Virus record (IMG/VR): IMGVR_UViG_3300030380_002075
Span: 1-56,030 of that record
DNA: 56,030 nucleotides
Source of the DNA: a virus
Lineage: Duplodnaviria > Caudoviricetes
Reading direction: 5' to 3' (one strand)
Numbering within the stretch: the first letter of the stretch is position 1; every line of letters begins with the position of its first letter. Under the pieces are notes generated by a model that saw nothing but the letters and a program-made list of their open reading frames with translations, ran no database searches and was not told where the DNA came from. Of the stretch, positions 1-56,030 are shown piece by piece. The translations under genes and the position numbers were made by a program.

Positions 1-241
1 AGGAACACAATGGAAATCACTACGGAAGTAAAAGTTAAAAGTCCTTACCTGACCTTTGACGGACAGACTGGGACTTACACGTTTAAGGCCGAGCGGGAAT
101 TTAAAGAAGGCAGACTGACTCGAAAGTACCTGACTGCTGACGAAGCGATTTGGCAGGTTCGTAAGTATGAAGCCGCCAAGAAACAGCTATGGCCGAATGA
201 GAAGTTTGTAACTTTCTAAAAAATAAAATCCTGGGATTTAC
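1..241 (+). repeat. Terminal direct repeat, left copy
   Basis: 1-241 matches 55790-56030 with 7 substitutions (positions 51, 55, 57, 61, 138, 150, 190). Confidence 0.95.
10..219 (+). CDS. Small hypothetical protein inside the terminal repeat
   Basis: 69-aa ORF. In the right copy it is preceded by RBS AGGAGG and an extended -10 (TGTTATAAT, 55765-55773). Confidence 0.7.
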   Translation: MEITTEVKVKSPYLTFDGQTGTYTFKAEREFKEGRLTRKYLTADEAIWQVRKYEAAKKQLWPNEKFVTF

Positions 242-246
242 TTTAT

Positions 247-270
247 AAAAAAGCCGCCCCTCGGGGCGGC
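247..270 (-). terminator. Intrinsic terminator after polA
   Basis: GCCGCCCC-GA-GGGGCGGC hairpin followed by T6 on the minus strand. Confidence 0.8.
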
Positions 271-308
271 ATGATGAGAGAATAGTAGTCATGAAAAAAA
301 GCAGTTGC

Positions 309-2201
309 TTACTCTGCTTCTCCCCAACTAGGGCCGATCTCGACATCGCACTTGTTGGGTACCTCTAACGGTACCGCAGATTCCATCACTTTTGCAATTT
401 GCAATGCGTCATTTTTATCTTCTACGGACATCGCCAGTTCGTCGTGAACCTGTATTAACGGCAGTCGTCCCATCTTGTATAAATTAACCATCGCCTGCTT
501 GGTCATATCGGCCGCAGACGCTTGGATCAACCTGTTCAGCGCCTTGTACGTGTACGCTCGTTTTAGCCGCGTCGTATCGCCATATTCCTTCACGGCTTCA
601 CGATAAGGCAAAGCCTTGTTCATAGAGAAGCTGTCTGGCTCCCACAGATCGAACCGACACTTGCGTCCTAGTAGAGATCGGATCGAGCCCGACGCATCTT
701 TCTCGTTCAGCCTGTTCATCACGCCCTGCATCAAACCTTTTACAAACGGCACCCGCTCGTGATACTGGTTAATCAGTTTCTTAGCTTCATCCACTGGAAT
801 ATCTAGCTGGTCGGACAGTTTATTGACTCCCATGCCGTACATCATGCCGAGGTTAATCGTCTTGGCCTGCTTACGGCCGATGTTAGCCATCTCAGCCACC
901 ATCGTATGAAAGTCAGTATCGGGCTCGTCGTTATATCGTTGTACGAAGTCTTTAGCCCCCTGTAGCGGGATCCCTCGTGCTTTGCCGTAGACGTGTGCGT
1001 AGTGAACCAAGATCCGTGGTTCCTGTTGCGAGAAATCTATTGCCGCCCACTGCTCACCCTCTTCCGGCAAAAACAGACTGCGAATCATTGGCCCCAGTTC
1101 TGGGTCGCGAGCCGGTATCTGTTGCAGATTGGGGTTGGCCATCGACAGACGGCCTGAGACTGTTCCGCCGGCATCGGATCGGTTCTGATTGATGTGTCCG
1201 TGAATGCGGCCGTCCTTGCCGCAATATTTTAAAATGTTATTAATAAACGTGCCTGACGTTTTGTTCAGGTTACGTGCTTCGACGATCAGCTTTGCGAAGG
1301 GGTGTTGTTGTTCTGCAAGGAACGTCTTCGTAAACGAAGGCGAGCCTTTCTCCGTTTTAGGATACGCAATCCCGATTTCGTCAAACGCTTTGGATAGTGA
1401 TTGTGCCGCCCAGATTTCAACGTTGAACCCCGCTAGTTTTTTTATTTCTTTATGTACCTTGTTCTCGCGTTTTAGTAACGCGTCACGGGTACGCTCAGTT
1501 TTGTCCATGTCCACCCGCACACCACGGTAGGTCATTTCGATCAGACAAGGCAGTAGGTCAAGTTCCAAGTTAACGATATCCCACAACCCCTCCTTGCCAA
1601 CTTCCACGCTCATGTAATTCCAGAGTTCCAAAGTAAGCTTTGCGTCTACCTCGGCATACGGTCCAACATACATGGCCGGCATCTTCCACATCTCTGCTTT
1701 CGGGTCGAGCCCGAAGGTACGTGCCGCCTCCACCAGATCTTTTTCAGATTTAGTTTTGCCCAATAAATCAAAGGCCAGTGCATTGAGGCTATAGCTGAAC
1801 CTGTTTTCGTCTAACAGACTGCCGATCAGCATGGTGTCGATCAGCCGGCCGTTGAGTATGAATCCTTCGCGCTTGATCCAACCGGCGTCGTACTGCGCGT
1901 TGTGCATAATTTTGTCGCACGGCAGTTCAAAAACCTTCTGTAGCCACTTGCTTACAATTCTTTTGTCTAAGTTACCCCCGCCTTTATGCCCTACAGGAAT
2001 ATAGCCAGACCAGTTCTCGGTCGCGACAGCGTAGCCAACGACTTCACCGTTACCCGTCGCCCAACCCGCACCCATCATTTTAAGATCAGGGTCGCGTGTT
2101 TCTACGTCGATAGCGATCTGCTTGGCAGAACTCAGGTCGGGTAGCTCGGCCGGCGGCACCCACTCAGTCTTTGGCGTAAACATCGCCATTTGTAAGCTCA
2201 T
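309..2201 (-). CDS. polA: DNA polymerase family A (3'-5' exonuclease + polymerase)
   Basis: ExoI DVET, ExoII HNAQYD, GRLSMANPNLQQIP, motif A DFSQQEPRI, motif B RKQAKTINLGMMYG, motif C QVHDEL. Confidence 0.97.
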   Translation of the reverse strand: MSLQMAMFTPKTEWVPPAELPDLSSAKQIAIDVETRDPDLKMMGAGWATGNGEVVGYAVATENWSGYIPVGHKGGGNLDKRIVSKWLQKVFELPCDKIMHNAQYDAGWIKREGFILNGRLIDTMLIGSLLDENRFSYSLNALAFDLLGKTKSEKDLVEAARTFGLDPKAEMWKMPAMYVGPYAEVDAKLTLELWNYMSVEVGKEGLWDIVNLELDLLPCLIEMTYRGVRVDMDKTERTRDALLKRENKVHKEIKKLAGFNVEIWAAQSLSKAFDEIGIAYPKTEKGSPSFTKTFLAEQQHPFAKLIVEARNLNKTSGTFINNILKYCGKDGRIHGHINQNRSDAGGTVSGRLSMANPNLQQIPARDPELGPMIRSLFLPEEGEQWAAIDFSQQEPRILVHYAHVYGKARGIPLQGAKDFVQRYNDEPDTDFHTMVAEMANIGRKQAKTINLGMMYGMGVNKLSDQLDIPVDEAKKLINQYHERVPFVKGLMQGVMNRLNEKDASGSIRSLLGRKCRFDLWEPDSFSMNKALPYREAVKEYGDTTRLKRAYTYKALNRLIQASAADMTKQAMVNLYKMGRLPLIQVHDELAMSVEDKNDALQIAKVMESAVPLEVPNKCDVEIGPSWGEAE

Positions 2202-2497
2202 TCTATGTCCTTCATATCATCGACAGCGTCGAAAAAATTATCTGCAATCTCGCCGCCCAAAGCCGCGTAGCCTGCAATATCTATCCAAGAGTCCTCATGG
2301 TCAGGTACCCGGCACAAGCGGCTCATTTTGACTGCGATCATGCACAGCACCACCTCCTCTGGCCGCACATCAACATCCAAAATTGCTGACCACATACCTG
2401 CAATGCGCTGATGATTGGTGAGCGGATCACCATAAACCTCGTCGCGTATCGCAGAAATCATTTCTTCTGCGTCTCTTAACACCTCTTCGCGGTTCAT
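2198..2497 (-). CDS. DUF6378-like small phage protein
   Basis: YGDP..NHQRIA..WS, KMSR, HEDSWIDIAGYAA pattern; ATGA overlaps with both neighbours. Confidence 0.7.
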   Translation of the reverse strand: MNREEVLRDAEEMISAIRDEVYGDPLTNHQRIAGMWSAILDVDVRPEEVVLCMIAVKMSRLCRVPDHEDSWIDIAGYAALGGEIADNFFDAVDDMKDIE

Positions 2498-4005
2498 AGC
2501 TCGTAACTCCTTGCTACGTCTTCTGGTTCAACAATAAAAAGGTTTTCTCTGGCCCGTGTGACACCCACGTAAAACACGCGATGTAGATCGTCTGGATTGC
2601 TTCGTGCCGCCTTCTCTGCGGCCGGGGATAAATCTGTAAAAAGTACAACGTTATCTGCCTCACCACCCTTTGACCCGTGGATCGTGGACACCGTAATGCG
2701 AGGCTCGCCATTGAACTTCTCACCGCGACGCAGTAACGCAATGATGTACGCACGATCTTGCTCCGGCAGTTTGTCCATTGCGACGTGCCAGATCATTTCT
2801 TTGTCAGCATTCAAGCCGTGATCCGCGATCAGTGTACTGAGGTCAACCAAATCCTCGTCCAGAACCGCAGGCAGTTTCTTAAACCCACGCGTGATGCGAT
2901 CCTTCGCGCTCATAAAACTGTAGATGTTACGCGCTGTCTTGCCTGATACCTCACGGCCTTTGCGTAACGCTTCCCAACCGTTGACGGCGTCAGCTACTTT
3001 TTCAGAAATAGAACGATGCCCGCGATAGTTGAACAGGTAGCCGTTTGACTTGAGGTCTTTAGCTACGGGCGTCAACTGATAGCCGGCCTGCGACAGTATG
3101 AGCCATGAGCCCTCCGCCATGTCTACGCCGTCAATAGTCGATACACGAAGCACCTTGCCGCAATCTGCCTTGGGGTTATACCGTTTAGGAAACCGCCGCG
3201 AGATTCGTTTGCTGATGTTTTCAGCAACGTTATGTACCTCCTGCGGTATTCGGAAGGACGTTTCTAATATCTCAGAGCCACCGTCCAGATTAATGAAGTG
3301 ATCGACGTCGGCCCCTGCCCAACGGTAGATAGCTTGGTCGTCATCCCCCGCGCAGTACATCTTATCGGACATATCGTCAAGAATATGCGCGATGTCCCAT
3401 TGTAGCGGTGACAAGTCCTGCGCCTCGTCGAGAAACGTCAGCTTGAACCTATGCTTGAACGTCGGTGCCTGATGCACAAACAACTCAAGCATATCTGTGA
3501 AATCATGGAGCTTGTACATCTTCTTGTATTTACGCAACGACTCGTCCACATAACGAACGGTGTTCCAGTCTGTCTCCAGTTCGCTCTCGTTATATTGCTG
3601 ACGCAGGTCAACCTTTCGTAGTCGAGCTAAGTTAATCAGCCCGAGCAATGGGTCGGTCGTTTTAGCCAGTTCAATAAAATCATCATCTATCTGGTTTTGC
3701 CCAAACAGTTCTACGCCAATAGCATGACTCAATTCTTTGTAATGCTCGCGTTGCATGATCTGATCCGACTGTATGTCGGTCATGGCTAACGCAAGCGAGT
3801 GAAGCGTCCGAAAGAACATCAAATCCTCCTTGGGGTCGAGCCCAAAGCGATCAGCCGCACGTTCCTTGGCTTCAGTTGCCGCTTTCTTGGTAAACGCTAA
3901 AAAGGCTATTTCCTGTGGCTGTATGCCAGATTCAAACGCCTTGTCTACCATGTTTAGCAGTGTTGTTGTCTTTCCGGTTCCCGGCGGCCCGAATATCCTG
4001 AACAT
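2494..4005 (-). CDS. SF1 UvrD/Rep-like DNA helicase
   Basis: GPPGTGKT, DEAQD, GDDDQAIY, STIHGSKGGEAD, YVGVTRARE. Confidence 0.93.
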   Translation of the reverse strand: MFRIFGPPGTGKTTTLLNMVDKAFESGIQPQEIAFLAFTKKAATEAKERAADRFGLDPKEDLMFFRTLHSLALAMTDIQSDQIMQREHYKELSHAIGVELFGQNQIDDDFIELAKTTDPLLGLINLARLRKVDLRQQYNESELETDWNTVRYVDESLRKYKKMYKLHDFTDMLELFVHQAPTFKHRFKLTFLDEAQDLSPLQWDIAHILDDMSDKMYCAGDDDQAIYRWAGADVDHFINLDGGSEILETSFRIPQEVHNVAENISKRISRRFPKRYNPKADCGKVLRVSTIDGVDMAEGSWLILSQAGYQLTPVAKDLKSNGYLFNYRGHRSISEKVADAVNGWEALRKGREVSGKTARNIYSFMSAKDRITRGFKKLPAVLDEDLVDLSTLIADHGLNADKEMIWHVAMDKLPEQDRAYIIALLRRGEKFNGEPRITVSTIHGSKGGEADNVVLFTDLSPAAEKAARSNPDDLHRVFYVGVTRARENLFIVEPEDVARSYEL

Positions 4006-4156
4006 TCCCGTAGTCCTCTATGTTATTTTCTACTTTTTCAACAATTTGTCGCACGCGCTCTCGAGACAAGCCCATACGTTTCCCTATGGCAACAAAGGTC
4101 ATGTAATACTTCGTTCTCATTTCCCAGATCTGATAATCTCTCTTTTTAATCTTCAT
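3932..4156 (-). CDS. Sigma-70 region 4-like HTH protein
   Basis: MTFVAIGKRMGLSRERVRQI matches the T..EIG...GVTRERIRQI pattern of sigma region 4.2. Confidence 0.75.
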   Translation of the reverse strand: MKIKKRDYQIWEMRTKYYMTFVAIGKRMGLSRERVRQIVEKVENNIEDYGNVQDIRAAGNRKDNNTAKHGRQGV

Positions 4157-4412
4157 TGTGTTCTACCCACTCTTCTAGTCCCTCGATACCCGATACTTTC
4201 TCAAGAAAGATCGGCGTGTATGAGCCTATATAAGCACCCATTACATTAAAATTCATATATTCGATAGCCTCCCAAAGGTCACAGTCTAGGCTTTTCTGCA
4301 AAACCTCTATCGACTTCTGTATGTCATACACCACAACGGTTGGTTCTCCACAACGGTGTGCAACGCCAATGATGGCATCATCAAGCCCATCTGCTTTCAG
4401 CATCTTTGTCAA
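4146..4412 (-). CDS. Conserved phage hypothetical protein
   Basis: ADGLDDAIIG..VVYD..EAIEY..FN..GAY.G..TPIF pattern; coupled to neighbours. Confidence 0.75.
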   Translation of the reverse strand: MTKMLKADGLDDAIIGVAHRCGEPTVVVYDIQKSIEVLQKSLDCDLWEAIEYMNFNVMGAYIGSYTPIFLEKVSGIEGLEEWVEHNED

Positions 4413-5941
4413 AATGGTGTACCCTCTTGATTAAATTTAGGTTTGAGTTCAACGTCTGCCGAATCAAAGCTTGGTATCGCCCACACTCGGACAGCCCGTC
4501 CTTTGATCTTGAGTACAGTGCTTTCGCCGCTTATGTCTCGTAAACGTTGCGCGATCTTATGTGACTTAAATTCAAAAAATTTATTCTTGCGTAGGTGCGC
4601 TTCAAAGTCTCGCAACCGAAAGTACGTGATGTTTGCGTCTTCATCTGTCCAAGGTCGGCGGAGCAAGATCTCTTCTTTGTCCTGCGCTTGTTGTAGGTGA
4701 CGGCAAAACTCTTCCAGATAGTCATAAAACTGTCCTGACGTGGAGGCATCCTGCGATACCTCCATGATGGCGCTCTCGTTGTCTCGCATCTCACCCATTA
4801 GAGTGCTAATCCGGCTCTCCCAATTCTGTTTCGTGGTAGTCCGCGGCATGAAATTAAGCTGTTCCATACACGCTTTTTGAAAAGTTGCTTGCGATAAGAG
4901 CGCGTCAGTATCGAGTTCCAAAGGCTCCCCGTTAATGTCCATAAACCAGACAGGCGGTGTCGAGTTGTATTTGCGGAGATTCGCAATCGCGGCACCCGAC
5001 GCCGCCGTCGCAATACCGAACTTGCGCGTTTGGCAGAGGTCCTTGTTACAATGGGCACAGATCGGCGTGTCTGAACAGCGGTATGCGTAGTCTTTCTTTT
5101 CAAGTTGTTTGGCGACAATGTTGACTTCATTGAGCGGTAAGGGTGGTTCCAGATACTGGGCATTGTACTCAAGAATTTTGCTTTCCCATTCGTCGGGATG
5201 CGCTTTCCGTAAGTAGACCCCCAAATTAAATAGCCCATTATTTCTACCCCCTTCTGATATTTTTTCTTTACACAAATACTGTAAGCACGGCGGTCCATCT
5301 TTAACGATAATACTGGACTCTTCTGACTCTTTGGTTAATGTGTCAATTTGCTCTGGCGTCTGAACGTGCGTGTCATATAGCGAGTAGAATTCTTCAAGCG
5401 TTGCCGAGGTGCCGTCGTCTTGTATTGCGTAGCGTAAGCCGTCCTCTGCGTTGTAATACGGCAGATTTAGAAAGTTACCGATGTCTCCACGATCAAGATG
5501 TAGCTTGACTTGCTTCGGGAAAATTTCACTATTACCGTAGCCAAGCGAGGTCGATATCTTTTGCAGGGTTTCCTGCATTTGTCTCGCTGTAATCCATTCG
5601 GTGACAAACAAAAAACAATGAGCGCCACCAGATTTTGAACGACAGACAACCAACGGTATCCGAGCCTGCCGAATCCGTGTAATTAAATCGGTGTGATCTA
5701 GCGGGTACTGGTCGATGTCTATACAGCCCCATTTGACATGGTTATCCTCGTTAATCGGGATAATCCCAATGCCTTTTCCCTCACCAGACAGATGCCCTTC
5801 CCAAAGATCTGTAGTGCGTGGTTCCCGTATGACTGCCGCTTTACCCGCGTTCTTCCCGTTCTGTGTCTGTTTTTCTATTTTAAACGTGCCGTAAGCCTGC
5901 TGTAGGCCGTCAAAGATGGCACTAAACTTTTCGACTGACAT
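4409..5941 (-). CDS. AEP-family primase / primase-polymerase with PriCT-like domain
   Basis: WGCIDID catalytic DxD, SKSGGAH motif II, PPCL..EGGRNNGLF, Cys cluster. Confidence 0.8.
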   Translation of the reverse strand: MSVEKFSAIFDGLQQAYGTFKIEKQTQNGKNAGKAAVIREPRTTDLWEGHLSGEGKGIGIIPINEDNHVKWGCIDIDQYPLDHTDLITRIRQARIPLVVCRSKSGGAHCFLFVTEWITARQMQETLQKISTSLGYGNSEIFPKQVKLHLDRGDIGNFLNLPYYNAEDGLRYAIQDDGTSATLEEFYSLYDTHVQTPEQIDTLTKESEESSIIVKDGPPCLQYLCKEKISEGGRNNGLFNLGVYLRKAHPDEWESKILEYNAQYLEPPLPLNEVNIVAKQLEKKDYAYRCSDTPICAHCNKDLCQTRKFGIATAASGAAIANLRKYNSTPPVWFMDINGEPLELDTDALLSQATFQKACMEQLNFMPRTTTKQNWESRISTLMGEMRDNESAIMEVSQDASTSGQFYDYLEEFCRHLQQAQDKEEILLRRPWTDEDANITYFRLRDFEAHLRKNKFFEFKSHKIAQRLRDISGESTVLKIKGRAVRVWAIPSFDSADVELKPKFNQEGTPF

Positions 5942-5952
5942 AGTTGGTCCTC

Positions 5953-5979
5953 AAAAACGGGGCACATTGCTGTGCCCCG
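5953..5979 (-). terminator. Terminator or attenuator hairpin between SSB and primase
   Basis: CGGGGCACA-GCAA-TGTGCCCCG followed by T5. Confidence 0.7.
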
Positions 5980-5985
5980 ACTGGC

Positions 5986-6759
5986 TTAAAACGCAGGGTT
6001 ATTAGACTTGTCTTCCTCGTCATCCCCGTGTTTTACAACGACGTCGCCGGCCATAATGCTTTCAGCAAATTGCTTGGCCTGTTGGTATAACGCCGCATCC
6101 TTGACTGGACCTATGCGGGACATTTCCCACCCGTGCCAAGAGCCTTTTGAGTTTTCCTCACTTAACGTTTTGAGGTGATATGTGTGACTGAATCGAGCCG
6201 GTGTGAACGGCCCGTTTGCACCCTGCATTGTGAGAGACGCCACCATTGAGTTCCACTTACGGGACTTCTTCAACTGCGTAGATTTCATTGCGATCAACGC
6301 CGTTTCTGCTGAACCGTCATCGTTAACAATGATTACAAAATGCTGATGCGTTTCTTCGATGTATTCACCGTCGCCGCCGACAACATATTCCTTGTTGTCG
6401 TTTTCATCACGCTTAGTCTCAGGACGTTTTTCCTGTGGCGTGTAAATCGCCTGCGGAGCACCAGTGCCTTGCCCGCGAGGAGCCCACTGAATGAAACGAC
6501 GCTGATACGCGCACGGTATAACGGTGACACCTTCTTTACCGGAATAGACTTGTCCGGAAACGGTGTTCATGATGTCACCTTTACGCCCCGTAAAATCGTC
6601 GTCATCCAGTATTGGATCGAGTGCTGATATAATCTTGAGGAACGGTAGCGCAAGGTCCTCTTGCTCCATCTGCGCTCCAACGCCTGCATCTGCCTCAAAA
6701 ATTGAGGGATCAAACTCGACGACTTCGCCGCCTTTCTTTTCTGCTACTGCTTTTGTCAT
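5986..6759 (-). CDS. Putative ssDNA-binding protein
   Basis: Located in the replication module; acidic C-terminal tail ending in Phe (DDEEDKSNNPAF), as in T7 gp2.5 and SSB. Confidence 0.55.
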   Translation of the reverse strand: MTKAVAEKKGGEVVEFDPSIFEADAGVGAQMEQEDLALPFLKIISALDPILDDDDFTGRKGDIMNTVSGQVYSGKEGVTVIPCAYQRRFIQWAPRGQGTGAPQAIYTPQEKRPETKRDENDNKEYVVGGDGEYIEETHQHFVIIVNDDGSAETALIAMKSTQLKKSRKWNSMVASLTMQGANGPFTPARFSHTYHLKTLSEENSKGSWHGWEMSRIGPVKDAALYQQAKQFAESIMAGDVVVKHGDDEEDKSNNPAF

Positions 6760-7346
6760 TACTTGTTCCTCTTAATAACTGCACGTTGTCCTACCCACGC
6801 GCCGAATAGTTCCATTGGAAAATCATCACCGTTCTCAACTCGCTCTTTTACAAAGGCACGAAGTGTCTGCGGGTGAATCTCTGTTTTCTGCTCTGCCGCG
6901 TAGCCTTGCTGTGACGCAAGAGCTTGGAAAGCAGACGCCATGTCGTCTTCGCCACGGCCGAAAACACATAAGACTTGATTCTTAATGATGTCGTCATAGC
7001 CGTTGTCGCGTAGCCATTCATGGGCGGCGGGTCTGTCGTCTACTCGGATCGAGGCACCATACGTCTGCTTAACAGTAACGTCTGATCCGTCATCGAGTGT
7101 TAACGACTGCATACCCAGTTCCATCAACATGGTCGGTAGGTCTTCATCAGTCATTTTGATGAGAGCTTTCTTTTCTTCTTTGAGCGTCTGTTCCAGACTC
7201 TCAATAAGCTCTTCCTTGGTTTTGATAGCTTTCGCCAAGCCGGCCACAGAACCGAGGCTTTCTTGGTCAAGCTGTTCAAGTGAAGATGAACCAGAATCCT
7301 GCTCCATCAATTTCAGCATTTCTGCCGCTTCGTTTAGTGTACTCAT
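6759..7346 (-). CDS. Conserved replication-module hypothetical protein
   Basis: 195 aa, N-terminal coiled coil, IHPQTLRAFVKE motif, RBS GGAG. Confidence 0.8.
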   Translation of the reverse strand: MSTLNEAAEMLKLMEQDSGSSSLEQLDQESLGSVAGLAKAIKTKEELIESLEQTLKEEKKALIKMTDEDLPTMLMELGMQSLTLDDGSDVTVKQTYGASIRVDDRPAAHEWLRDNGYDDIIKNQVLCVFGRGEDDMASAFQALASQQGYAAEQKTEIHPQTLRAFVKERVENGDDFPMELFGAWVGQRAVIKRNK

Positions 7347-7380
7347 TCGCCATTCTCCGTGTTTAAAGGCACCGTTTGGG

Positions 7381-7425
7381 CCTTGACAGATACAGATATT
7401 ATCCTAGAATAAGCAAGTGTCAAGG
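7381..7425. promoter_or_regulatory. Overlapping divergent sigma70-type promoters
   Basis: Plus strand TTGACA(7383)-N16-TAGAAT; minus strand TTGACA(7423)-N16-TAATAT; flanked by CCTTGACA/TGTCAAGG. Confidence 0.65.
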
Positions 7426-7435
7426 GGAATGTTGC

Positions 7436-8890
7436 ATGAAGTACAAAAATTATGAATTCAAGACTGAGCCGTATGAGCATCAGTTGAAAGCACTAGCAGA
7501 ATCGTGGGACGCGGAGTTCTATGCGTTGTTCATGGAAATGGGAACCGGCAAGTCTAAGGTTGCTATTGATACGATGGGTATGTTGTATGAGAAGGGGCAT
7601 ATCGACTCGGCTCTTATTGTTGCTCCCAAGGGCGTCTACGATAACTGGGTTCAGAAAGAAATCAAGACACACCTACCAGACCGTATAAAAAGAAACGTGA
7701 TCCGTTGGGTGCCGTCATCTGCCAAGAGCTATCAGGCGGAGCTTGCCGAACTTGTTTACAAGCCCTTCGATGGAATCAAGATACTGGTTATTAACGTCGA
7801 GGCGTTTTCTACCCCGCGTGGCACACGTCTGGCCGAAGAGTTCTGCACCAAGAACCCAAACAACATAGTCATTGTTGACGAATCAACGACAATAAAGAAC
7901 CGCAAAGCACAGCGGACAGCGAACATCATGTCGCTGATGAAAAAGAGTAAGTATCGCCGCATCCTGACGGGGTCACCAATCACCAAGTCACCGATGGATT
8001 TATTCAGCCAATGTGCGTTCCTGTCTTCCAAGGCTTTAGGCATAAACTCTTATTACGCATATCAGAACCGCTACGCGGTCGTAGCAAGACGCACGATGGG
8101 TCACAAGACCTTTAACGAGATCACCGGCTACAGGCGCTTAGATGAGCTTAACGCGAAGCTGGACCGGTTTAGTAACCGCGTATTGAAGACTGATTGCTTG
8201 GATCTGCCGGATAAGATCTATCTGCGACGCAACGTGCGGCTCACAGACGAACAGTTGAAAGCGTACAAGCAGATGCAAAAACTTGCGCTTGCCAAGTTGG
8301 AATCAGGTGAGTTATCCACAACAACGTCTGTTTTAACTCAAATCATGAGGTTACAACAGATTTGCTGTGGACATTTACCGGATGACCAAGGCACCCTGCA
8401 TCCGCTGAAGAATAACCGCATGACTGAACTGATGGATGTGATCGAAGAAACATCGGGTAAGGTAATTATCTGGGCTACGTTCACGCATGACCTCAAACAA
8501 ATACAGGCTGAACTAGCGAAGAAGTACGGCGAAGAAAGTGTGCGGATGTACTTTGGTGAAACCGCGCAGGATGATCGGCAGGAAACTGTTGATGCCTTTC
8601 AAGACCCTGACAGTGATCTGCGGTTCTTTGTCGGTCAGCCGCGTACAGGCGGTTACGGTATCACCCTGACTGGTGCGAACACCATGATCTATTACAACAA
8701 CGGGTATGACTTAGAGATACGGTTGCAGTCAGAGGATCGGGCTCATCGGATTGGTCAGACGGCTAACGTTACGTACATCGACATTGTCACGCCTGATACA
8801 GTAGACGACAAAATACTAAGCGCGTTACGTGACAAGATTGATATCGCGGGCGAGGTACTGGGCGAAGATACTAAATCTTGGTTGATTTAA
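7436..8890 (+). CDS. SNF2-family (SF2) helicase
   Basis: EMGTGKS, DEST, LTGSP, GYGITLT, QSEDRAHRIGQ; ATG at 7436 follows AGGGG. Confidence 0.93.
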   Translation: MKYKNYEFKTEPYEHQLKALAESWDAEFYALFMEMGTGKSKVAIDTMGMLYEKGHIDSALIVAPKGVYDNWVQKEIKTHLPDRIKRNVIRWVPSSAKSYQAELAELVYKPFDGIKILVINVEAFSTPRGTRLAEEFCTKNPNNIVIVDESTTIKNRKAQRTANIMSLMKKSKYRRILTGSPITKSPMDLFSQCAFLSSKALGINSYYAYQNRYAVVARRTMGHKTFNEITGYRRLDELNAKLDRFSNRVLKTDCLDLPDKIYLRRNVRLTDEQLKAYKQMQKLALAKLESGELSTTTSVLTQIMRLQQICCGHLPDDQGTLHPLKNNRMTELMDVIEETSGKVIIWATFTHDLKQIQAELAKKYGEESVRMYFGETAQDDRQETVDAFQDPDSDLRFFVGQPRTGGYGITLTGANTMIYYNNGYDLEIRLQSEDRAHRIGQTANVTYIDIVTPDTVDDKILSALRDKIDIAGEVLGEDTKSWLI

Positions 8891-9521
8891 ACATTGCTTG
8901 AGGCAACCCGAGCGATCCGATGCCAGAAGTTACTGATCCCCCTTTCGCGTAAGTTTTGTCGAATTGAATACCAAAACCACCGGGCACTTTACCTACAGAA
9001 AATCCTCCGCCAATTCCTATGCGGCCGTCGCCAAATTGTCCCACGCCTAAAGCTTGATCCCGCGCTTGCTCCGGAGTCACTGCTTGATTCATATTAATCG
9101 CGTTCATCAAAGAACGTTCTCTCGCGCTTAAATCATTAACGTCTGGAATATTAACGTCTGGCATAACATCTACTGCTAAAGCGTCGTAAAGACCACCGGA
9201 GACTGTTGGAGTTGTGACTGAAGCAGGAGTAAATGGCTCTCGTTGTGTTGAAAGGTCAACAACTTCTGGAGTGCCTCGGGAGGATAAGTTGACCTGACCT
9301 TGAAACGGGCGAGAATAATCTTCGACAACAATACCGTTAGGTAGGATCTTTGTGTAGTTTGGAATTCTTTGAACTTCAACAGGTCCTGTATTAAAGTTGA
9401 CCCTGTTTCCTCCACTGTCGATGCGCGTGTTTTGGCCAGCCTTATTTACTTTCGAGCCCTGTCCTACCTGTTGGTTTGAGTAGGCATCGTCTGTTGTAGA
9501 GCCGCTTTTATCTCCAGACAT
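8871..9521 (-). CDS. Hypothetical late protein with C-terminal YAKGG/GIGSL motif
   Basis: Last ORF of the virion operon; overlaps the helicase end convergently by 20 nt. Confidence 0.65.
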   Translation of the reverse strand: MSGDKSGSTTDDAYSNQQVGQGSKVNKAGQNTRIDSGGNRVNFNTGPVEVQRIPNYTKILPNGIVVEDYSRPFQGQVNLSSRGTPEVVDLSTQREPFTPASVTTPTVSGGLYDALAVDVMPDVNIPDVNDLSARERSLMNAINMNQAVTPEQARDQALGVGQFGDGRIGIGGGFSVGKVPGGFGIQFDKTYAKGGSVTSGIGSLGLPQAMFKSTKI

Positions 9522-9530
9522 ATCTAAACC

Positions 9531-9953
9531 TTAATGTATCGTCACTTTTTCCGAAGGTCTCGCAACCCGTCCTAATTTTTTACCTCGTGCCATTCTCACA
9601 AACAAACCCTCACTTGCCAAGGTAGTGTGACAATCCAGATAGGACCGACACTTCTTTGCTATGTCACGCGCATTGTTATAAGGTGCAATAAAATCAATGA
9701 CATAAAGCTGTCCTTCAGTTTCGTCTGTTTCCCAATCCTCGGGTTGAATTTTCCGGCCCCCGTTAAGATAACCTTCTTCTGCTTCAGGCGTTAAAAAGGT
9801 GTAACTGAACAGCCCCACGGCTAAATCATCTTGATAACAAAGCACCAATCTTCCGTTGTTAATGGCAGGAAATACAAGACGTTCCATGTCGGTTTCACTG
9901 TAATCATAGTGCCAATCAGACATTTGCATCAAATCGAATACATCATCGATCAC
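9531..9953 (-). CDS. HlyC-like RTX toxin-activating lysine acyltransferase
   Basis: SDWH (cf. SxxH), PAI, VGLFSYTFLTPEAEEGYL, IQPEDW, LYVIDFIAPY (cf. WFIDWIAPF). Confidence 0.8.
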   Translation of the reverse strand: MIDDVFDLMQMSDWHYDYSETDMERLVFPAINNGRLVLCYQDDLAVGLFSYTFLTPEAEEGYLNGGRKIQPEDWETDETEGQLYVIDFIAPYNNARDIAKKCRSYLDCHTTLASEGLFVRMARGKKLGRVARPSEKVTIH

Positions 9954-12900
9954 GAAAACAGGCTTCCAATGCCGCCTCTGCCGCCAGCCGCTTGTAAAAG
10001 TGGATCATTAGGAAACATAGCCGCTAACTGCTCACGTTGTTGCGGGTTCGCTTCACCTTGTGGCTGTACAGGAGCCGGTGCGGGAGCCGCGGGCCGTGGT
10101 TGGATGACCGTCGGTGTTGGTTGTGCGAACCGCTGTGCCATCAGATTCTGTTGTGGTGCTTGGACCGATGCTTGTGGTTCTGGGGCAGGAGCTTCTTCTG
10201 TTTCTTCCGGGGGAGCAGGGACAGGTTCTTCTCCTAATGCTCTTTGAACGTAAGGCAATCGACGTCCTACCTGTGTAGCTCCGCCCCCTAAAGCTTTATT
10301 TATTGCAGAAAATGTATTTTCTGCGTCTTTTTCGTCTTTGATGGTTTTTAACATAAGCGCCATAAGACGAGAATTTTTCATCATTTCAACCATATAGTCG
10401 ATTTTTGTAGACTCTGGCCCGCGAAGAATTAAGTCTTGAGCAATGGTAGAACCTTTTTGAGCCGCTACCATTCCTCCTCCGATTCCTCCCCCGGTAGTCC
10501 CCAAGCCCAATCGTTGTAACAACTTGTTCAAAGTTTCCTGCATCTTTTGTCCGCCGGTTGCACCGAACATTGCAACCATCAGCGATTTAGATGGAGTCGG
10601 ATTTTGAAACAAAATTCTTTCAAGATTTCCTTCAAAAAAAGCGGTTTCTACATCGATCATTTGAGATAGGTTTTGTTCCAATAACTTAATTTCATTTTCT
10701 GTCATCAAATTATTTTTCTTCATCCAATCGACTAAGATAAAATTTTCGTTAGGGCTTGTTCCTTTTACTCTCGTAAACAAAATGTCGGACATTCTTTTTG
10801 GACTGAAACTAAACCCTGTTCCGCCACTGGCCGTAACCGCGTAGTCAAAAACCGCTGTTTTCAATCCGCTAAGGGCTTCTTCTTGAGTAAATGTTTGACC
10901 AGTTACCGGGTTTTCAAACGTATCTTGGGACTTTGCTAATCTTAATAATTCGTTCAATCCGCCCGTCGGTTTTAATACGCGGTTCCCACTTTGAGGATCT
11001 AATGCTCGAATAGATAGAGCTGTAGCAATTGCCTTTGAAGGACTTTCCGCATTTTCAAGCACAGCCTTAAAAGCTAACGTTGGTAAATACTTTTCTGAAT
11101 CTGTTCCACGAATTAAAGTGGTGTTTACTAAACGTTGAGCAGATTCAAGATCGGCTAAATCAAGCGCAAGACTAGGAAAAATTCTGAAAACTGCTTGTGT
11201 TTCCGGCAAAGCTTTGTAGCTGTCCAGCTTGCCTTGATTAACTACAAAAGAAACTTTCCCGGTTTCTGGGTCTGTTTTACGAGTGACAATATTTTTACGA
11301 ACATCACGGATTAGCTTTTCCATTGTGTCCATAATGGTTTCAGCTTCATCTACAACAACTTTTTCGCCTTCAAACTCTTTTTGCATAAACAACTTTGCGG
11401 CTTGCATTTCATTAAGTCGTTGTAAAACAGGGTTTTCTCCACCTTGAAATAACCGGTGAACAAAAGACTCCGGATCTATTCGCAGATCTCTGGTTCTTCC
11501 GTCAAAAGTTTGTACTTCACCAAGAATACCTTCATTCCACACACGATTTCTTGCTCTCGTGTAAGATCTAGCTGTGTTATAAGCTTTAACCGCCGCTTCC
11601 GTACCTGTTTCCGCCATAATATCAGAAGGCATACCTGTTAAATCCTGAGTAATTGACGCGCCAAGTAAGTCTAAGTTACCGGCTAAATAGCTATCTCCGC
11701 TTGCTCGCGCTTTAGAAGCTTGATCTAAAACATGACTTCTTAACTCAAATAATCGGTCATAGTTTAAGGGAGCGCCATCTACGCCTTGAGGCATAAGAGC
11801 TGAACCTCTTGACGAATCCATTCTTGCAACAAGCATGTCCGCCTGTTTGTTAAGAGCATCTGCGTAACGTTTAGTTGCAGGAGTTGCAAGCTTGCCGCTG
11901 TATTTTGCGGCTTCTTCTCTTAAAAGACGAATAGGGTCATCTGTCTGCGGTACGCCTTTAAGATCAATTTGGTTGTCGGAAATAAACTTTAAAAACTGAT
12001 CCCCATAATTCGTTCCACGAATTTTACGCGCCGCAATTTCAGCGGCTTTAATTTCTGGAGCTTGCTTAGTAACAGTTCGTCCAATATAAAAATTAAGAAT
12101 TTCTTGAACATCTTCAGCGTAAGTGCCAAGGGCTTTCATAATTTCGCCCGTGCCACCTTTGTTAGAAAACTTCAATCCGCCATCATCACGAGGAATATCA
12201 AATATTTCGACCATGTTTGGCCGATTTAGTTCCGATCCATCTTTGTCAAAAAACCGCGTTACTGGATAGTTACGAATTTGTCCCCATAGTTCTTTTTCTC
12301 TTTTCTTACTAATATTTAGCTGATTGATTAGAGTTTTGTAGAGCTGTTCTCCATATTCAAGCCTTCGAGATACATCAGGAGCCTCTTTATCTTGATCCCC
12401 AAAAACTCGTCCAAAGGCAGAAGTCAATCGTGTAGTTGCGGCTTCTACGTTATTGAAAATATTTTCTTCAAACAACTTTTGTTGAATCAAAGCCGCTGTT
12501 GTCATAGCTTCTGGAGATCCTTCCTTTGTCAAAGCCATTATTGCCGCTTTAGAAGCCTGTATATAAACTTCTCGGCCATCTTTACTAGCCAAGGCAAGCT
12601 CTTGATGACTTTGTGCAAGCTCTTGTTCAATTATTCCGAGCGTCCTTGCCAAAGGTAGCCCGGAAGCTTGCGCTAAAGATGCCGCGGTTATGGGTATTAT
12701 TTCACCGGTTTGTGGATCAATCGCTCCTGCCTCAAACGCTTTAATTAAAACGTCCAGAGGAGTTCCTTCGACATACCCTTGCGATTTTAAAGAGTTTGCC
12801 TGTTCTATAAGATCTGGAGCATCTTGTGCAATGACTTGAAAATCTCCAGTTTCGTCATTTAGATAGAACACCCCCGGAGCCTCTTTGGGAATTCTTTCAT

Positions 12901-14281
12901 CCAAAGCATTAAAAATTCTTCGTGCCGCATCTTTTTTCATGCGACCTTCTAAAATTCCTTTTCTTTCCCCGGTGTAATACTCTGTAATGACTCGTTTTGC
13001 CGCTCTTAACCCTGCTGGTACAGATTCCATAAGGGGTCTAGCAATCAAAGGAGGTAAGGCCGCACCCGCAACCTCCATTAATAATCGAGGTCCGGTTTCT
13101 CCCGGAAAAAGGTTTTCAGATACATACGCTAAACTAGCGGCACCGCCTGCCGCAGTTGTTTCAAACCCAATGAAAGGGATCGGGTTTTTTCGTGCCGCTT
13201 GCATACTGGTTCCAACGCCTTTTTCGATGCCACCATAAGCGCGCATCCAAGCAGGTCCCTTTGTTGGATCAATCAGTTGCCCAGTCGGGCTGAATCGAGT
13301 TATGCCTAAGTTTAGTCCCGGTCCTGTTTTAGAAAACATTGTTTGAACACCGCCGGCTCTTTCAAGTTCTAAAGCTCGACGAAATTGTTTTGTTGTTAAT
13401 CCAAGCTCCTTTGCCGCAGATTCAATTGCTTTATCTGATAATCCTTTAAACTTTTCCCCTCGGGCAACCTTTGAAAAACCATCTAAAAATTGAACTGCAC
13501 CAGTTCCACCTTTTTCGACAGCTTTTCTGCTCCAAATGAGGGGACTTGCTAATGCCGACATACCGTAAGTTAAAGTTTCGCCGAAATTGTTTGAAGCTTG
13601 AAGAGATGGAATAACAGCATAATCTTCCCCAAAAACAGCCTCACTTCCCGCTTTGCCCGCTTCTTGTAAAGTCAAAGACCCTAATACTCCACCCGTCAAG
13701 TAGACTAAGCCTCTTCCGAAAATACCGGCAGGAGTGCTTGGCGGAATAAGATTAGCAATAGGAGCCGCCGCACGAATTCCTCCAACAAAGCCTGTAGTAG
13801 CGCCCGCGGCGGGCAATGCAGTTCTTTTTACTCGTTCTATAATTGCTTGGTATCCAGCTCCTTCACGACCTTCTTCGGTATACTTCCCAAAGTCTTCCAC
13901 GTTTGTAAACAAAGGTAAAAAAGCTTCGTCGTTTGAAAATATAGTTGCGCGTTGCTCTGAAGATAAATCTTTGTATCCGGGAAGCTGATCTAAGAGTGGA
14001 GCAGTTCCGTCTTTTATTGTTTCATAACTAAACAAGCCGGGGCGTTGCTCTGCGGCACTATCTACAATTCCAGTGACAACGTTTTTTAAGCCTAAATCGC
14101 GTATGGCCGCTTCAAAATTTTGAGGAGTAAAGGTATAGCTGTATAAAGAACTTTGACCCCCTGTTGCCGCAGGTACGAGCGCCGGCATGGAATCTGTGAC
14201 AGGTACTGGTGCATCCGATACTGGTGTATCAGGTATTACATCTACAACCATTCCAGCTTTTTCTAACTCTGTCTCAGCCAT
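9950..14281 (-). CDS. Large internal virion / ejection protein
   Basis: 1443 aa, Ala/Gly-rich hydrophobic segments, Pro/Gln-rich tail ending GGIGSLFS; typical podovirus position. Confidence 0.7.
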   Translation of the reverse strand: MAETELEKAGMVVDVIPDTPVSDAPVPVTDSMPALVPAATGGQSSLYSYTFTPQNFEAAIRDLGLKNVVTGIVDSAAEQRPGLFSYETIKDGTAPLLDQLPGYKDLSSEQRATIFSNDEAFLPLFTNVEDFGKYTEEGREGAGYQAIIERVKRTALPAAGATTGFVGGIRAAAPIANLIPPSTPAGIFGRGLVYLTGGVLGSLTLQEAGKAGSEAVFGEDYAVIPSLQASNNFGETLTYGMSALASPLIWSRKAVEKGGTGAVQFLDGFSKVARGEKFKGLSDKAIESAAKELGLTTKQFRRALELERAGGVQTMFSKTGPGLNLGITRFSPTGQLIDPTKGPAWMRAYGGIEKGVGTSMQAARKNPIPFIGFETTAAGGAASLAYVSENLFPGETGPRLLMEVAGAALPPLIARPLMESVPAGLRAAKRVITEYYTGERKGILEGRMKKDAARRIFNALDERIPKEAPGVFYLNDETGDFQVIAQDAPDLIEQANSLKSQGYVEGTPLDVLIKAFEAGAIDPQTGEIIPITAASLAQASGLPLARTLGIIEQELAQSHQELALASKDGREVYIQASKAAIMALTKEGSPEAMTTAALIQQKLFEENIFNNVEAATTRLTSAFGRVFGDQDKEAPDVSRRLEYGEQLYKTLINQLNISKKREKELWGQIRNYPVTRFFDKDGSELNRPNMVEIFDIPRDDGGLKFSNKGGTGEIMKALGTYAEDVQEILNFYIGRTVTKQAPEIKAAEIAARKIRGTNYGDQFLKFISDNQIDLKGVPQTDDPIRLLREEAAKYSGKLATPATKRYADALNKQADMLVARMDSSRGSALMPQGVDGAPLNYDRLFELRSHVLDQASKARASGDSYLAGNLDLLGASITQDLTGMPSDIMAETGTEAAVKAYNTARSYTRARNRVWNEGILGEVQTFDGRTRDLRIDPESFVHRLFQGGENPVLQRLNEMQAAKLFMQKEFEGEKVVVDEAETIMDTMEKLIRDVRKNIVTRKTDPETGKVSFVVNQGKLDSYKALPETQAVFRIFPSLALDLADLESAQRLVNTTLIRGTDSEKYLPTLAFKAVLENAESPSKAIATALSIRALDPQSGNRVLKPTGGLNELLRLAKSQDTFENPVTGQTFTQEEALSGLKTAVFDYAVTASGGTGFSFSPKRMSDILFTRVKGTSPNENFILVDWMKKNNLMTENEIKLLEQNLSQMIDVETAFFEGNLERILFQNPTPSKSLMVAMFGATGGQKMQETLNKLLQRLGLGTTGGGIGGGMVAAQKGSTIAQDLILRGPESTKIDYMVEMMKNSRLMALMLKTIKDEKDAENTFSAINKALGGGATQVGRRLPYVQRALGEEPVPAPPEETEEAPAPEPQASVQAPQQNLMAQRFAQPTPTVIQPRPAAPAPAPVQPQGEANPQQREQLAAMFPNDPLLQAAGGRGGIGSLFS

Positions 14282-14283
14282 GA

Positions 14284-16062
14284 CTACTGCCCCTCTAAGG
14301 TCGGTGCTTGTCCACTAAGATACTTAAAAACCATTTGTCGAGCCTGATTTCTATCTACTGCTTTTACTCCGCCAGAAAGACCCTCAAGGTATGTTCTGTA
14401 TGAATCTTCAAAAGCGGTAAGCTCGCCCATAATAGAGGTCAACTTGTTCATGTTAAGTCGAGTTTTAGTAATTTGAGACTCGGTATATCCGCTAGGGTCT
14501 CCGCCATACTCCGGTAAAACACGAGCCCCGTTGGCCCAAGCTTTACCGTAAGCTTTTCTTAAAGTGGACAGAGTGCCTAAAGCTTTTTCGTCCGAAGTAA
14601 ACAGACCCGGAGTTAACTTTTCTACGTCTTCTACAATCATTTCTTGAACAAATTTAAGAACACGATCATCAGACAAGTTCGTCATTTCAAGCATCAAAGT
14701 GTTTCTAAGGTTGATTAAGTCTCTGTCGGCTTGAACAATTTCACGCCCCTCTTCGCTAATCGGAGCGGATCCTGCAACTTCTCGTAAATTTTCGCTAAAG
14801 TAATTAGAAAGGCGCCGAAAAGCTTCACCAATACCCGTTGCTCGTTGATAACGAATTTTTGAATCAAACAAGGTTGTTGGAACACGTCTCCAATTTGGAG
14901 AATCTAAGTTGATTGATCCATCTGGATTCTTTAATGTTTCGTTAAACGGAGGTGTTCCAATTTCAAATTCAGTTTCCACTGAATCCGCCGTCGCGGCAAC
15001 TTGCGGGTTGGTGTTTTGAATTAGTTCAGCGCCAGACATTACAGGAACAGTTAGTCCTCGCGATTTTCGCAAATCAATTAATTGTTTAATTTCTGAAGTA
15101 AGCGGCAAACCCGGAACTTTTACATTTTTACCTAGCGTTTCGTCAAACGCCACTTTGCTAGCTATCAGCTCACCGATTTTTCCGTTAATTTCTGAAGTTA
15201 ACGTAGGATTTAAAGTGCCTTCTGCATAAGCTTTTGCATTTGCCGGATCCCCTAAAAGATTGAACAAAATGCTTGAGTCATCCTTACCAAACGCTGGTTC
15301 AATAGTATTGTCCGCTGTCAAAGAAGCTTTCCCACCCGGAACGTAGCCTTTTGACTTTAATTGATCGTGACGAGCTTTATCCTTTGGATTATTCAAATCT
15401 AAATAAACCGCGGTTTCCGCAGGACTTGTTGCATCTGGATCAACTAATGTAACGTAGCCTTTGGTCGGAGAATCATCGGCAGGGGGTGTTCCAACTTTAT
15501 AGGGCTGTCCTCCGGGAAATTGAGCCTGAATATTTTGTAGCTGTCTTCTTCCAAGCTGGCTCTTAACGTTGAAAGGACCATAAGTTTGCCCATCTACTTC
15601 GTAAATCATCGGCTCATATTCTTTGCCTTGCTTTAACAAAGCTTCTCGATAATCAGCCGCCGCTTTTTGCTTCGCCGACAGCGAGCTTTCCGCCGACTGC
15701 AACGCCGCCAGATCAAATTTTTGTTGTTGCTCATTCTGAGCCGCGGTCCGTGCCGCGATTGTCGGGAACAGCTTGGTTTCTAGCGCCGCCTCTGCCAAAC
15801 GCTCGGCAGGAGACATGCCCGGACGAGAGCCGGCTGTACTAAAGGCTAGTGCGGTATTGGCAATATCAAACAGCATCTGCGCTTGCGTCTGTTTTTTCTG
15901 TGCTTCTGGATCGCCCAAAATGCCGCGGTAAGTTTCACGACGGTCTTTAAATTCCTGCTGAAGTGTAGGAACAGTAGGAATCTGTGGCATCAAAGAACCT
16001 ACGCCCCGCCTACTTTGAAACGCTTCGGGTTTAAACCTTAACAATGCCGGAAGTTCCGCCAC
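14284..16062 (-). CDS. Internal virion / ejection protein
   Basis: 592 aa, helical Gln/Ala-rich N-terminus, operon context. Confidence 0.65.
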   Translation of the reverse strand: MAELPALLRFKPEAFQSRRGVGSLMPQIPTVPTLQQEFKDRRETYRGILGDPEAQKKQTQAQMLFDIANTALAFSTAGSRPGMSPAERLAEAALETKLFPTIAARTAAQNEQQQKFDLAALQSAESSLSAKQKAAADYREALLKQGKEYEPMIYEVDGQTYGPFNVKSQLGRRQLQNIQAQFPGGQPYKVGTPPADDSPTKGYVTLVDPDATSPAETAVYLDLNNPKDKARHDQLKSKGYVPGGKASLTADNTIEPAFGKDDSSILFNLLGDPANAKAYAEGTLNPTLTSEINGKIGELIASKVAFDETLGKNVKVPGLPLTSEIKQLIDLRKSRGLTVPVMSGAELIQNTNPQVAATADSVETEFEIGTPPFNETLKNPDGSINLDSPNWRRVPTTLFDSKIRYQRATGIGEAFRRLSNYFSENLREVAGSAPISEEGREIVQADRDLINLRNTLMLEMTNLSDDRVLKFVQEMIVEDVEKLTPGLFTSDEKALGTLSTLRKAYGKAWANGARVLPEYGGDPSGYTESQITKTRLNMNKLTSIMGELTAFEDSYRTYLEGLSGGVKAVDRNQARQMVFKYLSGQAPTLEGQ

Positions 16063-16063
16063 A

Positions 16064-16630
16064 TTAGCCTCCCATCATCGACATGATACCGCCGGCCATA
16101 TCACCCTGTACCGGCTGTTGCATCTCTTGCTCTGCAAGTCCGCCAATACCCTGATCGACCATCGACATCTGTACAACAGGCTGTACCAGTGCCAGTACAG
16201 ATTCAGGAGTTTGTGCGGCGTCTTCTTCTCCAACAAGAGTGGCAAGTTCGGCGCGGCGTTGCTCAACAGTTGCGTCGTCACCGCGAACGGAGTTCATCAT
16301 TGTCTCAAAGTCTTCGGCTTGTTCTGGATCACCGATTTCAGGGGCGACTTCAGATAGCATTTGCTCAACAGTTTCTTGGTCTACCTCGCCAACACCCATG
16401 TCTTCCATACCCATAGCAGGACCGGGGTCCGCGGGAGCCTGTTCTAGGGCCGCGATTCCGGCAGGTGGGGCCATTGTCGGCTCACCGCCCATTTGCATTT
16501 TTTTAAGATCAACCCCGCGACCCATCAAAATGTCCGCTTGAGTAATTTCGCCATCTTTGTTCATGTCTGGAAAACCTGCGGCTCCGCCTTTAGCAAACAT
16601 CTGTCGTTGCATTACACCTCTGTTCATCAT
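16064..16630 (-). CDS. Acidic virion-associated protein with EF-hand-like loop
   Basis: FPDMNKDGEITQAD; MFAKGG motif. Confidence 0.65.
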   Translation of the reverse strand: MMNRGVMQRQMFAKGGAAGFPDMNKDGEITQADILMGRGVDLKKMQMGGEPTMAPPAGIAALEQAPADPGPAMGMEDMGVGEVDQETVEQMLSEVAPEIGDPEQAEDFETMMNSVRGDDATVEQRRAELATLVGEEDAAQTPESVLALVQPVVQMSMVDQGIGGLAEQEMQQPVQGDMAGGIMSMMGG

Positions 16631-17445
16631 CCGAATAACCCTGCCCTGTTTGCGCCTGCCGCCGCTGACAGACCCGCAATACCCAGACCAAGATACTGCT
16701 GTGCCGGAGAGACACTGGGTGCTGTAGAAGAAGCAATAGTTTGCTGTGTTGATGGTGCGCCTTTATAAATGTCAGATAAAAACGCGTACCGCTGATATGG
16801 TTCGTACAGTTGAGCGAGGTCGCTCTGACGTTGCGCCTCAAGCTCTGCTTGCTGTTGTGCCTGCTGACGTTGACCCATGTCGAAGGCAAACTGCGCTTCT
16901 TGCTGGCCAAGCTGTTGGCCCAACTGTCCAAGACTTGCCTGACGCAGACCTAGAGTTCCAAGCTGTTCTGCGGCTGTTTGTGCCGCTCGCTGTGCCTGTA
17001 GGAAGTTCTGCGCTTGCGATTGAGCAAGGGCCGCGGCCCGATTACGATCAATCTCGCTTTGTGCTACTTGGGCTCTGGAACCGCCAAAAGCTCCCGCTCC
17101 TACCGATTGACCTGCCGCCTGATTCTGCTGAATGTCAAAAGCCCTGTTGATCTCGGACTGCACCGCGTCTTGATAGGGATTCATGTATTCTGTGACAGCA
17201 CCGGGTTGTATGGCTCGCAGTGCATCGCCCATCGTGTAACCAGCTTGTTCCAAAAACGGCGTAAACCCTCCAATACCCTGTGCCGCAAGTTGCCCAGCTT
17301 GTTGTTGCAAAGCAGACTGTCCTGCCACCTGTTGTACAGGTAGGTTAATTGGTACATCAGCAAGAGCCTTAGCATCTTCAAGAAGTCCTAGCTTATAGGC
17401 TTCAATTTCGGGAGCTTCGCGGACTATCTGCTCGGTTACACTCAT
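16627..17445 (-). CDS. Gln-rich pilot / ejection protein
   Basis: YMNPY..AGAFGGSR motif; C-terminal Gly/Ala hydrophobic segment. Confidence 0.7.
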   Translation of the reverse strand: MSVTEQIVREAPEIEAYKLGLLEDAKALADVPINLPVQQVAGQSALQQQAGQLAAQGIGGFTPFLEQAGYTMGDALRAIQPGAVTEYMNPYQDAVQSEINRAFDIQQNQAAGQSVGAGAFGGSRAQVAQSEIDRNRAAALAQSQAQNFLQAQRAAQTAAEQLGTLGLRQASLGQLGQQLGQQEAQFAFDMGQRQQAQQQAELEAQRQSDLAQLYEPYQRYAFLSDIYKGAPSTQQTIASSTAPSVSPAQQYLGLGIAGLSAAAGANRAGLFG

Positions 17446-19247
17446 GACATCATTTGTCCTTTGTTTTCGAGATTACGCATCATTGAATACATATTGTTGA
17501 TACCCCGCGTCATATTGCCATTACCGAGTCCCTTGACCGCTTTCTTTGTCATTACAAACTCACCGGGCATCAACAGAGCGCGGACGCTGTCCTCGTCGGG
17601 TACACCTTCGTTAGGCATGATTCCGCCAGTTCGACGTGGGAAAACTTGTCCACCGTCCTCCGCGTACATTTCTGGTCGCACAAATGGATTACGCATTTGT
17701 GGAGGTAAAGAAGGGGGAGAGAAAGGACCGTAGTTGGTGCCTACCGTAAACGGGCCTTGTGCAAGAGAGGGTGTTCTTGCTTCTGGAGACAGCCTATATT
17801 GCTCCGGATTCTCTGCCAAAAGGTCTGCCCCTGTGCGCTCATTGACAAGGTTTGGCTCTTCTACGGGAGTCGGTTCAAAGAAACCACCCAACGCGGCGGC
17901 ACCTGTGCCTGCTACGGCTAGTGGTCCGTAACGCTCTATAAAGCCCGGAGTTGCTTTTGCAACATTTTCTTGAGCTATTTTAAGAGCAACATCGTCAGTA
18001 TATCCTAGCCCTTTTAATCGAGTTACTTCTGCCTCAAGACCGGGAACAGTGTCTGGAACACGAGGATCAAAAAAGTCTAGTACGTTTTGCCCAGTTTCTT
18101 TTAATGAATCTACAAAACCAGAACTAGCCTCGGCGGTGCCTACAGGAACTAGGTTACCTCCTGCATCCAACGTCAGTCCTGCACCGGGATCAACTACAGG
18201 GGTTGCTCCTGCACCCGAAGCGTAAGCCGCCGAAGTATCTACATAACCGGGGGCCCCTTTAGCAAATTGCTCGACTCCTGTTAAATCTCCAGTAGGAGCC
18301 ATAACAAGCTCGCCCGCGCTGTTTAACTTCATGTTTGCGCCGGGATCGACAGCGGTAGGAGAGTAAGTAACGTCTGTCGCTGACGCAATTTCTTGTCCCG
18401 GCGTGACCGGAACGTCTGAAGATGCCACATTCTGTATAGTTTCTGCCGCAGGTGTTTGATAAGCCGTACCACCTTCGGCAGTTGGACCTTGCGACATATT
18501 TTTCATAGAGAACCCTGAAAAGTCCCCAGTTGCCGCTTTTCCAATGCTTTCGATACCTGCCGAAACATTGCCGAGTTTAGCGGCATTTTTCATACCGCCC
18601 ATAAAAGTACCACCACTAAATTTAGACGAAAGACCCGCAGAAACAGCGCCCATTGCTCCCGCAGTCAGAGCAGATTTTAAAGCGTCCTTTATGTTGCCGC
18701 CTTGTATGAGAGTTCCAATCCCTGAACCAAAAGCGGCACCATACATGGGACCAAAAGCGGCAGTTCCTACAACAGTAAGCACTGCCGGAGCAATCTTCTT
18801 AAGTACCTTGCCGACCTTACTAACTGCTTTACTTACGCTTTTACCAATCTTGGAAACAGCCCGTCGAATTGATTTGAAGAAAAACTCAGGCAATCCGGTG
18901 TCCGGGTTGATTGAGTTCTCACCAGAACCAACGACGTACCGCTCGGGGTTCTCAATGCCCATCTCGCGAAGGTGCCCAAAAATAGACTCTTTGAGTTCTG
19001 GATTACCTTCGATCAAGGCCCGTGGTACGAGAAGCTCGCCTGTCTCAACGTGCGCTACTTTATCGTCGCCATAACGACCATAAGAAGCCATGCGCTTCGC
19101 AACATCTTCAAAGTTAGCAATACCCGCAGACCCAAACGCCTCTTTCGCTTCTTCTTTTTCAAGGTCTGCGATTTCTTCGGCGGTCATTATAAAATCGGCA
19201 ATCCCGCCGGCTGGTACTTCTTCTTCTATCAGTTGCGCTTGTGCCAT
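17442..19247 (-). CDS. Internal virion protein with two tape-measure-like GE[FL][VL] modules
   Basis: DDKVAHVETGELLVP..INPDTGLPEFF and DSVRALLMPGEFVMTKKAV; hydrophobic Gly/Ala segments. Confidence 0.7.
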   Translation of the reverse strand: MAQAQLIEEEVPAGGIADFIMTAEEIADLEKEEAKEAFGSAGIANFEDVAKRMASYGRYGDDKVAHVETGELLVPRALIEGNPELKESIFGHLREMGIENPERYVVGSGENSINPDTGLPEFFFKSIRRAVSKIGKSVSKAVSKVGKVLKKIAPAVLTVVGTAAFGPMYGAAFGSGIGTLIQGGNIKDALKSALTAGAMGAVSAGLSSKFSGGTFMGGMKNAAKLGNVSAGIESIGKAATGDFSGFSMKNMSQGPTAEGGTAYQTPAAETIQNVASSDVPVTPGQEIASATDVTYSPTAVDPGANMKLNSAGELVMAPTGDLTGVEQFAKGAPGYVDTSAAYASGAGATPVVDPGAGLTLDAGGNLVPVGTAEASSGFVDSLKETGQNVLDFFDPRVPDTVPGLEAEVTRLKGLGYTDDVALKIAQENVAKATPGFIERYGPLAVAGTGAAALGGFFEPTPVEEPNLVNERTGADLLAENPEQYRLSPEARTPSLAQGPFTVGTNYGPFSPPSLPPQMRNPFVRPEMYAEDGGQVFPRRTGGIMPNEGVPDEDSVRALLMPGEFVMTKKAVKGLGNGNMTRGINNMYSMMRNLENKGQMMS

Positions 19248-19432
19248 TATTGAGTAGCTCCGCTTGCACTAGGTACTGTTACTTCAATCATTGTACTGCG
19301 TTTCTCAGATCCGGTCCAAGAATTACCGCATTCTGGACATTTACCTTCAGGATAGCTTGCTATCTCTTCAGGAGTGTTTACCTCGTTCGGACATGACGCA
19401 CAATGAACAGTGTCTTCAGCTTTTGCAGTCAT
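19247..19432 (-). CDS. Small zinc-ribbon protein
   Basis: CASC...CPECG; TAATG and ATGA coupling. Confidence 0.75.
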   Translation of the reverse strand: MTAKAEDTVHCASCPNEVNTPEEIASYPEGKCPECGNSWTGSEKRSTMIEVTVPSASGATQ

Positions 19433-19728
19433 TCTATACTCACCTCTACTTGACCTAAATTAGTTGTTGCTCCGACACCTGCTACATGTGGTCGGTTTGC
19501 CTGACTTATCTTTAGTATACCGTCTACCTCAAAAACTGCTCCCACTTCAAGTCCTACGTCGTTACCTTCTTGTAAAGTAGTAAGTGTAAGGTTCGTGTGC
19601 CGCGTTTCGCCGGGGTTTTGTACTTGCTCAAGAAAGATGGAAAAGGCTCGAACAATCTGATCCTGATACTCTTGGTTGTAGCTGACCGGAGCTTGCGGAA
19701 AGAACGGGCGTATTAAACCTCTGCTCAT
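19429..19728 (-). CDS. Small tail-associated protein
   Basis: P.AP..YNQEY pattern; directly follows the nozzle gene. Confidence 0.6.
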   Translation of the reverse strand: MSRGLIRPFFPQAPVSYNQEYQDQIVRAFSIFLEQVQNPGETRHTNLTLTTLQEGNDVGLEVGAVFEVDGILKISQANRPHVAGVGATTNLGQVEVSIE

Positions 19729-21290
19729 CGACTACCGTCCGGTCGAATATCTACACGCGGAGAACCTAACCGCCACCCCGTACCTGTAGCCGTAGACTCT
19801 ACACGCAAAGCAAACGACCGACCCCGTAGACGGACATGGGCTTGATTGGTAAATAGCTCTATGGGAACTGACGCCGATTGAGTCACAGTTGAATCGTCTG
19901 TATTTGAGTAAGTCGCTCCCGGAAAGTTACGCGCTTTTAGAGTAAAGACCGCAGAAGGCGCGTCCGTGCTTGAATTACGGAAAGTAATATCCGGTATCAA
20001 ACGCCGCAAAAATACAAAATCGTTTCCATCCTGAATGTCTTGTTGACTTGATTCAATAAAGGCAGTGATGCCTGTTTGAGGTGTCGTGGACCCATCATCA
20101 AAACCATCTTCATGAAAGAACAAATGCCCTGTTGAAGACGCCGCGATAGGATTAGATCTAATTCCTCTATCAACCCATGCGGTTCTTTCTAAGTTTCCGA
20201 TATACCATATCTTTTGTTCATAGTTGTAAATGACATATCGGTCTATTTCAGTAGCGGTGCTAGACGGGTAGAACCACCATACTTCACCAAAAGAACTGTT
20301 TATAGCTGTAAAAACTTTTTCTTTTTGCAACAAGTTAAAATCACTGAACACGTAATCTAAAACGGTGCAAGGTAATTTTTGCACGGCTCCCGTGTAGATG
20401 TAGAAGTCCTGTTCTCCCATCCAAAATACAATATCGTCTACAGCGATAGCGGCGTTTGGAGCTATAATTGTTGTATTTTCAGAAAGAATACCTAGCCCAA
20501 AAGTAAAGGGTGGCCCTAAGAACTGCATTGCGTGTAAAGAAACATCGGTAAAAACTAACATCTGTTGTTTTGTTTCTACCGCCGTAACGATTTCAGAACC
20601 CGAGGATATTCGCAGATCCCCGGCAGTGTTTGTGGCAGTTGGTAACCACGTTGTAGGAGTTTCTTGATCTGAAAAACGTATTAACAAAGGATCTACTGTT
20701 CCGATACTACCAATAGCATCACACCCAAAAGCGATGACATGCCGATCTCTGTCTGAGACAAGCACCTTTTTTGCAACTTGAGGCGTCGCTGAATCTGCGC
20801 CGGCTAAAGAATGAAGTGGAATTGCCCGAGAAGAAACTCCGTCAGTCCTATCCCAATAAAAAATACCACCGTTACGAATGTTAATAATTAAGTCTTCACC
20901 AAAATTATCATGAGACCAAAGCCTTAAAACGTCGCTGGTTGCAAGTGAGGTGCTGGCAGAGCCCCATGTCCCACGACCCCACGTTCCGGCTCCCCATCCA
21001 TTTCCCGGAACAACCGTGTCTAAGCCGGGATTGACTTGAAACTCTGCAATGATTGCAGAGCCCCCACCCGCGGAAACAGTGGAACTAGCTGTAGTGCTTA
21101 CTGTAATAGTAAAACTACTGGAGGTTACGTTTGAAACTTCATGCTCTTTGTTAAGGTCAGACGCAGGAACACCACCAACCGCTGTTGCTCCAGAAAAGCT
21201 AACGTAAGCAGTATTTATCGCACCGTGATTAGCAATGTTAACCGTAACGGTGGTAGAGCCGGAGGTCGTTGCAAAACAGTTTATAGGCAT
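19725..21290 (-). CDS. Tail nozzle / stabilisation protein, C-terminal part (P22 gp10-like)
   Basis: WSHDNFGEDL, IRFSDQE..W.PT.TNTAG, EVWWFYPS, WRLG.PRVDIRPDG; own RBS AGGAG. Confidence 0.75.
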   Translation of the reverse strand: MPINCFATTSGSTTVTVNIANHGAINTAYVSFSGATAVGGVPASDLNKEHEVSNVTSSSFTITVSTTASSTVSAGGGSAIIAEFQVNPGLDTVVPGNGWGAGTWGRGTWGSASTSLATSDVLRLWSHDNFGEDLIINIRNGGIFYWDRTDGVSSRAIPLHSLAGADSATPQVAKKVLVSDRDRHVIAFGCDAIGSIGTVDPLLIRFSDQETPTTWLPTATNTAGDLRISSGSEIVTAVETKQQMLVFTDVSLHAMQFLGPPFTFGLGILSENTTIIAPNAAIAVDDIVFWMGEQDFYIYTGAVQKLPCTVLDYVFSDFNLLQKEKVFTAINSSFGEVWWFYPSSTATEIDRYVIYNYEQKIWYIGNLERTAWVDRGIRSNPIAASSTGHLFFHEDGFDDGSTTPQTGITAFIESSQQDIQDGNDFVFLRRLIPDITFRNSSTDAPSAVFTLKARNFPGATYSNTDDSTVTQSASVPIELFTNQAHVRLRGRSFALRVESTATGTGWRLGSPRVDIRPDGSR

Positions 21291-21298
21291 TTTTACTC

Positions 21299-21799
21299 CT
21301 AAACATTAACGTTTACATTACCACCGTTAACAACACTAACGGTAACAGAGCCTACGACTCCAAAGGCAAGTAAGTCTGATTCCAAAACTTCGACAGAGCC
21401 GACCTGACCTGTCGCTCTAACGCCCGTGTCTAGAGTTTCTTCTATGGAGTTAACATTTCCTACTGCACCTGTTGCAGAGACACCGTTACTGCTTAAATCA
21501 ACCGAACAAAAAATAGCTCGGACAGGATTAATGTCAGCGAAGCCTCCGCCCTCTTCAATATAGTATTTAAGGTTCGTCCCCACACCTAAAAAACTTGAAC
21601 CATCCAAAGCGACCCACGGGTGTAAAGCACGAGCCGTTCCTTCAAACTGAGAACTAGAAACTTTTGTCCAGCCGCCTATTTTTTCCGGATACCCTTGTCT
21701 AAACCGAACCTTGTCACAATCAAACCATCCACCCTCATTAGAATAAGAAGTCGTCTCTTTTACAATTCCGGGATTAAACTGTAGCTTAGTTAAAGGCAT
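21299..21799 (-). CDS. Tail nozzle N-terminal part fused to GVSATG repeats
   Basis: GWFDCDKVRFRQGYPEKIGGW N-terminus typical of this nozzle family. Confidence 0.7.
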   Translation of the reverse strand: MPLTKLQFNPGIVKETTSYSNEGGWFDCDKVRFRQGYPEKIGGWTKVSSSQFEGTARALHPWVALDGSSFLGVGTNLKYYIEEGGGFADINPVRAIFCSVDLSSNGVSATGAVGNVNSIEETLDTGVRATGQVGSVEVLESDLLAFGVVGSVTVSVVNGGNVNVNV

Positions 21800-22359
21800 C
21801 AGATTTCATCAGGCCAATCATTGATCGGCGCATTACCTGTTGAATTCCCACTGCCGTCAACAGGCACATCATACAGAGCCACAAACTTTGCATGAGTGTC
21901 GCAAGCGGTTATGGCATCTTCGATAGTTTTGCTTTTAGTGCGGACAGCCGTTCTGTAAGTCGAGACTGTAGTTGGTATGGCGGTTCCTGCCTCTGCTTTT
22001 CGCGTAACATACCAATCAGTTTTCTGTAACAAACCTCCCGCTATTTGTTTCGTTCTGGCGATAGCAACTGATTTAAGTCCAAGAATGACAACTTGGTTGC
22101 CATCTTCATCTTTTAGCTTATTACCGCTTTCATCTGTAGCATCTTCGTCGTCTATCTTTCTTTCGATTAGATTCTTTTCTTCTGAGTCCCACCCGTGATA
22201 AAACCTATTGTCCCAAGTCTTTGGGTCAGATACATAAGTTAAACCCGCGGCTTTCTTTTCTGTGTCCGTCATTCTCGCCCACAAAGAAGAGTATTGAGTG
22301 CCATCAGACCCGACCCACGACCGTCCCTCTCGTATTATTTTGTTACCTAACTTCCACAT
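21799..22359 (-). CDS. Tail fibre assembly / chaperone-like protein
   Basis: LLQKTDWYVTRK..YRTAVR..DWP pattern; follows a fibre gene. Confidence 0.6.
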   Translation of the reverse strand: MWKLGNKIIREGRSWVGSDGTQYSSLWARMTDTEKKAAGLTYVSDPKTWDNRFYHGWDSEEKNLIERKIDDEDATDESGNKLKDEDGNQVVILGLKSVAIARTKQIAGGLLQKTDWYVTRKAEAGTAIPTTVSTYRTAVRTKSKTIEDAITACDTHAKFVALYDVPVDGSGNSTGNAPINDWPDEI

Positions 22360-22368
22360 AAAACTCTC

Positions 22369-24834
22369 CTATCTTGCGTTAGAGTACTTTAGAGGTTGAT
22401 CTGCAAACGCCATATAAATATATCTTTCGCCATCGTGGTTCCAGTTACCTACGTTGCCCTTTACCTTGAATCCGTTCGATAATAAATTTGGTCCACTTGA
22501 ATTGGTAGATTGCTCAAGAGATTCATTTGCTTCCAAAACTTCATTTGCTATGTTGTCTGGACTTCTAGCGTTATCAAAAATACTCCAATCCGTTGAACTA
22601 TCGTTGCTTTTAATCATAACAAAAGCGGGTCTAAATCCCGTGAATACAAACGTGCCGTCTGTCGCACCATTACCAACATAGTGGGAAAATTTACTAAATC
22701 CATCTACGCTATGAAAAACATACGCGATGTGGTCTTTGTTGTTTGTGTTCGAGAAAGAACCAATGGTCATAACTTGGTTGGTTGGCTCTGTCGAATTGAA
22801 AGCGTCGCTATTAGAGCTTACATCGCCGTTGGTAAACTGAAGACGGTCACTAAAACCATTTGGATTACCAGCATGACCAATTATCCAATTAACACTCACA
22901 TCAATACTTTTATAGATAATCATCTCAGGCTTTTGAGAAAGCCCGTGTGCCACCGTGACGACAGAACCTGTTGCTGTCCATTTAACTATACTAAACCCAC
23001 TTTCAGTGTTTGCTGAAATCCTTGTTGCCGCAAGCGTTCCTGCAAGTGCAGAACCTAAATTTGCGCCGTCAATCTTCACACTCCCTGCCGTTGGTGTTGC
23101 CCCTACTCCTGCGGAGTTATCGGCAGTCGGTGCGCCACCTGCTTTCCACGTCCATGCGACGTAATCATTTGCGGTCGTCCCTTTATTGACTAAACCGCGA
23201 GGATTCGATCCAGAGCTTCCCCCTGCGACCGTAAAACCATCAGAGGTGAACGCGGATAACACACCGTTACTATTTCCTTCTGCGTCAGGTCTGTTAGAGC
23301 CTATAGCCGTATTGGTAGACCCTGCTGTGGCTGTTCCCCGAAGCACGTCAAACCACGCATGTGAAATATTTGTGGTTACATCTTTTATCCACACCCAATC
23401 TGGCTGAAATTCCAAACCTGTGACCGACAGTGTTCCATTGTTTGGTGTGTATAGGATTGGGTCCATATATTGATCTGGTGTTTCATCAACATTTGGATCA
23501 ATCGCAGGATTTGGAAGGTCAGCCGTAGAAAGTTTTTTAGTAAAACCGCTAGGAACTGTTCCTGAACCATCCGTGCCATTAAATGCTTTCGTACCAAAGT
23601 TAAAAGTTACAATAGAGCTAGCAGATGAATTTGTATCTGTGACAAATGGAAATAAATCACCACTGTCCAACGAAAAGTCAATGTTAATAGAGCCTTGCGA
23701 TGTCCCATTCTTAAAAAACTCGACATCTGGCGTATCCGAATCTACTGCCACTCCTATAATATTTCCGCTCGTAAAACTAGCGAATGGAGCACTTGAAGAG
23801 ACCGTTGTGTTTGTAACACTATCTCCATTAGATCGATAAGCAAATCTTCGGAATGTACTCCCATCTCGCCTCACGGCTAACCCTAATTCAGTCGAATTTG
23901 TCGTCCCTGCGGTGATCTCAAAATAATATTTACCGCTTGTTGGTATAGCAAAAGTTCCATAAGTAATCGTCTTGGCAGTGCCTGTATCAACAACTAGATT
24001 ACCATCTGACAAGGTTCCGGGTGTCGCTCCATCGGAATGTCCGATTGGATTCATCACACAAAAATTATCCGTCGGGCTGTCAGAAGTTACAGAGTCCGCA
24101 GTGAAAGCGATGGTCGAACCATCTACGAAGTTGTTTCCGTTGCCAGAAGAGTCGGCCCCAATATTTGAAGTATCTGAAAAAGTCAGGTGAAACCCGTTGT
24201 CCCCAAAATCAGATGTTGAGATTGATGTCTCTTTAGGTATCCATATATCGTTTTTAGTCTCCGCAAAAGAACTGGGCGTCAAAGCCTGTCCGTCAACTAA
24301 ATACATCTCTGCGAGATAGCCGTCAAAATCAAAGTTCTCATTGACGGAATAGTTACCAATGTGATGTACTACAGCACTGTTAAGTGCAATCCCTTCATTT
24401 ATATTGGGGCGAGTCGGTGACGGATTAAAATCGGTTATTTCTGTACCGTTGACATATAATCTAGCTCGAAGTGTATCTGTACCGTTCGCTGAATCAAACA
24501 CGAAGACAATGTGATACCAACTTCCTGTGTCTTTGAACGTCCTAGCAGTTTCCATTTCGAGAGCGTTATTGCCTCTGATTTTTATAGTGTCGTCAGATTG
24601 AAACTGTATGTAACTAGCCCCACTAGTCCCCGCTGATATAATCATCTGAGAACCGCCCAAATTTGCTCTTTTGATCCACATTGAAATCGTGAACTTTTTA
24701 TTATTGGTGGGCGTACCCAGCGTTTTTTCTAGATAGGGGTTATCATTATCGTTGAATATTAACGACTGATCTATGGAATGCGGATAAAACCCCGTCGATA
24801 CTTCGCCTGACCCTACACCTTGAATAATGCTCAT
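22369..24834 (-). CDS. Receptor-binding / fibre protein with LamG-ConA and SPRY-like domains
   Basis: FTISMWIKR, WYHIV..LYVNG, SGKYYFE, IIGVAVD..FFKNG, FQPDWVWIK, YIYMAFA. Confidence 0.8.
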   Translation of the reverse strand: MSIIQGVGSGEVSTGFYPHSIDQSLIFNDNDNPYLEKTLGTPTNNKKFTISMWIKRANLGGSQMIISAGTSGASYIQFQSDDTIKIRGNNALEMETARTFKDTGSWYHIVFVFDSANGTDTLRARLYVNGTEITDFNPSPTRPNINEGIALNSAVVHHIGNYSVNENFDFDGYLAEMYLVDGQALTPSSFAETKNDIWIPKETSISTSDFGDNGFHLTFSDTSNIGADSSGNGNNFVDGSTIAFTADSVTSDSPTDNFCVMNPIGHSDGATPGTLSDGNLVVDTGTAKTITYGTFAIPTSGKYYFEITAGTTNSTELGLAVRRDGSTFRRFAYRSNGDSVTNTTVSSSAPFASFTSGNIIGVAVDSDTPDVEFFKNGTSQGSINIDFSLDSGDLFPFVTDTNSSASSIVTFNFGTKAFNGTDGSGTVPSGFTKKLSTADLPNPAIDPNVDETPDQYMDPILYTPNNGTLSVTGLEFQPDWVWIKDVTTNISHAWFDVLRGTATAGSTNTAIGSNRPDAEGNSNGVLSAFTSDGFTVAGGSSGSNPRGLVNKGTTANDYVAWTWKAGGAPTADNSAGVGATPTAGSVKIDGANLGSALAGTLAATRISANTESGFSIVKWTATGSVVTVAHGLSQKPEMIIYKSIDVSVNWIIGHAGNPNGFSDRLQFTNGDVSSNSDAFNSTEPTNQVMTIGSFSNTNNKDHIAYVFHSVDGFSKFSHYVGNGATDGTFVFTGFRPAFVMIKSNDSSTDWSIFDNARSPDNIANEVLEANESLEQSTNSSGPNLLSNGFKVKGNVGNWNHDGERYIYMAFADQPLKYSNAR

Positions 24835-24843
24835 AGCTTATCC

Positions 24844-26052
24844 CTACGTTAATGCGCCAGAAACACCAACCAGTACAGAATTATCGCCACTAGATGCCGT
24901 GACAAAGTATGTAAGGAAGTACGTTCCCGTAACAGCTAGTGCGGCAAATCCCGTCGCGCTCATGCCCACAATGGCATTGAGGTTGACAGTATGGCCTCCA
25001 CTCTGAATAAACTTGATACAACCTGACTGCCCGACCGACACGTTTGAGAAGTTCATTGTCACAGTTCCTGCTGTTGTGGTTGTAAAATTATTTCCTACAG
25101 ACAAATCATAAACAGCATTATCAGCGGCGGTGAGGGTGCTTCCAACTGCCCGCCCTACAACTGTTACATCATCGTTTATGGTTAAAACGGTTGTACCGGT
25201 TGCGATTGAGGCAACAGTTGCATCTGCATCGTTTTTAATCGTCACATCGGTAGACGATCCCTGACCTGTCAGAATTAAGCCTTCAGAAGAAGTAAAACCA
25301 ATAGCGGCGTTATCCCCTGCTGAAGTGTCACCGTCTGGTTCAAAAGTCGAGGCAGTTGCAACACCTACGATGTCCACATTGGTGGTCCCTGTTGGGATCA
25401 CCAAAACATCTGCGTCAGCGTCGTTCTTAATCGTTACATCATTAGTAGAACCTTGACCCGTAAGGATTAGACCTTCGGTAGAAGTGAAACCAATGGCCGC
25501 ATCATCCCCTGAAGATGTATCTCCTGTAACGTTTAGTGTTCCGGAAGCAGTTATGTCAGAGCCAGTTATGTTGCCAGTGACGCTAAGTTTAGTGGCCGCT
25601 AAATCTGCGAAGACGTCTGTAACAGTCGCGCCACTGCCCGTGCCGCTAAACTTTAATAATACATCTTTACCGTTTTCAATTTGAAAATCGTTAGATGAGT
25701 TGTAGGTGCCTTGAAAAACAATGACTGCTCTGCTACCAGACAAGCTGTTTCGCATGTGAACTATTTTTTCAGCATCGTTAGGAGTTAGCTGTACAAAAGC
25801 AGTGCCACCTAAATCTCCCCCATCGTTAAATTCAATAAATTTGTTTCTACCGGTTGAAGAAGAACCATCAGTAATAGGAAGAGCCGTCGGAGAACCGGAG
25901 CTACCCGCACTAGACAAGGTAACTGTGAGAATACCGTTAACTGCTTCATCAATTATATCTAGGTTGGTGTTAGTGGTTGTTCCCCACGTTCCCGATTGTT
26001 CCCCGGTAGCAATCTTTTCAATACCGAGGTTAGTTGTATAGGTGCTAGGCAT
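24844..26052 (-). CDS. Tail fibre / baseplate-like protein with internal duplication
   Basis: ATGEQSGTWGTTTNTNL N-terminus; two copies of GDTS.GD.AAIGFTS.EGLILTGQGS..DVTIKNDADA. Confidence 0.7.
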   Translation of the reverse strand: MPSTYTTNLGIEKIATGEQSGTWGTTTNTNLDIIDEAVNGILTVTLSSAGSSGSPTALPITDGSSSTGRNKFIEFNDGGDLGGTAFVQLTPNDAEKIVHMRNSLSGSRAVIVFQGTYNSSNDFQIENGKDVLLKFSGTGSGATVTDVFADLAATKLSVTGNITGSDITASGTLNVTGDTSSGDDAAIGFTSTEGLILTGQGSTNDVTIKNDADADVLVIPTGTTNVDIVGVATASTFEPDGDTSAGDNAAIGFTSSEGLILTGQGSSTDVTIKNDADATVASIATGTTVLTINDDVTVVGRAVGSTLTAADNAVYDLSVGNNFTTTTAGTVTMNFSNVSVGQSGCIKFIQSGGHTVNLNAIVGMSATGFAALAVTGTYFLTYFVTASSGDNSVLVGVSGALT

Positions 26053-26063
26053 CGTAAAATCCT

Positions 26064-29000
26064 CTAAGCCGCTACATCATCCCAATTAGTACCGGGACTA
26101 GGTGTCTCTTCAGTATAAGTTGTTTGTTCACTAGGAACAATGTTACTCCACGTATTACCCGGAGATGGCGTAATCTGGCTATAGCTGGTACTTGCACCGC
26201 TAGATATCTCACTCCAAGATGCGTTTTGGTCAGGGATAATCTCTCCCCATAAGAAAAGTTCGCCTACAGCACCACTAGCACTTACACCAATTAAAGTGAC
26301 AGTTGATTCAGCCGTGGTGGTAACTGAACCAACTTGTCCGTTAGCGGCCACACCCGTGATAGCTACTGATTGAACTAAATCAACGGTAACAGAACCAACT
26401 TGTCCGCTAGCGGCCACGCCTGTGACAGTTGTGTTACTGTCGCCGGTAACTGTTGCGGTGCCAACGTCTCCTGTGGCCGCTACACCTGTAACATCTACTT
26501 CAAGTAAAAGCTCAACAGTAACAGAACCGAGTTGTCCTGTAGCCGCTACACCGGTAACAGAAACGTTAGCATCTGCTGTAGTGGTTATCGTGCCGACATT
26601 TCCGGATGCCGATACACCTGTGATAGAAACGTTAGAAGTACCCGTTATTGTAGGACTTCCAACTGCACCTGATGCAGACAACCCTTCTTCGGAAACATTT
26701 GCGTCAGCAGTTATTGTCACTGTGCCAACATCGCCCGATGCGCTAACGCCTGTAACAGAAATATCAATGTCTGCGATAGCGGTTGCTGTGCCTACGTTAC
26801 CTGTAGCCTTTAAACCTGTCTCTGGAACATTTGCGCCCGCAGTAACTGTCGCTGTGCCAACATTACCCGATGCGGCAACACCGGTTACATCTACTTCTGC
26901 GACACCAACAGCGGTTGCTGTTCCAACGGCTCCTGTAGCGGCAACACCGGTTACATCCACTGGTTGAATTAAATCAACTGTAACCGCGCCGGGTTGTCCT
27001 GCGGCGGCTAAACTGCCAAGAGTAAGATTAGAATCACCTGTTACAGAAAAACCGTTGCCAACTTGACCGGTAGCTTTTAAGCCTGTTTCTGTGATGCTTG
27101 AATCAATGACAACAGTAGAACCGCCGTCAACTTGACCGGTGGCTGACTGACCTGTTCCAGTAACACTAGAATTACCCGTTACTGTAAATCCAGCGCCTAC
27201 CTGTCCAGATGCGGCTAATCCAGTCTCTGTAACGTTGGAATCCGCTGTAACCGTAGTGCCGGTTCCTACTTGACCAGTAGCCGACTGACCCGTAACAGAA
27301 ACTTCTACGCTTCCAGCAAGTTCTACGATAACGGAACCTACGTCTCCTGTAGCAGATAGGCTTCCTACGGTGATTGAAATGTCAGCCTTACCTACGGCGG
27401 TTCCAACTTGTCCCGTCGCGTTTAAACCGGTAAGCGATAAGTTACTGTCTCCGGTAACAGTGACAGTGCCAATCTCCCCGGTAGCTTTTAAGCCTGTTTC
27501 TGTGACAGTGCCGGTGCCGGTTACGGTAACTGAGCCGACATCTCCTGATGCGGCAACTCCTGTACCTGTGACATTAGAGTCGGCTGTAACTGTTACCGTT
27601 CCAACATCTCCTGATGCGGCAACTCCTGTGCCTATAACATTAGAGTCGGCTGTAACTGTTACCGTTCCAACATCTCCTGATGCGGCAACTCCTGTACCTA
27701 TAACACTTGAATTACCAGAAGGAGTAACTGAACCAACCTTACCTGTGGCAGAGACGGCACTAACCGTTACATTGGCATCTGCATTGACTAAACCGGGAAA
27801 AGTTCTCAGTCCAAAAAGGTTTTCTTCATTGTCACCACTGTCGTCTTCAACAATAACTCCGACAGGAACTTCGGATACGATCCGCATACCAGCGGTCAAA
27901 TCGTAGGATTTCGCAATCGGTGTGAGGTTAGAGTCTGTTGTAGAGTTAGAAACTAATTGAAACTTAGTCGGAAAATCTGCATCTGTCGTATCTGCATCAA
28001 GTTGAACCGTGTCAATTAAGTTACCGCTTGAGTCAAAGACGTTAATATTACGACCTTTAGTCCCCGGCGCACCCATGATGGCGAGGAACTCTGCATCCTC
28101 AATTAACCTAAACTCGTGAGCAAAACATCCTTCGGCTATCCAGCTTGTCTTTTCTCCACCGTCACCATCGGCTAATGCAAAACCAGCTACATCCGCTCCA
28201 GTAACTACCCGAACGGACGGCCCTGTATAGTCTGAGGCACTACCTCCAGTGTTCTTAAATGTGCTTATTGTACTGGATGTGCCGCCTTCACCATTCGACC
28301 TAAACTCCACGTAACTAGCTGACGATCCATAGTCTTCAACTTTAACGACCGTTCCACCGCTTGAGGCAAAGCCGTAGATTTCTCGGCTTGCAGGAAATAG
28401 AGGATGTGTGTCTGCAAAACTAGCGTTACTAGATTTGAAGCCAACAATCGGCAGGTCTGAAAAGATTTGATATTCAGGGTCGCTTGTGTCGTCTGCGTAG
28501 GTTTGTGTAGTTGTGGTGTTGTCTGGGACACTGAGTGTTGTCTCTAATGACCCGTCCTTAAATATTTCAACTGTTGCGGTGCCGGATATGGATCTGAATT
28601 GTAGCCTGACACCTGTTCTGGTATTTCTAATACCAAACGAAGTACCTTGCCACGATGTAGGCACACCAGTAGTTTCGTTGTTGCTACTCTGTAGTGTGAT
28701 TGGCTTGTCAGCAGATATCAGTTTGTTTTTATAGTCTGACGCACTGACAGTAAGTGTCCCGCCAGCCGAACTGATTGTTCCAAGAGAAGACCCATCAGAA
28801 GAAACAGTGGTGCTGTCTTCAAATGCCATGACCTTGACATTTGGGTTGCCTGAGTCCGTAGGAACAAAGTACTCAGCGTTGAGAGCACCGCCTAGATCAG
28901 GGTTACCTCTAGCGTAAAGAGCTTGTGCTGTAACAGTGACATCTGCTGTAACGGTGACAGATCCAACATTACCCGACGCGGCTAAACCCGTCTCAGTAAC

Positions 29001-29330
29001 GCTAGACGCTCCCGTTATAGTAACGGCCCCAACATTACCAGATGCGGCTACACCTGTTTCAGTGGTATTTGAATCACCAGATGCCGTACCTGATCCAACA
29101 TCACCAGATGCAGAAAGACCAGTAGCGGAGACTGAAGCTCCTATTGAAACGGATACTGAACCAACTTGACCTGTTGCCGTAGCAACAGCTACATCACCTT
29201 GATTCCAGCCAAGCTCACCAAAACCCGCTCGACCCCAACCGGAAAAAGGAACGACAGCGTCAGCTTCGCCCTCTCCCCATGCAAGTTGACCCCATCCCGC
29301 ACGGCCCCAGCCGCTAGCGGGACTGGACAT
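26064..29330 (-). CDS. Long beta-repeat virion protein with an inserted globular domain
   Basis: About 22-aa VTGVxAxGxVG repeats; GWGRAGWG N-terminus; non-repeat insert at roughly aa 140-515. Confidence 0.8.
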   Translation of the reverse strand: MSSPASGWGRAGWGQLAWGEGEADAVVPFSGWGRAGFGELGWNQGDVAVATATGQVGSVSVSIGASVSATGLSASGDVGSGTASGDSNTTETGVAASGNVGAVTITGASSVTETGLAASGNVGSVTVTADVTVTAQALYARGNPDLGGALNAEYFVPTDSGNPNVKVMAFEDSTTVSSDGSSLGTISSAGGTLTVSASDYKNKLISADKPITLQSSNNETTGVPTSWQGTSFGIRNTRTGVRLQFRSISGTATVEIFKDGSLETTLSVPDNTTTTQTYADDTSDPEYQIFSDLPIVGFKSSNASFADTHPLFPASREIYGFASSGGTVVKVEDYGSSASYVEFRSNGEGGTSSTISTFKNTGGSASDYTGPSVRVVTGADVAGFALADGDGGEKTSWIAEGCFAHEFRLIEDAEFLAIMGAPGTKGRNINVFDSSGNLIDTVQLDADTTDADFPTKFQLVSNSTTDSNLTPIAKSYDLTAGMRIVSEVPVGVIVEDDSGDNEENLFGLRTFPGLVNADANVTVSAVSATGKVGSVTPSGNSSVIGTGVAASGDVGTVTVTADSNVIGTGVAASGDVGTVTVTADSNVTGTGVAASGDVGSVTVTGTGTVTETGLKATGEIGTVTVTGDSNLSLTGLNATGQVGTAVGKADISITVGSLSATGDVGSVIVELAGSVEVSVTGQSATGQVGTGTTVTADSNVTETGLAASGQVGAGFTVTGNSSVTGTGQSATGQVDGGSTVVIDSSITETGLKATGQVGNGFSVTGDSNLTLGSLAAAGQPGAVTVDLIQPVDVTGVAATGAVGTATAVGVAEVDVTGVAASGNVGTATVTAGANVPETGLKATGNVGTATAIADIDISVTGVSASGDVGTVTITADANVSEEGLSASGAVGSPTITGTSNVSITGVSASGNVGTITTTADANVSVTGVAATGQLGSVTVELLLEVDVTGVAATGDVGTATVTGDSNTTVTGVAASGQVGSVTVDLVQSVAITGVAANGQVGSVTTTAESTVTLIGVSASGAVGELFLWGEIIPDQNASWSEISSGASTSYSQITPSPGNTWSNIVPSEQTTYTEETPSPGTNWDDVAA
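27538..27705. repeat. 66-bp coding tandem repeat, about 2.5 copies
   Basis: ACATCTCCTGATGCGGCAACTCCTGT starts at 27538, 27604 and 27670. Confidence 0.9.
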
Positions 29331-29776
29331 TACTCGACCCTAATAATCGCGTTCGATGAAGTAGGACTAGACCCGCCCGGAAAGACGATTGTAAATGTAC
29401 CTGCTGTTGACGTCTTATCCGCAGTGAAATCTAAAACAACAACTGCCGGATCTCCGGTCGCGCTGTCATTATAAATCAAAGCACCTCTAGCAGTGATCGT
29501 TGCCGTAGTAAAAGACAAATCAGCGAAGTCAGTGAAAGCTTTAGTTGACGATGTTGTAACACCAGAATTCGTTAAAGCACCTCCGCCCGCGGCATACGAC
29601 CCTGAATTACTAACCTCGTTTGAAGTTGTGTAACCAGTAGTTGCCGCCGTAAAACTAGCACTATTGCTGTACAGAGCTAATTTAAAAGTATTACCGCCGC
29701 TAGACTTAAAATTGTGAGTGCCCTCCATAAGCTCGCCTTTAAACGAGGTACACATGAAGTTTCCGCTAAATGCCAT
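29330..29776 (-). CDS. Conserved virion structural protein
   Basis: CTSFK.EL..G.HNF..FKLALY, TARGALIYN, VLDF..DKTST.GTFTI.FP. Confidence 0.75.
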   Translation of the reverse strand: MAFSGNFMCTSFKGELMEGTHNFKSSGGNTFKLALYSNSASFTAATTGYTTSNEVSNSGSYAAGGGALTNSGVTTSSTKAFTDFADLSFTTATITARGALIYNDSATGDPAVVVLDFTADKTSTAGTFTIVFPGGSSPTSSNAIIRVE

Positions 29777-29777
29777 A

Positions 29778-30068
29778 TCATAATCTCCTCAGTTGATCGG
29801 CAAGTTCATGTTGACCTGCCTTACGGAGGTCTGCACACAGTGTAGCACGATCCTGCTCAATTCCCATTTTAATGTAATGAGTAACAACTGCAAGCATTTG
29901 ATCCTTAAAGGCTCTTGCCTGTGCCTGAAGAAGTGGATGAGCATTATCTCCAACATTGATTAACTTATTAACACAAAAGTCTGCAACTTGTTCCGGAGAA
30001 TGCCCACCATTACTGCTCGTCACAATTGTTGGTGGTTCCACAGAACCGATAGTTTTTAAATTAAGCAT
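29778..30068 (-). CDS. Conserved hypothetical protein
   Basis: GHSPEQVA..QARAFK pattern; operon context. Confidence 0.7.
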   Translation of the reverse strand: MLNLKTIGSVEPPTIVTSSNGGHSPEQVADFCVNKLINVGDNAHPLLQAQARAFKDQMLAVVTHYIKMGIEQDRATLCADLRKAGQHELADQLRRL

Positions 30069-30070
30069 AG

Positions 30071-30766
30071 TTATCCTCTGTATAGCTCATCAGCATCCAC
30101 GGGTTCCGGAGCCTGCGTGATGCTGGATAAAGGTTGAATATTTATAGCGCCTTCGTCTGTAACAGAAACATGTGGTGGATCCTCCAGACGATGATAACCA
30201 TAAAGTTTTTGATGCGGCGGAATATTCGCGTCCATAAAGGGAGAATCAGGAGCTATTGACAATTTTATACCGTTGGCACAAATCAAACCGCACCAAAACT
30301 CACAACATCCTCGTCCCGCTTCAGCAAAGTGAACTGCTTCAGAATAAGAAAAGTCAATTCCGTAAATAGCTAACTCTCCAACTTCTTGATAGAGTGCATA
30401 AGCTAAAGCATACGCCGCAGTATTGTTTAAATACGAACAGCCCGTAGTTCTTATGACCTGCTCTATAGGATATTTTTCCACCGAAGGACACCGCTCATCT
30501 ACAGTGCAACTGTAAATAGGAAAGTCTTGCTTGCTAGAAATAACTTCAGAAACAATGCCTGTCTGTCCGCCAGCCTGTTCACCATCCAAGAATCGTGTTG
30601 GCGGATCCATCATAAACATACGGTCTGTTTTGTAAATACCCGCCGTGGCATTTATCGTCCAGACCTCATTAAATTTTTGAGAAAAAGCTAAAGCCATAGC
30701 AAAATTAACTTGAGACTTACCCATGGCTACAAGAGCGATTTTGGCACCTTTTAACTTTTTATACTT
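30071..30766 (-). CDS. Putative sialyltransferase/MptE-like fold enzyme
   Basis: KIALVAMGKS, EVWTIN, DRMFMMD, NNTAAYALAYA, LAIYGIDF; start at MKYKK after GAGG. Confidence 0.45.
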   Translation of the reverse strand, partial: KYKKLKGAKIALVAMGKSQVNFAMALAFSQKFNEVWTINATAGIYKTDRMFMMDPPTRFLDGEQAGGQTGIVSEVISSKQDFPIYSCTVDERCPSVEKYPIEQVIRTTGCSYLNNTAAYALAYALYQEVGELAIYGIDFSYSEAVHFAEAGRGCCEFWCGLICANGIKLSIAPDSPFMDANIPPHQKLYGYHRLEDPPHVSVTDEGAINIQPLSSITQAPEPVDADELYRG

Positions 30767-30835
30767 CATTAAACCTCTCAAATATCGTCTGCGATAATAT
30801 AAGAGTTTTGCATAAAGGGGAGAAAGTGTAAACTG

Positions 30836-31486
30836 CTACTGTTTCGGTATTACGATACGTCCTGCTGTGTATTCCTGCGTAGTCTCTTCGGCCTCACCAA
30901 GAATCTTCAGCGTCGCCAACGCTTCAGCGTATCTTTGACTGTAAATTTGTGTCAGGTCAGGCTCACCCTTCATGAAAACATAGGCTTCAACTAAAGAGCC
31001 ATATAACATTGCAAGCGAAGCATTTTCAGAAAGCCACGTAGTCCCAGAGTCTGCGCCAGCAGTAAGGCTAGTCGGTCGATAGTAATAGTGTAATTCAGCG
31101 GCATACGCAGAATCTGGGGTTGGTCCAATAATAAAATTACCGTTGTCAAAAACAGCGTAGTATCGAGGAGCCCCTGTAGTAGAAGACGATGGATTAAATT
31201 CTTGAATAAAATTAACGTCTTTAAACAATAAGAAAACTTTTTCACCACCAGAGGTGGTGAAAGAAAGCGAAAACGGAGCAAGAAAATCAGAGGGCGACGC
31301 TAAAAACTGATTAGATGAAGTGAAGTTAGCTGAAACGTTTTTACGAAATAGGTTTAATTGCACATTCTTTAAGATACGTTCTTCTGCGGCTCTTATAAAA
31401 ACAGGCAAATTAGTAACAAATGTCGTTTCGTTATTTTCCGTATAGTCTTGTATTGCCTGTTTAAGCTGGGCGTATGTAAAGCTCAT
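30836..31486 (-). CDS. Head-tail adaptor-like protein
   Basis: TYAQLKQAIQDY..FIRAAEERI, G.PRYYA, GPTPD, TTWLS..LYGSL.EA. Confidence 0.7.
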   Translation of the reverse strand: MSFTYAQLKQAIQDYTENNETTFVTNLPVFIRAAEERILKNVQLNLFRKNVSANFTSSNQFLASPSDFLAPFSLSFTTSGGEKVFLLFKDVNFIQEFNPSSSTTGAPRYYAVFDNGNFIIGPTPDSAYAAELHYYYRPTSLTAGADSGTTWLSENASLAMLYGSLVEAYVFMKGEPDLTQIYSQRYAEALATLKILGEAEETTQEYTAGRIVIPKQ

Positions 31487-31788
31487 GATATGTTTACCTC
31501 CACCGATTCGACTTTAGCGTAGCTCACCAAAGGCTTTAACGTAGGTTTTTCCACTGTTGGAACACCCACATATACCTCAAAGGGCTCTTTTCTAGCCGGT
31601 CTAGCGTCTTTTATTGCCTGCGCGTCTACAACGCTACGAAAAGGACCTAATTGAGGGTGTTTCGGTTCAAATTCGTCCTTTCCAACTAATGCACCGTTCC
31701 ATTCTCTTCGCATGTCTTTGTAGCGATAACGCTGACCCGATCTATCAGAAATAGCGTAAGCAAATTTACCGCTAGCAAATTTAGACAT
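31483..31788 (-). CDS. Conserved hypothetical protein
   Basis: FASGK.A.AISDRSG.RY..EWNG..EFEPKHPQL. Confidence 0.75.
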   Translation of the reverse strand: MSKFASGKFAYAISDRSGQRYRYKDMRREWNGALVGKDEFEPKHPQLGPFRSVVDAQAIKDARPARKEPFEVYVGVPTVEKPTLKPLVSYAKVESVEVNIS

Positions 31789-32456
31789 TAGGTTGTCCTA
31801 AAATACTCGTATTGCGGAACAACGTTAAACGATGCTCGATCTCGATCTTCGGTCATAGCTCTTTCAAATTCTTCCTCATATACGGCTTTTAATATTTGTA
31901 ACCGTTGAGGGGCTCGCTTCAAAGCGATGTAATAAGCAAGACCTGCGGCTAGACAAGGATAAAACCGAAACGGAACCTCTAGGGTATTAACTTGCGTATC
32001 AGCATCCTGTATTCGGGTAAGCGCGTCGTAAAAAATAACGTCTGAACTGTTTTCCGGCGTCGGCCAAATTTTAAGATTTGGCGTAATCTGACGATCTAAA
32101 AAAAACTGTGTTGGACGCCCGGTGGTTGTTTTAGTTGGAATGTTTAAATATTCGTCTCGACTAAGCCTGTCTAGCGCAAAATCCGTTCCACTACGACGAA
32201 CAACTACCGATAGTATGTCAATAACATCTGTGCCCAGTGCTGTTGCGGCGGTTCCCGACGTGACTGTGAAAGAACGCTGTTCAATAGTCCATTGATTAAG
32301 CCCCCGATTCGCCCACTCTGCCAGCATCAAATTAAGGGATCGTTTAGCTGTTTTAAGATCATAACCAGTGCGAACCTCTAACCCACAGCGTTCAAAAGCT
32401 TCTTCAATGTAATCGGCTACATCAAGTTCAAAATCTGTTGAGCTAGAAGTTGTCAT
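31788..32456 (-). CDS. Head-tail connector / adaptor protein
   Basis: IEEAFERCG, RSLNLM.AEWANRG, GRPTQFF, WPTP, PFRFYPCLAAGLAYY. Confidence 0.75.
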   Translation of the reverse strand: MTTSSSTDFELDVADYIEEAFERCGLEVRTGYDLKTAKRSLNLMLAEWANRGLNQWTIEQRSFTVTSGTAATALGTDVIDILSVVVRRSGTDFALDRLSRDEYLNIPTKTTTGRPTQFFLDRQITPNLKIWPTPENSSDVIFYDALTRIQDADTQVNTLEVPFRFYPCLAAGLAYYIALKRAPQRLQILKAVYEEEFERAMTEDRDRASFNVVPQYEYFRTT

Positions 32457-33133
32457 TCTTCTATTCCATCTGAATAAAGGTTATCAAACACTATATCAGG
32501 ATCTGTATAGCTTGTATGTCCCTCGGCAGAGTGTAGATACTGACTAGGTTTAAAATCAGGAGCCCCTTCTCCCGTATCCCATAAGGCCGGACTTGTGGCT
32601 CTGACTCGATTATTAGGTAAGGCGACAATGTTACCTTCCCACGGACCCTCCGTTAGATACAAAACGTGACTTTGTTTATGTTGATCTGGACTGTCTGCAA
32701 TAGGATTTTCCGTGTAATCAACCGTGAATACATATCGCGCCTCATAAAATTCATGATTAACTTTTGCGATCCAAGGACTAGAACTAACTCGATCCAACAC
32801 TACAACAGAATGATTAAAAGACTCACAATCCCAAGGCTGACAAAGATGATCTTCCATACGATCTGGCCAATCTTCAATGTCAATGTCTGCGACCAAAGCT
32901 TCTATGGGCATTCGTGCCCACATCGCACCTCCATGTAAATTTTCATCGCTATCCTCAAAATGTCTTTCACAACCAGTAAACACTACTTGAAAAGTCAAAG
33001 AACGATCAGGAATGGTGTTGACAGCAATCGCAAGTGCATGAAGATATTCACCGTGATACCGTTCATGATTACAGGTAAACTCGCGCCGCACCCAGCATTT
33101 GAAATGTGGGATATTGCTAATTAAATAGGACAA
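32453..33133 (-). CDS. Conserved phage protein of unknown function
   Basis: GGAMWARMPI, QPWDC, HKQSH, ALPNNRVR. Confidence 0.8.
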   Translation of the reverse strand: MSYLISNIPHFKCWVRREFTCNHERYHGEYLHALAIAVNTIPDRSLTFQVVFTGCERHFEDSDENLHGGAMWARMPIEALVADIDIEDWPDRMEDHLCQPWDCESFNHSVVVLDRVSSSPWIAKVNHEFYEARYVFTVDYTENPIADSPDQHKQSHVLYLTEGPWEGNIVALPNNRVRATSPALWDTGEGAPDFKPSQYLHSAEGHTSYTDPDIVFDNLYSDGIEE

Positions 33134-33134
33134 A

Positions 33135-33350
33135 TTATATTCCTCTTACAACCGTAGTCCGAACTGTTCCGCCTTTACTCATTTTACGAACTGTTCCGCC
33201 TTTGGCTTTCTTCATTACAGGTCCGCCTTTAGCTTTCTTCATTACAGGTCCGCCTTTGGCTTTCTTCATTACAGGTCCGCCTTTAGCTTTCTTCATTACA
33301 GGTCCGCCTTTGGCTTTCTTCATTACCATGCTTCCTTTGGACTTTTTCAT
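33135..33350 (-). CDS. Basic repeat protein (MKKAKGGPV)n
   Basis: RBS AGGAGG; 9-aa Lys-rich repeats. Confidence 0.85.
   Translation of the reverse strand: MKKSKGSMVMKKAKGGPVMKKAKGGPVMKKAKGGPVMKKAKGGPVMKKAKGGTVRKMSKGGTVRTTVVRGI
33195..33326. repeat. 27-bp tandem repeat, about 4.9 copies
   Basis: Unit TCCGCCTTT(G/A)GCTTTCTTCATTACAGG; the variable base alternates G,A,G,A,G. Confidence 0.95.
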
Positions 33351-33379
33351 AATTACCTCCTATGAATATCCTGCCCAAT

Positions 33380-33700
33380 TTAAGAGTATTGCGTTTTTTT
33401 TCGTCGATTATTCATTACGGCTCCACAGCCCCGATGATTCTTACGAACAGCACCGCCTTTTTCCATCTTAACTTCTGCTTTAGGGGTGTTCTTTACGACT
33501 TGCTCACCTTTTGCTCCAGCCTTTTTCTTTTTTCTAGCCGTAGCGGCGCGTTCTGACTTACTTAAACTTCTAGCTTTAGCGGCAGGTAAACATCTGTCAG
33601 GATTCTTTTTATCTTTAGAAGTTCCACATTTTCCTGCTATGTTTCCAGAACTATCTATACGGACCCAGTTCTGTTCTCGCCATTGCTTTAGCTGTCCCAT
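33380..33700 (-). CDS. Small basic protein
   Basis: LKQW..QNWV..CG..RCLP; MEKGGAV, HRGCGAV. Confidence 0.8.
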   Translation of the reverse strand: MGQLKQWREQNWVRIDSSGNIAGKCGTSKDKKNPDRCLPAAKARSLSKSERAATARKKKKAGAKGEQVVKNTPKAEVKMEKGGAVRKNHRGCGAVMNNRRKKTQYS

Positions 33701-33933
33701 TATTTTTTCTTCCGTTTAGAACCTTTAGCGTAGTTTGGATCCTTGCAATATTTGCTAGCGGCCATGTTTGCATAAGCTGACGGATATGTATCAAAGGTAC
33801 GTTTTGCCCACGCTTTACCCGCAGGACAAATCTTACCGCCAGATTTTACTTTACCGCCCTTGGCCATTCTACGAACAGCGCCTGTTCTTTTAGTAGGACA
33901 AGCTCCATTTCCTAGATTTACCCGACTCTTCAT
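33700..33933 (-). CDS. Small basic protein
   Basis: Start MKSRV inferred from ATGA overlap; MAKGGKV, YPSAYAN. Confidence 0.8.
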   Translation of the reverse strand: MKSRVNLGNGACPTKRTGAVRRMAKGGKVKSGGKICPAGKAWAKRTFDTYPSAYANMAASKYCKDPNYAKGSKRKKK

Positions 33934-34154
33934 ACAAATTTCTCCGCCACGAAAGTTGCAACTATTAATCCAGCTATTCCCCACATACGCATGTCTAACG
34001 TGTCAAGAGTTTTGCTTTGAGTAGTTAATTTATCGTTAATTGCGTCGTATCTCAAATTACATCCAGCCTCGTGCTTTTCTAGCAATAACAAAACATCTTT
34101 GGCTTGTAATTCTTTATCTTCTAACGACAAACTAATCACGGTTTTGTCATTCAT
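33930..34154 (-). CDS. Small coiled-coil protein with C-terminal TM helix
   Basis: HEAGC..RY coiled coil followed by MWGIAGLIVATFV. Confidence 0.75.
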   Translation of the reverse strand: MNDKTVISLSLEDKELQAKDVLLLLEKHEAGCNLRYDAINDKLTTQSKTLDTLDMRMWGIAGLIVATFVAEKFV

Positions 34155-34276
34155 TTCTTTTTGCCACGAATTACTTTAGATAAAGTTTTAGCTTGACCTG
34201 CGTGTAATTTAGATGCTTTTTTAAGACCTTTAATTACTTTTTGTATTCTTTTTTTACCTTTAGAATTTACACTCAT
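34151..34276 (-). CDS. 41-aa basic protein absent from the ORF track
   Basis: MSVNSKGKKRIQKVIKGLKKASKLHAGQAKTLSKVIRGKKK; TAATG and ATGA coupling at its two ends. Confidence 0.8.
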   Translation of the reverse strand: MSVNSKGKKRIQKVIKGLKKASKLHAGQAKTLSKVIRGKKK

Positions 34277-34566
34277 TAGCATTTCCATCTTCTACGAGCC
34301 GCGCAAATACGTTTGTTAGGTGTTTTCTTGCAGTCGATATTGTGCATTTTCTTTTGGCCCTCAGAACGCGCACAAAAAGACTTACGTCTCTTTGCATCCT
34401 TAGAGCCCTTCTTCACCTTTCCGGTAACAGCCGTTTTTAACTTACTGCCGGGGTTTTTCCGACGATAAGCCGCAACACCTGCTTTGGTCATGCCCGCCCC
34501 GGATTTGGTAGAACGAAAGTTCTTTTTATTCCGAGCGGGCATTTTTGACTTTTTACGCTCTGCCAT
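34276..34566 (-). CDS. Small basic protein (DUF6321-like, from recall)
   Basis: GMTKAGVAAYRRKNPGSKLKTAVT..RRKSFCARS..RRRWKC. Confidence 0.75.
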   Translation of the reverse strand: MAERKKSKMPARNKKNFRSTKSGAGMTKAGVAAYRRKNPGSKLKTAVTGKVKKGSKDAKRRKSFCARSEGQKKMHNIDCKKTPNKRICAARRRWKC

Positions 34567-34573
34567 TTGTTTT

Positions 34574-34846
34574 TTAATTAAAGAAAACCGTAGCGGCAGT
34601 TATTGCAGTAAACACTGACACGTTCACATCGCTCACCCTAATACCCTCCGCCGGAATATTGACGGAGTGCGTAGTAGAAGCATTAAAGTCAAGATCTAAA
34701 ACAGTTGATCCGCCACTACCGTCAGTAACGGTAAGTCGCGGTGTTCCGGTTGTAGTAGTTAACTGAATCTGACGAATACGCGCAGGGCCTACACCAAGAG
34801 ACCCTGTCCCAGTAATCCGTTTTGATCTTACATCAGAATCCGCCAT
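34574..34846 (-). CDS. Small beta-rich structural protein
   Basis: Position after capsid genes; IPAEGIR pattern. Confidence 0.65.
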   Translation of the reverse strand: MADSDVRSKRITGTGSLGVGPARIRQIQLTTTTGTPRLTVTDGSGGSTVLDLDFNASTTHSVNIPAEGIRVSDVNVSVFTAITAATVFFN

Positions 34847-34862
34847 TATCTAGCCCTCTCTC

Positions 34863-35336
34863 TTAGCTATCAGCAAATGGAGTGGCCAGTGTGCCTGATC
34901 CCAGCAAAGTACCATTAACCAGATACTCATCTGCGGCGATTGCTGTAATTTCAACGTATGATCCAGCAAGTCCACCTGTGGTAGAGCCATTCATAGAAAT
35001 CACATCGTTTGTTGCACCCGGTGCGAAACCACGAGCCTGAGATGTTGCACCTGCGGCCAACACAAGATTACCTACAAATTTGTCGGTGCCATCAGTTTTG
35101 ATGTCTAAGTCAGTTGCGGCAGTTCCAACAAAAAAGGTGTACTTGGCACCAATAGTGTCGCTAGTTGCAGATGGAAGGGTGACCGCACCGTCAGCATCGT
35201 TGATTTCAATGATACGACCAACGTGGTCAGCATAGGTTAGAGTAGTTTCAGCAGTGATATTTACTACAGCAGTTGAACCAACTGCGGTAAATCCGCGCTC
35301 AGATCTCACTGGACCTGAAAAAGTAGTTTGACCCAT
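34863..35336 (-). CDS. Minor capsid / fibre-like structural protein
   Basis: TTFSGPVRS N-terminus, ATPFADS C-terminus; RBS AGGAG favours the start at 35336. Confidence 0.7.
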   Translation of the reverse strand: MGQTTFSGPVRSERGFTAVGSTAVVNITAETTLTYADHVGRIIEINDADGAVTLPSATSDTIGAKYTFFVGTAATDLDIKTDGTDKFVGNLVLAAGATSQARGFAPGATNDVISMNGSTTGGLAGSYVEITAIAADEYLVNGTLLGSGTLATPFADS

Positions 35337-35404
35337 TGTCATCTCCTGTCTTGGGTTGCGTCAACCGCCCAATGCGGTTGTCAGAGACAATTAAATCTTA
35401 CAAC

Positions 35405-35435
35405 AAAAAAGGGCGACTTAATAGCCGCCCTTTTT
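35405..35435. terminator. Bidirectional intrinsic terminator after MCP
   Basis: A6-GGGCG...CGCCC-T5. Confidence 0.8.
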
Positions 35436-35452
35436 ATCAAGGATGTTAATCC

Positions 35453-36361
35453 TTATGCCGCGCCGGCTGTGCCGAATACGGACCGCCAGTCTGAGACGCC
35501 AAAGCTGTAACGCTCACGGGCCTTAAACCGCATATTTCCGGTGTCAAAGTCACCTTCCATAGCAGTCTTGATTGGCGAACGGTTAAAGTATTTAAAACCG
35601 TTAGGTGCATCAGTCATGACAAAGAACGCATCGGTGTCTGTTAAGAAATGGTTAACTACTGCCCCTTCGGGAAGCATACCCATGTTCTTCAGAGCGTTTG
35701 CGTCGTTGTCTGCTGTAGCTGAACGGAGGTTAGAGTTCAGAACGCGCTCTGCAATAAACTGAAGTTCCTTTGGAATAATCAGTTTAGTGCCGCGAACTGC
35801 AATCTTAAGTCCACGCTCATCCGTAAATCCAGCAATGTCGATCAGCATTTGCTCAAGAGAAGTCTCGTTGAGATCAGCCGCTACGGACAACTGGTTACGT
35901 TGATTTCCAGACAGGGACGGATGCGCTGATGAACACAGTGCCGCACCATCTCCCACAGGGAAGGTGGTGTCGAACGCATTGTTCAAAATAGCCGCCGCCT
36001 TGATCTGCTTAGTCTGTGCCATTGAACGAGCAAGGGCTCTCGTATATCGAGAGGCCAGACGATCATATAGATTGTCCTCGATAGCTTCCTCCGTAATTGA
36101 GAAGGCCAGTGCGATTGTCTCGTGTGTGTAACGAGCAGTATACGTCTCTTGTGCATCGTCAAATGTGATGGCAGAGCCTTCACCCTTGACTGGTGCAGTA
36201 GAGAAACCACCCAGCATTACTTCTTCTTCAAACGCACGATCCGAAGATTCTTCTGTGAAGATCTCGGCGTGTTCGTTCTCGTAACGCGAATATTCCATCC
36301 CGAACAGGGCATTAAGGCCCGGTTCAAGCTCTTTCGCTAATTGTGCGCGAGAGATTGCCAT
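35453..36361 (-). CDS. Major capsid protein
   Basis: MAISRAQLAKELEPGLNALFG, EEAIEDNLY, DFDTGNMRFKARERYSFG; strong terminator downstream. Confidence 0.9.
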   Translation of the reverse strand: MAISRAQLAKELEPGLNALFGMEYSRYENEHAEIFTEESSDRAFEEEVMLGGFSTAPVKGEGSAITFDDAQETYTARYTHETIALAFSITEEAIEDNLYDRLASRYTRALARSMAQTKQIKAAAILNNAFDTTFPVGDGAALCSSAHPSLSGNQRNQLSVAADLNETSLEQMLIDIAGFTDERGLKIAVRGTKLIIPKELQFIAERVLNSNLRSATADNDANALKNMGMLPEGAVVNHFLTDTDAFFVMTDAPNGFKYFNRSPIKTAMEGDFDTGNMRFKARERYSFGVSDWRSVFGTAGAA

Positions 36362-36372
36362 TACCTATCTCC

Positions 36373-37020
36373 TTAAATGCCAGTAGATGCCGCTGTAGTC
36401 TGAGAATCAGAACTAGAGCAAGGCGCATTATGATGAAAGTTAAGCCGAACTACATAATTAACTCCGGCCGCGTCATAGTCCAAGTTCGCTACGTCGCCAG
36501 TAAGGCCAACGACACGAAGTGGCAATGTTGCAGTTGTTGCAACCCCTGAGATATCTAACTCAGCGGTGGAACGACCAGTGTTTGTAGAACCCGATGTAGC
36601 GGTTGCCATTGGAGCATTAGCAAAGACATTGGTCTGTGCTGTTGCTTTGTCGGTTGAGCTACCATCTGCGGCTATCATGAACAACTGATTTGGGTTGTCC
36701 GCAACGAAAGCTTTGACAGGAAAATTCGTGTCAACGCTTACGTTATTGGCACCCGGCCAGAAGTTTTTAAAGACAGTCTTTTTAGAAGAACTATCTACAT
36801 ATTCCACGCCCATCAGAACGCCCAGTAAAGGTACTGTTCCACCATTGGCATTACCAACAATATCTACCACACCAGCGGCCAGTGGAATAACTGGGGAATA
36901 CTGGAAAATAGCGTTAGTATTGTTACTGGCAATTTCATACTGAGTTACCCCAGTGGTGTTTGCACCTGAACCGTTCAACCCGATAGGACGTAGACCAAAC
37001 GCAGTATCTTGGTTTGCCAT
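36373..37020 (-). CDS. Capsid decoration / cement protein
   Basis: MANQD.AFGLRP N-terminus; between scaffold and MCP. Confidence 0.7.
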   Translation of the reverse strand: MANQDTAFGLRPIGLNGSGANTTGVTQYEIASNNTNAIFQYSPVIPLAAGVVDIVGNANGGTVPLLGVLMGVEYVDSSSKKTVFKNFWPGANNVSVDTNFPVKAFVADNPNQLFMIAADGSSTDKATAQTNVFANAPMATATSGSTNTGRSTAELDISGVATTATLPLRVVGLTGDVANLDYDAAGVNYVVRLNFHHNAPCSSSDSQTTAASTGI

Positions 37021-37047
37021 TAGGCCATCTCCTATTTAGTGGGACCC

Positions 37048-37524
37048 TTACTTATTGCGAGGGCCACCAAAAGTTACACGTTGTTGCCGATCAGGATTAC
37101 TGATCCGCATCGTAGAGTGTTGATTCTCCCGCATCATATCGTGATCCACAGCTTCCATCTGATCTGAATTACGCTGACGAAAATACGCCGTGCGTTCCTC
37201 AATCGTTTCTACTGGGATCCTTGCGAGGATCAACCCGCCAACACCAAACACGCCTTCATATTTACCTGTATCTATAACCGGTGCTTCAAAGTCCGGGTAC
37301 TCGTCCGCACGGACTAATTCCCATCCCTCTCTTAGCTTTGCACTGATATTCTTGCGGTCATCAAAACCACGAGTCTCAGCGCGAATCCACCGATGCTTAA
37401 ACCCATCTGGGGCAGGCGGCGCGTCCAACATGGACGGTGGAGCCCACGGCTTACGCTGTTCCGTCTTAGCTCTCGTTTCACTAGCGCGGGAAGCCCGACT
37501 TACCGTTTTCGTTTCTTCAGTCAT
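37048..37524 (-). CDS. Conserved head-module protein
   Basis: WAPPSMLDAP.APDGFKHRWIR..LREGWE..GGLILARIP. Confidence 0.8.
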   Translation of the reverse strand: MTEETKTVSRASRASETRAKTEQRKPWAPPSMLDAPPAPDGFKHRWIRAETRGFDDRKNISAKLREGWELVRADEYPDFEAPVIDTGKYEGVFGVGGLILARIPVETIEERTAYFRQRNSDQMEAVDHDMMRENQHSTMRISNPDRQQRVTFGGPRNK

Positions 37525-37526
37525 GC

Positions 37527-38414
37527 TTAGTTCCTCACGTATTTCGCGTATTCTTCAAGTGGCACTCCTAGTTTTTTAGCCATAGTGACTTGGGTCTTGG
37601 AGAGACGGACCTTTCCTGTACTGCGCCCAGTTGCTTTTCCGCGGGATACAGAAGCCACCGTCTGGGCGGGACGGCGAGCTTCACCCGAATTCTTCAACTT
37701 ATGAGGGAATTCATCCGCCATACGTCGGTCTAATTCATTGTAGTAATCATCTGACTGCGGGTCAAATCCTTCCGTTTCCACAAGTTTTTTGTGAATACCA
37801 AAAACCGCATAAGTCATTGCTTCGTCCTGACCGAACCACTCATTACGCTCTGCCCAATCCTCTGCTTTAGGATCTGGACGACGCGGCTGTTGCGCCGGCA
37901 TAGGTTGTTGAACTTGTGCCTGCTGTTGAGCTTCATGTTGCTGGGCGTATCGTTCTTGCTGAACTTTAGCCTGCTTTGCTCGATCATTCTCAATCGCTAA
38001 GGTGGTGATTTTACGTTGAGCCTCTATAACTCCGGCCGTGTCACCCATCTCAATCGCACGAGCAAGTTCCTGCTCTGCCGCGGTGGTTTGAGTTTCTATA
38101 CGCCCCGCATATTCATTGACGTAATTGTCGCTCAGATTGTTCATGCGCTTCTTGAGATCTTCTGCCTCCGTTTGCACTTGTTGTGCATAACGAATTGCCT
38201 CTTCCCGCTCACGTTCCGCGGTACGCATTTTTTTGGTTAAACGATCAATGCGCTTTTGCGTTGCATTATTCGCTTTTTCAAAATTATCATCTTCCTCAGA
38301 CGCAGAAACTTCGACTGAATTTTCTTCAGGTTGTTCAACCTGAAGGTCTACCTCGGTTTCTTCTGCACCTTCAATGTCCAGTTCAATTTGATTGTCGTCT
38401 CTTTCTTCTGCCAT
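37527..38414 (-). CDS. Putative scaffolding protein
   Basis: Acidic N-terminus, coiled coil, W..RNEWFG, C-terminal AKKLGVPLEEYAK. Confidence 0.75.
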   Translation of the reverse strand: MAEERDDNQIELDIEGAEETEVDLQVEQPEENSVEVSASEEDDNFEKANNATQKRIDRLTKKMRTAEREREEAIRYAQQVQTEAEDLKKRMNNLSDNYVNEYAGRIETQTTAAEQELARAIEMGDTAGVIEAQRKITTLAIENDRAKQAKVQQERYAQQHEAQQQAQVQQPMPAQQPRRPDPKAEDWAERNEWFGQDEAMTYAVFGIHKKLVETEGFDPQSDDYYNELDRRMADEFPHKLKNSGEARRPAQTVASVSRGKATGRSTGKVRLSKTQVTMAKKLGVPLEEYAKYVRN

Positions 38415-38423
38415 GATTAACCC

Positions 38424-38843
38424 TTAGAAATGTAAAACGTCTGCCGGATCGAGAATTCGAGCCAGAATTTCATCGTCGTTAAGAATCCGAACTTCGCCCC
38501 CGTCGATGTTGAAACGAGAGCCAGAGTATCGGGCAAACATTACCCAATCCTTCTCTTGGCACCACGCTCCATCCGGAAACTTATCGGTATCTTTGTATGC
38601 TAATGCTCCTACTTTAAGAACATAGCCAACTTGAGTAGAAACCTGCTGTTTCTCTATGGTTTTGTCAGCCAGAAGAATTCCACCTTCTGTCTTTCCTTTA
38701 CCACTATATGGCAGGATTAGTATTCGCCAACCAGTTGGAGTTGGGAGTCTTTCTAAGAGAGTTGCCCCAATTGCCTCGGGATCAAGAAACGTTTTACGTT
38801 CCTCCGTATATGCTTCTTCTAGCGTTGAGACTTCTTCAGTCAT
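38424..38843 (-). CDS. groES: GroES-like co-chaperonin
   Basis: PTGWRILI, KTEGGILL, GYVLKVG, DWVMFARYSG, ILNDDEILA. Confidence 0.85.
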   Translation of the reverse strand: MTEEVSTLEEAYTEERKTFLDPEAIGATLLERLPTPTGWRILILPYSGKGKTEGGILLADKTIEKQQVSTQVGYVLKVGALAYKDTDKFPDGAWCQEKDWVMFARYSGSRFNIDGGEVRILNDDEILARILDPADVLHF

Positions 38844-39033
38844 CTATTTGCTCCTGTTTATCTAGCAGGCCCTTGAGTTCCTGTTCGACGTGATCGAGGG
38901 CAGTCATCATGCCCATCATTTCACGGTAATGTTCCATTGTTTTCACGCCGTTATATTGCAGGCAGTCTACAATGGCCGTCCGCTGATCCCGGATAATCCG
39001 AAATACAGCTTCGGACAAGTATATATCACTCAT
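38836..39033 (-). CDS. Small conserved protein upstream of GroES
   Basis: 65 aa, helical, YREMMG...L pattern. Confidence 0.75.
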   Translation of the reverse strand: MSDIYLSEAVFRIIRDQRTAIVDCLQYNGVKTMEHYREMMGMMTALDHVEQELKGLLDKQEQIDD

Positions 39034-39098
39034 TATCTTATATCACCGCATTTTATCTTAGATAGTCCCATATATAGCATAGGCGCGGTGATAAGTAA

Positions 39099-39542
39099 CT
39101 AAACTACTGCTCTCATGCGGTTTACTAACCGATTTGCGCGGTTGGTGACCTGTTTATACCACAAACTGTCTACCATTTCGTCTGCGGCTTTTTGCCAGTC
39201 TCGGGCATCAACACCGGATTTCATGCCGACGAACTTACCCATTCTGGTTGCGCCGAGGTTAAACATCATATTAGCGATGATTAATTGAACCTCGTCAGGC
39301 AACATGTCAAAGTCTGGATACAGTCGCAAGCAGTCGTTATAAGTGATTTGAACATCGTCTTCAAACGCCTCTGCAACTCTCTCTTCGTTAATTTTTTCAC
39401 CAACATCACAACCGTACTCTGGGTCGGTATCGCGTATTAGATGGCCTATGCCGAAAGTCGGATACCCAAGATGATCCAAATACACCTCGTGTATGCAACC
39501 CTCATCGCTCTCCAATTCTATTCTTAATTGTTCTGTATTCAT
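39099..39542 (-). CDS. Endolysin, GH24 (T4-type) lysozyme
   Basis: DEG....YLD.LGYPT.GIGHL (E-D-T triad), NMMFNLG, S.WYKQV.NRA. Confidence 0.92.
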   Translation of the reverse strand: MNTEQLRIELESDEGCIHEVYLDHLGYPTFGIGHLIRDTDPEYGCDVGEKINEERVAEAFEDDVQITYNDCLRLYPDFDMLPDEVQLIIANMMFNLGATRMGKFVGMKSGVDARDWQKAADEMVDSLWYKQVTNRANRLVNRMRAVV

Positions 39543-39934
39543 TTCGTAAGTCCTTGTTTCTTTTCATAGGTACGAAGCCCACCGAGCCCGAGCATACCAA
39601 GAAGGACAGTCATCAACGAGTCCATATCGAACGTAGGGATTTCAGGTACCGGTGACCCATACCACGTAATTCCAAAAATAATGAGTGGAGCAAGCACGAA
39701 GTGATATGCCAACGCGACTCCGCAGGTCCATCCAATGAAGGGTCGCCATCCTGCGACGAAGATTGATTTATGTTTTGCTTCTTCTCTGTTGACAAGGATT
39801 TGTTGCATTGCGGCTTCGTGCGCGTGTTTTTCAGCCATTGTTGAAATTTCGTGGGCCAAAGCATTTTTTTGATCCTTGTCTTCAATAAACTTGTCTAGCA
39901 GTCCTGTTACTGGACCGATAAGTGCTTGTATCAT
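39539..39934 (-). CDS. Holin (3TM GTA-type family)
   Basis: GWRPFIGW, LLGMLGLGGLRTYEK; adjacent to lysozyme. Confidence 0.85.
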   Translation of the reverse strand: MIQALIGPVTGLLDKFIEDKDQKNALAHEISTMAEKHAHEAAMQQILVNREEAKHKSIFVAGWRPFIGWTCGVALAYHFVLAPLIIFGITWYGSPVPEIPTFDMDSLMTVLLGMLGLGGLRTYEKKQGLTK

Positions 39935-39938
39935 ACAA

Positions 39939-40145
39939 CTACCTCAAAATTTTACTGTCTTTAGCATTGACCCATTCCGGGATGCAATATGCCTGTACTT
40001 TACGCCTTGTCCAATAGTTATAACGAGTTCGGCTAACTCGTTCTGCAAAATAGTTACACCTGTTAATAGAATAAAAATACGCTTTTTTATCAGGTATGAC
40101 CGTTCCATCGGCAGTCATCACGATCAGTGCAAACACATAAATCAC
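39939..40145 (-). CDS. Small hypothetical protein
   Basis: Hydrophobic N-terminus, two Cys. Confidence 0.65.
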   Translation of the reverse strand: MIYVFALIVMTADGTVIPDKKAYFYSINRCNYFAERVSRTRYNYWTRRKVQAYCIPEWVNAKDSKILR

Positions 40146-40148
40146 TGG

Positions 40149-40463
40149 TCACTTCCTACTCATCCATGCCGTAGTGCCCATGTACGCACCGACGATACCG
40201 GCTCCTGAAATGTAGAAAAGGTTACTGATATCTGACAAAGCTTGAACTCGCTCTATGGGCACAAAAAACATTGCCGCCGTAAACGCACCCATAGCAATTA
40301 AAGTGAACCGCGCCATACGAAGTTGCGCTAAGTTTTTACGTAAAGAAGTCTCAGTTTCTTTAATAGCTTTTACGTGCGATAACTCTTCATCGCTAACAAT
40401 GCCGTCACCGTCTTCATCATATTCAGCATAGACCGATTCTTTTTGAAGTTTTTTCTGAGCCAT
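40149..40463 (-). CDS. EF-hand-like, 2-TM membrane protein
   Basis: DEDGDGIVSDEEL followed by two hydrophobic helices. Confidence 0.75.
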   Translation of the reverse strand: MAQKKLQKESVYAEYDEDGDGIVSDEELSHVKAIKETETSLRKNLAQLRMARFTLIAMGAFTAAMFFVPIERVQALSDISNLFYISGAGIVGAYMGTTAWMSRK

Positions 40464-40654
40464 TACGACATCTCTCCCTGAATCTGGTTAGTGGGTACGC
40501 ACACCACATTGTAGTTTACAAACGGCTTACCAATCTTTTGAACCATCTGCTCTCCTGCGTACAGGCACTCTATGTGCGTGGAATGTATCTCAAGAATCCT
40601 AAAATAAAATGTCATGTCTGCAACAAAGATTCCCAGCAATACCCAAGACATCAC
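40463..40654 (-). CDS. Small hypothetical protein
   Basis: Start MSWVLL inferred from ATGA overlap; two Cys. Confidence 0.6.
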   Translation of the reverse strand: MMSWVLLGIFVADMTFYFRILEIHSTHIECLYAGEQMVQKIGKPFVNYNVVCVPTNQIQGEMS

Positions 40655-41100
40655 CTTCCCTTCATAGCAATGAGAGTAAGTAAGAGCCAAATGCCACCAG
40701 CGACGGTGAGGCAACCGATAAGTACAAGAGCAGTATAAATAAGTCCGTTCTTAACGGCTTTCTTCTTAGCCAGTTTGCGAGCCTTTTCACGTTCTTCGGC
40801 CTTTCGCTTCATCTCTTTCCGGTTGCGAATAAAGGTTTGATAATCGTCCCAAAGGCCGGCGCGTCCACAGTATATGAATAACTGCTTGATTTCATACTCT
40901 TTTTTCTTGATATCCTCTAGAGCCCAAAACGCCTCCATTGATCCTTGTGCAGATTCTTTTTCTAACTCATCGTGCGCGTCGGCTAACTGAGTCAGTTGCT
41001 TTCCCATTTGGCCCACGGACGTAACGTGACCAGCTAGCTCTTTGATGCCCTTGATTGCCTGATTCGCAAGCTCGATAGCGGCGATGGCCTCAAAGATCAT
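40651..41100 (-). CDS. Coiled-coil protein with C-terminal TM helix
   Basis: 149 aa; hydrophobic C-terminus. Confidence 0.75.
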   Translation of the reverse strand: MIFEAIAAIELANQAIKGIKELAGHVTSVGQMGKQLTQLADAHDELEKESAQGSMEAFWALEDIKKKEYEIKQLFIYCGRAGLWDDYQTFIRNRKEMKRKAEEREKARKLAKKKAVKNGLIYTALVLIGCLTVAGGIWLLLTLIAMKGR

Positions 41101-41228
41101 TAGAAGATTCCCCTAAACCTCTGCGGTCTAGCTATCTTACTAAATCTTTTAACAAAGCCCCCCTTCGCCGCCTTCATTAGCGGCTTTTGAGGCTTCTTGT
41201 CTGTACTAGACTCTTTTTTTAAAGGCAT
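41100..41228 (-). CDS. 42-aa basic protein absent from the ORF track
   Basis: MPLKKESSTDKKPQKPLMKAAKGGFVKRFSKIARPQRFRGIF; TAATG coupling at both ends. Confidence 0.75.
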   Translation of the reverse strand: MPLKKESSTDKKPQKPLMKAAKGGFVKRFSKIARPQRFRGIF

Positions 41229-41425
41229 TACGTAATGCCTTTGTAGTTCCCGCCACGTTTAGCCGCGCCCATACCACGAGCTACTCCATCTGGCACGTTC
41301 ATTGGAGCCTCTGGTAGCTCCTTATCGCTGGCATAAGGAATCTTACCCTGACCCTTTATGTCTGCATAATTTTGAGGAGTTGGACCCGCACCGGGTGTGT
41401 TTGTAACAATCTTTACTCTGGACAT
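41228..41425 (-). CDS. Small protein with RGMGAAKRGG motif
   Basis: Start MSRVK just after the portal stop; RBS GAGG. Confidence 0.75.
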   Translation of the reverse strand: MSRVKIVTNTPGAGPTPQNYADIKGQGKIPYASDKELPEAPMNVPDGVARGMGAAKRGGNYKGIT

Positions 41426-41426
41426 T

Positions 41427-43844
41427 TTAATTTCCTCTCTGCTTGAGTAATTCACGTTCTCGACCTGCATCAATACGAGCCCTTGTCTGAGCCGCCTGCG
41501 CCTGCAAACGATCATAGAACTGACGATCACGCATCTGCAAGGTCTGCTGATCCAACTGTAGCTTGGCCGCATCCAACTGAGCATCTCGCTCGGCTTCCTG
41601 CGCGTCCAACTGCAACTCCTGTTGCTTCAGTTGCACCACCGGATCTGGACCTTGTCCTGATATTTGCTGAGATAGGTCTTTAACTTCTTGCATTCCCTGT
41701 GCAATGTATTGAGCCACTAAACCCTCGTACTCTATCATCCGTTGTTCCGGATTTGCCGCAGGTCCTTGTTGCGCGGTAATCTGCTCAAACTCAGCCGTAG
41801 CCCGCTCCCGAGCAGATAGCTTAACGTGTTCCATGATGTGTTTCTGAAGAGCCATCGCCACAGCAGGCATACCAGCAACCATCGGCGTTGAACCAAAAAC
41901 CAGATGCGAGATAATATGCGCTTGATGATTTTGCCCCGTGAAGGCTTGCAGTTGACCCATGTCGAGTGCATCTATATTCTCCTGTGCAGGATCCGTGGGC
42001 CCCATCTCATCCTCTGGGGGTGCCTTCATGATCCGATCTACGTCTTTCACACCTAACGCGTCGTACATGTCGCGATAGACTTCATACATATTATGTATCT
42101 CTGGCGCGGCTCCAGCTAACTGAAGTTTAGTCTGCGCCATCACAATCCGTTGCGCCTGACTGAATACGTTTGGATCCGATATTGGAACTACATCCACACG
42201 CTCATCAAAGTCGCTTGCCATGATGCTGGCGTCTTCACCTTCGACAGAGTACGGGTACTGTTGTGGCAGACTTTCACCCATCACACGAGCAAGAATCTTA
42301 AATTCTAAACGCATTGCATAGTGCAACCGCTTGTGAATAGCAGACATGACGCGGGAACCTTGCTCCAGCATCGCGATTGTCGTGCCGACAGCGGCTCCCT
42401 GATTGCCATCCCCAACTTTGAGGTCTGTAATCGTCGCAAAACGTTGTCCGGCTTCCACAACAAAGCCTAAAAGGTTAAACAAGGTTGCATCCGGGCCCTT
42501 AAACGGCAACGGCATCAAAGAATCGCGGATGGCACCACCGGGAGCGTCCACATCTCGGAACTCTCCGGGCTGTAACGGATCATCATCGTCCCTGATCCGT
42601 AGTCCGCGGGCTTTGAATCCTGCCGGTAGGTTCGATAACGTACCCGCATCTATCAACTGACGCAGTGCAGAGGTCGCGGTTCTAGACAAACCACCAATTG
42701 TGTGGATAAGTCCGAGCCCGTAAAAGGCAAAACCCGGTAAAAACTTGTAATGCACAAAATATTGGATTTTTTTGCGTAGTTCGTCGCCCTCGGCATAGTT
42801 TCTACGAATCGCGAGGATCTCTCCGGTGTCATAACTTATAGTAACGATGTACGGAATCTTGATCCCGGTCATTTCTCCTTCGCTATCGACCTCTTCAAAG
42901 CCTTCTAAGTCCAAATCTACGTGGCACTCAAGCAATGTCGCGTCATAATCAATCTGAGAAGGGGTTACACCGTCAATTCGCTGTATTTCTTCGGTAACAG
43001 AATCGCTTTTTCCCTCTCCGGGAGTCACCGGAACGTCCAAATAGAAGCCTGAAACCTGATTTTTACGCAAATCATTCAACGGCATCCGTACAACTTGCGT
43101 AATATTTGGACAAGTATCCAAATCTGCCGTCTCATAAGGCACCACGAGGTTCTCAGCAGGGACAAACTTGCTGACTGCACGGCCCATGCTCTCGTCAAAA
43201 TAGACTTTTTTGAAGGTTGAGCCCGCTAGCGGCAGATAAAACAACATTTGATCCATGTCTGGCGTGTAATCTTCCATCACATTGGTGATGTAATAGTTCA
43301 TAAACTGACGAACACGCCGTGCCTGTGCTTCCTTGTCCTTGGAATTATCCCCAATAACGGTTGTGCGAACGGGTCCCGAAGCAGGAAGTAGCTCATTGAA
43401 TGCCTGTGCTTGGAATTGTGTGGCCGCCTCGGCCAGTAATGGATGCGTTACGCCAGAAGAACCGCGGAAGGGCTGAGTGCGCTCTTCATAGTTAAAACCC
43501 AGCAGTTCCAAACCGTCTGCATAGGCGTCTTCCCACTCCTGCCTTGACGCCTTATTGGCATCAAACTCTTCCATGATCTCTGAAGCAATCCGGCCAAGCT
43601 CACGATCAGGCAGTTGCTCCGCAAGGTTTGCGTAAAAACCACCGTCTTCCATCATCTCGTCTTGAGGCTCAAAATCTACCTCGACGCCACCGTCCTCTGT
43701 CGGAGAAATCTCAATCTCACCAATGTCCTCCGCCTGAATCATCGCAAGTACATTGTTCTGTGAATCGGGAAGCTCGATCTCAATCTCGGCTTCTAAATCC
43801 TCAACATCCAGTTGAGACGGTACTTTATTCTTCTCAATAGCCAT
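41427..43844 (-). CDS. Portal protein (P22-like)
   Basis: HPLLAEAATQFQA, LPLAGSTFKKVY, YGLGLIH, RQLIDAGTLSNLP; C-terminal coiled coil. Confidence 0.92.
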   Translation of the reverse strand: MAIEKNKVPSQLDVEDLEAEIEIELPDSQNNVLAMIQAEDIGEIEISPTEDGGVEVDFEPQDEMMEDGGFYANLAEQLPDRELGRIASEIMEEFDANKASRQEWEDAYADGLELLGFNYEERTQPFRGSSGVTHPLLAEAATQFQAQAFNELLPASGPVRTTVIGDNSKDKEAQARRVRQFMNYYITNVMEDYTPDMDQMLFYLPLAGSTFKKVYFDESMGRAVSKFVPAENLVVPYETADLDTCPNITQVVRMPLNDLRKNQVSGFYLDVPVTPGEGKSDSVTEEIQRIDGVTPSQIDYDATLLECHVDLDLEGFEEVDSEGEMTGIKIPYIVTISYDTGEILAIRRNYAEGDELRKKIQYFVHYKFLPGFAFYGLGLIHTIGGLSRTATSALRQLIDAGTLSNLPAGFKARGLRIRDDDDPLQPGEFRDVDAPGGAIRDSLMPLPFKGPDATLFNLLGFVVEAGQRFATITDLKVGDGNQGAAVGTTIAMLEQGSRVMSAIHKRLHYAMRLEFKILARVMGESLPQQYPYSVEGEDASIMASDFDERVDVVPISDPNVFSQAQRIVMAQTKLQLAGAAPEIHNMYEVYRDMYDALGVKDVDRIMKAPPEDEMGPTDPAQENIDALDMGQLQAFTGQNHQAHIISHLVFGSTPMVAGMPAVAMALQKHIMEHVKLSARERATAEFEQITAQQGPAANPEQRMIEYEGLVAQYIAQGMQEVKDLSQQISGQGPDPVVQLKQQELQLDAQEAERDAQLDAAKLQLDQQTLQMRDRQFYDRLQAQAAQTRARIDAGRERELLKQRGN

Positions 43845-44916
43845 TCGTTGCTCCAGTTATAAAGGGAACGTACTGCATAATACCATTGCTCCGTGGTCCG
43901 CGGGTCATGTTCACTGCTTTGTCTTTTAAAGATACGATGCCGCCTTCCGCATACGCTTGAACCGCCGATTCGCCTTCGCCAACCATACGGGGACCCGTAA
44001 GCTTCACAGAAGTATCGGAGAAGATTTTTTCGTATGCAAAAGCAGGCGCGGCCTTTAACAAAGCGTTGAAGTCCTCTTCTGACATATCCTCGGCATTATC
44101 CGGCGTAATAATGATGTTATCGAACTCCGGTTGTGGCTTCTCTCCCACTAATGATCCGAGGGCCGAGGATATCAATCCGGGAGCCTCTTTATAGGCGTCA
44201 AACGATTCTTGTAATTCTGCTTTATCGGTATCCGATAAGTTTTGAAACTGATCGTCGGTCATGGACATCGCGCCTTTCAACGCCAGTACTCGTGCTTTAC
44301 CCAAACCACGCGGCTGAGTCACGTCAACCCCAACTTGTTTAAGAAGCTCTTGCGCTTCCTCGGCATTGCCGTAACGTTTCATACGGAAATAATCTAACGC
44401 CCTGATTGCGTTTTCTTCTTCTTTTCTTGGAAGTTTAATAATCGGGTGCATACCCTCGTGAATGGGAGTCTGACCTTTTATCGAATCACCGGCAACTTGA
44501 ATGTCACGAGGAATCCCCAGTCGTTCTGCTATTTCTGGGTTTAAAGCTCCACCTTTGATTCCGTATCTACCCTGACGATATAAAAATTCAGAGTCTTCGT
44601 AACCAAAAGGCACTTTACCGGTATACACAGCTTCGTCAATCGCACGACGTTCTAACAGGTTGCTAGGGTCTTGCTCATATTGTAAAAAGTTGTAGTAATC
44701 GAGCATGTCTTGAGTGTTTTTGTCGATTACGTTTCTTGCGGCTTGATCTGCTAAGGGAAAGCCCTGTCTATCTCCAAGAACCTCTGCTGTTTGACGACGA
44801 CGATAATCTATCGCATCGGGCAACTCGTCTGCTTTACTAACTCGTGCCTGACTTAACATCTGCTGTCTTAGATACTGCTGAAGGTTTTCTTCCGCATTAC
44901 GAACCGGATCGGCCAT
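43834..44916 (-). CDS. Hypothetical protein with HExxH motif and YAEGG peptide
   Basis: PIHEGMH...EEENA; YAEGGIVSL near the C-terminus. Confidence 0.7.
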   Translation of the reverse strand: MADPVRNAEENLQQYLRQQMLSQARVSKADELPDAIDYRRRQTAEVLGDRQGFPLADQAARNVIDKNTQDMLDYYNFLQYEQDPSNLLERRAIDEAVYTGKVPFGYEDSEFLYRQGRYGIKGGALNPEIAERLGIPRDIQVAGDSIKGQTPIHEGMHPIIKLPRKEEENAIRALDYFRMKRYGNAEEAQELLKQVGVDVTQPRGLGKARVLALKGAMSMTDDQFQNLSDTDKAELQESFDAYKEAPGLISSALGSLVGEKPQPEFDNIIITPDNAEDMSEEDFNALLKAAPAFAYEKIFSDTSVKLTGPRMVGEGESAVQAYAEGGIVSLKDKAVNMTRGPRSNGIMQYVPFITGATNGY

Positions 44917-44935
44917 ATATCACATTCCTAGAATG

Positions 44936-46408
44936 TCAATAGTACGCAACAACTTTAGCAGATTGATCCGTATCTTCCCAATCATCCGTGGGTAACTGCA
45001 CAAAATTACCCTGACGATAACGCATTAACGCCTGCGTCATGGAATCCACCAAATCATCATGCTCACCATTTGGAAAGGCCGCGACCTCCTCAACAAGTTC
45101 CTCGGCCCAAGGTTCGTCGGGGGCCCAAACCATCCCCGCCTCAAACAAAGGCGTCACAGCATGTACCCGCGAAACTTTATCGTTACCCTTAGAAGGCGTG
45201 AAGTTAACCACAGGAATCCCAGTCTGTCTCATCTCGTGCGTCAACGGCATACCAGATGCCTTAGCCTCCACGATGACGGTGTCGGGGTCCCAAAAGTTAT
45301 ACTCCTCAAACGCTATGTTTTTGAGTTCTGGAAAGTCCCATCGTCCTTTTTTAGAGTCGAGTAAGATGAGGTTTGGGGCTCCTCCTTCTTCGGGATAAAA
45401 GACGCCCCACGTCGTGATGGCCGAGTAGTCCGCCGTCTCACGCTTTGAAAACGCCGTATCATAGCTCTGAATCACAAACTGTAATTGGGGTACGGTTTCT
45501 TTCTGCCAAACGTTCCACCATTCCCGCTTGATAATCGCGCTTTCTTCACCCGTCGGATTCTGCTGATACTGAGCGTTCCACTTGCTGACAGGTATAGATG
45601 CACGGACCCTTGTCAGATCATCTAAAGACCAGAACTCAGGCCAGCACGGCTCTTCCTCTTCTTCACCAGAATTAAAAATAGCCGGTAGCTCTACAATCTC
45701 CCACTGGTCAGCAAGGGGATCCTTGGCCATCGCTCGTAGTAACTGACCCGTCATATCCTTCTCAGACCACCGGGTCTGAACCAGAACAATACTGCCTCCG
45801 GGCTGTAAACGCTGACGAGGTCCACCAGTATACCAGTCCCACGCGTCATCAAATCCAGAGTTCGACATCGCCGTCTGCTCCGAATGCGGGTCGTCAATAA
45901 TAATCAAATCACCACCGCGGCCCGCGAGGTTCGAGCCCACACCCACCGCATAGTACATACCACCCTTATTCGTATCCCATCGGCCGGATGCCTTGGAATC
46001 AGCGGCCAACTTAACCTCTGAAAAAATATCCTGATAATCATCCGACTCAATCAGGTTCTTGGTCTTACGGCCAAAATTCACAGCAAGCTCTGTCGTGTGC
46101 GTCGCCTGAATGATCTTCTTGCTCGGATTACGGCCCATGAACCACGCAGGGAAAAGATAAGACGCAAACTCAGACTTCGTGTGCCGCGGTGCCATGTTGA
46201 TTATCAGACGCTTGAGTTCGCCCCTAGCAACGCGCTCTAGTTTTTCAGCAATAATTTTATGATGCCGCCCTGCAATGAACTCGGGCCAGACATGCCTGAC
46301 AAACGACAAAAAATTATTTTGGCACTTTTCAGTCTTCTCTAATTGAGCAAGTCGCAGACGCAACTTGAGTTCCTTATCAGAGAGCAATTCTAGGTGTTGT
46401 GAATCCAT
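44936..46408 (-). CDS. terL: Terminase large subunit
   Basis: INMAPRHTKS Walker A, IIIDDP Walker B, QTRW, YQQNP, SYDTA, HDDLVDS. Confidence 0.95.
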   Translation of the reverse strand: MDSQHLELLSDKELKLRLRLAQLEKTEKCQNNFLSFVRHVWPEFIAGRHHKIIAEKLERVARGELKRLIINMAPRHTKSEFASYLFPAWFMGRNPSKKIIQATHTTELAVNFGRKTKNLIESDDYQDIFSEVKLAADSKASGRWDTNKGGMYYAVGVGSNLAGRGGDLIIIDDPHSEQTAMSNSGFDDAWDWYTGGPRQRLQPGGSIVLVQTRWSEKDMTGQLLRAMAKDPLADQWEIVELPAIFNSGEEEEEPCWPEFWSLDDLTRVRASIPVSKWNAQYQQNPTGEESAIIKREWWNVWQKETVPQLQFVIQSYDTAFSKRETADYSAITTWGVFYPEEGGAPNLILLDSKKGRWDFPELKNIAFEEYNFWDPDTVIVEAKASGMPLTHEMRQTGIPVVNFTPSKGNDKVSRVHAVTPLFEAGMVWAPDEPWAEELVEEVAAFPNGEHDDLVDSMTQALMRYRQGNFVQLPTDDWEDTDQSAKVVAYY

Positions 46409-46620
46409 ATCGGGGGACCCTAACGTATGCGATTTTATAAGTAAATATACGGTAGTTAGCGACTATATCATTTTTCTGGTGAATATTTGTGAAAAACATG
46501 GCCCTTGTAGCCGTGCCGCGACCGCCCGTCCTAGGCCGCCGGATCGCGCTCGATCTGCCAATTTTTCCGGTTTAGCCTCGATTGGCAGGGGGACCCGAAA
46601 CCACGGACCACGGCCCACGA

Positions 46621-46744
46621 TTATCCACAGACGGCCAGACTTGACCTGTGGATAACTTTCGATTTTATCCACAAGGTTAAGTGGTTGAAAGTATGGGAAA
46701 AACGCAACCCCAGGTCCGCATCGCTGCAACTAGTTTTATCCACA
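46621..46744. promoter_or_regulatory. Cluster of four consensus DnaA boxes
   Basis: TTATCCACA at 46621, 46665 and 46736; TGTGGATAA at 46647. Confidence 0.8.
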
Positions 46745-46790
46745 GAAAAACGCGCATAGATTCGTTGCCTTGGTAACTGCCGGTCACGCG

Positions 46791-46907
46791 CCCCGATCCG
46801 CTGGCCACGATCCCCGATCCGGTGCGCTCGGTGTACGTTAAATTTTGACGTACAAGAAACATACAACCACGCGCCACGATCCCCGATCCGCTCCGATCCG
46901 GTGCGCT
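46791..46907. repeat. GATC-rich direct repeats flanking a palindrome
   Basis: GCCACGATCCCCGATCCG at 46804 and 46873; TGTACGT-N9-ACGTACA at 46832-46854. Confidence 0.85.
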
Positions 46908-46997
46908 AACCACTGGCCAGTTATTCGCGGTGCAGGGATCGCCATACGTTTCGCAGGGAGTCCGTTCGACGGCTCGCGGCTTGATTATCTACCGGCG

Positions 46998-47022
46998 AAA
47001 AAAAGCCGGCACAGGGCCGGCT
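46998..47022 (-). terminator. Intrinsic terminator
   Basis: AGCCGGC-CCTGT-GCCGGCT followed by a T run. Confidence 0.8.
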
Positions 47023-47039
47023 CGATTGGTTGGGGCTGG

Positions 47040-47213
47040 TTAGTCGTCGCGGGTAAGCATAGCGGATTGGTGCGCGTCTACGTATCTCGCCAGTCGCACT
47101 AAATCGTCCACGGCGTCGCGTTTCGCAATGTCGCCCGCATCGGGATTCTGCAAAACCTCGCAGTAGATACGAACCGCACTAACCCACGTTGGCGTCAAGT
47201 TAACCGCGCTCAT
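47040..47213 (-). CDS. 57-aa hypothetical protein absent from the ORF track
   Basis: MSAVNLTPTWVSAVRIYCEVLQNPDA...; ATGA overlap upstream, terminator downstream. Confidence 0.75.
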   Translation of the reverse strand: MSAVNLTPTWVSAVRIYCEVLQNPDAGDIAKRDAVDDLVRLARYVDAHQSAMLTRDD

Positions 47214-47560
47214 ACTGTCACCACTGGAGCATCGGTTAGGCGTTGAGTGACGATGTCGAAATACACCCGCTCAAACTCGCCGATCTCGACGACGTCACGG
47301 CCGATAATTAACACTGGCTCGAAATTGCGTTGGGCGAACCTGTACCCGATCCCGTAGAAGTTCAAAACGCCGTTAAGCCGCTCCCGTGTGGTCACAGTGG
47401 GCCAACCTGCCAGAGTTAACGCTATTATGTCCCCCTCACACTTGCAGGCTATCTCGTTACCGTGCAGGTAAATCTCGAAGCCGTTAGTGGACGTATTGCC
47501 ACTGGTCAGACTGTCGCCCCGCGCCCAAGCTTCAACAATGTTTCTAGTAACTTTTCTCAT
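47210..47560 (-). CDS. Conserved early phage protein
   Basis: YLHGNEIA..GWPTVTTRERLNGVL. Confidence 0.8.
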   Translation of the reverse strand: MRKVTRNIVEAWARGDSLTSGNTSTNGFEIYLHGNEIACKCEGDIIALTLAGWPTVTTRERLNGVLNFYGIGYRFAQRNFEPVLIIGRDVVEIGEFERVYFDIVTQRLTDAPVVTV

Positions 47561-47564
47561 GGTT

Positions 47565-47669
47565 TCTATTCCCTATAAGTTGCCGGCCGTTGTTGGCCAG
47601 TCGTGAGTATATAAGAGGTTATGCGAGAAACGCAATAAAAAGGCCGGCGGGATCGCTCCGGCCGGCCTT
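47565..47669 (-). promoter_or_regulatory. Terminator + promoter + leader cassette junction
   Basis: GC hairpin with T run, then TTGCGT..TCGCATA..TATACT, then GGCC hairpin; homologous to 48171-48270. Confidence 0.7.
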
Positions 47670-47684
47670 AAGTTTCTAGATTAA

Positions 47685-48164
47685 TTAAACGCTATCAAAC
47701 GTTAACCGAATGTCGCCGTCGTTTATCATCTCGCGCACCACGTCCCGAACCGCCGTATCAAACTGGCTATCCGAGATAGCCTCAGTGATCCGATCATTTA
47801 TGGCGTCGTCGTCAAGAAAATCCATATCATCAACGGTGTTTCTGACAACATCCTCGACGGCGCTCTCAAAAGAGCGTGAACTGGTAAACGCGTCGTCCAT
47901 CGCTTCTTCCAGCATCGACGTAAAAGCCGACAGTATTTCGGGTTCAATCAATGCAAATATACCCGCCGTGACCTTCTGATTTTTTTCGAGGTAATCGTCG
48001 GCACGTTTCCGCTCCCGTTCAACCTCGATCTCAGACACTCGCAGTTTGTTCGTGAGTTTATCCAGTTCAACGCGTAGATCGTCCGGCGTGAACTCGGCCT
48101 TCATCGGCTCAACGTTATCCACGTTATCCACGTTGGTCTCAGTGTTTTGGTTTAAATCAGTCAT
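47685..48164 (-). CDS. Acidic early protein
   Basis: Start MTDLN after GGGAG; about 41 D/E vs about 17 K/R in 159 aa. Confidence 0.8.
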   Translation of the reverse strand: MTDLNQNTETNVDNVDNVEPMKAEFTPDDLRVELDKLTNKLRVSEIEVERERKRADDYLEKNQKVTAGIFALIEPEILSAFTSMLEEAMDDAFTSSRSFESAVEDVVRNTVDDMDFLDDDAINDRITEAISDSQFDTAVRDVVREMINDGDIRLTFDSV

Positions 48165-48170
48165 GTTAAA

Positions 48171-48270
48171 TACTCCCGTAGTTAAGGCCGTCATTGGCCA
48201 GTGTTTAGTATGCGATAAAAGCAATACGCAATGCAATAAAAAAAGCCGGCAGGATCACTCCGGCCGGCTT
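48171..48270 (-). promoter_or_regulatory. Terminator + promoter + leader cassette junction
   Basis: GCCGGC hairpin with T run, TTGCAT..TCGCATACT, AACTACGGGAG. Confidence 0.7.
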
Positions 48271-48286
48271 GTATTAGTCGCAATGA

Positions 48287-49480
48287 TTACGCGGCGACTT
48301 TATCCAACAATTTACCCGCACGGCGTTCGATGTCGATCCGGTTATCTTGGTGCGGAATGTCCCGAGCGATAGCAGTGATCGCTTGAGCCGCGTCCCAGAC
48401 TGATTCAACCGGCCGGCCTTCCTCTTTCTCGTGGCGTTGCATAGCGGCCTTAGCCATGCGCTGAGAAAGCCCCGCACGTTTGGTTAAGAAGTCCAACCGA
48501 TCATCGTCAGTCTTGGCGACGTTAGCCGACTTGGCTTTCTGGACACCCTCGACAAATGTAGCCGTCGCACCAGTGGCAAACGATTGCAATGCGGGACGGG
48601 CCTCGATAGCGAACCGATCTGGCGCGAACTTGGTATGACGAATCTTGATTTCGTGGAAGTTTTCAACGCCCCACAAATTACGATTCATACAAACGCCGCG
48701 AAGGTACATCGCCGCGACGCCGGCCGTCTTGCTACCGGTCTCGGAGTTCCACGCATAGAAGCCTCGGAACATTAGATCAGGCTCGCCGTTTGGCAGTTTA
48801 CCAACCTCAATTGGATTGAGGTCATCAACCAGAAAAACAAAGATGTCTCGATCACTGGCGAACAGTGTCGTCGTATCTTTGGTGACCGGCACATGCGGAT
48901 CATAAACCGCCATGCCATTCTCGGCTCGGCTAACCATCATACCGGGGACTTTCCAACGTCCCTCACTGGCGTCAACCAGATCTTTGATAGGCTTTAGGAT
49001 CTCATGATCGTAGATCCGGCCGTAGTCAGCACCCGTTGCGGCTCGCAGTTCACCTGAATCGCCTCGGCTATACACCTTAACCAAATCGCGAGATCGGTTA
49101 TGTTGCAAACCCCACTGCAAACAGTCAGCAACCATCGGAGCGGGTAAGTCTTTGAGGTAACCGGCCGGCGCTCCTGCCAACTGAGATAGCTGACCAAATG
49201 ACCAGTTAGTAGGCATGTTCTCGCCCTCGATCCCGTTCTCATCACGGTACTCGATAAAGACGTCACCCCTCGATGGATTGTCGGCATCAACAGTCCCGAC
49301 GATATTCATCTTATGAGTATCGACGATGCGAGACTTCATCTGACCGGCGTCAAGCTTCTTGTGAGCCAACATATCATCCAGTGAAAGGAACCGCTCATCA
49401 TCAGGGCGGTTAAACCAGTTAGATGAAACAGCAGAGTTGCCGATGCCATGTGCAAAGGCGTTGGTTTGATAAGTCGTCAT
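48287..49480 (-). CDS. DUF932/DUF945-like protein
   Basis: WSFGQL..APAGYL, GFYAWNSETG, VCMNRNLWG, IRHT; start MTTYQ after GGGAG. Confidence 0.75.
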   Translation of the reverse strand: MTTYQTNAFAHGIGNSAVSSNWFNRPDDERFLSLDDMLAHKKLDAGQMKSRIVDTHKMNIVGTVDADNPSRGDVFIEYRDENGIEGENMPTNWSFGQLSQLAGAPAGYLKDLPAPMVADCLQWGLQHNRSRDLVKVYSRGDSGELRAATGADYGRIYDHEILKPIKDLVDASEGRWKVPGMMVSRAENGMAVYDPHVPVTKDTTTLFASDRDIFVFLVDDLNPIEVGKLPNGEPDLMFRGFYAWNSETGSKTAGVAAMYLRGVCMNRNLWGVENFHEIKIRHTKFAPDRFAIEARPALQSFATGATATFVEGVQKAKSANVAKTDDDRLDFLTKRAGLSQRMAKAAMQRHEKEEGRPVESVWDAAQAITAIARDIPHQDNRIDIERRAGKLLDKVAA

Positions 49481-49572
49481 AATCGTTTCTCCCGTAGTTA
49501 TGACTGAGCGAAATTGCTCACTGGTAATAATCCGATAAAACGCAACACAATGCAAGTAATTTTTTAGAAAAT

Positions 49573-49604
49573 AAAAAGGCCGGTTAAGTTGCCCCAACCG
49601 GCCT
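49573..49604 (-). terminator. Intrinsic terminator
   Basis: AGGCCGGTT..AACCGGCCT followed by a T run. Confidence 0.75.
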
Positions 49605-49609
49605 CGGTT

Positions 49610-49957
49610 TTACGCCTCGGTAAACACCCTGTTTTGATATGCTATCCAATCCTCGCAAGATTGCGTGTTCTTTGGATATGCTTTCTCATTAGCCTTTATA
49701 GGTCTTATGCTTCGGGCGGAAGCTATAAACATTCCCACCGGTAGTGGCGGGGTATCGATGTCCCAATCAAAACCCCCTAATCCAGTGCATTCGACTCCCT
49801 TCCCGTAAACGCAGGCTACTGCCTGATTAAGTTGGCTACCGGCCGCGTCTTTAATTGCGGTTATAGGGTCTTGCGCTTTTGCCCACCTGCTTCCAGAAAG
49901 GTTGATAGCTAAGAAGTAATGACCATTAGGCTGTTTAAAAGGCGTTGATTCACTCAT
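49610..49957 (-). CDS. Hypothetical early protein
   Basis: RBS GGGAGG; own promoter and terminator. Confidence 0.8.
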   Translation of the reverse strand: MSESTPFKQPNGHYFLAINLSGSRWAKAQDPITAIKDAAGSQLNQAVACVYGKGVECTGLGGFDWDIDTPPLPVGMFIASARSIRPIKANEKAYPKNTQSCEDWIAYQNRVFTEA

Positions 49958-50038
49958 GGCGAATCCTCCCGTAGTTGATTGTTAAACATCTACCTTGGGG
50001 GCTTCCCAAGGATGACTTAGATTTCCAAGTCATGTGGT

Positions 50039-50068
50039 CATTATCGCATACCTGATTTGGGTTGTCAA
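50039..50068 (-). promoter_or_regulatory. Sigma70 promoter overlapped by TATGCGA
   Basis: TTGACA-N17-GATAAT with extended -10 TG. Confidence 0.75.
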
Positions 50069-50103
50069 GTTAATTTTTTAAAAAGTTATTTGGGGTTGCT
50101 CAT

Positions 50104-50127
50104 AAAAAAGCCCCGACTGGCGGGGCT
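50104..50127 (-). terminator. Intrinsic terminator
   Basis: AGCCCCG-CCAGT-CGGGGCT followed by a T run. Confidence 0.8.
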
Positions 50128-50133
50128 CGATGG

Positions 50134-50229
50134 TCAGCGACGGCGTCGCCGCTTAATTGGTTTCTTCATTGCTTTATCAACGGCTTCTTCGCCGTAAATT
50201 AATTTGGCAATCCAATTCAATAAAAACAT
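50134..50229 (-). CDS. 31-aa microprotein with poly-Arg tail, absent from the ORF track
   Basis: MFLLNWIAKLIYGEEAVDKAMKKPIKRRRRR; TGATG coupling; terminator follows. Confidence 0.7.
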   Translation of the reverse strand: MFLLNWIAKLIYGEEAVDKAMKKPIKRRRRR

Positions 50230-50474
50230 CAATCCCCCTCAACGTAGCTCATGTTAAAGCCCAATTTTTTACAAGTATTAGTAACGCCCTCGGGCAGTTC
50301 AAAGACGCCGTCATAGTCAACCAGAACGACGCCGTCAAACCACAGACCGCCGCTCCCCCCTTCATCGCCTAATGTGGCGTGTTCAAAACCAATCGGCATA
50401 CCCCGTTCATCGAGATAAACCGTCCAGTCATTACACGTCACATAACGATTCAATAAGCTTTCATGTATTTGCAT
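50229..50474 (-). CDS. Hypothetical early protein
   Basis: GFEH..GDEGG..GLWF...LVDYDGVFELP; RBS GGAGG. Confidence 0.75.
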   Translation of the reverse strand: MQIHESLLNRYVTCNDWTVYLDERGMPIGFEHATLGDEGGSGGLWFDGVVLVDYDGVFELPEGVTNTCKKLGFNMSYVEGD

Positions 50475-50664
50475 CAGATTCCTCCACTGCATAAGTGTCG
50501 CACCAACCGATGGCTTCAAAAATTTCATGGTCAGTCAGCAATGCGATTCGTTCAACAACAGCCAACCGAACTTGAGCCGGAGTAATATCCCGGCCGTCTT
50601 CTTGATAAGAAATGATGGTGAAGGCGATGTCGTACATGTGGTTGTACGCTGTTTGATCTGTCAT
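50461..50664 (-). CDS. Hypothetical early protein
   Basis: Start MTDQTAYNH inferred from ATGA overlap; RBS GGAGG. Confidence 0.75.
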   Translation of the reverse strand: MTDQTAYNHMYDIAFTIISYQEDGRDITPAQVRLAVVERIALLTDHEIFEAIGWCDTYAVEESDANT

Positions 50665-50828
50665 AGCTCGTCCTCCTGTTCGACTGTAAAAACGACGCAC
50701 AATTGAACGTCAGTATTGACAAGGTTTGACTCTTCCCATTCATACCAATCATTGCCTGTTTGTTCTGCGAACTTCATTAACGCTTCTATTAATTCCTGCC
50801 GTTGCAAGCCTTTTTTTAATTTAATCAT
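50661..50828 (-). CDS. 55-aa hypothetical protein absent from the ORF track
   Basis: MIKLKKGLQRQELIEALMKFAEQTGNDWYEW...; preceded by AACTACGGGAGG. Confidence 0.75.
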   Translation of the reverse strand: MIKLKKGLQRQELIEALMKFAEQTGNDWYEWEESNLVNTDVQLCVVFTVEQEDEL

Positions 50829-50873
50829 GGCCGATTCCTCCCGTAGTTGTTAGCCAACTTGCATAGTATGCGA

Positions 50874-51335
50874 CTAATGCGAACAAATCAAGTCCCAAAG
50901 TGATTTCCAGTCAAACGGCTCAGTCAAACGAATTACTGGCTCGACTTTAGATATGCCTTCCATTTTCAGATCGAGAGCGTCGTATCCGCGATACAGAAGT
51001 ATTTCCGGTTCAGATGTACGGGGCTGTCTTTTAACAAGCACCCAAGTTGAAGCATGGCTATGAATATTAAGAAAGGCCACTTGGTGCGGCCGCAGATCGA
51101 CAGTGTTCCCTTTAGTCACCTTTAACTCGATCAGATGTAGTGCTCCTTGGTCATCACAAACTAAGAGATCGGGTATGCCTGCGGTCAACCAAGTCTCTAA
51201 TCGAGTCAATATTAACTTGCGGTCAAGCTTCTTCGCCCCGTCCCGAATTTGTCTGTAAAAGTTGCTCTCCGTCGTGTTGGTCTTCTTCTTGGTCGCTTCC
51301 TCCCATGGGAGTAACGTCGATGATGTTTGACTCAT
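50874..51335 (-). CDS. PD-(D/E)xK nuclease, Holliday junction resolvase / VRR-NUC-like
   Basis: ESNF..RLE..GIPDLL..IELK..LRPHQ; start uncertain because it overlaps terS. Confidence 0.8.
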   Translation of the reverse strand: MSQTSSTLLPWEEATKKKTNTTESNFYRQIRDGAKKLDRKLILTRLETWLTAGIPDLLVCDDQGALHLIELKVTKGNTVDLRPHQVAFLNIHSHASTWVLVKRQPRTSEPEILLYRGYDALDLKMEGISKVEPVIRLTEPFDWKSLWDLICSH

Positions 51336-51813
51336 AGGTATCTCTTAATTCGTCTAAGGCTTTCATAACTTCTTCTTTACTCATTTGGTCAATCGAGCCA
51401 TGTCGTATTTCAGATTTACTGACGTAGATGTCTCCTTGAGCTTGACCTCGACGATACTCCGCTTGAACTGCGGCAGAATAAGCCCCGTTCTGAATAGCTA
51501 AGTCCCGAATGTTTTGTAGATCCCGAACATGACGCTGATAAGTAATGCCATATTTGGCGTCCAGTTCATCTCGATATGCTTTGATTGCCGCCACAATATG
51601 CGGACAGATCAAAGGGTTTGTCATTTCATACGCTCTGGTATGTGCGCTTGAGGGCGGAAATCCCGCGTTGATAGCGGCTTCTCTCATGGTTATCTGGCCG
51701 TCGTTGCTAACAAGCTCCTTAACAAATAGCTCCTGACGGCGCGTAAGTTTTTTACTTCTTAGCTTATTTAGCTTGTCTTTATCTGCAACGGCATTTCGTT
51801 TAGTTCTAGGCAT
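51223..51813 (-). CDS. terS: Terminase small subunit
   Basis: LTRRQELFVKE..AAINAGF HTH; SAAVQAE..RG; IIDVTP. Confidence 0.75.
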   Translation of the reverse strand: MPRTKRNAVADKDKLNKLRSKKLTRRQELFVKELVSNDGQITMREAAINAGFPPSSAHTRAYEMTNPLICPHIVAAIKAYRDELDAKYGITYQRHVRDLQNIRDLAIQNGAYSAAVQAEYRRGQAQGDIYVSKSEIRHGSIDQMSKEEVMKALDELRDTYESNIIDVTPMGGSDQEEDQHDGEQLLQTNSGRGEEA

Positions 51814-51865
51814 TCAAGTCTCCGACAGTTAAAAGCAGTATCGGAGATAAAATATAGTCCCTTTT

Positions 51866-52185
51866 CTTATATAGAGCAAAATTCAAAAAATATTTTTTTG
51901 ACCAAGACCCCCCGCTAACGCACTTTTGATTCTTTGATTTCTTGGTTACATATTTATGGTTACATGGTGTAACGGTTTATGTAACTGCTGAAAGTATTGA
52001 TACATATAGTATAGAGCGATTTGGTTACACGGTTACACCGGTTACGGGTGTTTTTCGTAAAAATATTTTTTCTAATTTTCCTGCTATATAAGTAACGTGC
52101 GTTTTTTGTAACCCAAAAAAGAAAAGCCCCGTGAGCCGTGGCCTACGGAGCCTGATCCTTTGTTACGCAATCTGTAACGGTTACA
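51866..52185. repeat. AT-rich GTTAC/GTAAC iteron cluster with inverted-repeat arms
   Basis: 12 GTTAC/GTAAC copies; imperfect IR at 51866-51897 and 52059-52092. Confidence 0.8.
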
Positions 52186-52204
52186 CCGCGGGCTGTTTTT
52201 CCTC

Positions 52205-53542
52205 CTAACCTGCTTTTTTATTTACAAGATGATAGTCGTGAATAATTGTTCCCAACTTGGCATCACCTGCCCAGTATGGTTGAACCCATTTACGCTTGAT
52301 TAACCCGCTTTTATAGTGAATTGTTCGCCAGTGACCACGTCTCAAGTGTTTACGCTGACGGGTTATGCACTGTTTGAATATCTTTCCATACAGCTTGACC
52401 CCCGCATCTTTGGGTAGGTTGATCTCGACAACCTTTACCTCGTTGATGGGCTCGTGCAATACCAAATGCTTTTCGATATCGTCGTTGTCCACGATCTCTA
52501 TGTCGCGCTCTACTTCACGTTGATAGTTCAATAGACCAAGAACCGCAATTACGAAACGTAAGTCCATGGCCCACGAATGTCCATCAAGCCATTCCGAAGA
52601 AGGAGTTCCGTTGTTTATAAAATTTATGTAATCTGCTTGCCAGTTACTGGCATATCGATCTTTTGTAAGTGGAGCAAACAAATGCTGACAAAAGCCAAAT
52701 CGTAAAAACAGCCCGTTCAAGAAAGCCTTTTGAGCTTTTTTATTCGAGTAATAATCAACATATTCTTGTGTTAATATTTCTATACCTCTCTTTTCTGTAG
52801 AGTGCTTTTGGTAGTCCTCCCTCGACATGGGTTTTCCGGTACGAAAGTCGATTAGCAGTCTTTCATTAAGCTCTCTTTCCTCCTCACCATAGGAAAACAA
52901 AGCTCCACATTTGGGTGCTATAAGTGTTTGCTCGTTTGACTCAGGACGGTGAATAAATTTATGAAGCTCAAACCAATTATTTTCAAAACCCATCCGTGGG
53001 GTGAGGCGGTAATCGGGATACCATTCTGGATTAATGGTTCTTTCGCGTACCCTTTTAGCCCTTTCTTTTGGACTGGCTTGTTCAGCTTCAAACTGGTTAT
53101 AATTTTCCCAACCAACCTTCTGTATTAAATAACCAAATCGTACTCCCGTCATCTCTCTACTAAACCCCGGATCCCATTCAATCCACATCGAATTAAATGC
53201 GGGAATGCCTGTCATGAACGCATTCAATAAATCTTTTGGCGGCATCTCACAGGCCTCTATAGCGTGTTCAATCAAGCTTTGCCCAATGTTTATCTTGGTT
53301 GCGTTTTGAAAAATGTTATGTGTTTCTCTGAGGAGAAATTTTTCTCGTCCTTCAAAGTTTTTACACATCTTCTTAATAGCCTTTTTGTCCCCCTGCTCCT
53401 TCAGGTTCAGTACATCTGTGTCATAAAGTTTAATAGCCGCCGCTACTGCCTCTGATCTAGAACGTTTACCAAACGCTTTGTGAAAAGACGTTAAGTTTAT
53501 CGACGCTTCGCTAATCGCGTCGTGTGTTGGATAATTGCTCAT
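52205..53542 (-). CDS. Hypothetical protein with C-terminal HxRRGHWR motif
   Basis: 445 aa; RKHLRRGHWR..WVQPYWAG. Confidence 0.8.
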   Translation of the reverse strand: MSNYPTHDAISEASINLTSFHKAFGKRSRSEAVAAAIKLYDTDVLNLKEQGDKKAIKKMCKNFEGREKFLLRETHNIFQNATKINIGQSLIEHAIEACEMPPKDLLNAFMTGIPAFNSMWIEWDPGFSREMTGVRFGYLIQKVGWENYNQFEAEQASPKERAKRVRERTINPEWYPDYRLTPRMGFENNWFELHKFIHRPESNEQTLIAPKCGALFSYGEEERELNERLLIDFRTGKPMSREDYQKHSTEKRGIEILTQEYVDYYSNKKAQKAFLNGLFLRFGFCQHLFAPLTKDRYASNWQADYINFINNGTPSSEWLDGHSWAMDLRFVIAVLGLLNYQREVERDIEIVDNDDIEKHLVLHEPINEVKVVEINLPKDAGVKLYGKIFKQCITRQRKHLRRGHWRTIHYKSGLIKRKWVQPYWAGDAKLGTIIHDYHLVNKKAG

Positions 53543-53790
53543 ATCTCGTCCTCCTGTTCTTCTTCAAAACCATCGGGCTCAAAAGTCTTAACAAGGTGTT
53601 GCCAAAGCAGTGAGTCATACTTGACTTCATCATAAGTCTGACGTGGCAGTTCAGTGATCTCAGTGATCTCAAGAACGGCTCCGGTCTCTTCGTCTGCTTC
53701 GTAATAAACTTCATAAGATTTTTCTAACCAATGTCGGTAATCGACGTGGTCTATTATTTCAGTATGGATAGCTTTCATTCGTTTAATCAT
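53539..53790 (-). CDS. Small acidic protein
   Basis: Downstream of the 53822-53850 promoter; start uncertain (53790 or 53778). Confidence 0.65.
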   Translation of the reverse strand: MIKRMKAIHTEIIDHVDYRHWLEKSYEVYYEADEETGAVLEITEITELPRQTYDEVKYDSLLWQHLVKTFEPDGFEEEQEDEI

Positions 53791-53821
53791 GACTAAAATC
53801 CCGTTTGTTGACCGAAACATT

Positions 53822-53850
53822 AAAGTATGCGCTTATCGCATACTTGTCAA
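53822..53850 (-). promoter_or_regulatory. Sigma70 promoter with a palindromic operator in the spacer
   Basis: TTGACA-N17-TACTTT; AAGTATGCG-CTTAT-CGCATACTT at 53823-53845. Confidence 0.8.
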
Positions 53851-53861
53851 CCTCTACACAT

Positions 53862-53935
53862 AAAAAAATCCCCGAGGGTCATAGGGGCGACGCCACGGGG
53901 ATTTTCAGAGTCAACTACGGGAATAGTTGTATGTC
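53862..53935 (-). ncRNA. Candidate 3'UTR-derived antisense sRNA
   Basis: Hairpin CAACUA-UUCCCG-UAGUUG complementary to the AACUACGGGA leaders, followed by a terminator-like hairpin and U run. Confidence 0.4.
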
Positions 53936-53940
53936 GAGAG

Positions 53941-54141
53941 TCATGATAATGACTTATCAGATGATTGCAACCTTTTTCTTTCATTTTCTCGGGCAAGTTC
54001 ACCGACTAGCCTTGCAAATTCACCAAGCTCCTCTCGGTTTGCAAGGTAGCCGCGCCCTCCAATACCCTCCATGCAGAGTGTGAAATCTTCATCGCGGACG
54101 ATACCCGCTTTGTATGCTAGGTCATGAACAAGGTCAGACAC
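53941..54141 (-). CDS. Hypothetical protein
   Basis: 66 aa, GTG start, overlaps the upstream stop. Confidence 0.65.
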   Translation of the reverse strand: MSDLVHDLAYKAGIVRDEDFTLCMEGIGGRGYLANREELGEFARLVGELARENERKRLQSSDKSLS

Positions 54142-54391
54142 TGTCTCTACCGCGAAGGGTTATATCTAACCATATCGCTCGATCTTCAACCTTCTTCGCT
54201 TTTTTATATAGGCGTTTGGCCTTGGCATTCAAGTAACCCAAGTACCAACGTTTAAGAGCGATCACGCTTTTTGCCCCTAGACGGCGCGGTGTGTTGGTAT
54301 AAGCCACAGGTAGTTTTTTCTTTTTTACCAATTTTAGACTGCCGAACTTTTTCGCCACGACGTGCATTGATTGCGCTATTGCCTTCCACAT
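54134..54391 (-). CDS. Basic hypothetical protein
   Basis: 85-aa ORF overlapping the next gene; start uncertain. Confidence 0.45.
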   Translation of the reverse strand: MWKAIAQSMHVVAKKFGSLKLVKKKKLPVAYTNTPRRLGAKSVIALKRWYLGYLNAKAKRLYKKAKKVEDRAIWLDITLRGRDSV

Positions 54392-54569
54392 TTCTACAAT
54401 TTAACTCCGCTACTAGCATGGATCTCTTTGGGCGATACGAAGTATCCAGAACATAATACTTGTTATTTTTATTTTTGAACATGCGGTGCGTGAGCCGTGA
54501 TTCGCGGACTAGGAAGTCCAGTTCTTCCATTGCGTCCAGTGGATTGTCGAACAGTGTTGCGCTAGTCAT
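54252..54569 (-). CDS. Hypothetical protein
   Basis: 105 aa; coupled to the RHH gene. Confidence 0.65.
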   Translation of the reverse strand: MTSATLFDNPLDAMEELDFLVRESRLTHRMFKNKNNKYYVLDTSYRPKRSMLVAELNCRNVEGNSAINARRGEKVRQSKIGKKEKTTCGLYQHTAPSRGKKRDRS

Positions 54570-54759
54570 AGACGTTTATCCGACGGGGATCTTTCTTGTT
54601 TCCATACCGATGTTGCTTGTCGAAGCCCTGCTCGATGTACGTTTCAAAGATCAGGCGCAGTTGTCCGGAGATAGTTCTGCCATCTTTCTGAGCAAGATCC
54701 TTAATTTCCTCGTATACGTCACGGGGAACAAGCACACTTTTCCAACGTTGTGTATCCAT
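54562..54759 (-). CDS. Ribbon-helix-helix (Arc/CopG-like) DNA-binding protein
   Basis: WKSVLVP-RDVYEEIKDLAQKDGR-TISGQLRLI; RBS AGGAGG. Confidence 0.75.
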   Translation of the reverse strand: MDTQRWKSVLVPRDVYEEIKDLAQKDGRTISGQLRLIFETYIEQGFDKQHRYGNKKDPRRINVYD

Positions 54760-54772
54760 AGGCCCCTCCTTA

Positions 54773-54831
54773 TCTGCGATTATATGCGAATCTATGCGAA
54801 CATACAATAAAAAAGCCGCCCGAAGGCGGCT
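54773..54831 (-). promoter_or_regulatory. Terminator, then promoter with three tandem heptads
   Basis: GCCGCC-TTCG-GGCGGC with T run; TTGTAT-N17-TATAAT; T(A/C)TGCGA at 54773, 54783 and 54793. Confidence 0.75.
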
Positions 54832-54835
54832 CTGA

Positions 54836-55054
54836 TTATTTTTTACTAATCGTCACTTTGAAGTGCTTCTCATGAAGCAGACAATTACTGATTTCGTTTA
54901 TTGCATGACTCAACTCAGTGACTTGATCTTCAGTCCAATCGAAACCATTGCGTCCTTCGATAAAATCGTCGCCTATATAAACAGACCCTTCGCCTAAGAC
55001 CCATTCCAAGCCTGCGGCTATCCTTTTATTTACTTTGATGGTTCTAATGCTCAT
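54836..55054 (-). CDS. Hypothetical protein
   Basis: 72 aa; ATGA coupling; RBS GGAGG. Confidence 0.75.
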   Translation of the reverse strand: MSIRTIKVNKRIAAGLEWVLGEGSVYIGDDFIEGRNGFDWTEDQVTELSHAINEISNCLLHEKHFKVTISKK

Positions 55055-55269
55055 TTCCCCCTCCTGTCTTCAGTAACATAGAGCCACTGTTCACCAGCCA
55101 TAAAAGGAATTTTTCTAGCAACTGCTTTTTCTGCCGGAGTCCAAGGGTAATCGTCAGGATCTTCAATCATGGTTGAACCTGAACCCTCACCAAAGACTGA
55201 TCTTAAAACACTCATTTCGGTATCGCTCAAGTTGATGCGATAACCTCTTTTTAGTCTTGTTACTTTCAT
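55051..55269 (-). CDS. Hypothetical protein
   Basis: 72 aa; MKVTRLKRGYRINLSD. Confidence 0.75.
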   Translation of the reverse strand: MKVTRLKRGYRINLSDTEMSVLRSVFGEGSGSTMIEDPDDYPWTPAEKAVARKIPFMAGEQWLYVTEDRRGK

Positions 55270-55314
55270 TACTCATCCCCTATTAGAAGTGCCGCCCCGA
55301 AGGGCGGCGGTTGA

Positions 55315-55596
55315 TTAAACACTTAACTCTCTTTCAATCTCACGCAACTTGTCGTAGACCTCATCCCATCCAAGACAGAACTTTTCATCGTCCCAACCTT
55401 CGTACTCAATCCAGTACCCCCGGTCGTTACCAAGATCATCAATGATGATTTCAATCCCCAACTTTTTAGCGAGCCGTTTGGCTTTACCGTAGTAAGGGTC
55501 GTACTTTCGCTTGGTTTTTTTTGGTTTAAACGCCTTATCTAAAACAGGCAGACTGAACCACCGAGCTAACGCTTGGTTGTCACGTTTTTTCAACAT
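55315..55596 (-). CDS. Hypothetical protein
   Basis: Start MLKK after AACTATGGGA; AKRLAKKLGIEI..GYW. Confidence 0.7.
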   Translation of the reverse strand: MLKKRDNQALARWFSLPVLDKAFKPKKTKRKYDPYYGKAKRLAKKLGIEIIIDDLGNDRGYWIEYEGWDDEKFCLGWDEVYDKLREIERELSV

Positions 55597-55658
55597 GATA
55601 AATATTCCCATAGTTAATTGTTAAACATCATTAAGTTGGGGCTTCCAACTTATCTAAC

Positions 55659-55687
55659 ATGATACAGCATGTATGCGATAAACGCAA
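55659..55687 (-). promoter_or_regulatory. Sigma70-like promoter with heptad
   Basis: TTGCGT-N17-TATCAT with TCGCATA in the spacer. Confidence 0.65.
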
Positions 55688-55789
55688 CCATTAAAGTTAA
55701 ACTAATTTGGTATTAGTCCCATACCAATATGATATTGGTCTAATACCGTATGCGATTTTAGCAATGTTATAATGCCCTTTCCAAAAAGG

Positions 55790-56030
55790 AGGAACACAAT
55801 GGAAATCACTACGGAAGTAAAAGTTAAAAGTCCTTACCTCACCCTCGACAGACAGACTGGGACTTACACGTTTAAGGCCGAGCGGGAATTTAAAGAAGGC
55901 AGACTGACTCGAAAGTACCTGACTGCCGACGAAGCGATCTGGCAGGTTCGTAAGTATGAAGCCGCCAAGAAACAGCTACGGCCGAATGAGAAGTTTGTAA
56001 CTTTCTAAAAAATAAAATCCTGGGATTTAC
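55790..56030 (+). repeat. Terminal direct repeat, right copy (contains ORF 55799-56008)
   Basis: Matches 1-241 at 234 of 241 positions. Confidence 0.95.

What the first reader, a model, noticed from the sequence alone, without database searches (positions are those of the whole stretch)
46621..46744. Four perfect DnaA boxes in 124 bp: an oriC-like element in a phage with its own replication genes
Seen: TTATCCACA at 46621, 46665 and 46736 and the reverse TGTGGATAA at 46647, in non-coding DNA, with an AT-rich stretch at about 46430-46500. A given 9-mer is expected about 0.4 times on both strands of 56 kb at equal base frequencies, so this cluster is very unlikely by chance. Established: TTATCCACA is the high-affinity DnaA box, and datA/DARS-type clusters titrate or recharge DnaA. 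Inference: either a DNA decoy that sequesters DnaA as genomes amplify and so stops host initiation, or a DnaA-dependent origin for early or episomal replication.
Basis: partly seen in the sequence, partly recalled or inferred. Interest (0 to 1): 0.85.

Follow-up and report, generated by a model that had tools for sequence, protein, structure and literature searches.

The report
Host DnaA-site array before phage terminase gene
A marine phage carries four perfect binding sites for the host's replication-starter protein DnaA, wrapped around a promoter-like element just ahead of its DNA-packaging gene, so the phage probably reads or drains that host protein to time its late genes; whether it is instead a replication start is unsettled.

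Summary
Four perfect TTATCCACA boxes lie at 46621, 46647(-), 46665 and 46736. The window has 7, against 0.45 expected.

They sit in a roughly 600-nt non-coding control region between an early-gene terminator and terL, in a 56-kb phage related to pelagiphages HTVC023P/027P.

- **Conservation:** all 9 assessable closest relatives (TerL at least 92% identical) keep the array. Boxes 1-3 are better conserved than their flanks, and box 4 changes place and strand.
- **Absence elsewhere:** 0 of 70 relatives with TerL 82-87% have boxes, yet a complete one shares the same replication genes.
- **Second lineage:** phages with TerL 54-58% carry 5-6 perfect boxes overlapping a sigma-70-type promoter in front of terS.
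- **Unrelated phages:** two unrelated phage groups have box clusters directly upstream of terminase genes.

Best reading (0.4): a DnaA-operated gate on transcription into the terminase/late operon, possibly a genome-copy timer. Rivals are a DnaA-assisted origin (0.25), a DnaA sink (0.1) and a packaging or ejection site (0.1). Chimeric host DNA is excluded.

This scan earlier noted DnaA-box arrays in T4-like cyanophages; those notes are unchecked. Nothing here is experimental.

The parts
47003..47023 (-). Intrinsic terminator closing the upstream (early-type) gene block
   Evidence: 8-pair stem, 6 G-C pairs, followed by a T run. The hairpin and T run are conserved in the alignment.
46783..46908 (.). 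GC-rich GATC-containing direct repeats (CCACGATCCCCGATCCG type, 4 copies), with a palindrome at 46832-46854 between them
   Evidence: family D1 and inverted repeat I13. The stretch 46409-47002 holds 9 GATC sites against a genome mean of 2.2 per 500 nt. The copies vary and carry indels among relatives.
46736..46744 (+). DnaA box 1 (reads TGTGGATAA on the terL coding strand), about 65 nt upstream of the presumed start of the distal promoter-like element
   Evidence: Perfect in 8 of 9 aligned sequences; pairwise identity 0.85 against 0.58 for non-box columns.
46691..46707 (-). Distal promoter-like element TTGCGT-N-TCCCATAC. It reads TCGCATA in L001, L002, L003, L004, L006 and L009. A weak -10-like CCACTT lies at 46679-46684.
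   Evidence: It matches the TTGCGT...TCGCATA motif that precedes genes at 8 other places in 46.4-55.8 kb. A matching element stands there in 6 of the 7 distinct box-clade sequences tested and in none of the more distant relatives at that position.
46665..46673 (+). DnaA box 2, at about +1 to +10 of the distal promoter-like element
   Evidence: Perfect in 6 of 9 aligned sequences, one or two changes in 2, lost in 1.
46647..46655 (-). DnaA box 3, facing box 2 across a 9-nt gap
   Evidence: inverted repeat I10. Perfect in 8 of 9 aligned sequences.
46621..46629 (+). DnaA box 4. Its position and strand differ among close relatives.
   Evidence: In L001-L003 it lies on the other strand 14 nt from box 3. 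In L006/L007 it is 23 nt away. L004/L009 have a one-mismatch box instead.
46576..46620 (-). CCACGG-type short repeats, followed by the family-wide conserved GGGTCCCCC..CCAATCGAGGCTAA motif
   Evidence: D2, D5, D8. The motif is invariant and present in the TerL 82-87% relatives.
46420..46510 (-). Conserved AT-rich promoter-like region directly before terL (GGGCCATGTTTTTCACAAATATT ... AAATCGCATACG ... AGGGTCCCCCG ATG)
   Evidence: Nearly invariant and recognisable across the 80 loci. TCGCATA lies at 46426-46432. AT content 0.68-0.72.
44936..46408 (-). terL (terminase large subunit), first gene downstream of the array
   Evidence: phrog_38 at 4e-108 and Terminase_6C at 3.5e-11.
8312..8320 (+). 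Isolated perfect box inside the SNF2 helicase gene (codons L-S-T), kept in the box clade only
   Evidence: The identical 9 nt occur in G004 and G005 amid synonymous changes. The box-less G003 reads TTAGCCACG. This is weak evidence (3 genomes).

Best explanation
The four boxes form a host-DnaA operator array built around a promoter-like element in the control region that separates the early-type gene block (ended by a terminator) from terL and the structural genes.

Proposed mechanism, all of it inferred. Host DnaA is already present when the phage DNA enters the cell. It occupies box 1 (about -65) and boxes 2-4 (about +1 to +55) and blocks or modulates transcription from the distal promoter-like element, and any read-through from upstream, into the terminase/late operon. 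As the phage genome replicates, the boxes multiply (4 clustered, 7 in all per genome). Draining host DnaA would be a side effect.

Shown here: the boxes, their conservation and turnover, their position relative to promoter-like motifs, and the recurrence of box arrays in front of terminase genes in other lineages. Not shown: DnaA binding, promoter activity, or the direction of the effect.
For: 1. **Position.** The array lies after a terminator and before terL, in non-coding DNA.

2. **Promoter-like element inside the array.** A copy of TTGCGT...TC(G/C)CATAC sits between boxes 1 and 2. TCGCATA occurs 10 times in the window, all within 46432-55755. Eight are on the coding strand in gaps before genes, several directly after terminator hairpins and with -10-like hexamers 17-18 nt after TTGCGT. 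A matching distal copy was found in 6 of the 7 distinct box-clade sequences tested and in no more distant relative at that position.

3. **Selection on the boxes.** All 9 assessable loci with TerL at least 92% identical carry perfect boxes there. Boxes 1-3 show pairwise identity 0.80-0.85 against 0.58 for 454 non-box columns. Box 4 changes place and strand.

4. **Second lineage.** Among the head-to-head-pair hits in IMG/VR, 22 loci belong to a lineage of the same family, and 16 of them show TerL 54-58% identical to the window's. These carry 5-6 perfect boxes each. The last box sits in the spacer of a promoter: TTGATA-16-TATAAT in L139, 11 of 12 by the scan. TATAAT follows the array in 15 of 16 loci. 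The first gene downstream is terS-like, followed by terL. In two such genomes every perfect box is in the array: 6 of 6 and 5 of 5.

5. **Unrelated phages.** In L140/L152 a 7-box cluster ends 11 nt before a TTGACA hexamer (TTGACA-17-TAACAT, read by eye, not scanned) and lies 68 nt before a terS gene (phrog_57, 6e-25). In L098, 3 boxes lie 81 nt before an HNH-TerL gene. L124 has a TerL-like match about 1.1 kb downstream. In L102 the box pair lies 99 nt before a capsid gene.

6. **Other operators at the same hub.** Relatives without boxes carry 16-18-nt palindromes (ATGTTTCACGTGAAACAT and similar) between the -10 and the terL start, in about 30 loci. The hub evidently takes different operators in different lineages.

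7. **Same replisome with or without boxes.** The replication genes are shared at 47-76% amino-acid identity (67-76% for all but the small DUF6378 protein) with the box-less complete genome G003. That genome has 0 perfect boxes. G001 has 0 and G002 has 1.

8. **Established knowledge.** DnaA acts as a transcription regulator at boxes near promoters (abstract and passages of PMC11317965). [quoted passage not shown] I saw only the citation, not the paper.
Against: - No binding or expression data exist.
- In the window itself the distal element has a poor -10 (CCACTT; CAACTT or TAACTT in relatives). The consensus scan reports no sigma-70 site inside the array and found none in L125 or L131.
- Four to six perfect boxes are more than known DnaA-regulated promoters use.
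- The window's boxes are not the same-strand pairs 2-3 bp apart that E. coli ChIP-seq found necessary at nearly all sites. Such pairs do occur in lineage 2 and in L098, L099 and L140.
- Box clusters in some other phages lie near replication genes: a primase-helicase 3.5 kb from the L137 pair and an SNF2 helicase 2.9 kb from the L099 pair.
- Of the 20 flanking ORFs from non-family loci scanned against PHROGs, 16 had no match and one matched a family of unknown function. The terminase association therefore rests on few groups.
- The host is unknown.
Confidence: 0.4

Rival explanations
1. DnaA-assisted origin of replication. Host DnaA assembles on the boxes, helps open nearby DNA or recruits host helicase, and transcription from the two tandem promoter-like elements activates or primes synthesis, as at promoter-plus-AT-rich phage origins.
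For: - A cluster of perfect high-affinity boxes is the hallmark of DnaA-dependent origins.
- The same 600 nt also hold GATC-rich short repeats (9 GATC against about 2.6 expected) and an AT-rich stretch in the top 1% of the genome.
- No DnaB-like hexameric helicase was recognised among the replication genes, so a route to the host helicase would be useful.
- Box clusters lie near replication genes in L137 and L099.
- Earlier notes of this scan read similar arrays in T4-like cyanophages as add-ons to origin candidates (unchecked).
Against: - The AT-rich stretch is 110-200 nt from the nearest box, across a GC-rich spacer, and is a conserved promoter-like region.
- Relatives with the same replication module have no boxes in the whole genome.
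- The array sits before terL in one lineage and before terS in another. That fits a portable regulatory add-on better than an origin.
- A family-wide conserved region of GTAAC(C) repeats with AT tracts at 51814-52204 is a better universal cis-site candidate.
- GC skew is monotonic and gives no origin signal.
- No Rep-like initiator was found.
- The C-terminal half of the 510-aa primase was not analysed further, so 'no replicative helicase' is not established.
Confidence: 0.25
2. DnaA sink as the primary purpose. The amplified phage genomes sequester (datA-like) or recharge (DARS-like) host DnaA, shutting down or deregulating host chromosome initiation.
For: - There are 4 clustered and 7 total perfect boxes per genome against 0.45 expected.
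- Scattered extra boxes occur only in the box clade: window 3, G004 2, G005 1, G012 2. Box-less relatives have 0, 1 and 0.
- An oppositely oriented pair plus a third box recalls the DARS core.
Against: - A pure sink needs no fixed position, yet the arrays are tied to promoters before terminase genes in several lineages.
- DARS boxes I and II are 5 bp apart; here the gap is 9 bp.
- No IHF or Fis site was tested.
- The benefit to a lytic phage is unclear, and close relatives do without the array.
Confidence: 0.1
3. Packaging or ejection cis-site. DnaA bound at the boxes acts as an architectural or membrane-anchoring host factor at a pac/cos region next to the terminase genes, or as a T5-like pause signal between early and later DNA.
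For: - Arrays sit next to terS or terL in two lineages of this family and in two unrelated groups, one of which has an HNH-terminase gene typical of cos phages.
- The T5 injection-stop region is a large untranslated stretch after the pre-early genes, holding repeats, palindromes and 8 DnaA boxes (passages of bioRxiv 10.1101/866236). The layout here is similar.
Against: - The T5 model is itself untested.
- T5's boxes are pairs 3 bp apart inside inverted repeats of the terminal repeat. Here they are not.
- The window's 241-nt end repeat is 9 kb from the array. Relatives' contigs run through the window's ends, and their own ends lie elsewhere.
- Only assembled contigs were available, so molecule ends could not be read.
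- I know of no precedent for DnaA in packaging (from recall).
Confidence: 0.1
4. Chance cluster, assembly chimera or a recently captured piece of host oriC without function.
Against: - 0 of 100 shuffles reach 7 boxes.
- The array is kept in ten distinct contigs of the clade (L001-L009 and L143), with diverged flanks.
- It is bridged by a contig from another study.
- The 80 of at least 120 bacterial loci examined match only over the 28-34 nt of the pair itself.
Confidence: 0.02

Closest known systems
DnaA-regulated bacterial promoters (dnaA, mioC, nrdAB, purH and the rest of the E. coli DnaA regulon)
   Same: Consensus 9-mers lie at or around a promoter, where the initiator doubles as a transcription factor. 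In lineage 2 a perfect box fills the promoter spacer.
   Different: This is on a lytic-type phage and controls terminase/late genes. It has 4-6 perfect boxes rather than one pair. In the window the boxes are not same-strand pairs 2-3 bp apart.
DnaA boxes of the phage T5 injection-stop (iss) region
   Same: A virulent phage with a large untranslated stretch after early-type genes, containing repeats and palindromes, and boxes conserved across relatives.
   Different: T5 has 8 boxes in pairs 3 bp apart within inverted repeats of the terminal repeat, and their function is only hypothesised. Here the boxes bracket a promoter-like element before terL and are not in a terminal repeat.
oriC and DnaA-dependent plasmid or phage origins (P1 oriR, pSC101, F). 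The names and architecture are from recall.
   Same: A cluster of high-affinity boxes, GATC enrichment, nearby short direct repeats and an AT-rich stretch.
   Different: No unwinding element abuts the boxes, no Rep gene was found, and the boxes are absent from relatives with the same replisome.
datA and DARS1/DARS2 of E. coli
   Same: Non-origin box clusters that act on the DnaA pool. The DARS core has an oppositely oriented pair plus a third box.
   Different: The DARS I-II gap is 5 bp, against 9 bp here. These are chromosomal cell-cycle elements that need IHF or Fis. No activity can be inferred from sequence.
Promoter-plus-AT-rich phage origins (T7 primary origin, T4 oriF/oriG; from recall) and this scan's notes on DnaA-box arrays in T4-like cyanophages (e1-5703622, e1-5877595, e1-5803343)
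   Same: The boxes are an optional, clade-specific add-on to a conserved promoter-plus-AT-rich cassette in a gene-free control region.
   Different: A different phage family, and the array is tied to terminase genes. The cyanophage notes are unchecked AI readings.

Membership tests
oriC-type DnaA-dependent origin | Cluster of DnaA boxes | tested here: met
   4 perfect boxes in 124 nt.
oriC-type DnaA-dependent origin | AT-rich unwinding element directly next to the boxes | tested here: not met
   The nearest AT-rich stretch (46421-46500) is 110-200 nt away, across a spacer of 0.23-0.47 AT. It is a conserved promoter-like region.
oriC-type DnaA-dependent origin | DnaA-trio repeats between box and unwinding element | not tested
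   No formal scan was run. The sequence next to box 4 is GC-rich CCACGG repeats.
oriC-type DnaA-dependent origin | Supports DnaA-dependent replication | not testable with these tools
   Needs cloning or origin mapping.
Iteron-type plasmid or phage origin with DnaA boxes | Iterons together with a cognate Rep initiator gene | tested here: inconclusive
   Four imperfect GC-rich repeats (64-100% identical) lie nearby. No Rep-like family was found in the 50 ORFs scanned. Many small ORFs have no match at all.
DnaA-regulated promoter | Box(es) overlapping or flanking a promoter | tested here: inconclusive
   In the window, the boxes flank an element that matches the genome's own promoter-like motif but has a weak -10, and the scan reports nothing there. 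In lineage 2 the feature is met: L139 has TTGATA-16-TATAAT with a box in the spacer, and TATAAT follows the array in 15 of 16 loci.
DnaA-regulated promoter | Expression changes with DnaA level | not testable with these tools
   Needs reporter assays.
DARS | Three boxes, with I and II oppositely oriented and 5 bp apart | tested here: not met
   An opposite pair exists, but with a 9-bp gap.
datA | Box cluster with an IHF site that promotes DnaA-ATP hydrolysis | not tested
   No IHF scan was run. The activity cannot be tested here.
T5-type iss region | Box pairs 3 bp apart inside inverted repeats in the terminal repeat, after pre-early genes | tested here: not met
   The large untranslated stretch after early-type genes is present. 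There are no 3-bp pairs in the window, and the array is not in the 241-nt end repeat.

The most novel reading that the evidence does not exclude
Host DnaA serves the phage as a ready-made repressor and genome-copy counter. An array of consensus boxes keeps the promoter(s) of the terminase/late operon shut while one genome faces the cell's whole DnaA pool. Replication then multiplies the boxes until DnaA is titrated off. Packaging genes switch on only when many genomes exist, and host initiation is starved at the same time. The device would be a portable module, found before terL or terS in separate lineages of an abundant marine phage family and before terminase genes of unrelated phages.
Probability: 0.25. 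Interest if true: 0.8.

Novelty: new variant of a known kind. Interest (0 to 1): 0.62.

Why it matters
How phages without their own RNA polymerase time late and packaging genes is largely unknown for the abundant marine groups. HTVC027P, a cultured relative, encodes no RNA polymerase, and all of its early genes are of unknown function.

A host-initiator-operated gate would link phage late expression to genome copy number or to the host's replication state. It would need no phage-encoded regulator.

It would also help explain why DnaA boxes recur in lytic phages, such as T5 and the cyanophages noted earlier in this scan. The module is small, defined and directly testable with box mutants.

If it is an origin instead, it would show host-initiator use by a phage that carries its own polymerase and primase.

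Tried and rejected
**Genome ends.** Positions 1-241 match 55790-56030 at 234 of 241. I first read this as physical ends, which would place the array 17% in from one end, as at the T7 origin or the T5 iss. I dropped that reading. Contigs G004 and G005 run through the window's ends, and in G012 the array is 4.3 kb from the end.

**GC skew.** It is monotonic and follows the gene strand, so it gives no origin signal.

**Rfam.** Only a chance sub-threshold match was found: CPEB3 ribozyme, 16.2 bits against a cut-off of 35.

**Sequencing runs.** All holders are assembled contigs, so no molecule ends, depth gradients or transcripts could be read.

**Host identification.**
- No tRNA genes.
- The cultured relatives infect SAR11, or have hosts recorded as 'Gammaproteobacteria' or unknown.
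- No cultured relative of lineage 2 was found.

**Cultured relatives.** HTVC027P, DSL-LC04 and 023Pt_psg01 have no perfect box in the 7.4-kb stretches fetched around terL.

**Survey of other phages.** It was incomplete. Of the 21 non-family groups among the 62 IMG/VR hits, I examined 12. All 10 ORFs had no PHROG match. The Terminase_6C search of five records gave one sub-threshold match. Nine single-locus groups were not examined.

**Literature.**
- Searches for DnaA boxes in phages returned T5, Ori-Finder-type predictions in phage G and Pseudomonas phage 254, and one mention of the T5 iss.
- Searches were too loose to be useful.
- The two HTVC023P-type papers I searched by term contain 0 mentions of DnaA in the main text. 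Their supplements are closed and may list clades or hosts.

**Other.**
- One search was an empty script.
- The tandem double box in L013/L015 lies in a coding repeat (VDNS) and was set aside.
- This genome had no earlier notes in the scan.

Full report
**What the window is.** The window is a whole virus record of 56,030 bases in one contig.
- Almost all genes lie on the minus strand, and there is no tRNA gene.
- Reading along the minus strand, the first block is small ORFs of unknown function at 56.0-47.0 kb, with many terminators and a terS-like gene at 51223-51813.
- Next come terL (46408-44936), the portal, capsid and tail genes.
- Last comes a replication block: SNF2 helicase, AEP primase with PriCT, UvrD-like helicase and family A polymerase.
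- The closest cultured phages are Pelagibacter phages HTVC027P and HTVC023P (TerL 61% and 53% identical), phage 023Pt_psg01 and lake phage DSL-LC04.
- Public runs that hold the region are marine metagenomes.
- Positions 1-241 repeat at 55790-56030 at 234 of 241. Relatives' contigs run through this point, so it is an assembly overlap or an arbitrary break, not a mapped end.

**The observation.** Perfect TTATCCACA stands at 46621(+), 46647(-), 46665(+) and 46736(+).
- The window holds 7 perfect boxes against 0.45 expected, and no shuffle reached 7.
- One-mismatch boxes are not clearly enriched: 19 against 12.4 expected.
- The boxes lie in non-coding DNA. The mechanical ORFs there are broken by indels in relatives.

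**Anatomy of the region, read in the terL direction.**
1. The stop of a 57-codon ORF at 47040.
2. An intrinsic terminator at 47023-47003.
3. GC-rich GATC-bearing repeats at 46908-46783. The stretch 46409-47002 holds 9 GATC against about 2.6 expected.
4. Box 1.
5. A 17-nt element, TTGCGTTTTTCCCATAC.
6. Box 2 and box 3, facing each other across 9 nt.
7. Box 4.
8. CCACGG repeats.
9. A conserved GGGTCCCCC..CCAATCGAGGCTAA motif.
10. A GC-rich spacer.
11. A nearly invariant AT-rich stretch at 46510-46420 that ends in AAATCGCATACG..AGGGTCCCCCG ATG.

**The promoter-like motif.** TCGCATA occurs 10 times in the window, all between 46432 and 55755.
- Eight copies are on the coding strand in gaps before genes. 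Several come directly after terminator hairpins.
- They are preceded by TTGCGT-like hexamers and followed 17-18 nt later by TATACT, TATCAT or TATAAT.
- I read this as the phage's sigma-70-type promoter with a conserved spacer. That is inference; nothing shows activity.
- The terL-proximal copy (46432) is one of these.
- The element between boxes 1 and 2 is another. It has TCGCATA in L001, L002, L003, L004, L006 and L009, and a weak -10 (CCACTT, or CAACTT/TAACTT in relatives).
- On this reading box 2 lies at about +1 to +10, box 3 at about +19, box 4 at about +45 and box 1 at about -65.

**Close relatives.** TerL retrieved 80 IMG/VR loci.
- All 9 assessable loci with TerL at least 92% identical have perfect boxes 220-340 nt before terL. 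A tenth locus has only 56 nt of upstream sequence.
- L143 adds a further contig of this clade.
- In the alignment, boxes 1-3 are perfect in 8, 6 and 8 of 9 sequences. Their pairwise identity is 0.80-0.85, against 0.58 for the 454 non-box columns of the variable part.
- Box 4 is re-made at other positions and on the other strand. That is the signature of selection for having boxes.
- A diverged 1,466-nt contig from another study bridges 46300-47296. In the rows shown it has changes in box 4 but none in boxes 1-3; 43 further rows were not shown.

**More distant relatives.** None of the 70 loci with TerL 82-87% has a perfect box in the available upstream sequence; 51 of them have the full 1,000 nt.
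- Three near-complete genomes of that kind have 0, 1 and 0 perfect boxes in total.
- They keep the proximal promoter-like region. Between its TATAAT and the terL start they carry one or two 16-18-nt palindromes (ATGTTTCACGTGAAACAT, TGTTCCACGTGGAACA), in about 30 loci.
- Further upstream they carry lineage-specific short-repeat arrays.
- The replication genes of box-less G003 are 47-76% identical in protein to the window's, or 67-76% apart from the small DUF6378 protein.
- The boxes are therefore a clade-specific add-on to a conserved control region, not part of a shared replication apparatus.

**A second lineage and unrelated phages.** Scanning IMG/VR for the box 2-box 3 arrangement gave 62 stretches. 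Of these, 28 cluster with this family.
- Six belong to the window clade. Twenty-two belong to a lineage in which the 16 loci that include terL show 54-58% identity.
- Each lineage-2 locus has 5-6 perfect boxes in about 140 nt, mostly reading TGTGGATAA on the sense strand.
- The last box fills the spacer of a promoter: L139 has TTGATA-16-TATAAT, 11 of 12 by the scan. TATAAT is present in 15 of 16 loci.
- The consensus scan found no promoter in L125 or L131, where the -35 is poor.
- The first gene downstream is terS-like (phrog_51, the same family as window 51223-51813). It is followed by a glutaredoxin, a LexA-type winged-helix protein and terL.
- In G014 and G013 every perfect box of the genome is in the array.

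Among the other 21 groups I examined 12.
- L140/L152: 7 boxes ending 11 nt before a TTGACA hexamer (TTGACA-17-TAACAT, read by eye, not scanned), 68 nt before a terS gene.
- L098: 3 boxes 81 nt before an HNH-TerL gene.
- L124: a lineage-2-like array with a TerL-like match about 1.1 kb downstream.
- L102: the box pair lies 99 nt before a capsid gene.
- L117 and L116: terL lies 3.6-4.3 kb downstream of the pair.
- L137 and L099: replication genes lie 1.8-3.5 kb downstream of the pair.
- The rest have no annotated neighbour.

The link to terminase genes is suggestive. It has not been tested against a proper null.

**Weighing the readings.**

*Gate.* The promoter-centred anatomy, the swap between boxes and palindromic operators at one hub, the different placement (terL versus terS) in two lineages, and the unchanged replisome together favour a DnaA-operated gate on transcription into the terminase/late operon. 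The titration-timer version is my inference. DnaA as a transcription regulator is established.

*Origin.* It remains a serious rival, because box clusters, GATC-rich repeats and an AT-rich stretch coexist in the region. Against it:
- The AT stretch is remote from the boxes and is promoter-like.
- The boxes are dispensable in relatives.
- A family-wide conserved region of GTAAC(C) repeats with AT tracts at 51814-52204 is a better universal cis-site.

*Sink.* A sink effect would follow from any DnaA binding, but it does not explain the fixed placement.

*T5-like pause or packaging site.* It fits the layout, but the T5 model is itself untested and no termini could be mapped here.

*DARS membership.* It fails on spacing: 9 bp here against 5 bp in DARS.

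*Host-DNA chimera and chance.* Both are excluded.

**Literature seen.**
- Passages of the T5 preprint.
- A figure legend of PMC11512268 and a passage of PMC12484599, both software origin predictions.
- One passage of bioRxiv 10.64898/2026.01.13.699316.
- Term searches of PMC9599517 and PMC12753301, with 0 mentions of DnaA, plus one section of the latter.
- The abstract and passages of PMC11317965 and PMC6868365.
- I found no description of DnaA boxes in HTVC023P-type phages in searches. Supplements were closed.
- Earlier notes of this scan describe DnaA-box arrays in T4-like cyanophages and a DnaA-domain HNH nuclease next to terminase genes. I did not test them.

**Verdict.** This is a real, selected, clade-specific array of host DnaA sites at the head of the terminase/late operon. 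It is a new variant of a known kind of element, namely DnaA boxes in phage control regions. Its function is open, and each reading has a clear experimental test.

Noticed in passing
window 46426-55755 (copies at 46432, 47626, 48215, 50873, 54789, 54799, 55678, 55755 on the minus strand; 50044 and 53836 on the plus strand): All 10 copies of the promoter-like motif TTGCGT..TCGCATA(C) lie in the 9.4-kb early-type block and none in the other 46 kb. Many directly follow terminator hairpins. The conserved spacer may itself be an operator.
   Followed up: partly
window 51814-52204: A 391-nt non-coding region before the terS-like gene holds about 7-10 GTAAC(C)/GTTAC repeats and AT tracts. It is conserved in G004, G005 and the box-less G003, so it is a family-wide cis-site: a candidate pac site or origin.
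   Followed up: partly
L012, L016, L048 and about 30 other loci, between the -10 and the terL start: Relatives without boxes carry one or two palindromes (ATGTTTCACGTGAAACAT, TGTTCCACGTGGAACA) just downstream of a TATAAT. These are probably repressor operators. The cognate protein was not sought.
   Followed up: partly
window 9531-9953 (-) and 9950-14281 (-): A 140-aa ORF matches the HlyC (RTX toxin acyltransferase) family (1.4e-12). It lies directly downstream of a 1,443-aa ORF with no family match. This may be an acylated virion or fibre protein.
   Followed up: no
window 1-241 and 55790-56030: Terminal direct repeat at 234 of 241 identity. Relatives' contigs run through it, so it is probably an assembly overlap of population variants.
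   Followed up: partly
window 48115-48132: Two abutting one-mismatch boxes (TTATCCACG twice) inside ORF 47685-48236.
   Followed up: no
window 46412-46420 and 46588-46596: GGGTCCCCC occurs only twice in the window: once just before the terL start codon and once after the box array. A GGGNCCCC motif stands at both places in all relatives seen.
   Followed up: no
window 52205-53542 (-): A 445-aa ORF with no Pfam or PHROG match and no counterpart in G003, G004 or G005.
   Followed up: no
L098:2384-4159 and L013/L015 about 60 nt after the terL stop: In an unrelated GC-rich phage group, an HNH domain fused to TerL follows 3 DnaA boxes. In L013/L015, two perfect boxes 3 bp apart lie in a coding tandem repeat (VDNS) of the gene after terL.
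   Followed up: no
L099 (93-kb contig) 5380-5578 and L114 4152-4427: Other viral contigs carry 9 and 8 perfect boxes within 200-280 nt. The L099 cluster lies upstream of DUF6011 and SNF2 helicase genes.
   Followed up: partly

Follow-up and report, generated by a model that had tools for sequence, protein, structure and literature searches.

The question raised by this locus is why a short leader that precedes the start codons of several early phage genes should also occur once in the opposite orientation, within a hairpin just before a transcription terminator. The window, by which we mean the whole stretch of DNA that was analyzed, is the 56,030 bp virus record IMGVR_UViG_3300030380_002075, a complete or near-complete IMG/VR entry with an estimated completeness of 98%. 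Almost every gene in the window is carried by the minus strand. The ribbon-helix-helix (RHH) gene, to whose operon the initial annotation had assigned the opposite-orientation copy, was recognized as such by its Pfam domain (Table 1). No match at the DNA level was obtained among phage records, either by megablast of positions 47000-56030 or by blastn of positions 47600-51000, and no relatives were found in bacterial genomes by a protein alignment search. The nearest terminase protein was that of Pelagibacter phage HTVC027P, and since the identity was just 60.7%, the transfer of transcript data from this phage was ruled out because of its distance.

Table 1. Positions of the features discussed in the text, numbered from the first nucleotide of the window, and homologous promoter sites in relatives.
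Feature	Position	Strand	Remarks
Small early genes	55.6-47 kb		No assigned function
RHH gene	54762..54562	minus	PF07878, E 1.7e-07
66-aa ORF	53941..54141	minus	Last gene of the RHH operon; stop codon 53941-53943; 3' end holds the candidate promoter
Candidate promoter	53943..53970	minus	-35 TTGCAA (53970-53965), 16-nt spacer, -10 TATCAT (53948-53943)
Homologous promoter site, subgroup B (L036)			TTTGCA-17-TATAGT
Homologous promoter site, subgroup C (L014)			TTGCAA-16-TATAGT
Homologous promoter site, subgroup D (L168)			TTGACA-16-TATAGT, 11/12 matches
Predicted small RNA, about 70-76 nt	53862..53937	minus	5' end placed from the candidate promoter; 5' to 3': short tail, hairpin 1 with anti-leader, variable linker, terminator hairpin, U7
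Anti-leader, 20 nt, CAACUAUUCCCGUAGUUGAC	53910..53929	minus	UCCC loop 53919-53922
Inverted-repeat arms	53912-53917 and 53924-53929		Plus-strand 10-mer copy 53913-53922
Intrinsic terminator	53862..53905	minus	Arms 53865-53877 and 53893-53905; strong stem, run of 7 U
50-aa ORF	53931..54083	plus	Begins 8 nt past the plus-strand copy, opposite the 66-aa ORF (antisense); judged to be no gene
Leader AACUACGGGAG(G)	50838..50848 (10-mer 50839-50848)	minus	10 nt before ATG 50828
Leader AACUACGGGAG(G)	49966..49976 (10-mer 49967-49976)	minus	9 nt before ATG 49957
Leader AACUACGGGAG	49489..49499 (10-mer 49490-49499)	minus	9 nt before ATG 49480 (DUF932 protein)
Leader AACUACGGGAG	48173..48183 (10-mer 48174-48183)	minus	9 nt before ATG 48164
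Variant leader AACTATGGGAATA, long form AACUAUGGGAAUA	55603..55615	minus	Before ATG 55596
Variant GACTACGGGA / GACUACGGGA	4006..4015	minus	Between a GAGG Shine-Dalgarno sequence and ATG 4005 (UvrD-type helicase), abutting the ATG
Variant leader GGGAATAG / GGGAAUAG	before 47560	minus	
Leader-like CAACAAACGGGA	53799..53810	minus	First gene past the terminator, ATG 53790
TATGCGA / TCGCATA repeats	53823-53845, 54770-54800, 50855-50885, 48195-48225, 55665-55760		
Shared upstream module	49976-50030, 55615-55655	minus	Recurs in relatives
Terminase	46408..44936		Structural genes further on too
Primase, UvrD-type helicase, family A DNA polymerase	6-0.3 kb		

The exact 10-mer AACTACGGGA was found 5 times in the window, 4 times on the minus strand and once on the plus strand; dinucleotide shuffles contained 0.21 matches on average, and 5 matches were reached in 0 of 100. 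When one mismatch was allowed, 9 matches were obtained against 3.21 expected, and this number was likewise reached in 0 of 100 shuffles. The 4 minus-strand copies are located 9 to 10 nt upstream of ATG codons, and since each of them is followed by a G, GGGAG(G) is considered to act as the Shine-Dalgarno sequence. This agrees with the initial annotation, in which the leader overlapped the Shine-Dalgarno sequences of these same 4 genes, and the variants that it had listed before the genes starting at 55596, 47560 and 4005 were also located there.

Read as RNA from the minus strand, the opposite-orientation copy forms CAACUAU-UCCC-GUAGUUG, a 7-bp stem that includes the closing U.G pair and carries a UCCC loop (-5.6 kcal/mol), and the U7 terminator follows. 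The previous description of this site, as the sole opposite-orientation copy and as a hairpin exposing UCCC before a terminator, thus held. The element begins 11 nt past the stop codon of the 66-aa ORF. The fold of hairpin 1 was matched by 9 of 200 shuffles, and the 76-nt RNA was predicted to fold into 2 hairpins with -29 kcal/mol (z -5.04), for which 0 of 200 shuffles were as good. The U7 terminator was seen on the minus strand only, which together with the fold of the 76-nt RNA indicates that the orientation is that of an RNA. The terminator would be common to the RHH operon and to the predicted small RNA. A search of positions 53700-54100 against Rfam 15 returned no family at the gathering score, including the family of the P1/P7 c4 RNA, and the best match, to NsiR1, reached 20.7 bits against a threshold of 39 and covered mainly the terminator; the candidate RNA is outside every curated Rfam 15 family.

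To obtain relatives without presupposing the element, we retrieved them through the neighboring 66-aa protein, the homologs of which are 45% to 98% identical. In the reading frame of this protein, third codon positions accounted for 11 of 20 variable sites, and there were 32 synonymous against 16 nonsynonymous substitutions. The protein belongs to no Pfam or PHROG family, and the protein atlas places it in viral hypothetical clusters only. In a single-protein search, the 20-mer CAACTATTCCCGTAGTTGAC followed by a terminator was present at 8 of 8 loci, even at one where the protein was just 64% identical and the intergenic sequence differed. The alignment-based protein search identified the exact 14-nt core UUCCCGUAGUUGAC in 27 of 31 viral-contig loci, while at the other 4 loci (L149 to L152) the element was absent and another gene followed directly. 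The 55 loci from metagenome contigs comprised 31 with the core, 20 with another architecture, 1 with a deletion (L204), and 3 that were too short.

Wherever the protein search retrieved a locus with the element, the core was the same, and it stayed fixed as protein identity fell to 45% and as flanks, linker and inner terminator stems diverged. In an alignment of 17 unique sequences, the block varied at just one column, in the 5' arm; the linker, the inner terminator stems, and the spacer between the stop codon and the block all varied. A scan in which the 4 loop bases were left free yielded 41 stretches; the loop was TCCC in all 24 that were followed by a terminator, and the remaining 17 were chance matches within coding DNA. 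The bare 14-mer gave at least 112 stretches, mostly chance matches in coding DNA, and stretches were kept if a terminator followed; among the matches listed, 16 had the CAACTA arm and 2 (L050 and L124) had CAAATA. We conclude that the conserved element is genuine and very probably functional.

The terminator hairpin and the U run were present in all 27 unique variants, and the minimum-energy fold contained 2 hairpins in 25 of the 27. In the 2 subgroup D variants, an uncompensated C-to-A change in the 5' arm abolishes hairpin 1, and AUAUUCCCGUAGUUGAC is kept, which indicates that the constraint is on the leader-pairing sequence and not on the stem. No covariation was detected in the stem, where 0 of 7 pairs had changed on both sides (RNAalifold on a MAFFT alignment). 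This alignment misaligned the terminator stems and gave no covariation there, and single-sequence folds were used for the stems.

Two situations in which the 66-aa protein or its flank occurs without the element were also noted. In L204, a metagenome contig of 1285 nt, a 30-nt deletion between TGACTC repeats has taken the spacer and the whole hairpin, and the terminator and the downstream promoter are kept. This contig could be used as a natural knockout of the anti-leader hairpin, provided that the phage can be found, and the deletion shows that loss of the element can occur. In a sister clade, consisting of L149 to L152 and 20 metagenome loci (for example L209, L221, and L235), the 66-aa homolog is located after an RHH-like gene and abuts another gene, and the element, the terminator and the tagged leaders are all absent.

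We identified a candidate promoter for the RNA inside the 66-aa ORF, with the -10 hexamer overlapping the final codons and the stop codon. The scan used the sigma-70 consensus, which is an assumed rule and may not be the host's, and in the same region it gave 13 matches against 12.8 expected, so that one match is weak alone. However, a promoter-like site was flagged at the homologous place in all 4 subgroups (Table 1). The Leu codon within the -35 hexamer was TTG in 34 of 34 unique genes, with 5 codons in use at each of 3 other conserved Leu columns, and positions 2, 3, and 6 of the -10 hexamer were invariant despite the use of TGA, TAG, or TAA as stop codons and differing last residues. Furthermore, 2 lineages (L080/L166/L248 and L103/L246) have an interrupted ORF, one owing to an insertion of about 85 nt and the other to a tandem duplication, and in these the final 35 nt or so stay attached to the element. 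A start 6 to 9 nt past the -10 hexamer would yield an RNA of about 70-76 nt, with its predicted 5' end level with hairpin 1 or slightly ahead of it. Rather than being only the 3' untranslated region of the RHH operon, the predicted RNA is probably transcribed from a promoter of its own within the ORF. Of the small-RNA reading given in the initial annotation, we thus retain a conserved minus-strand RNA element that is located by the terminator and complementary to the shared leaders, and we consider it to be probably more than the 3' end of the operon transcript.

The leaders were examined across the family in the element-bearing loci. All 40 unique contexts of the exact 10-mer in the sense orientation had an ATG 6 to 13 nt further on, mostly at 9 nt, and the base after the 10-mer was a G in 37 of them, while the 14 unique contexts of the antisense 10-mer were all the element itself. 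Orthologous genes retained the 11-mer AACUACGGGAG, hereafter called the tag, and the flanking untranslated bases varied. The distance between the leader and the sigma-70-like promoters was also variable, often with a 5' hairpin in front of the leader, and this variation combined with the fixed spacing to the ATG fits a role at the RNA level. In the metagenome loci with the element, we counted 12 exact leaders and 24 leaders with at most 1 mismatch in 102 kb, as compared with 0 leaders in 55 kb of the loci without the element (21 loci), and no leader was found upstream of any ATG in L149 to L152. This co-occurrence of element and leader may represent a single evolutionary split.

Since the leader and the anti-leader are both invariant, the search for co-variation in relatives proposed in the initial annotation is uninformative. 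Among the leaders with a single substitution, 14 of 20 unique ones carried A-to-G or C-to-U changes, which are G.U-compatible with the RNA and account for 6 of the 30 possible single substitutions of the leader, and 6 were true mismatches, a bias that is suggestive at most given the excess of transitions, the ribosomal need for GGG, and the shared ancestry of the contexts. The invariant AACUAC of the leader may be read by something else, such as a protein or the ribosome. In the distant relatives L004, L006, and L007, a leader-like AACTATGGGAG or AAATACGGGAG is located before an ATG. No convincing anti-leader was identified in L004 to L007 (28% to 31% identity for a 445-aa protein), the records of which are 20% to 51% complete, and the nearest anti-leader-like strings were located outside a terminator context.

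Pairing between the RNA and the leaders was predicted with the 31-nt 5' part, because duplex energies for the whole RNA are meaningless when the G+C-rich terminator stem pairs with anything. With this part, 7 of the 8 best start regions among 82 minus-strand ORFs were leader-bearing. The duplex energies of the 8 leader-type sites ranged from -18.2 to -23.5 kcal/mol, and the net energies, after the costs of opening both partners, from -1.3 to -11.1 kcal/mol; for the 7 stronger sites, the corresponding values were -19.9 to -23.5 and -5.0 to -11.1 kcal/mol. At these 7 sites, 12 to 15 contiguous pairs were predicted, or 15 to 21 when counted across internal loops. The net energies of 7 non-leader start regions ranged from -0.8 to +11.1 kcal/mol. 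The longest predicted pairing was obtained for the leader of gene 55596 (duplex -23.5, net -11.1 kcal/mol), in which the C-to-U change makes a G.U pair, and the 4005 variant had a net energy of -10.8 kcal/mol. The site before 47560, which had previously been said to pair over a shorter stretch than the other leaders, was indeed the weakest (duplex -18.2, net -1.3 kcal/mol). At a cut-off of -14 kcal/mol there was no separation, with 20 start regions against a mean of 18.6 and a maximum of 38 for shuffled seeds. The net energies are modest, and the model suggests that pairing would be feasible and not strong.

The explanation best supported by these sequences would be a small-RNA gene with one-to-many targets. 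As expected of a trans-acting base-pairing small RNA, the locus has a 3' intrinsic terminator and a conserved seed that is complementary to translation initiation regions. That the element functions as a trans-acting anti-Shine-Dalgarno small RNA on the tagged early genes is a proposal for and against which we find the case evenly balanced. Under this proposal, positions 53862-53937 on the minus strand would be a small-RNA gene, and its RNA, about 70-76 nt long, would arise both from the ORF-internal sigma-70-type promoter and from transcripts that read through from the RHH operon. In this RNA, a variable linker would join a weak 5' hairpin to the intrinsic terminator. The seed, made up of the UCCC loop and the 3' arm of the hairpin (UUCCCGUAGUUGAC), would pair over 10-15 bp with the tag and cover the Shine-Dalgarno sequence. 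The targets would be the early genes 50828, 49957, 49480, and 48164 and, through variant leaders, the genes at 55596, 4005, and 53790, and occlusion of the ribosome-binding site would reduce the translation of all tagged genes together. The sequences themselves show the complementarity to the leaders, the conservation, the terminator, the promoter-like signal, and the joint occurrence of element and leaders. Accumulation of the RNA, pairing in trans, and repression are all 3 what we infer from the DNA, and so are repression as the direction of the effect and an early shut-off as its timing. The proposal is weakened by the modest net energies and the lack of separation from shuffled seeds at the loose cut-off, by the invariance of both partners, by the L204 deletion, and by the leader-like sequences of the incomplete distant relatives, in which no anti-leader was detected. 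We also propose, with more hesitation, that the 11-nt tag may mark an early regulon and that a dedicated RNA of about 70 nt may set the translation of the whole early program. Both the tag and the seed would then be frozen because one RNA must match many targets.

A different possibility is that the anti-leader acts in cis. The first gene past the terminator (ATG 53790) has a leader-like site about 110 nt downstream of the element, with which the anti-leader would pair in read-through transcripts of the RHH operon, so that this gene would be translated from its own promoter only and be insulated from upstream transcription. In relatives, this site reads CAACGAACGGGAG, CAACUACACGGGAG, or CAACUGAACGGGAG, and the first gene after the terminator is always leader-like. 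The duplex predicted at 53790 has an energy of -21.0 kcal/mol (net -6.9), and intramolecular pairing is kinetically favored as an established principle. However, it is the canonical leaders 3 to 6 kb away to which the element is a perfect complement, whereas the neighbor at 53790 requires an internal loop; moreover, a strong U7 terminator intervenes between the 2 sites, and the conserved promoter right upstream of the element would have no role. We therefore consider action in cis to be unlikely.

Less probable again is that AACTACGGGA is a DNA site, recognized irrespective of its orientation by a phage DNA-binding protein that would act at early promoters as a roadblock or a regulator; the copy at 53913-53922 would then be a further site of this kind, close to the promoter at 53845-53850. 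This would be in line with the location of the copy within a DNA palindrome, CAACTA-N6-TAGTTG, and with the abundance of operator-like TATGCGA / TCGCATA sequences in the early region, where an RHH protein is also encoded. Yet the second arm of the palindrome is not conserved in subgroup D, and it is the ATG to which the sense copies are held at a fixed spacing (40 of 40 at 6-13 nt), while the distance to the promoter is variable. Between the element and the next -35 hexamer there are 55 to 60 bp, a variation of half a helical turn, and the orientations are as uneven as 40 sense against 1 antisense per genome type.

It also seems improbable, and more so than a DNA site, that the element is a structural or protein-binding hairpin at the 3' end of the operon, serving in boxB/nut-like antitermination or as a stabilizer, with a leader match that has no pairing function. 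Although the hairpin is small, located immediately before the terminator and kept across relatives, an exact 10-nt complement of an over-represented motif is very unlikely to arise by chance. The compensatory changes by which stems of the boxB/nut type are kept were seen in 0 of 7 pairs, and in subgroup D the mismatch is uncompensated and the hairpin is lost from the minimum-energy fold, but the sequence is kept. Finally, a role of the plus-strand copy as leader for a genuine gene on that strand, the counter-case named in the initial annotation, or for a plus-strand RNA is very improbable: the ATG at 8 nt, which with its upstream sequence resembles the 55596 leader, is found only in the window's subgroup A and is replaced elsewhere by GTG or TTG at 4-6 nt, the ORF is not conserved (lengths of 9-93 aa; identities of 9-18/50 in subgroups B and C, and of 11/31 and 2/9 in subgroup D), its frame has 4 synonymous versus 16 nonsynonymous substitutions against 32 versus 16 in the opposite frame, the scan flagged no promoter-like site upstream on the plus strand, and the neighboring genes are all on the minus strand.

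The trans-acting small RNA proposed here can be compared with several known regulators. In Staphylococcus, RsaE and RNAIII carry UCCC in a hairpin loop that pairs with the G-rich Shine-Dalgarno sequences of several mRNAs, and a UCCC loop is similarly exposed in the candidate RNA. In contrast to the candidate, which has no Rfam match at threshold, they are host-encoded and usually contain several C-rich loops; pairing here would furthermore run through the 3' arm of a weak stem, over 10-15 bp. DapZ and MicL are small RNAs derived from 3' ends, with a promoter inside the ORF and a terminator in common with the mRNA. They resemble the candidate in the location of the promoter in the upstream coding sequence, the conserved seed before an intrinsic terminator, and the variable linker, but they are chromosomal, Hfq-dependent, and enterobacterial, whereas both the gene and the targets are viral here. 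The sar RNA of P22 is a cis-antisense transcript of a single target, and the CI RNA of P4 acts by termination at 2 target sites. Like the candidate, both are small phage RNAs that pair with phage transcripts in regulatory regions, and the sar region also encodes ribbon-helix-helix repressors, as does the RHH operon; unlike them, the candidate RNA has its gene apart from its proposed targets and is complementary to many ribosome-binding sites. The c4 RNA of P1 and P7 is cut from the transcript of its own target.

The c4 RNA (immI) blocks translation by binding to complementary regions of a phage mRNA in the vicinity of the ribosome-binding site, and its complementary sequences are thought to lie in loops (PMC12197685). 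Of the known regulators, c4 works most like the candidate RNA, being a small phage RNA that acts on a ribosome-binding site via a loop sequence, although it controls one operon (ant) as compared with at least 5 to 8 separate tagged genes here. The 2 RNAs have no similarity in sequence or structure, as judged from the search of positions 53700-54100 at the Rfam threshold. In T4, Shine-Dalgarno sequences with GGAG are cleaved by the RegB endoribonuclease, and the translational repressor RegA binds to many initiation regions (PMC3014915). The likeness is in the phage-wide inactivation of many early mRNAs through a shared feature of the initiation region, and the differences are that the effectors in T4 are proteins, whereas an RNA is proposed here, and that the tag is 11 nt long, as compared with 4 nt or an A+U-rich region in T4.

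If true, the small-RNA reading would provide an RNA-based counterpart of the RegB/RegA shut-off and a new design for the timing of the lytic program, in the form of a one-to-many RNA switch in uncultured environmental phages. To our knowledge, phage RNAs that regulate genes of their own phage are confined to a few model temperate phages and have one or two targets each. No phage RNA aimed at a shared leader of many genes was found in literature listings and abstracts, where the motif strings were present, among the matches listed, in unrelated primer or oligonucleotide contexts. Such regulators would be recognizable from sequence alone, by a leader motif that is over-represented and has just one reverse-complement copy, located beside a terminator. 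With a tag of 11 nt and an RNA of 70 nt, the system is small enough to be tested directly with synthetic parts.

A few further observations were made in the window and its relatives. The TATGCGA / TCGCATA repeats are operator-like and located in or beside sigma-70-like early promoters, and a perfect 9-nt inverted repeat, AAGTATGCG/CGCATACTT, is situated between the -35 and -10 hexamers at 53823-53845. A ATGCGATAA box is present after the terminator of the element in all relatives. The repeats are probably binding sites for a phage repressor, and this repressor could perhaps be the RHH protein. Around a homopolymer-rich stretch, 140 nt are shared by 2 minus-strand ORFs in different frames, 54569..54252 (105 aa) and 54391..54134 (85 aa). 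Neither ORF had a family match in Pfam or PHROGs, and the overlap in 54134-54569 could reflect a frameshift, either programmed or made by the assembly, or nested genes.

It was also noted that the leaders of genes 49957 and 55596 share an upstream module, in which a G+C-rich hairpin and GATGTTTAACAAT are followed by the tag, and which may be an element for the processing or stabilization of the 5' untranslated region. The CUACGGGAGG of the leader (49966-49976 and 50838-50848, minus strand) corresponds to what we take to be the conserved 16S rRNA segment under the "341F" primer; if so, the seed of the RNA may be complementary to this rRNA segment as well, possibly by coincidence. The sole curated RNA family found in the window was the Mu-gpT-DE RNA motif (Rfam RF03012), which was matched at 35334-35386 on the minus strand with 56.6 bits (gathering score 49, E 1.7e-10), downstream of ORF 35453..36361 and just upstream of and overlapping the 5' end of ORF 34863..35342.
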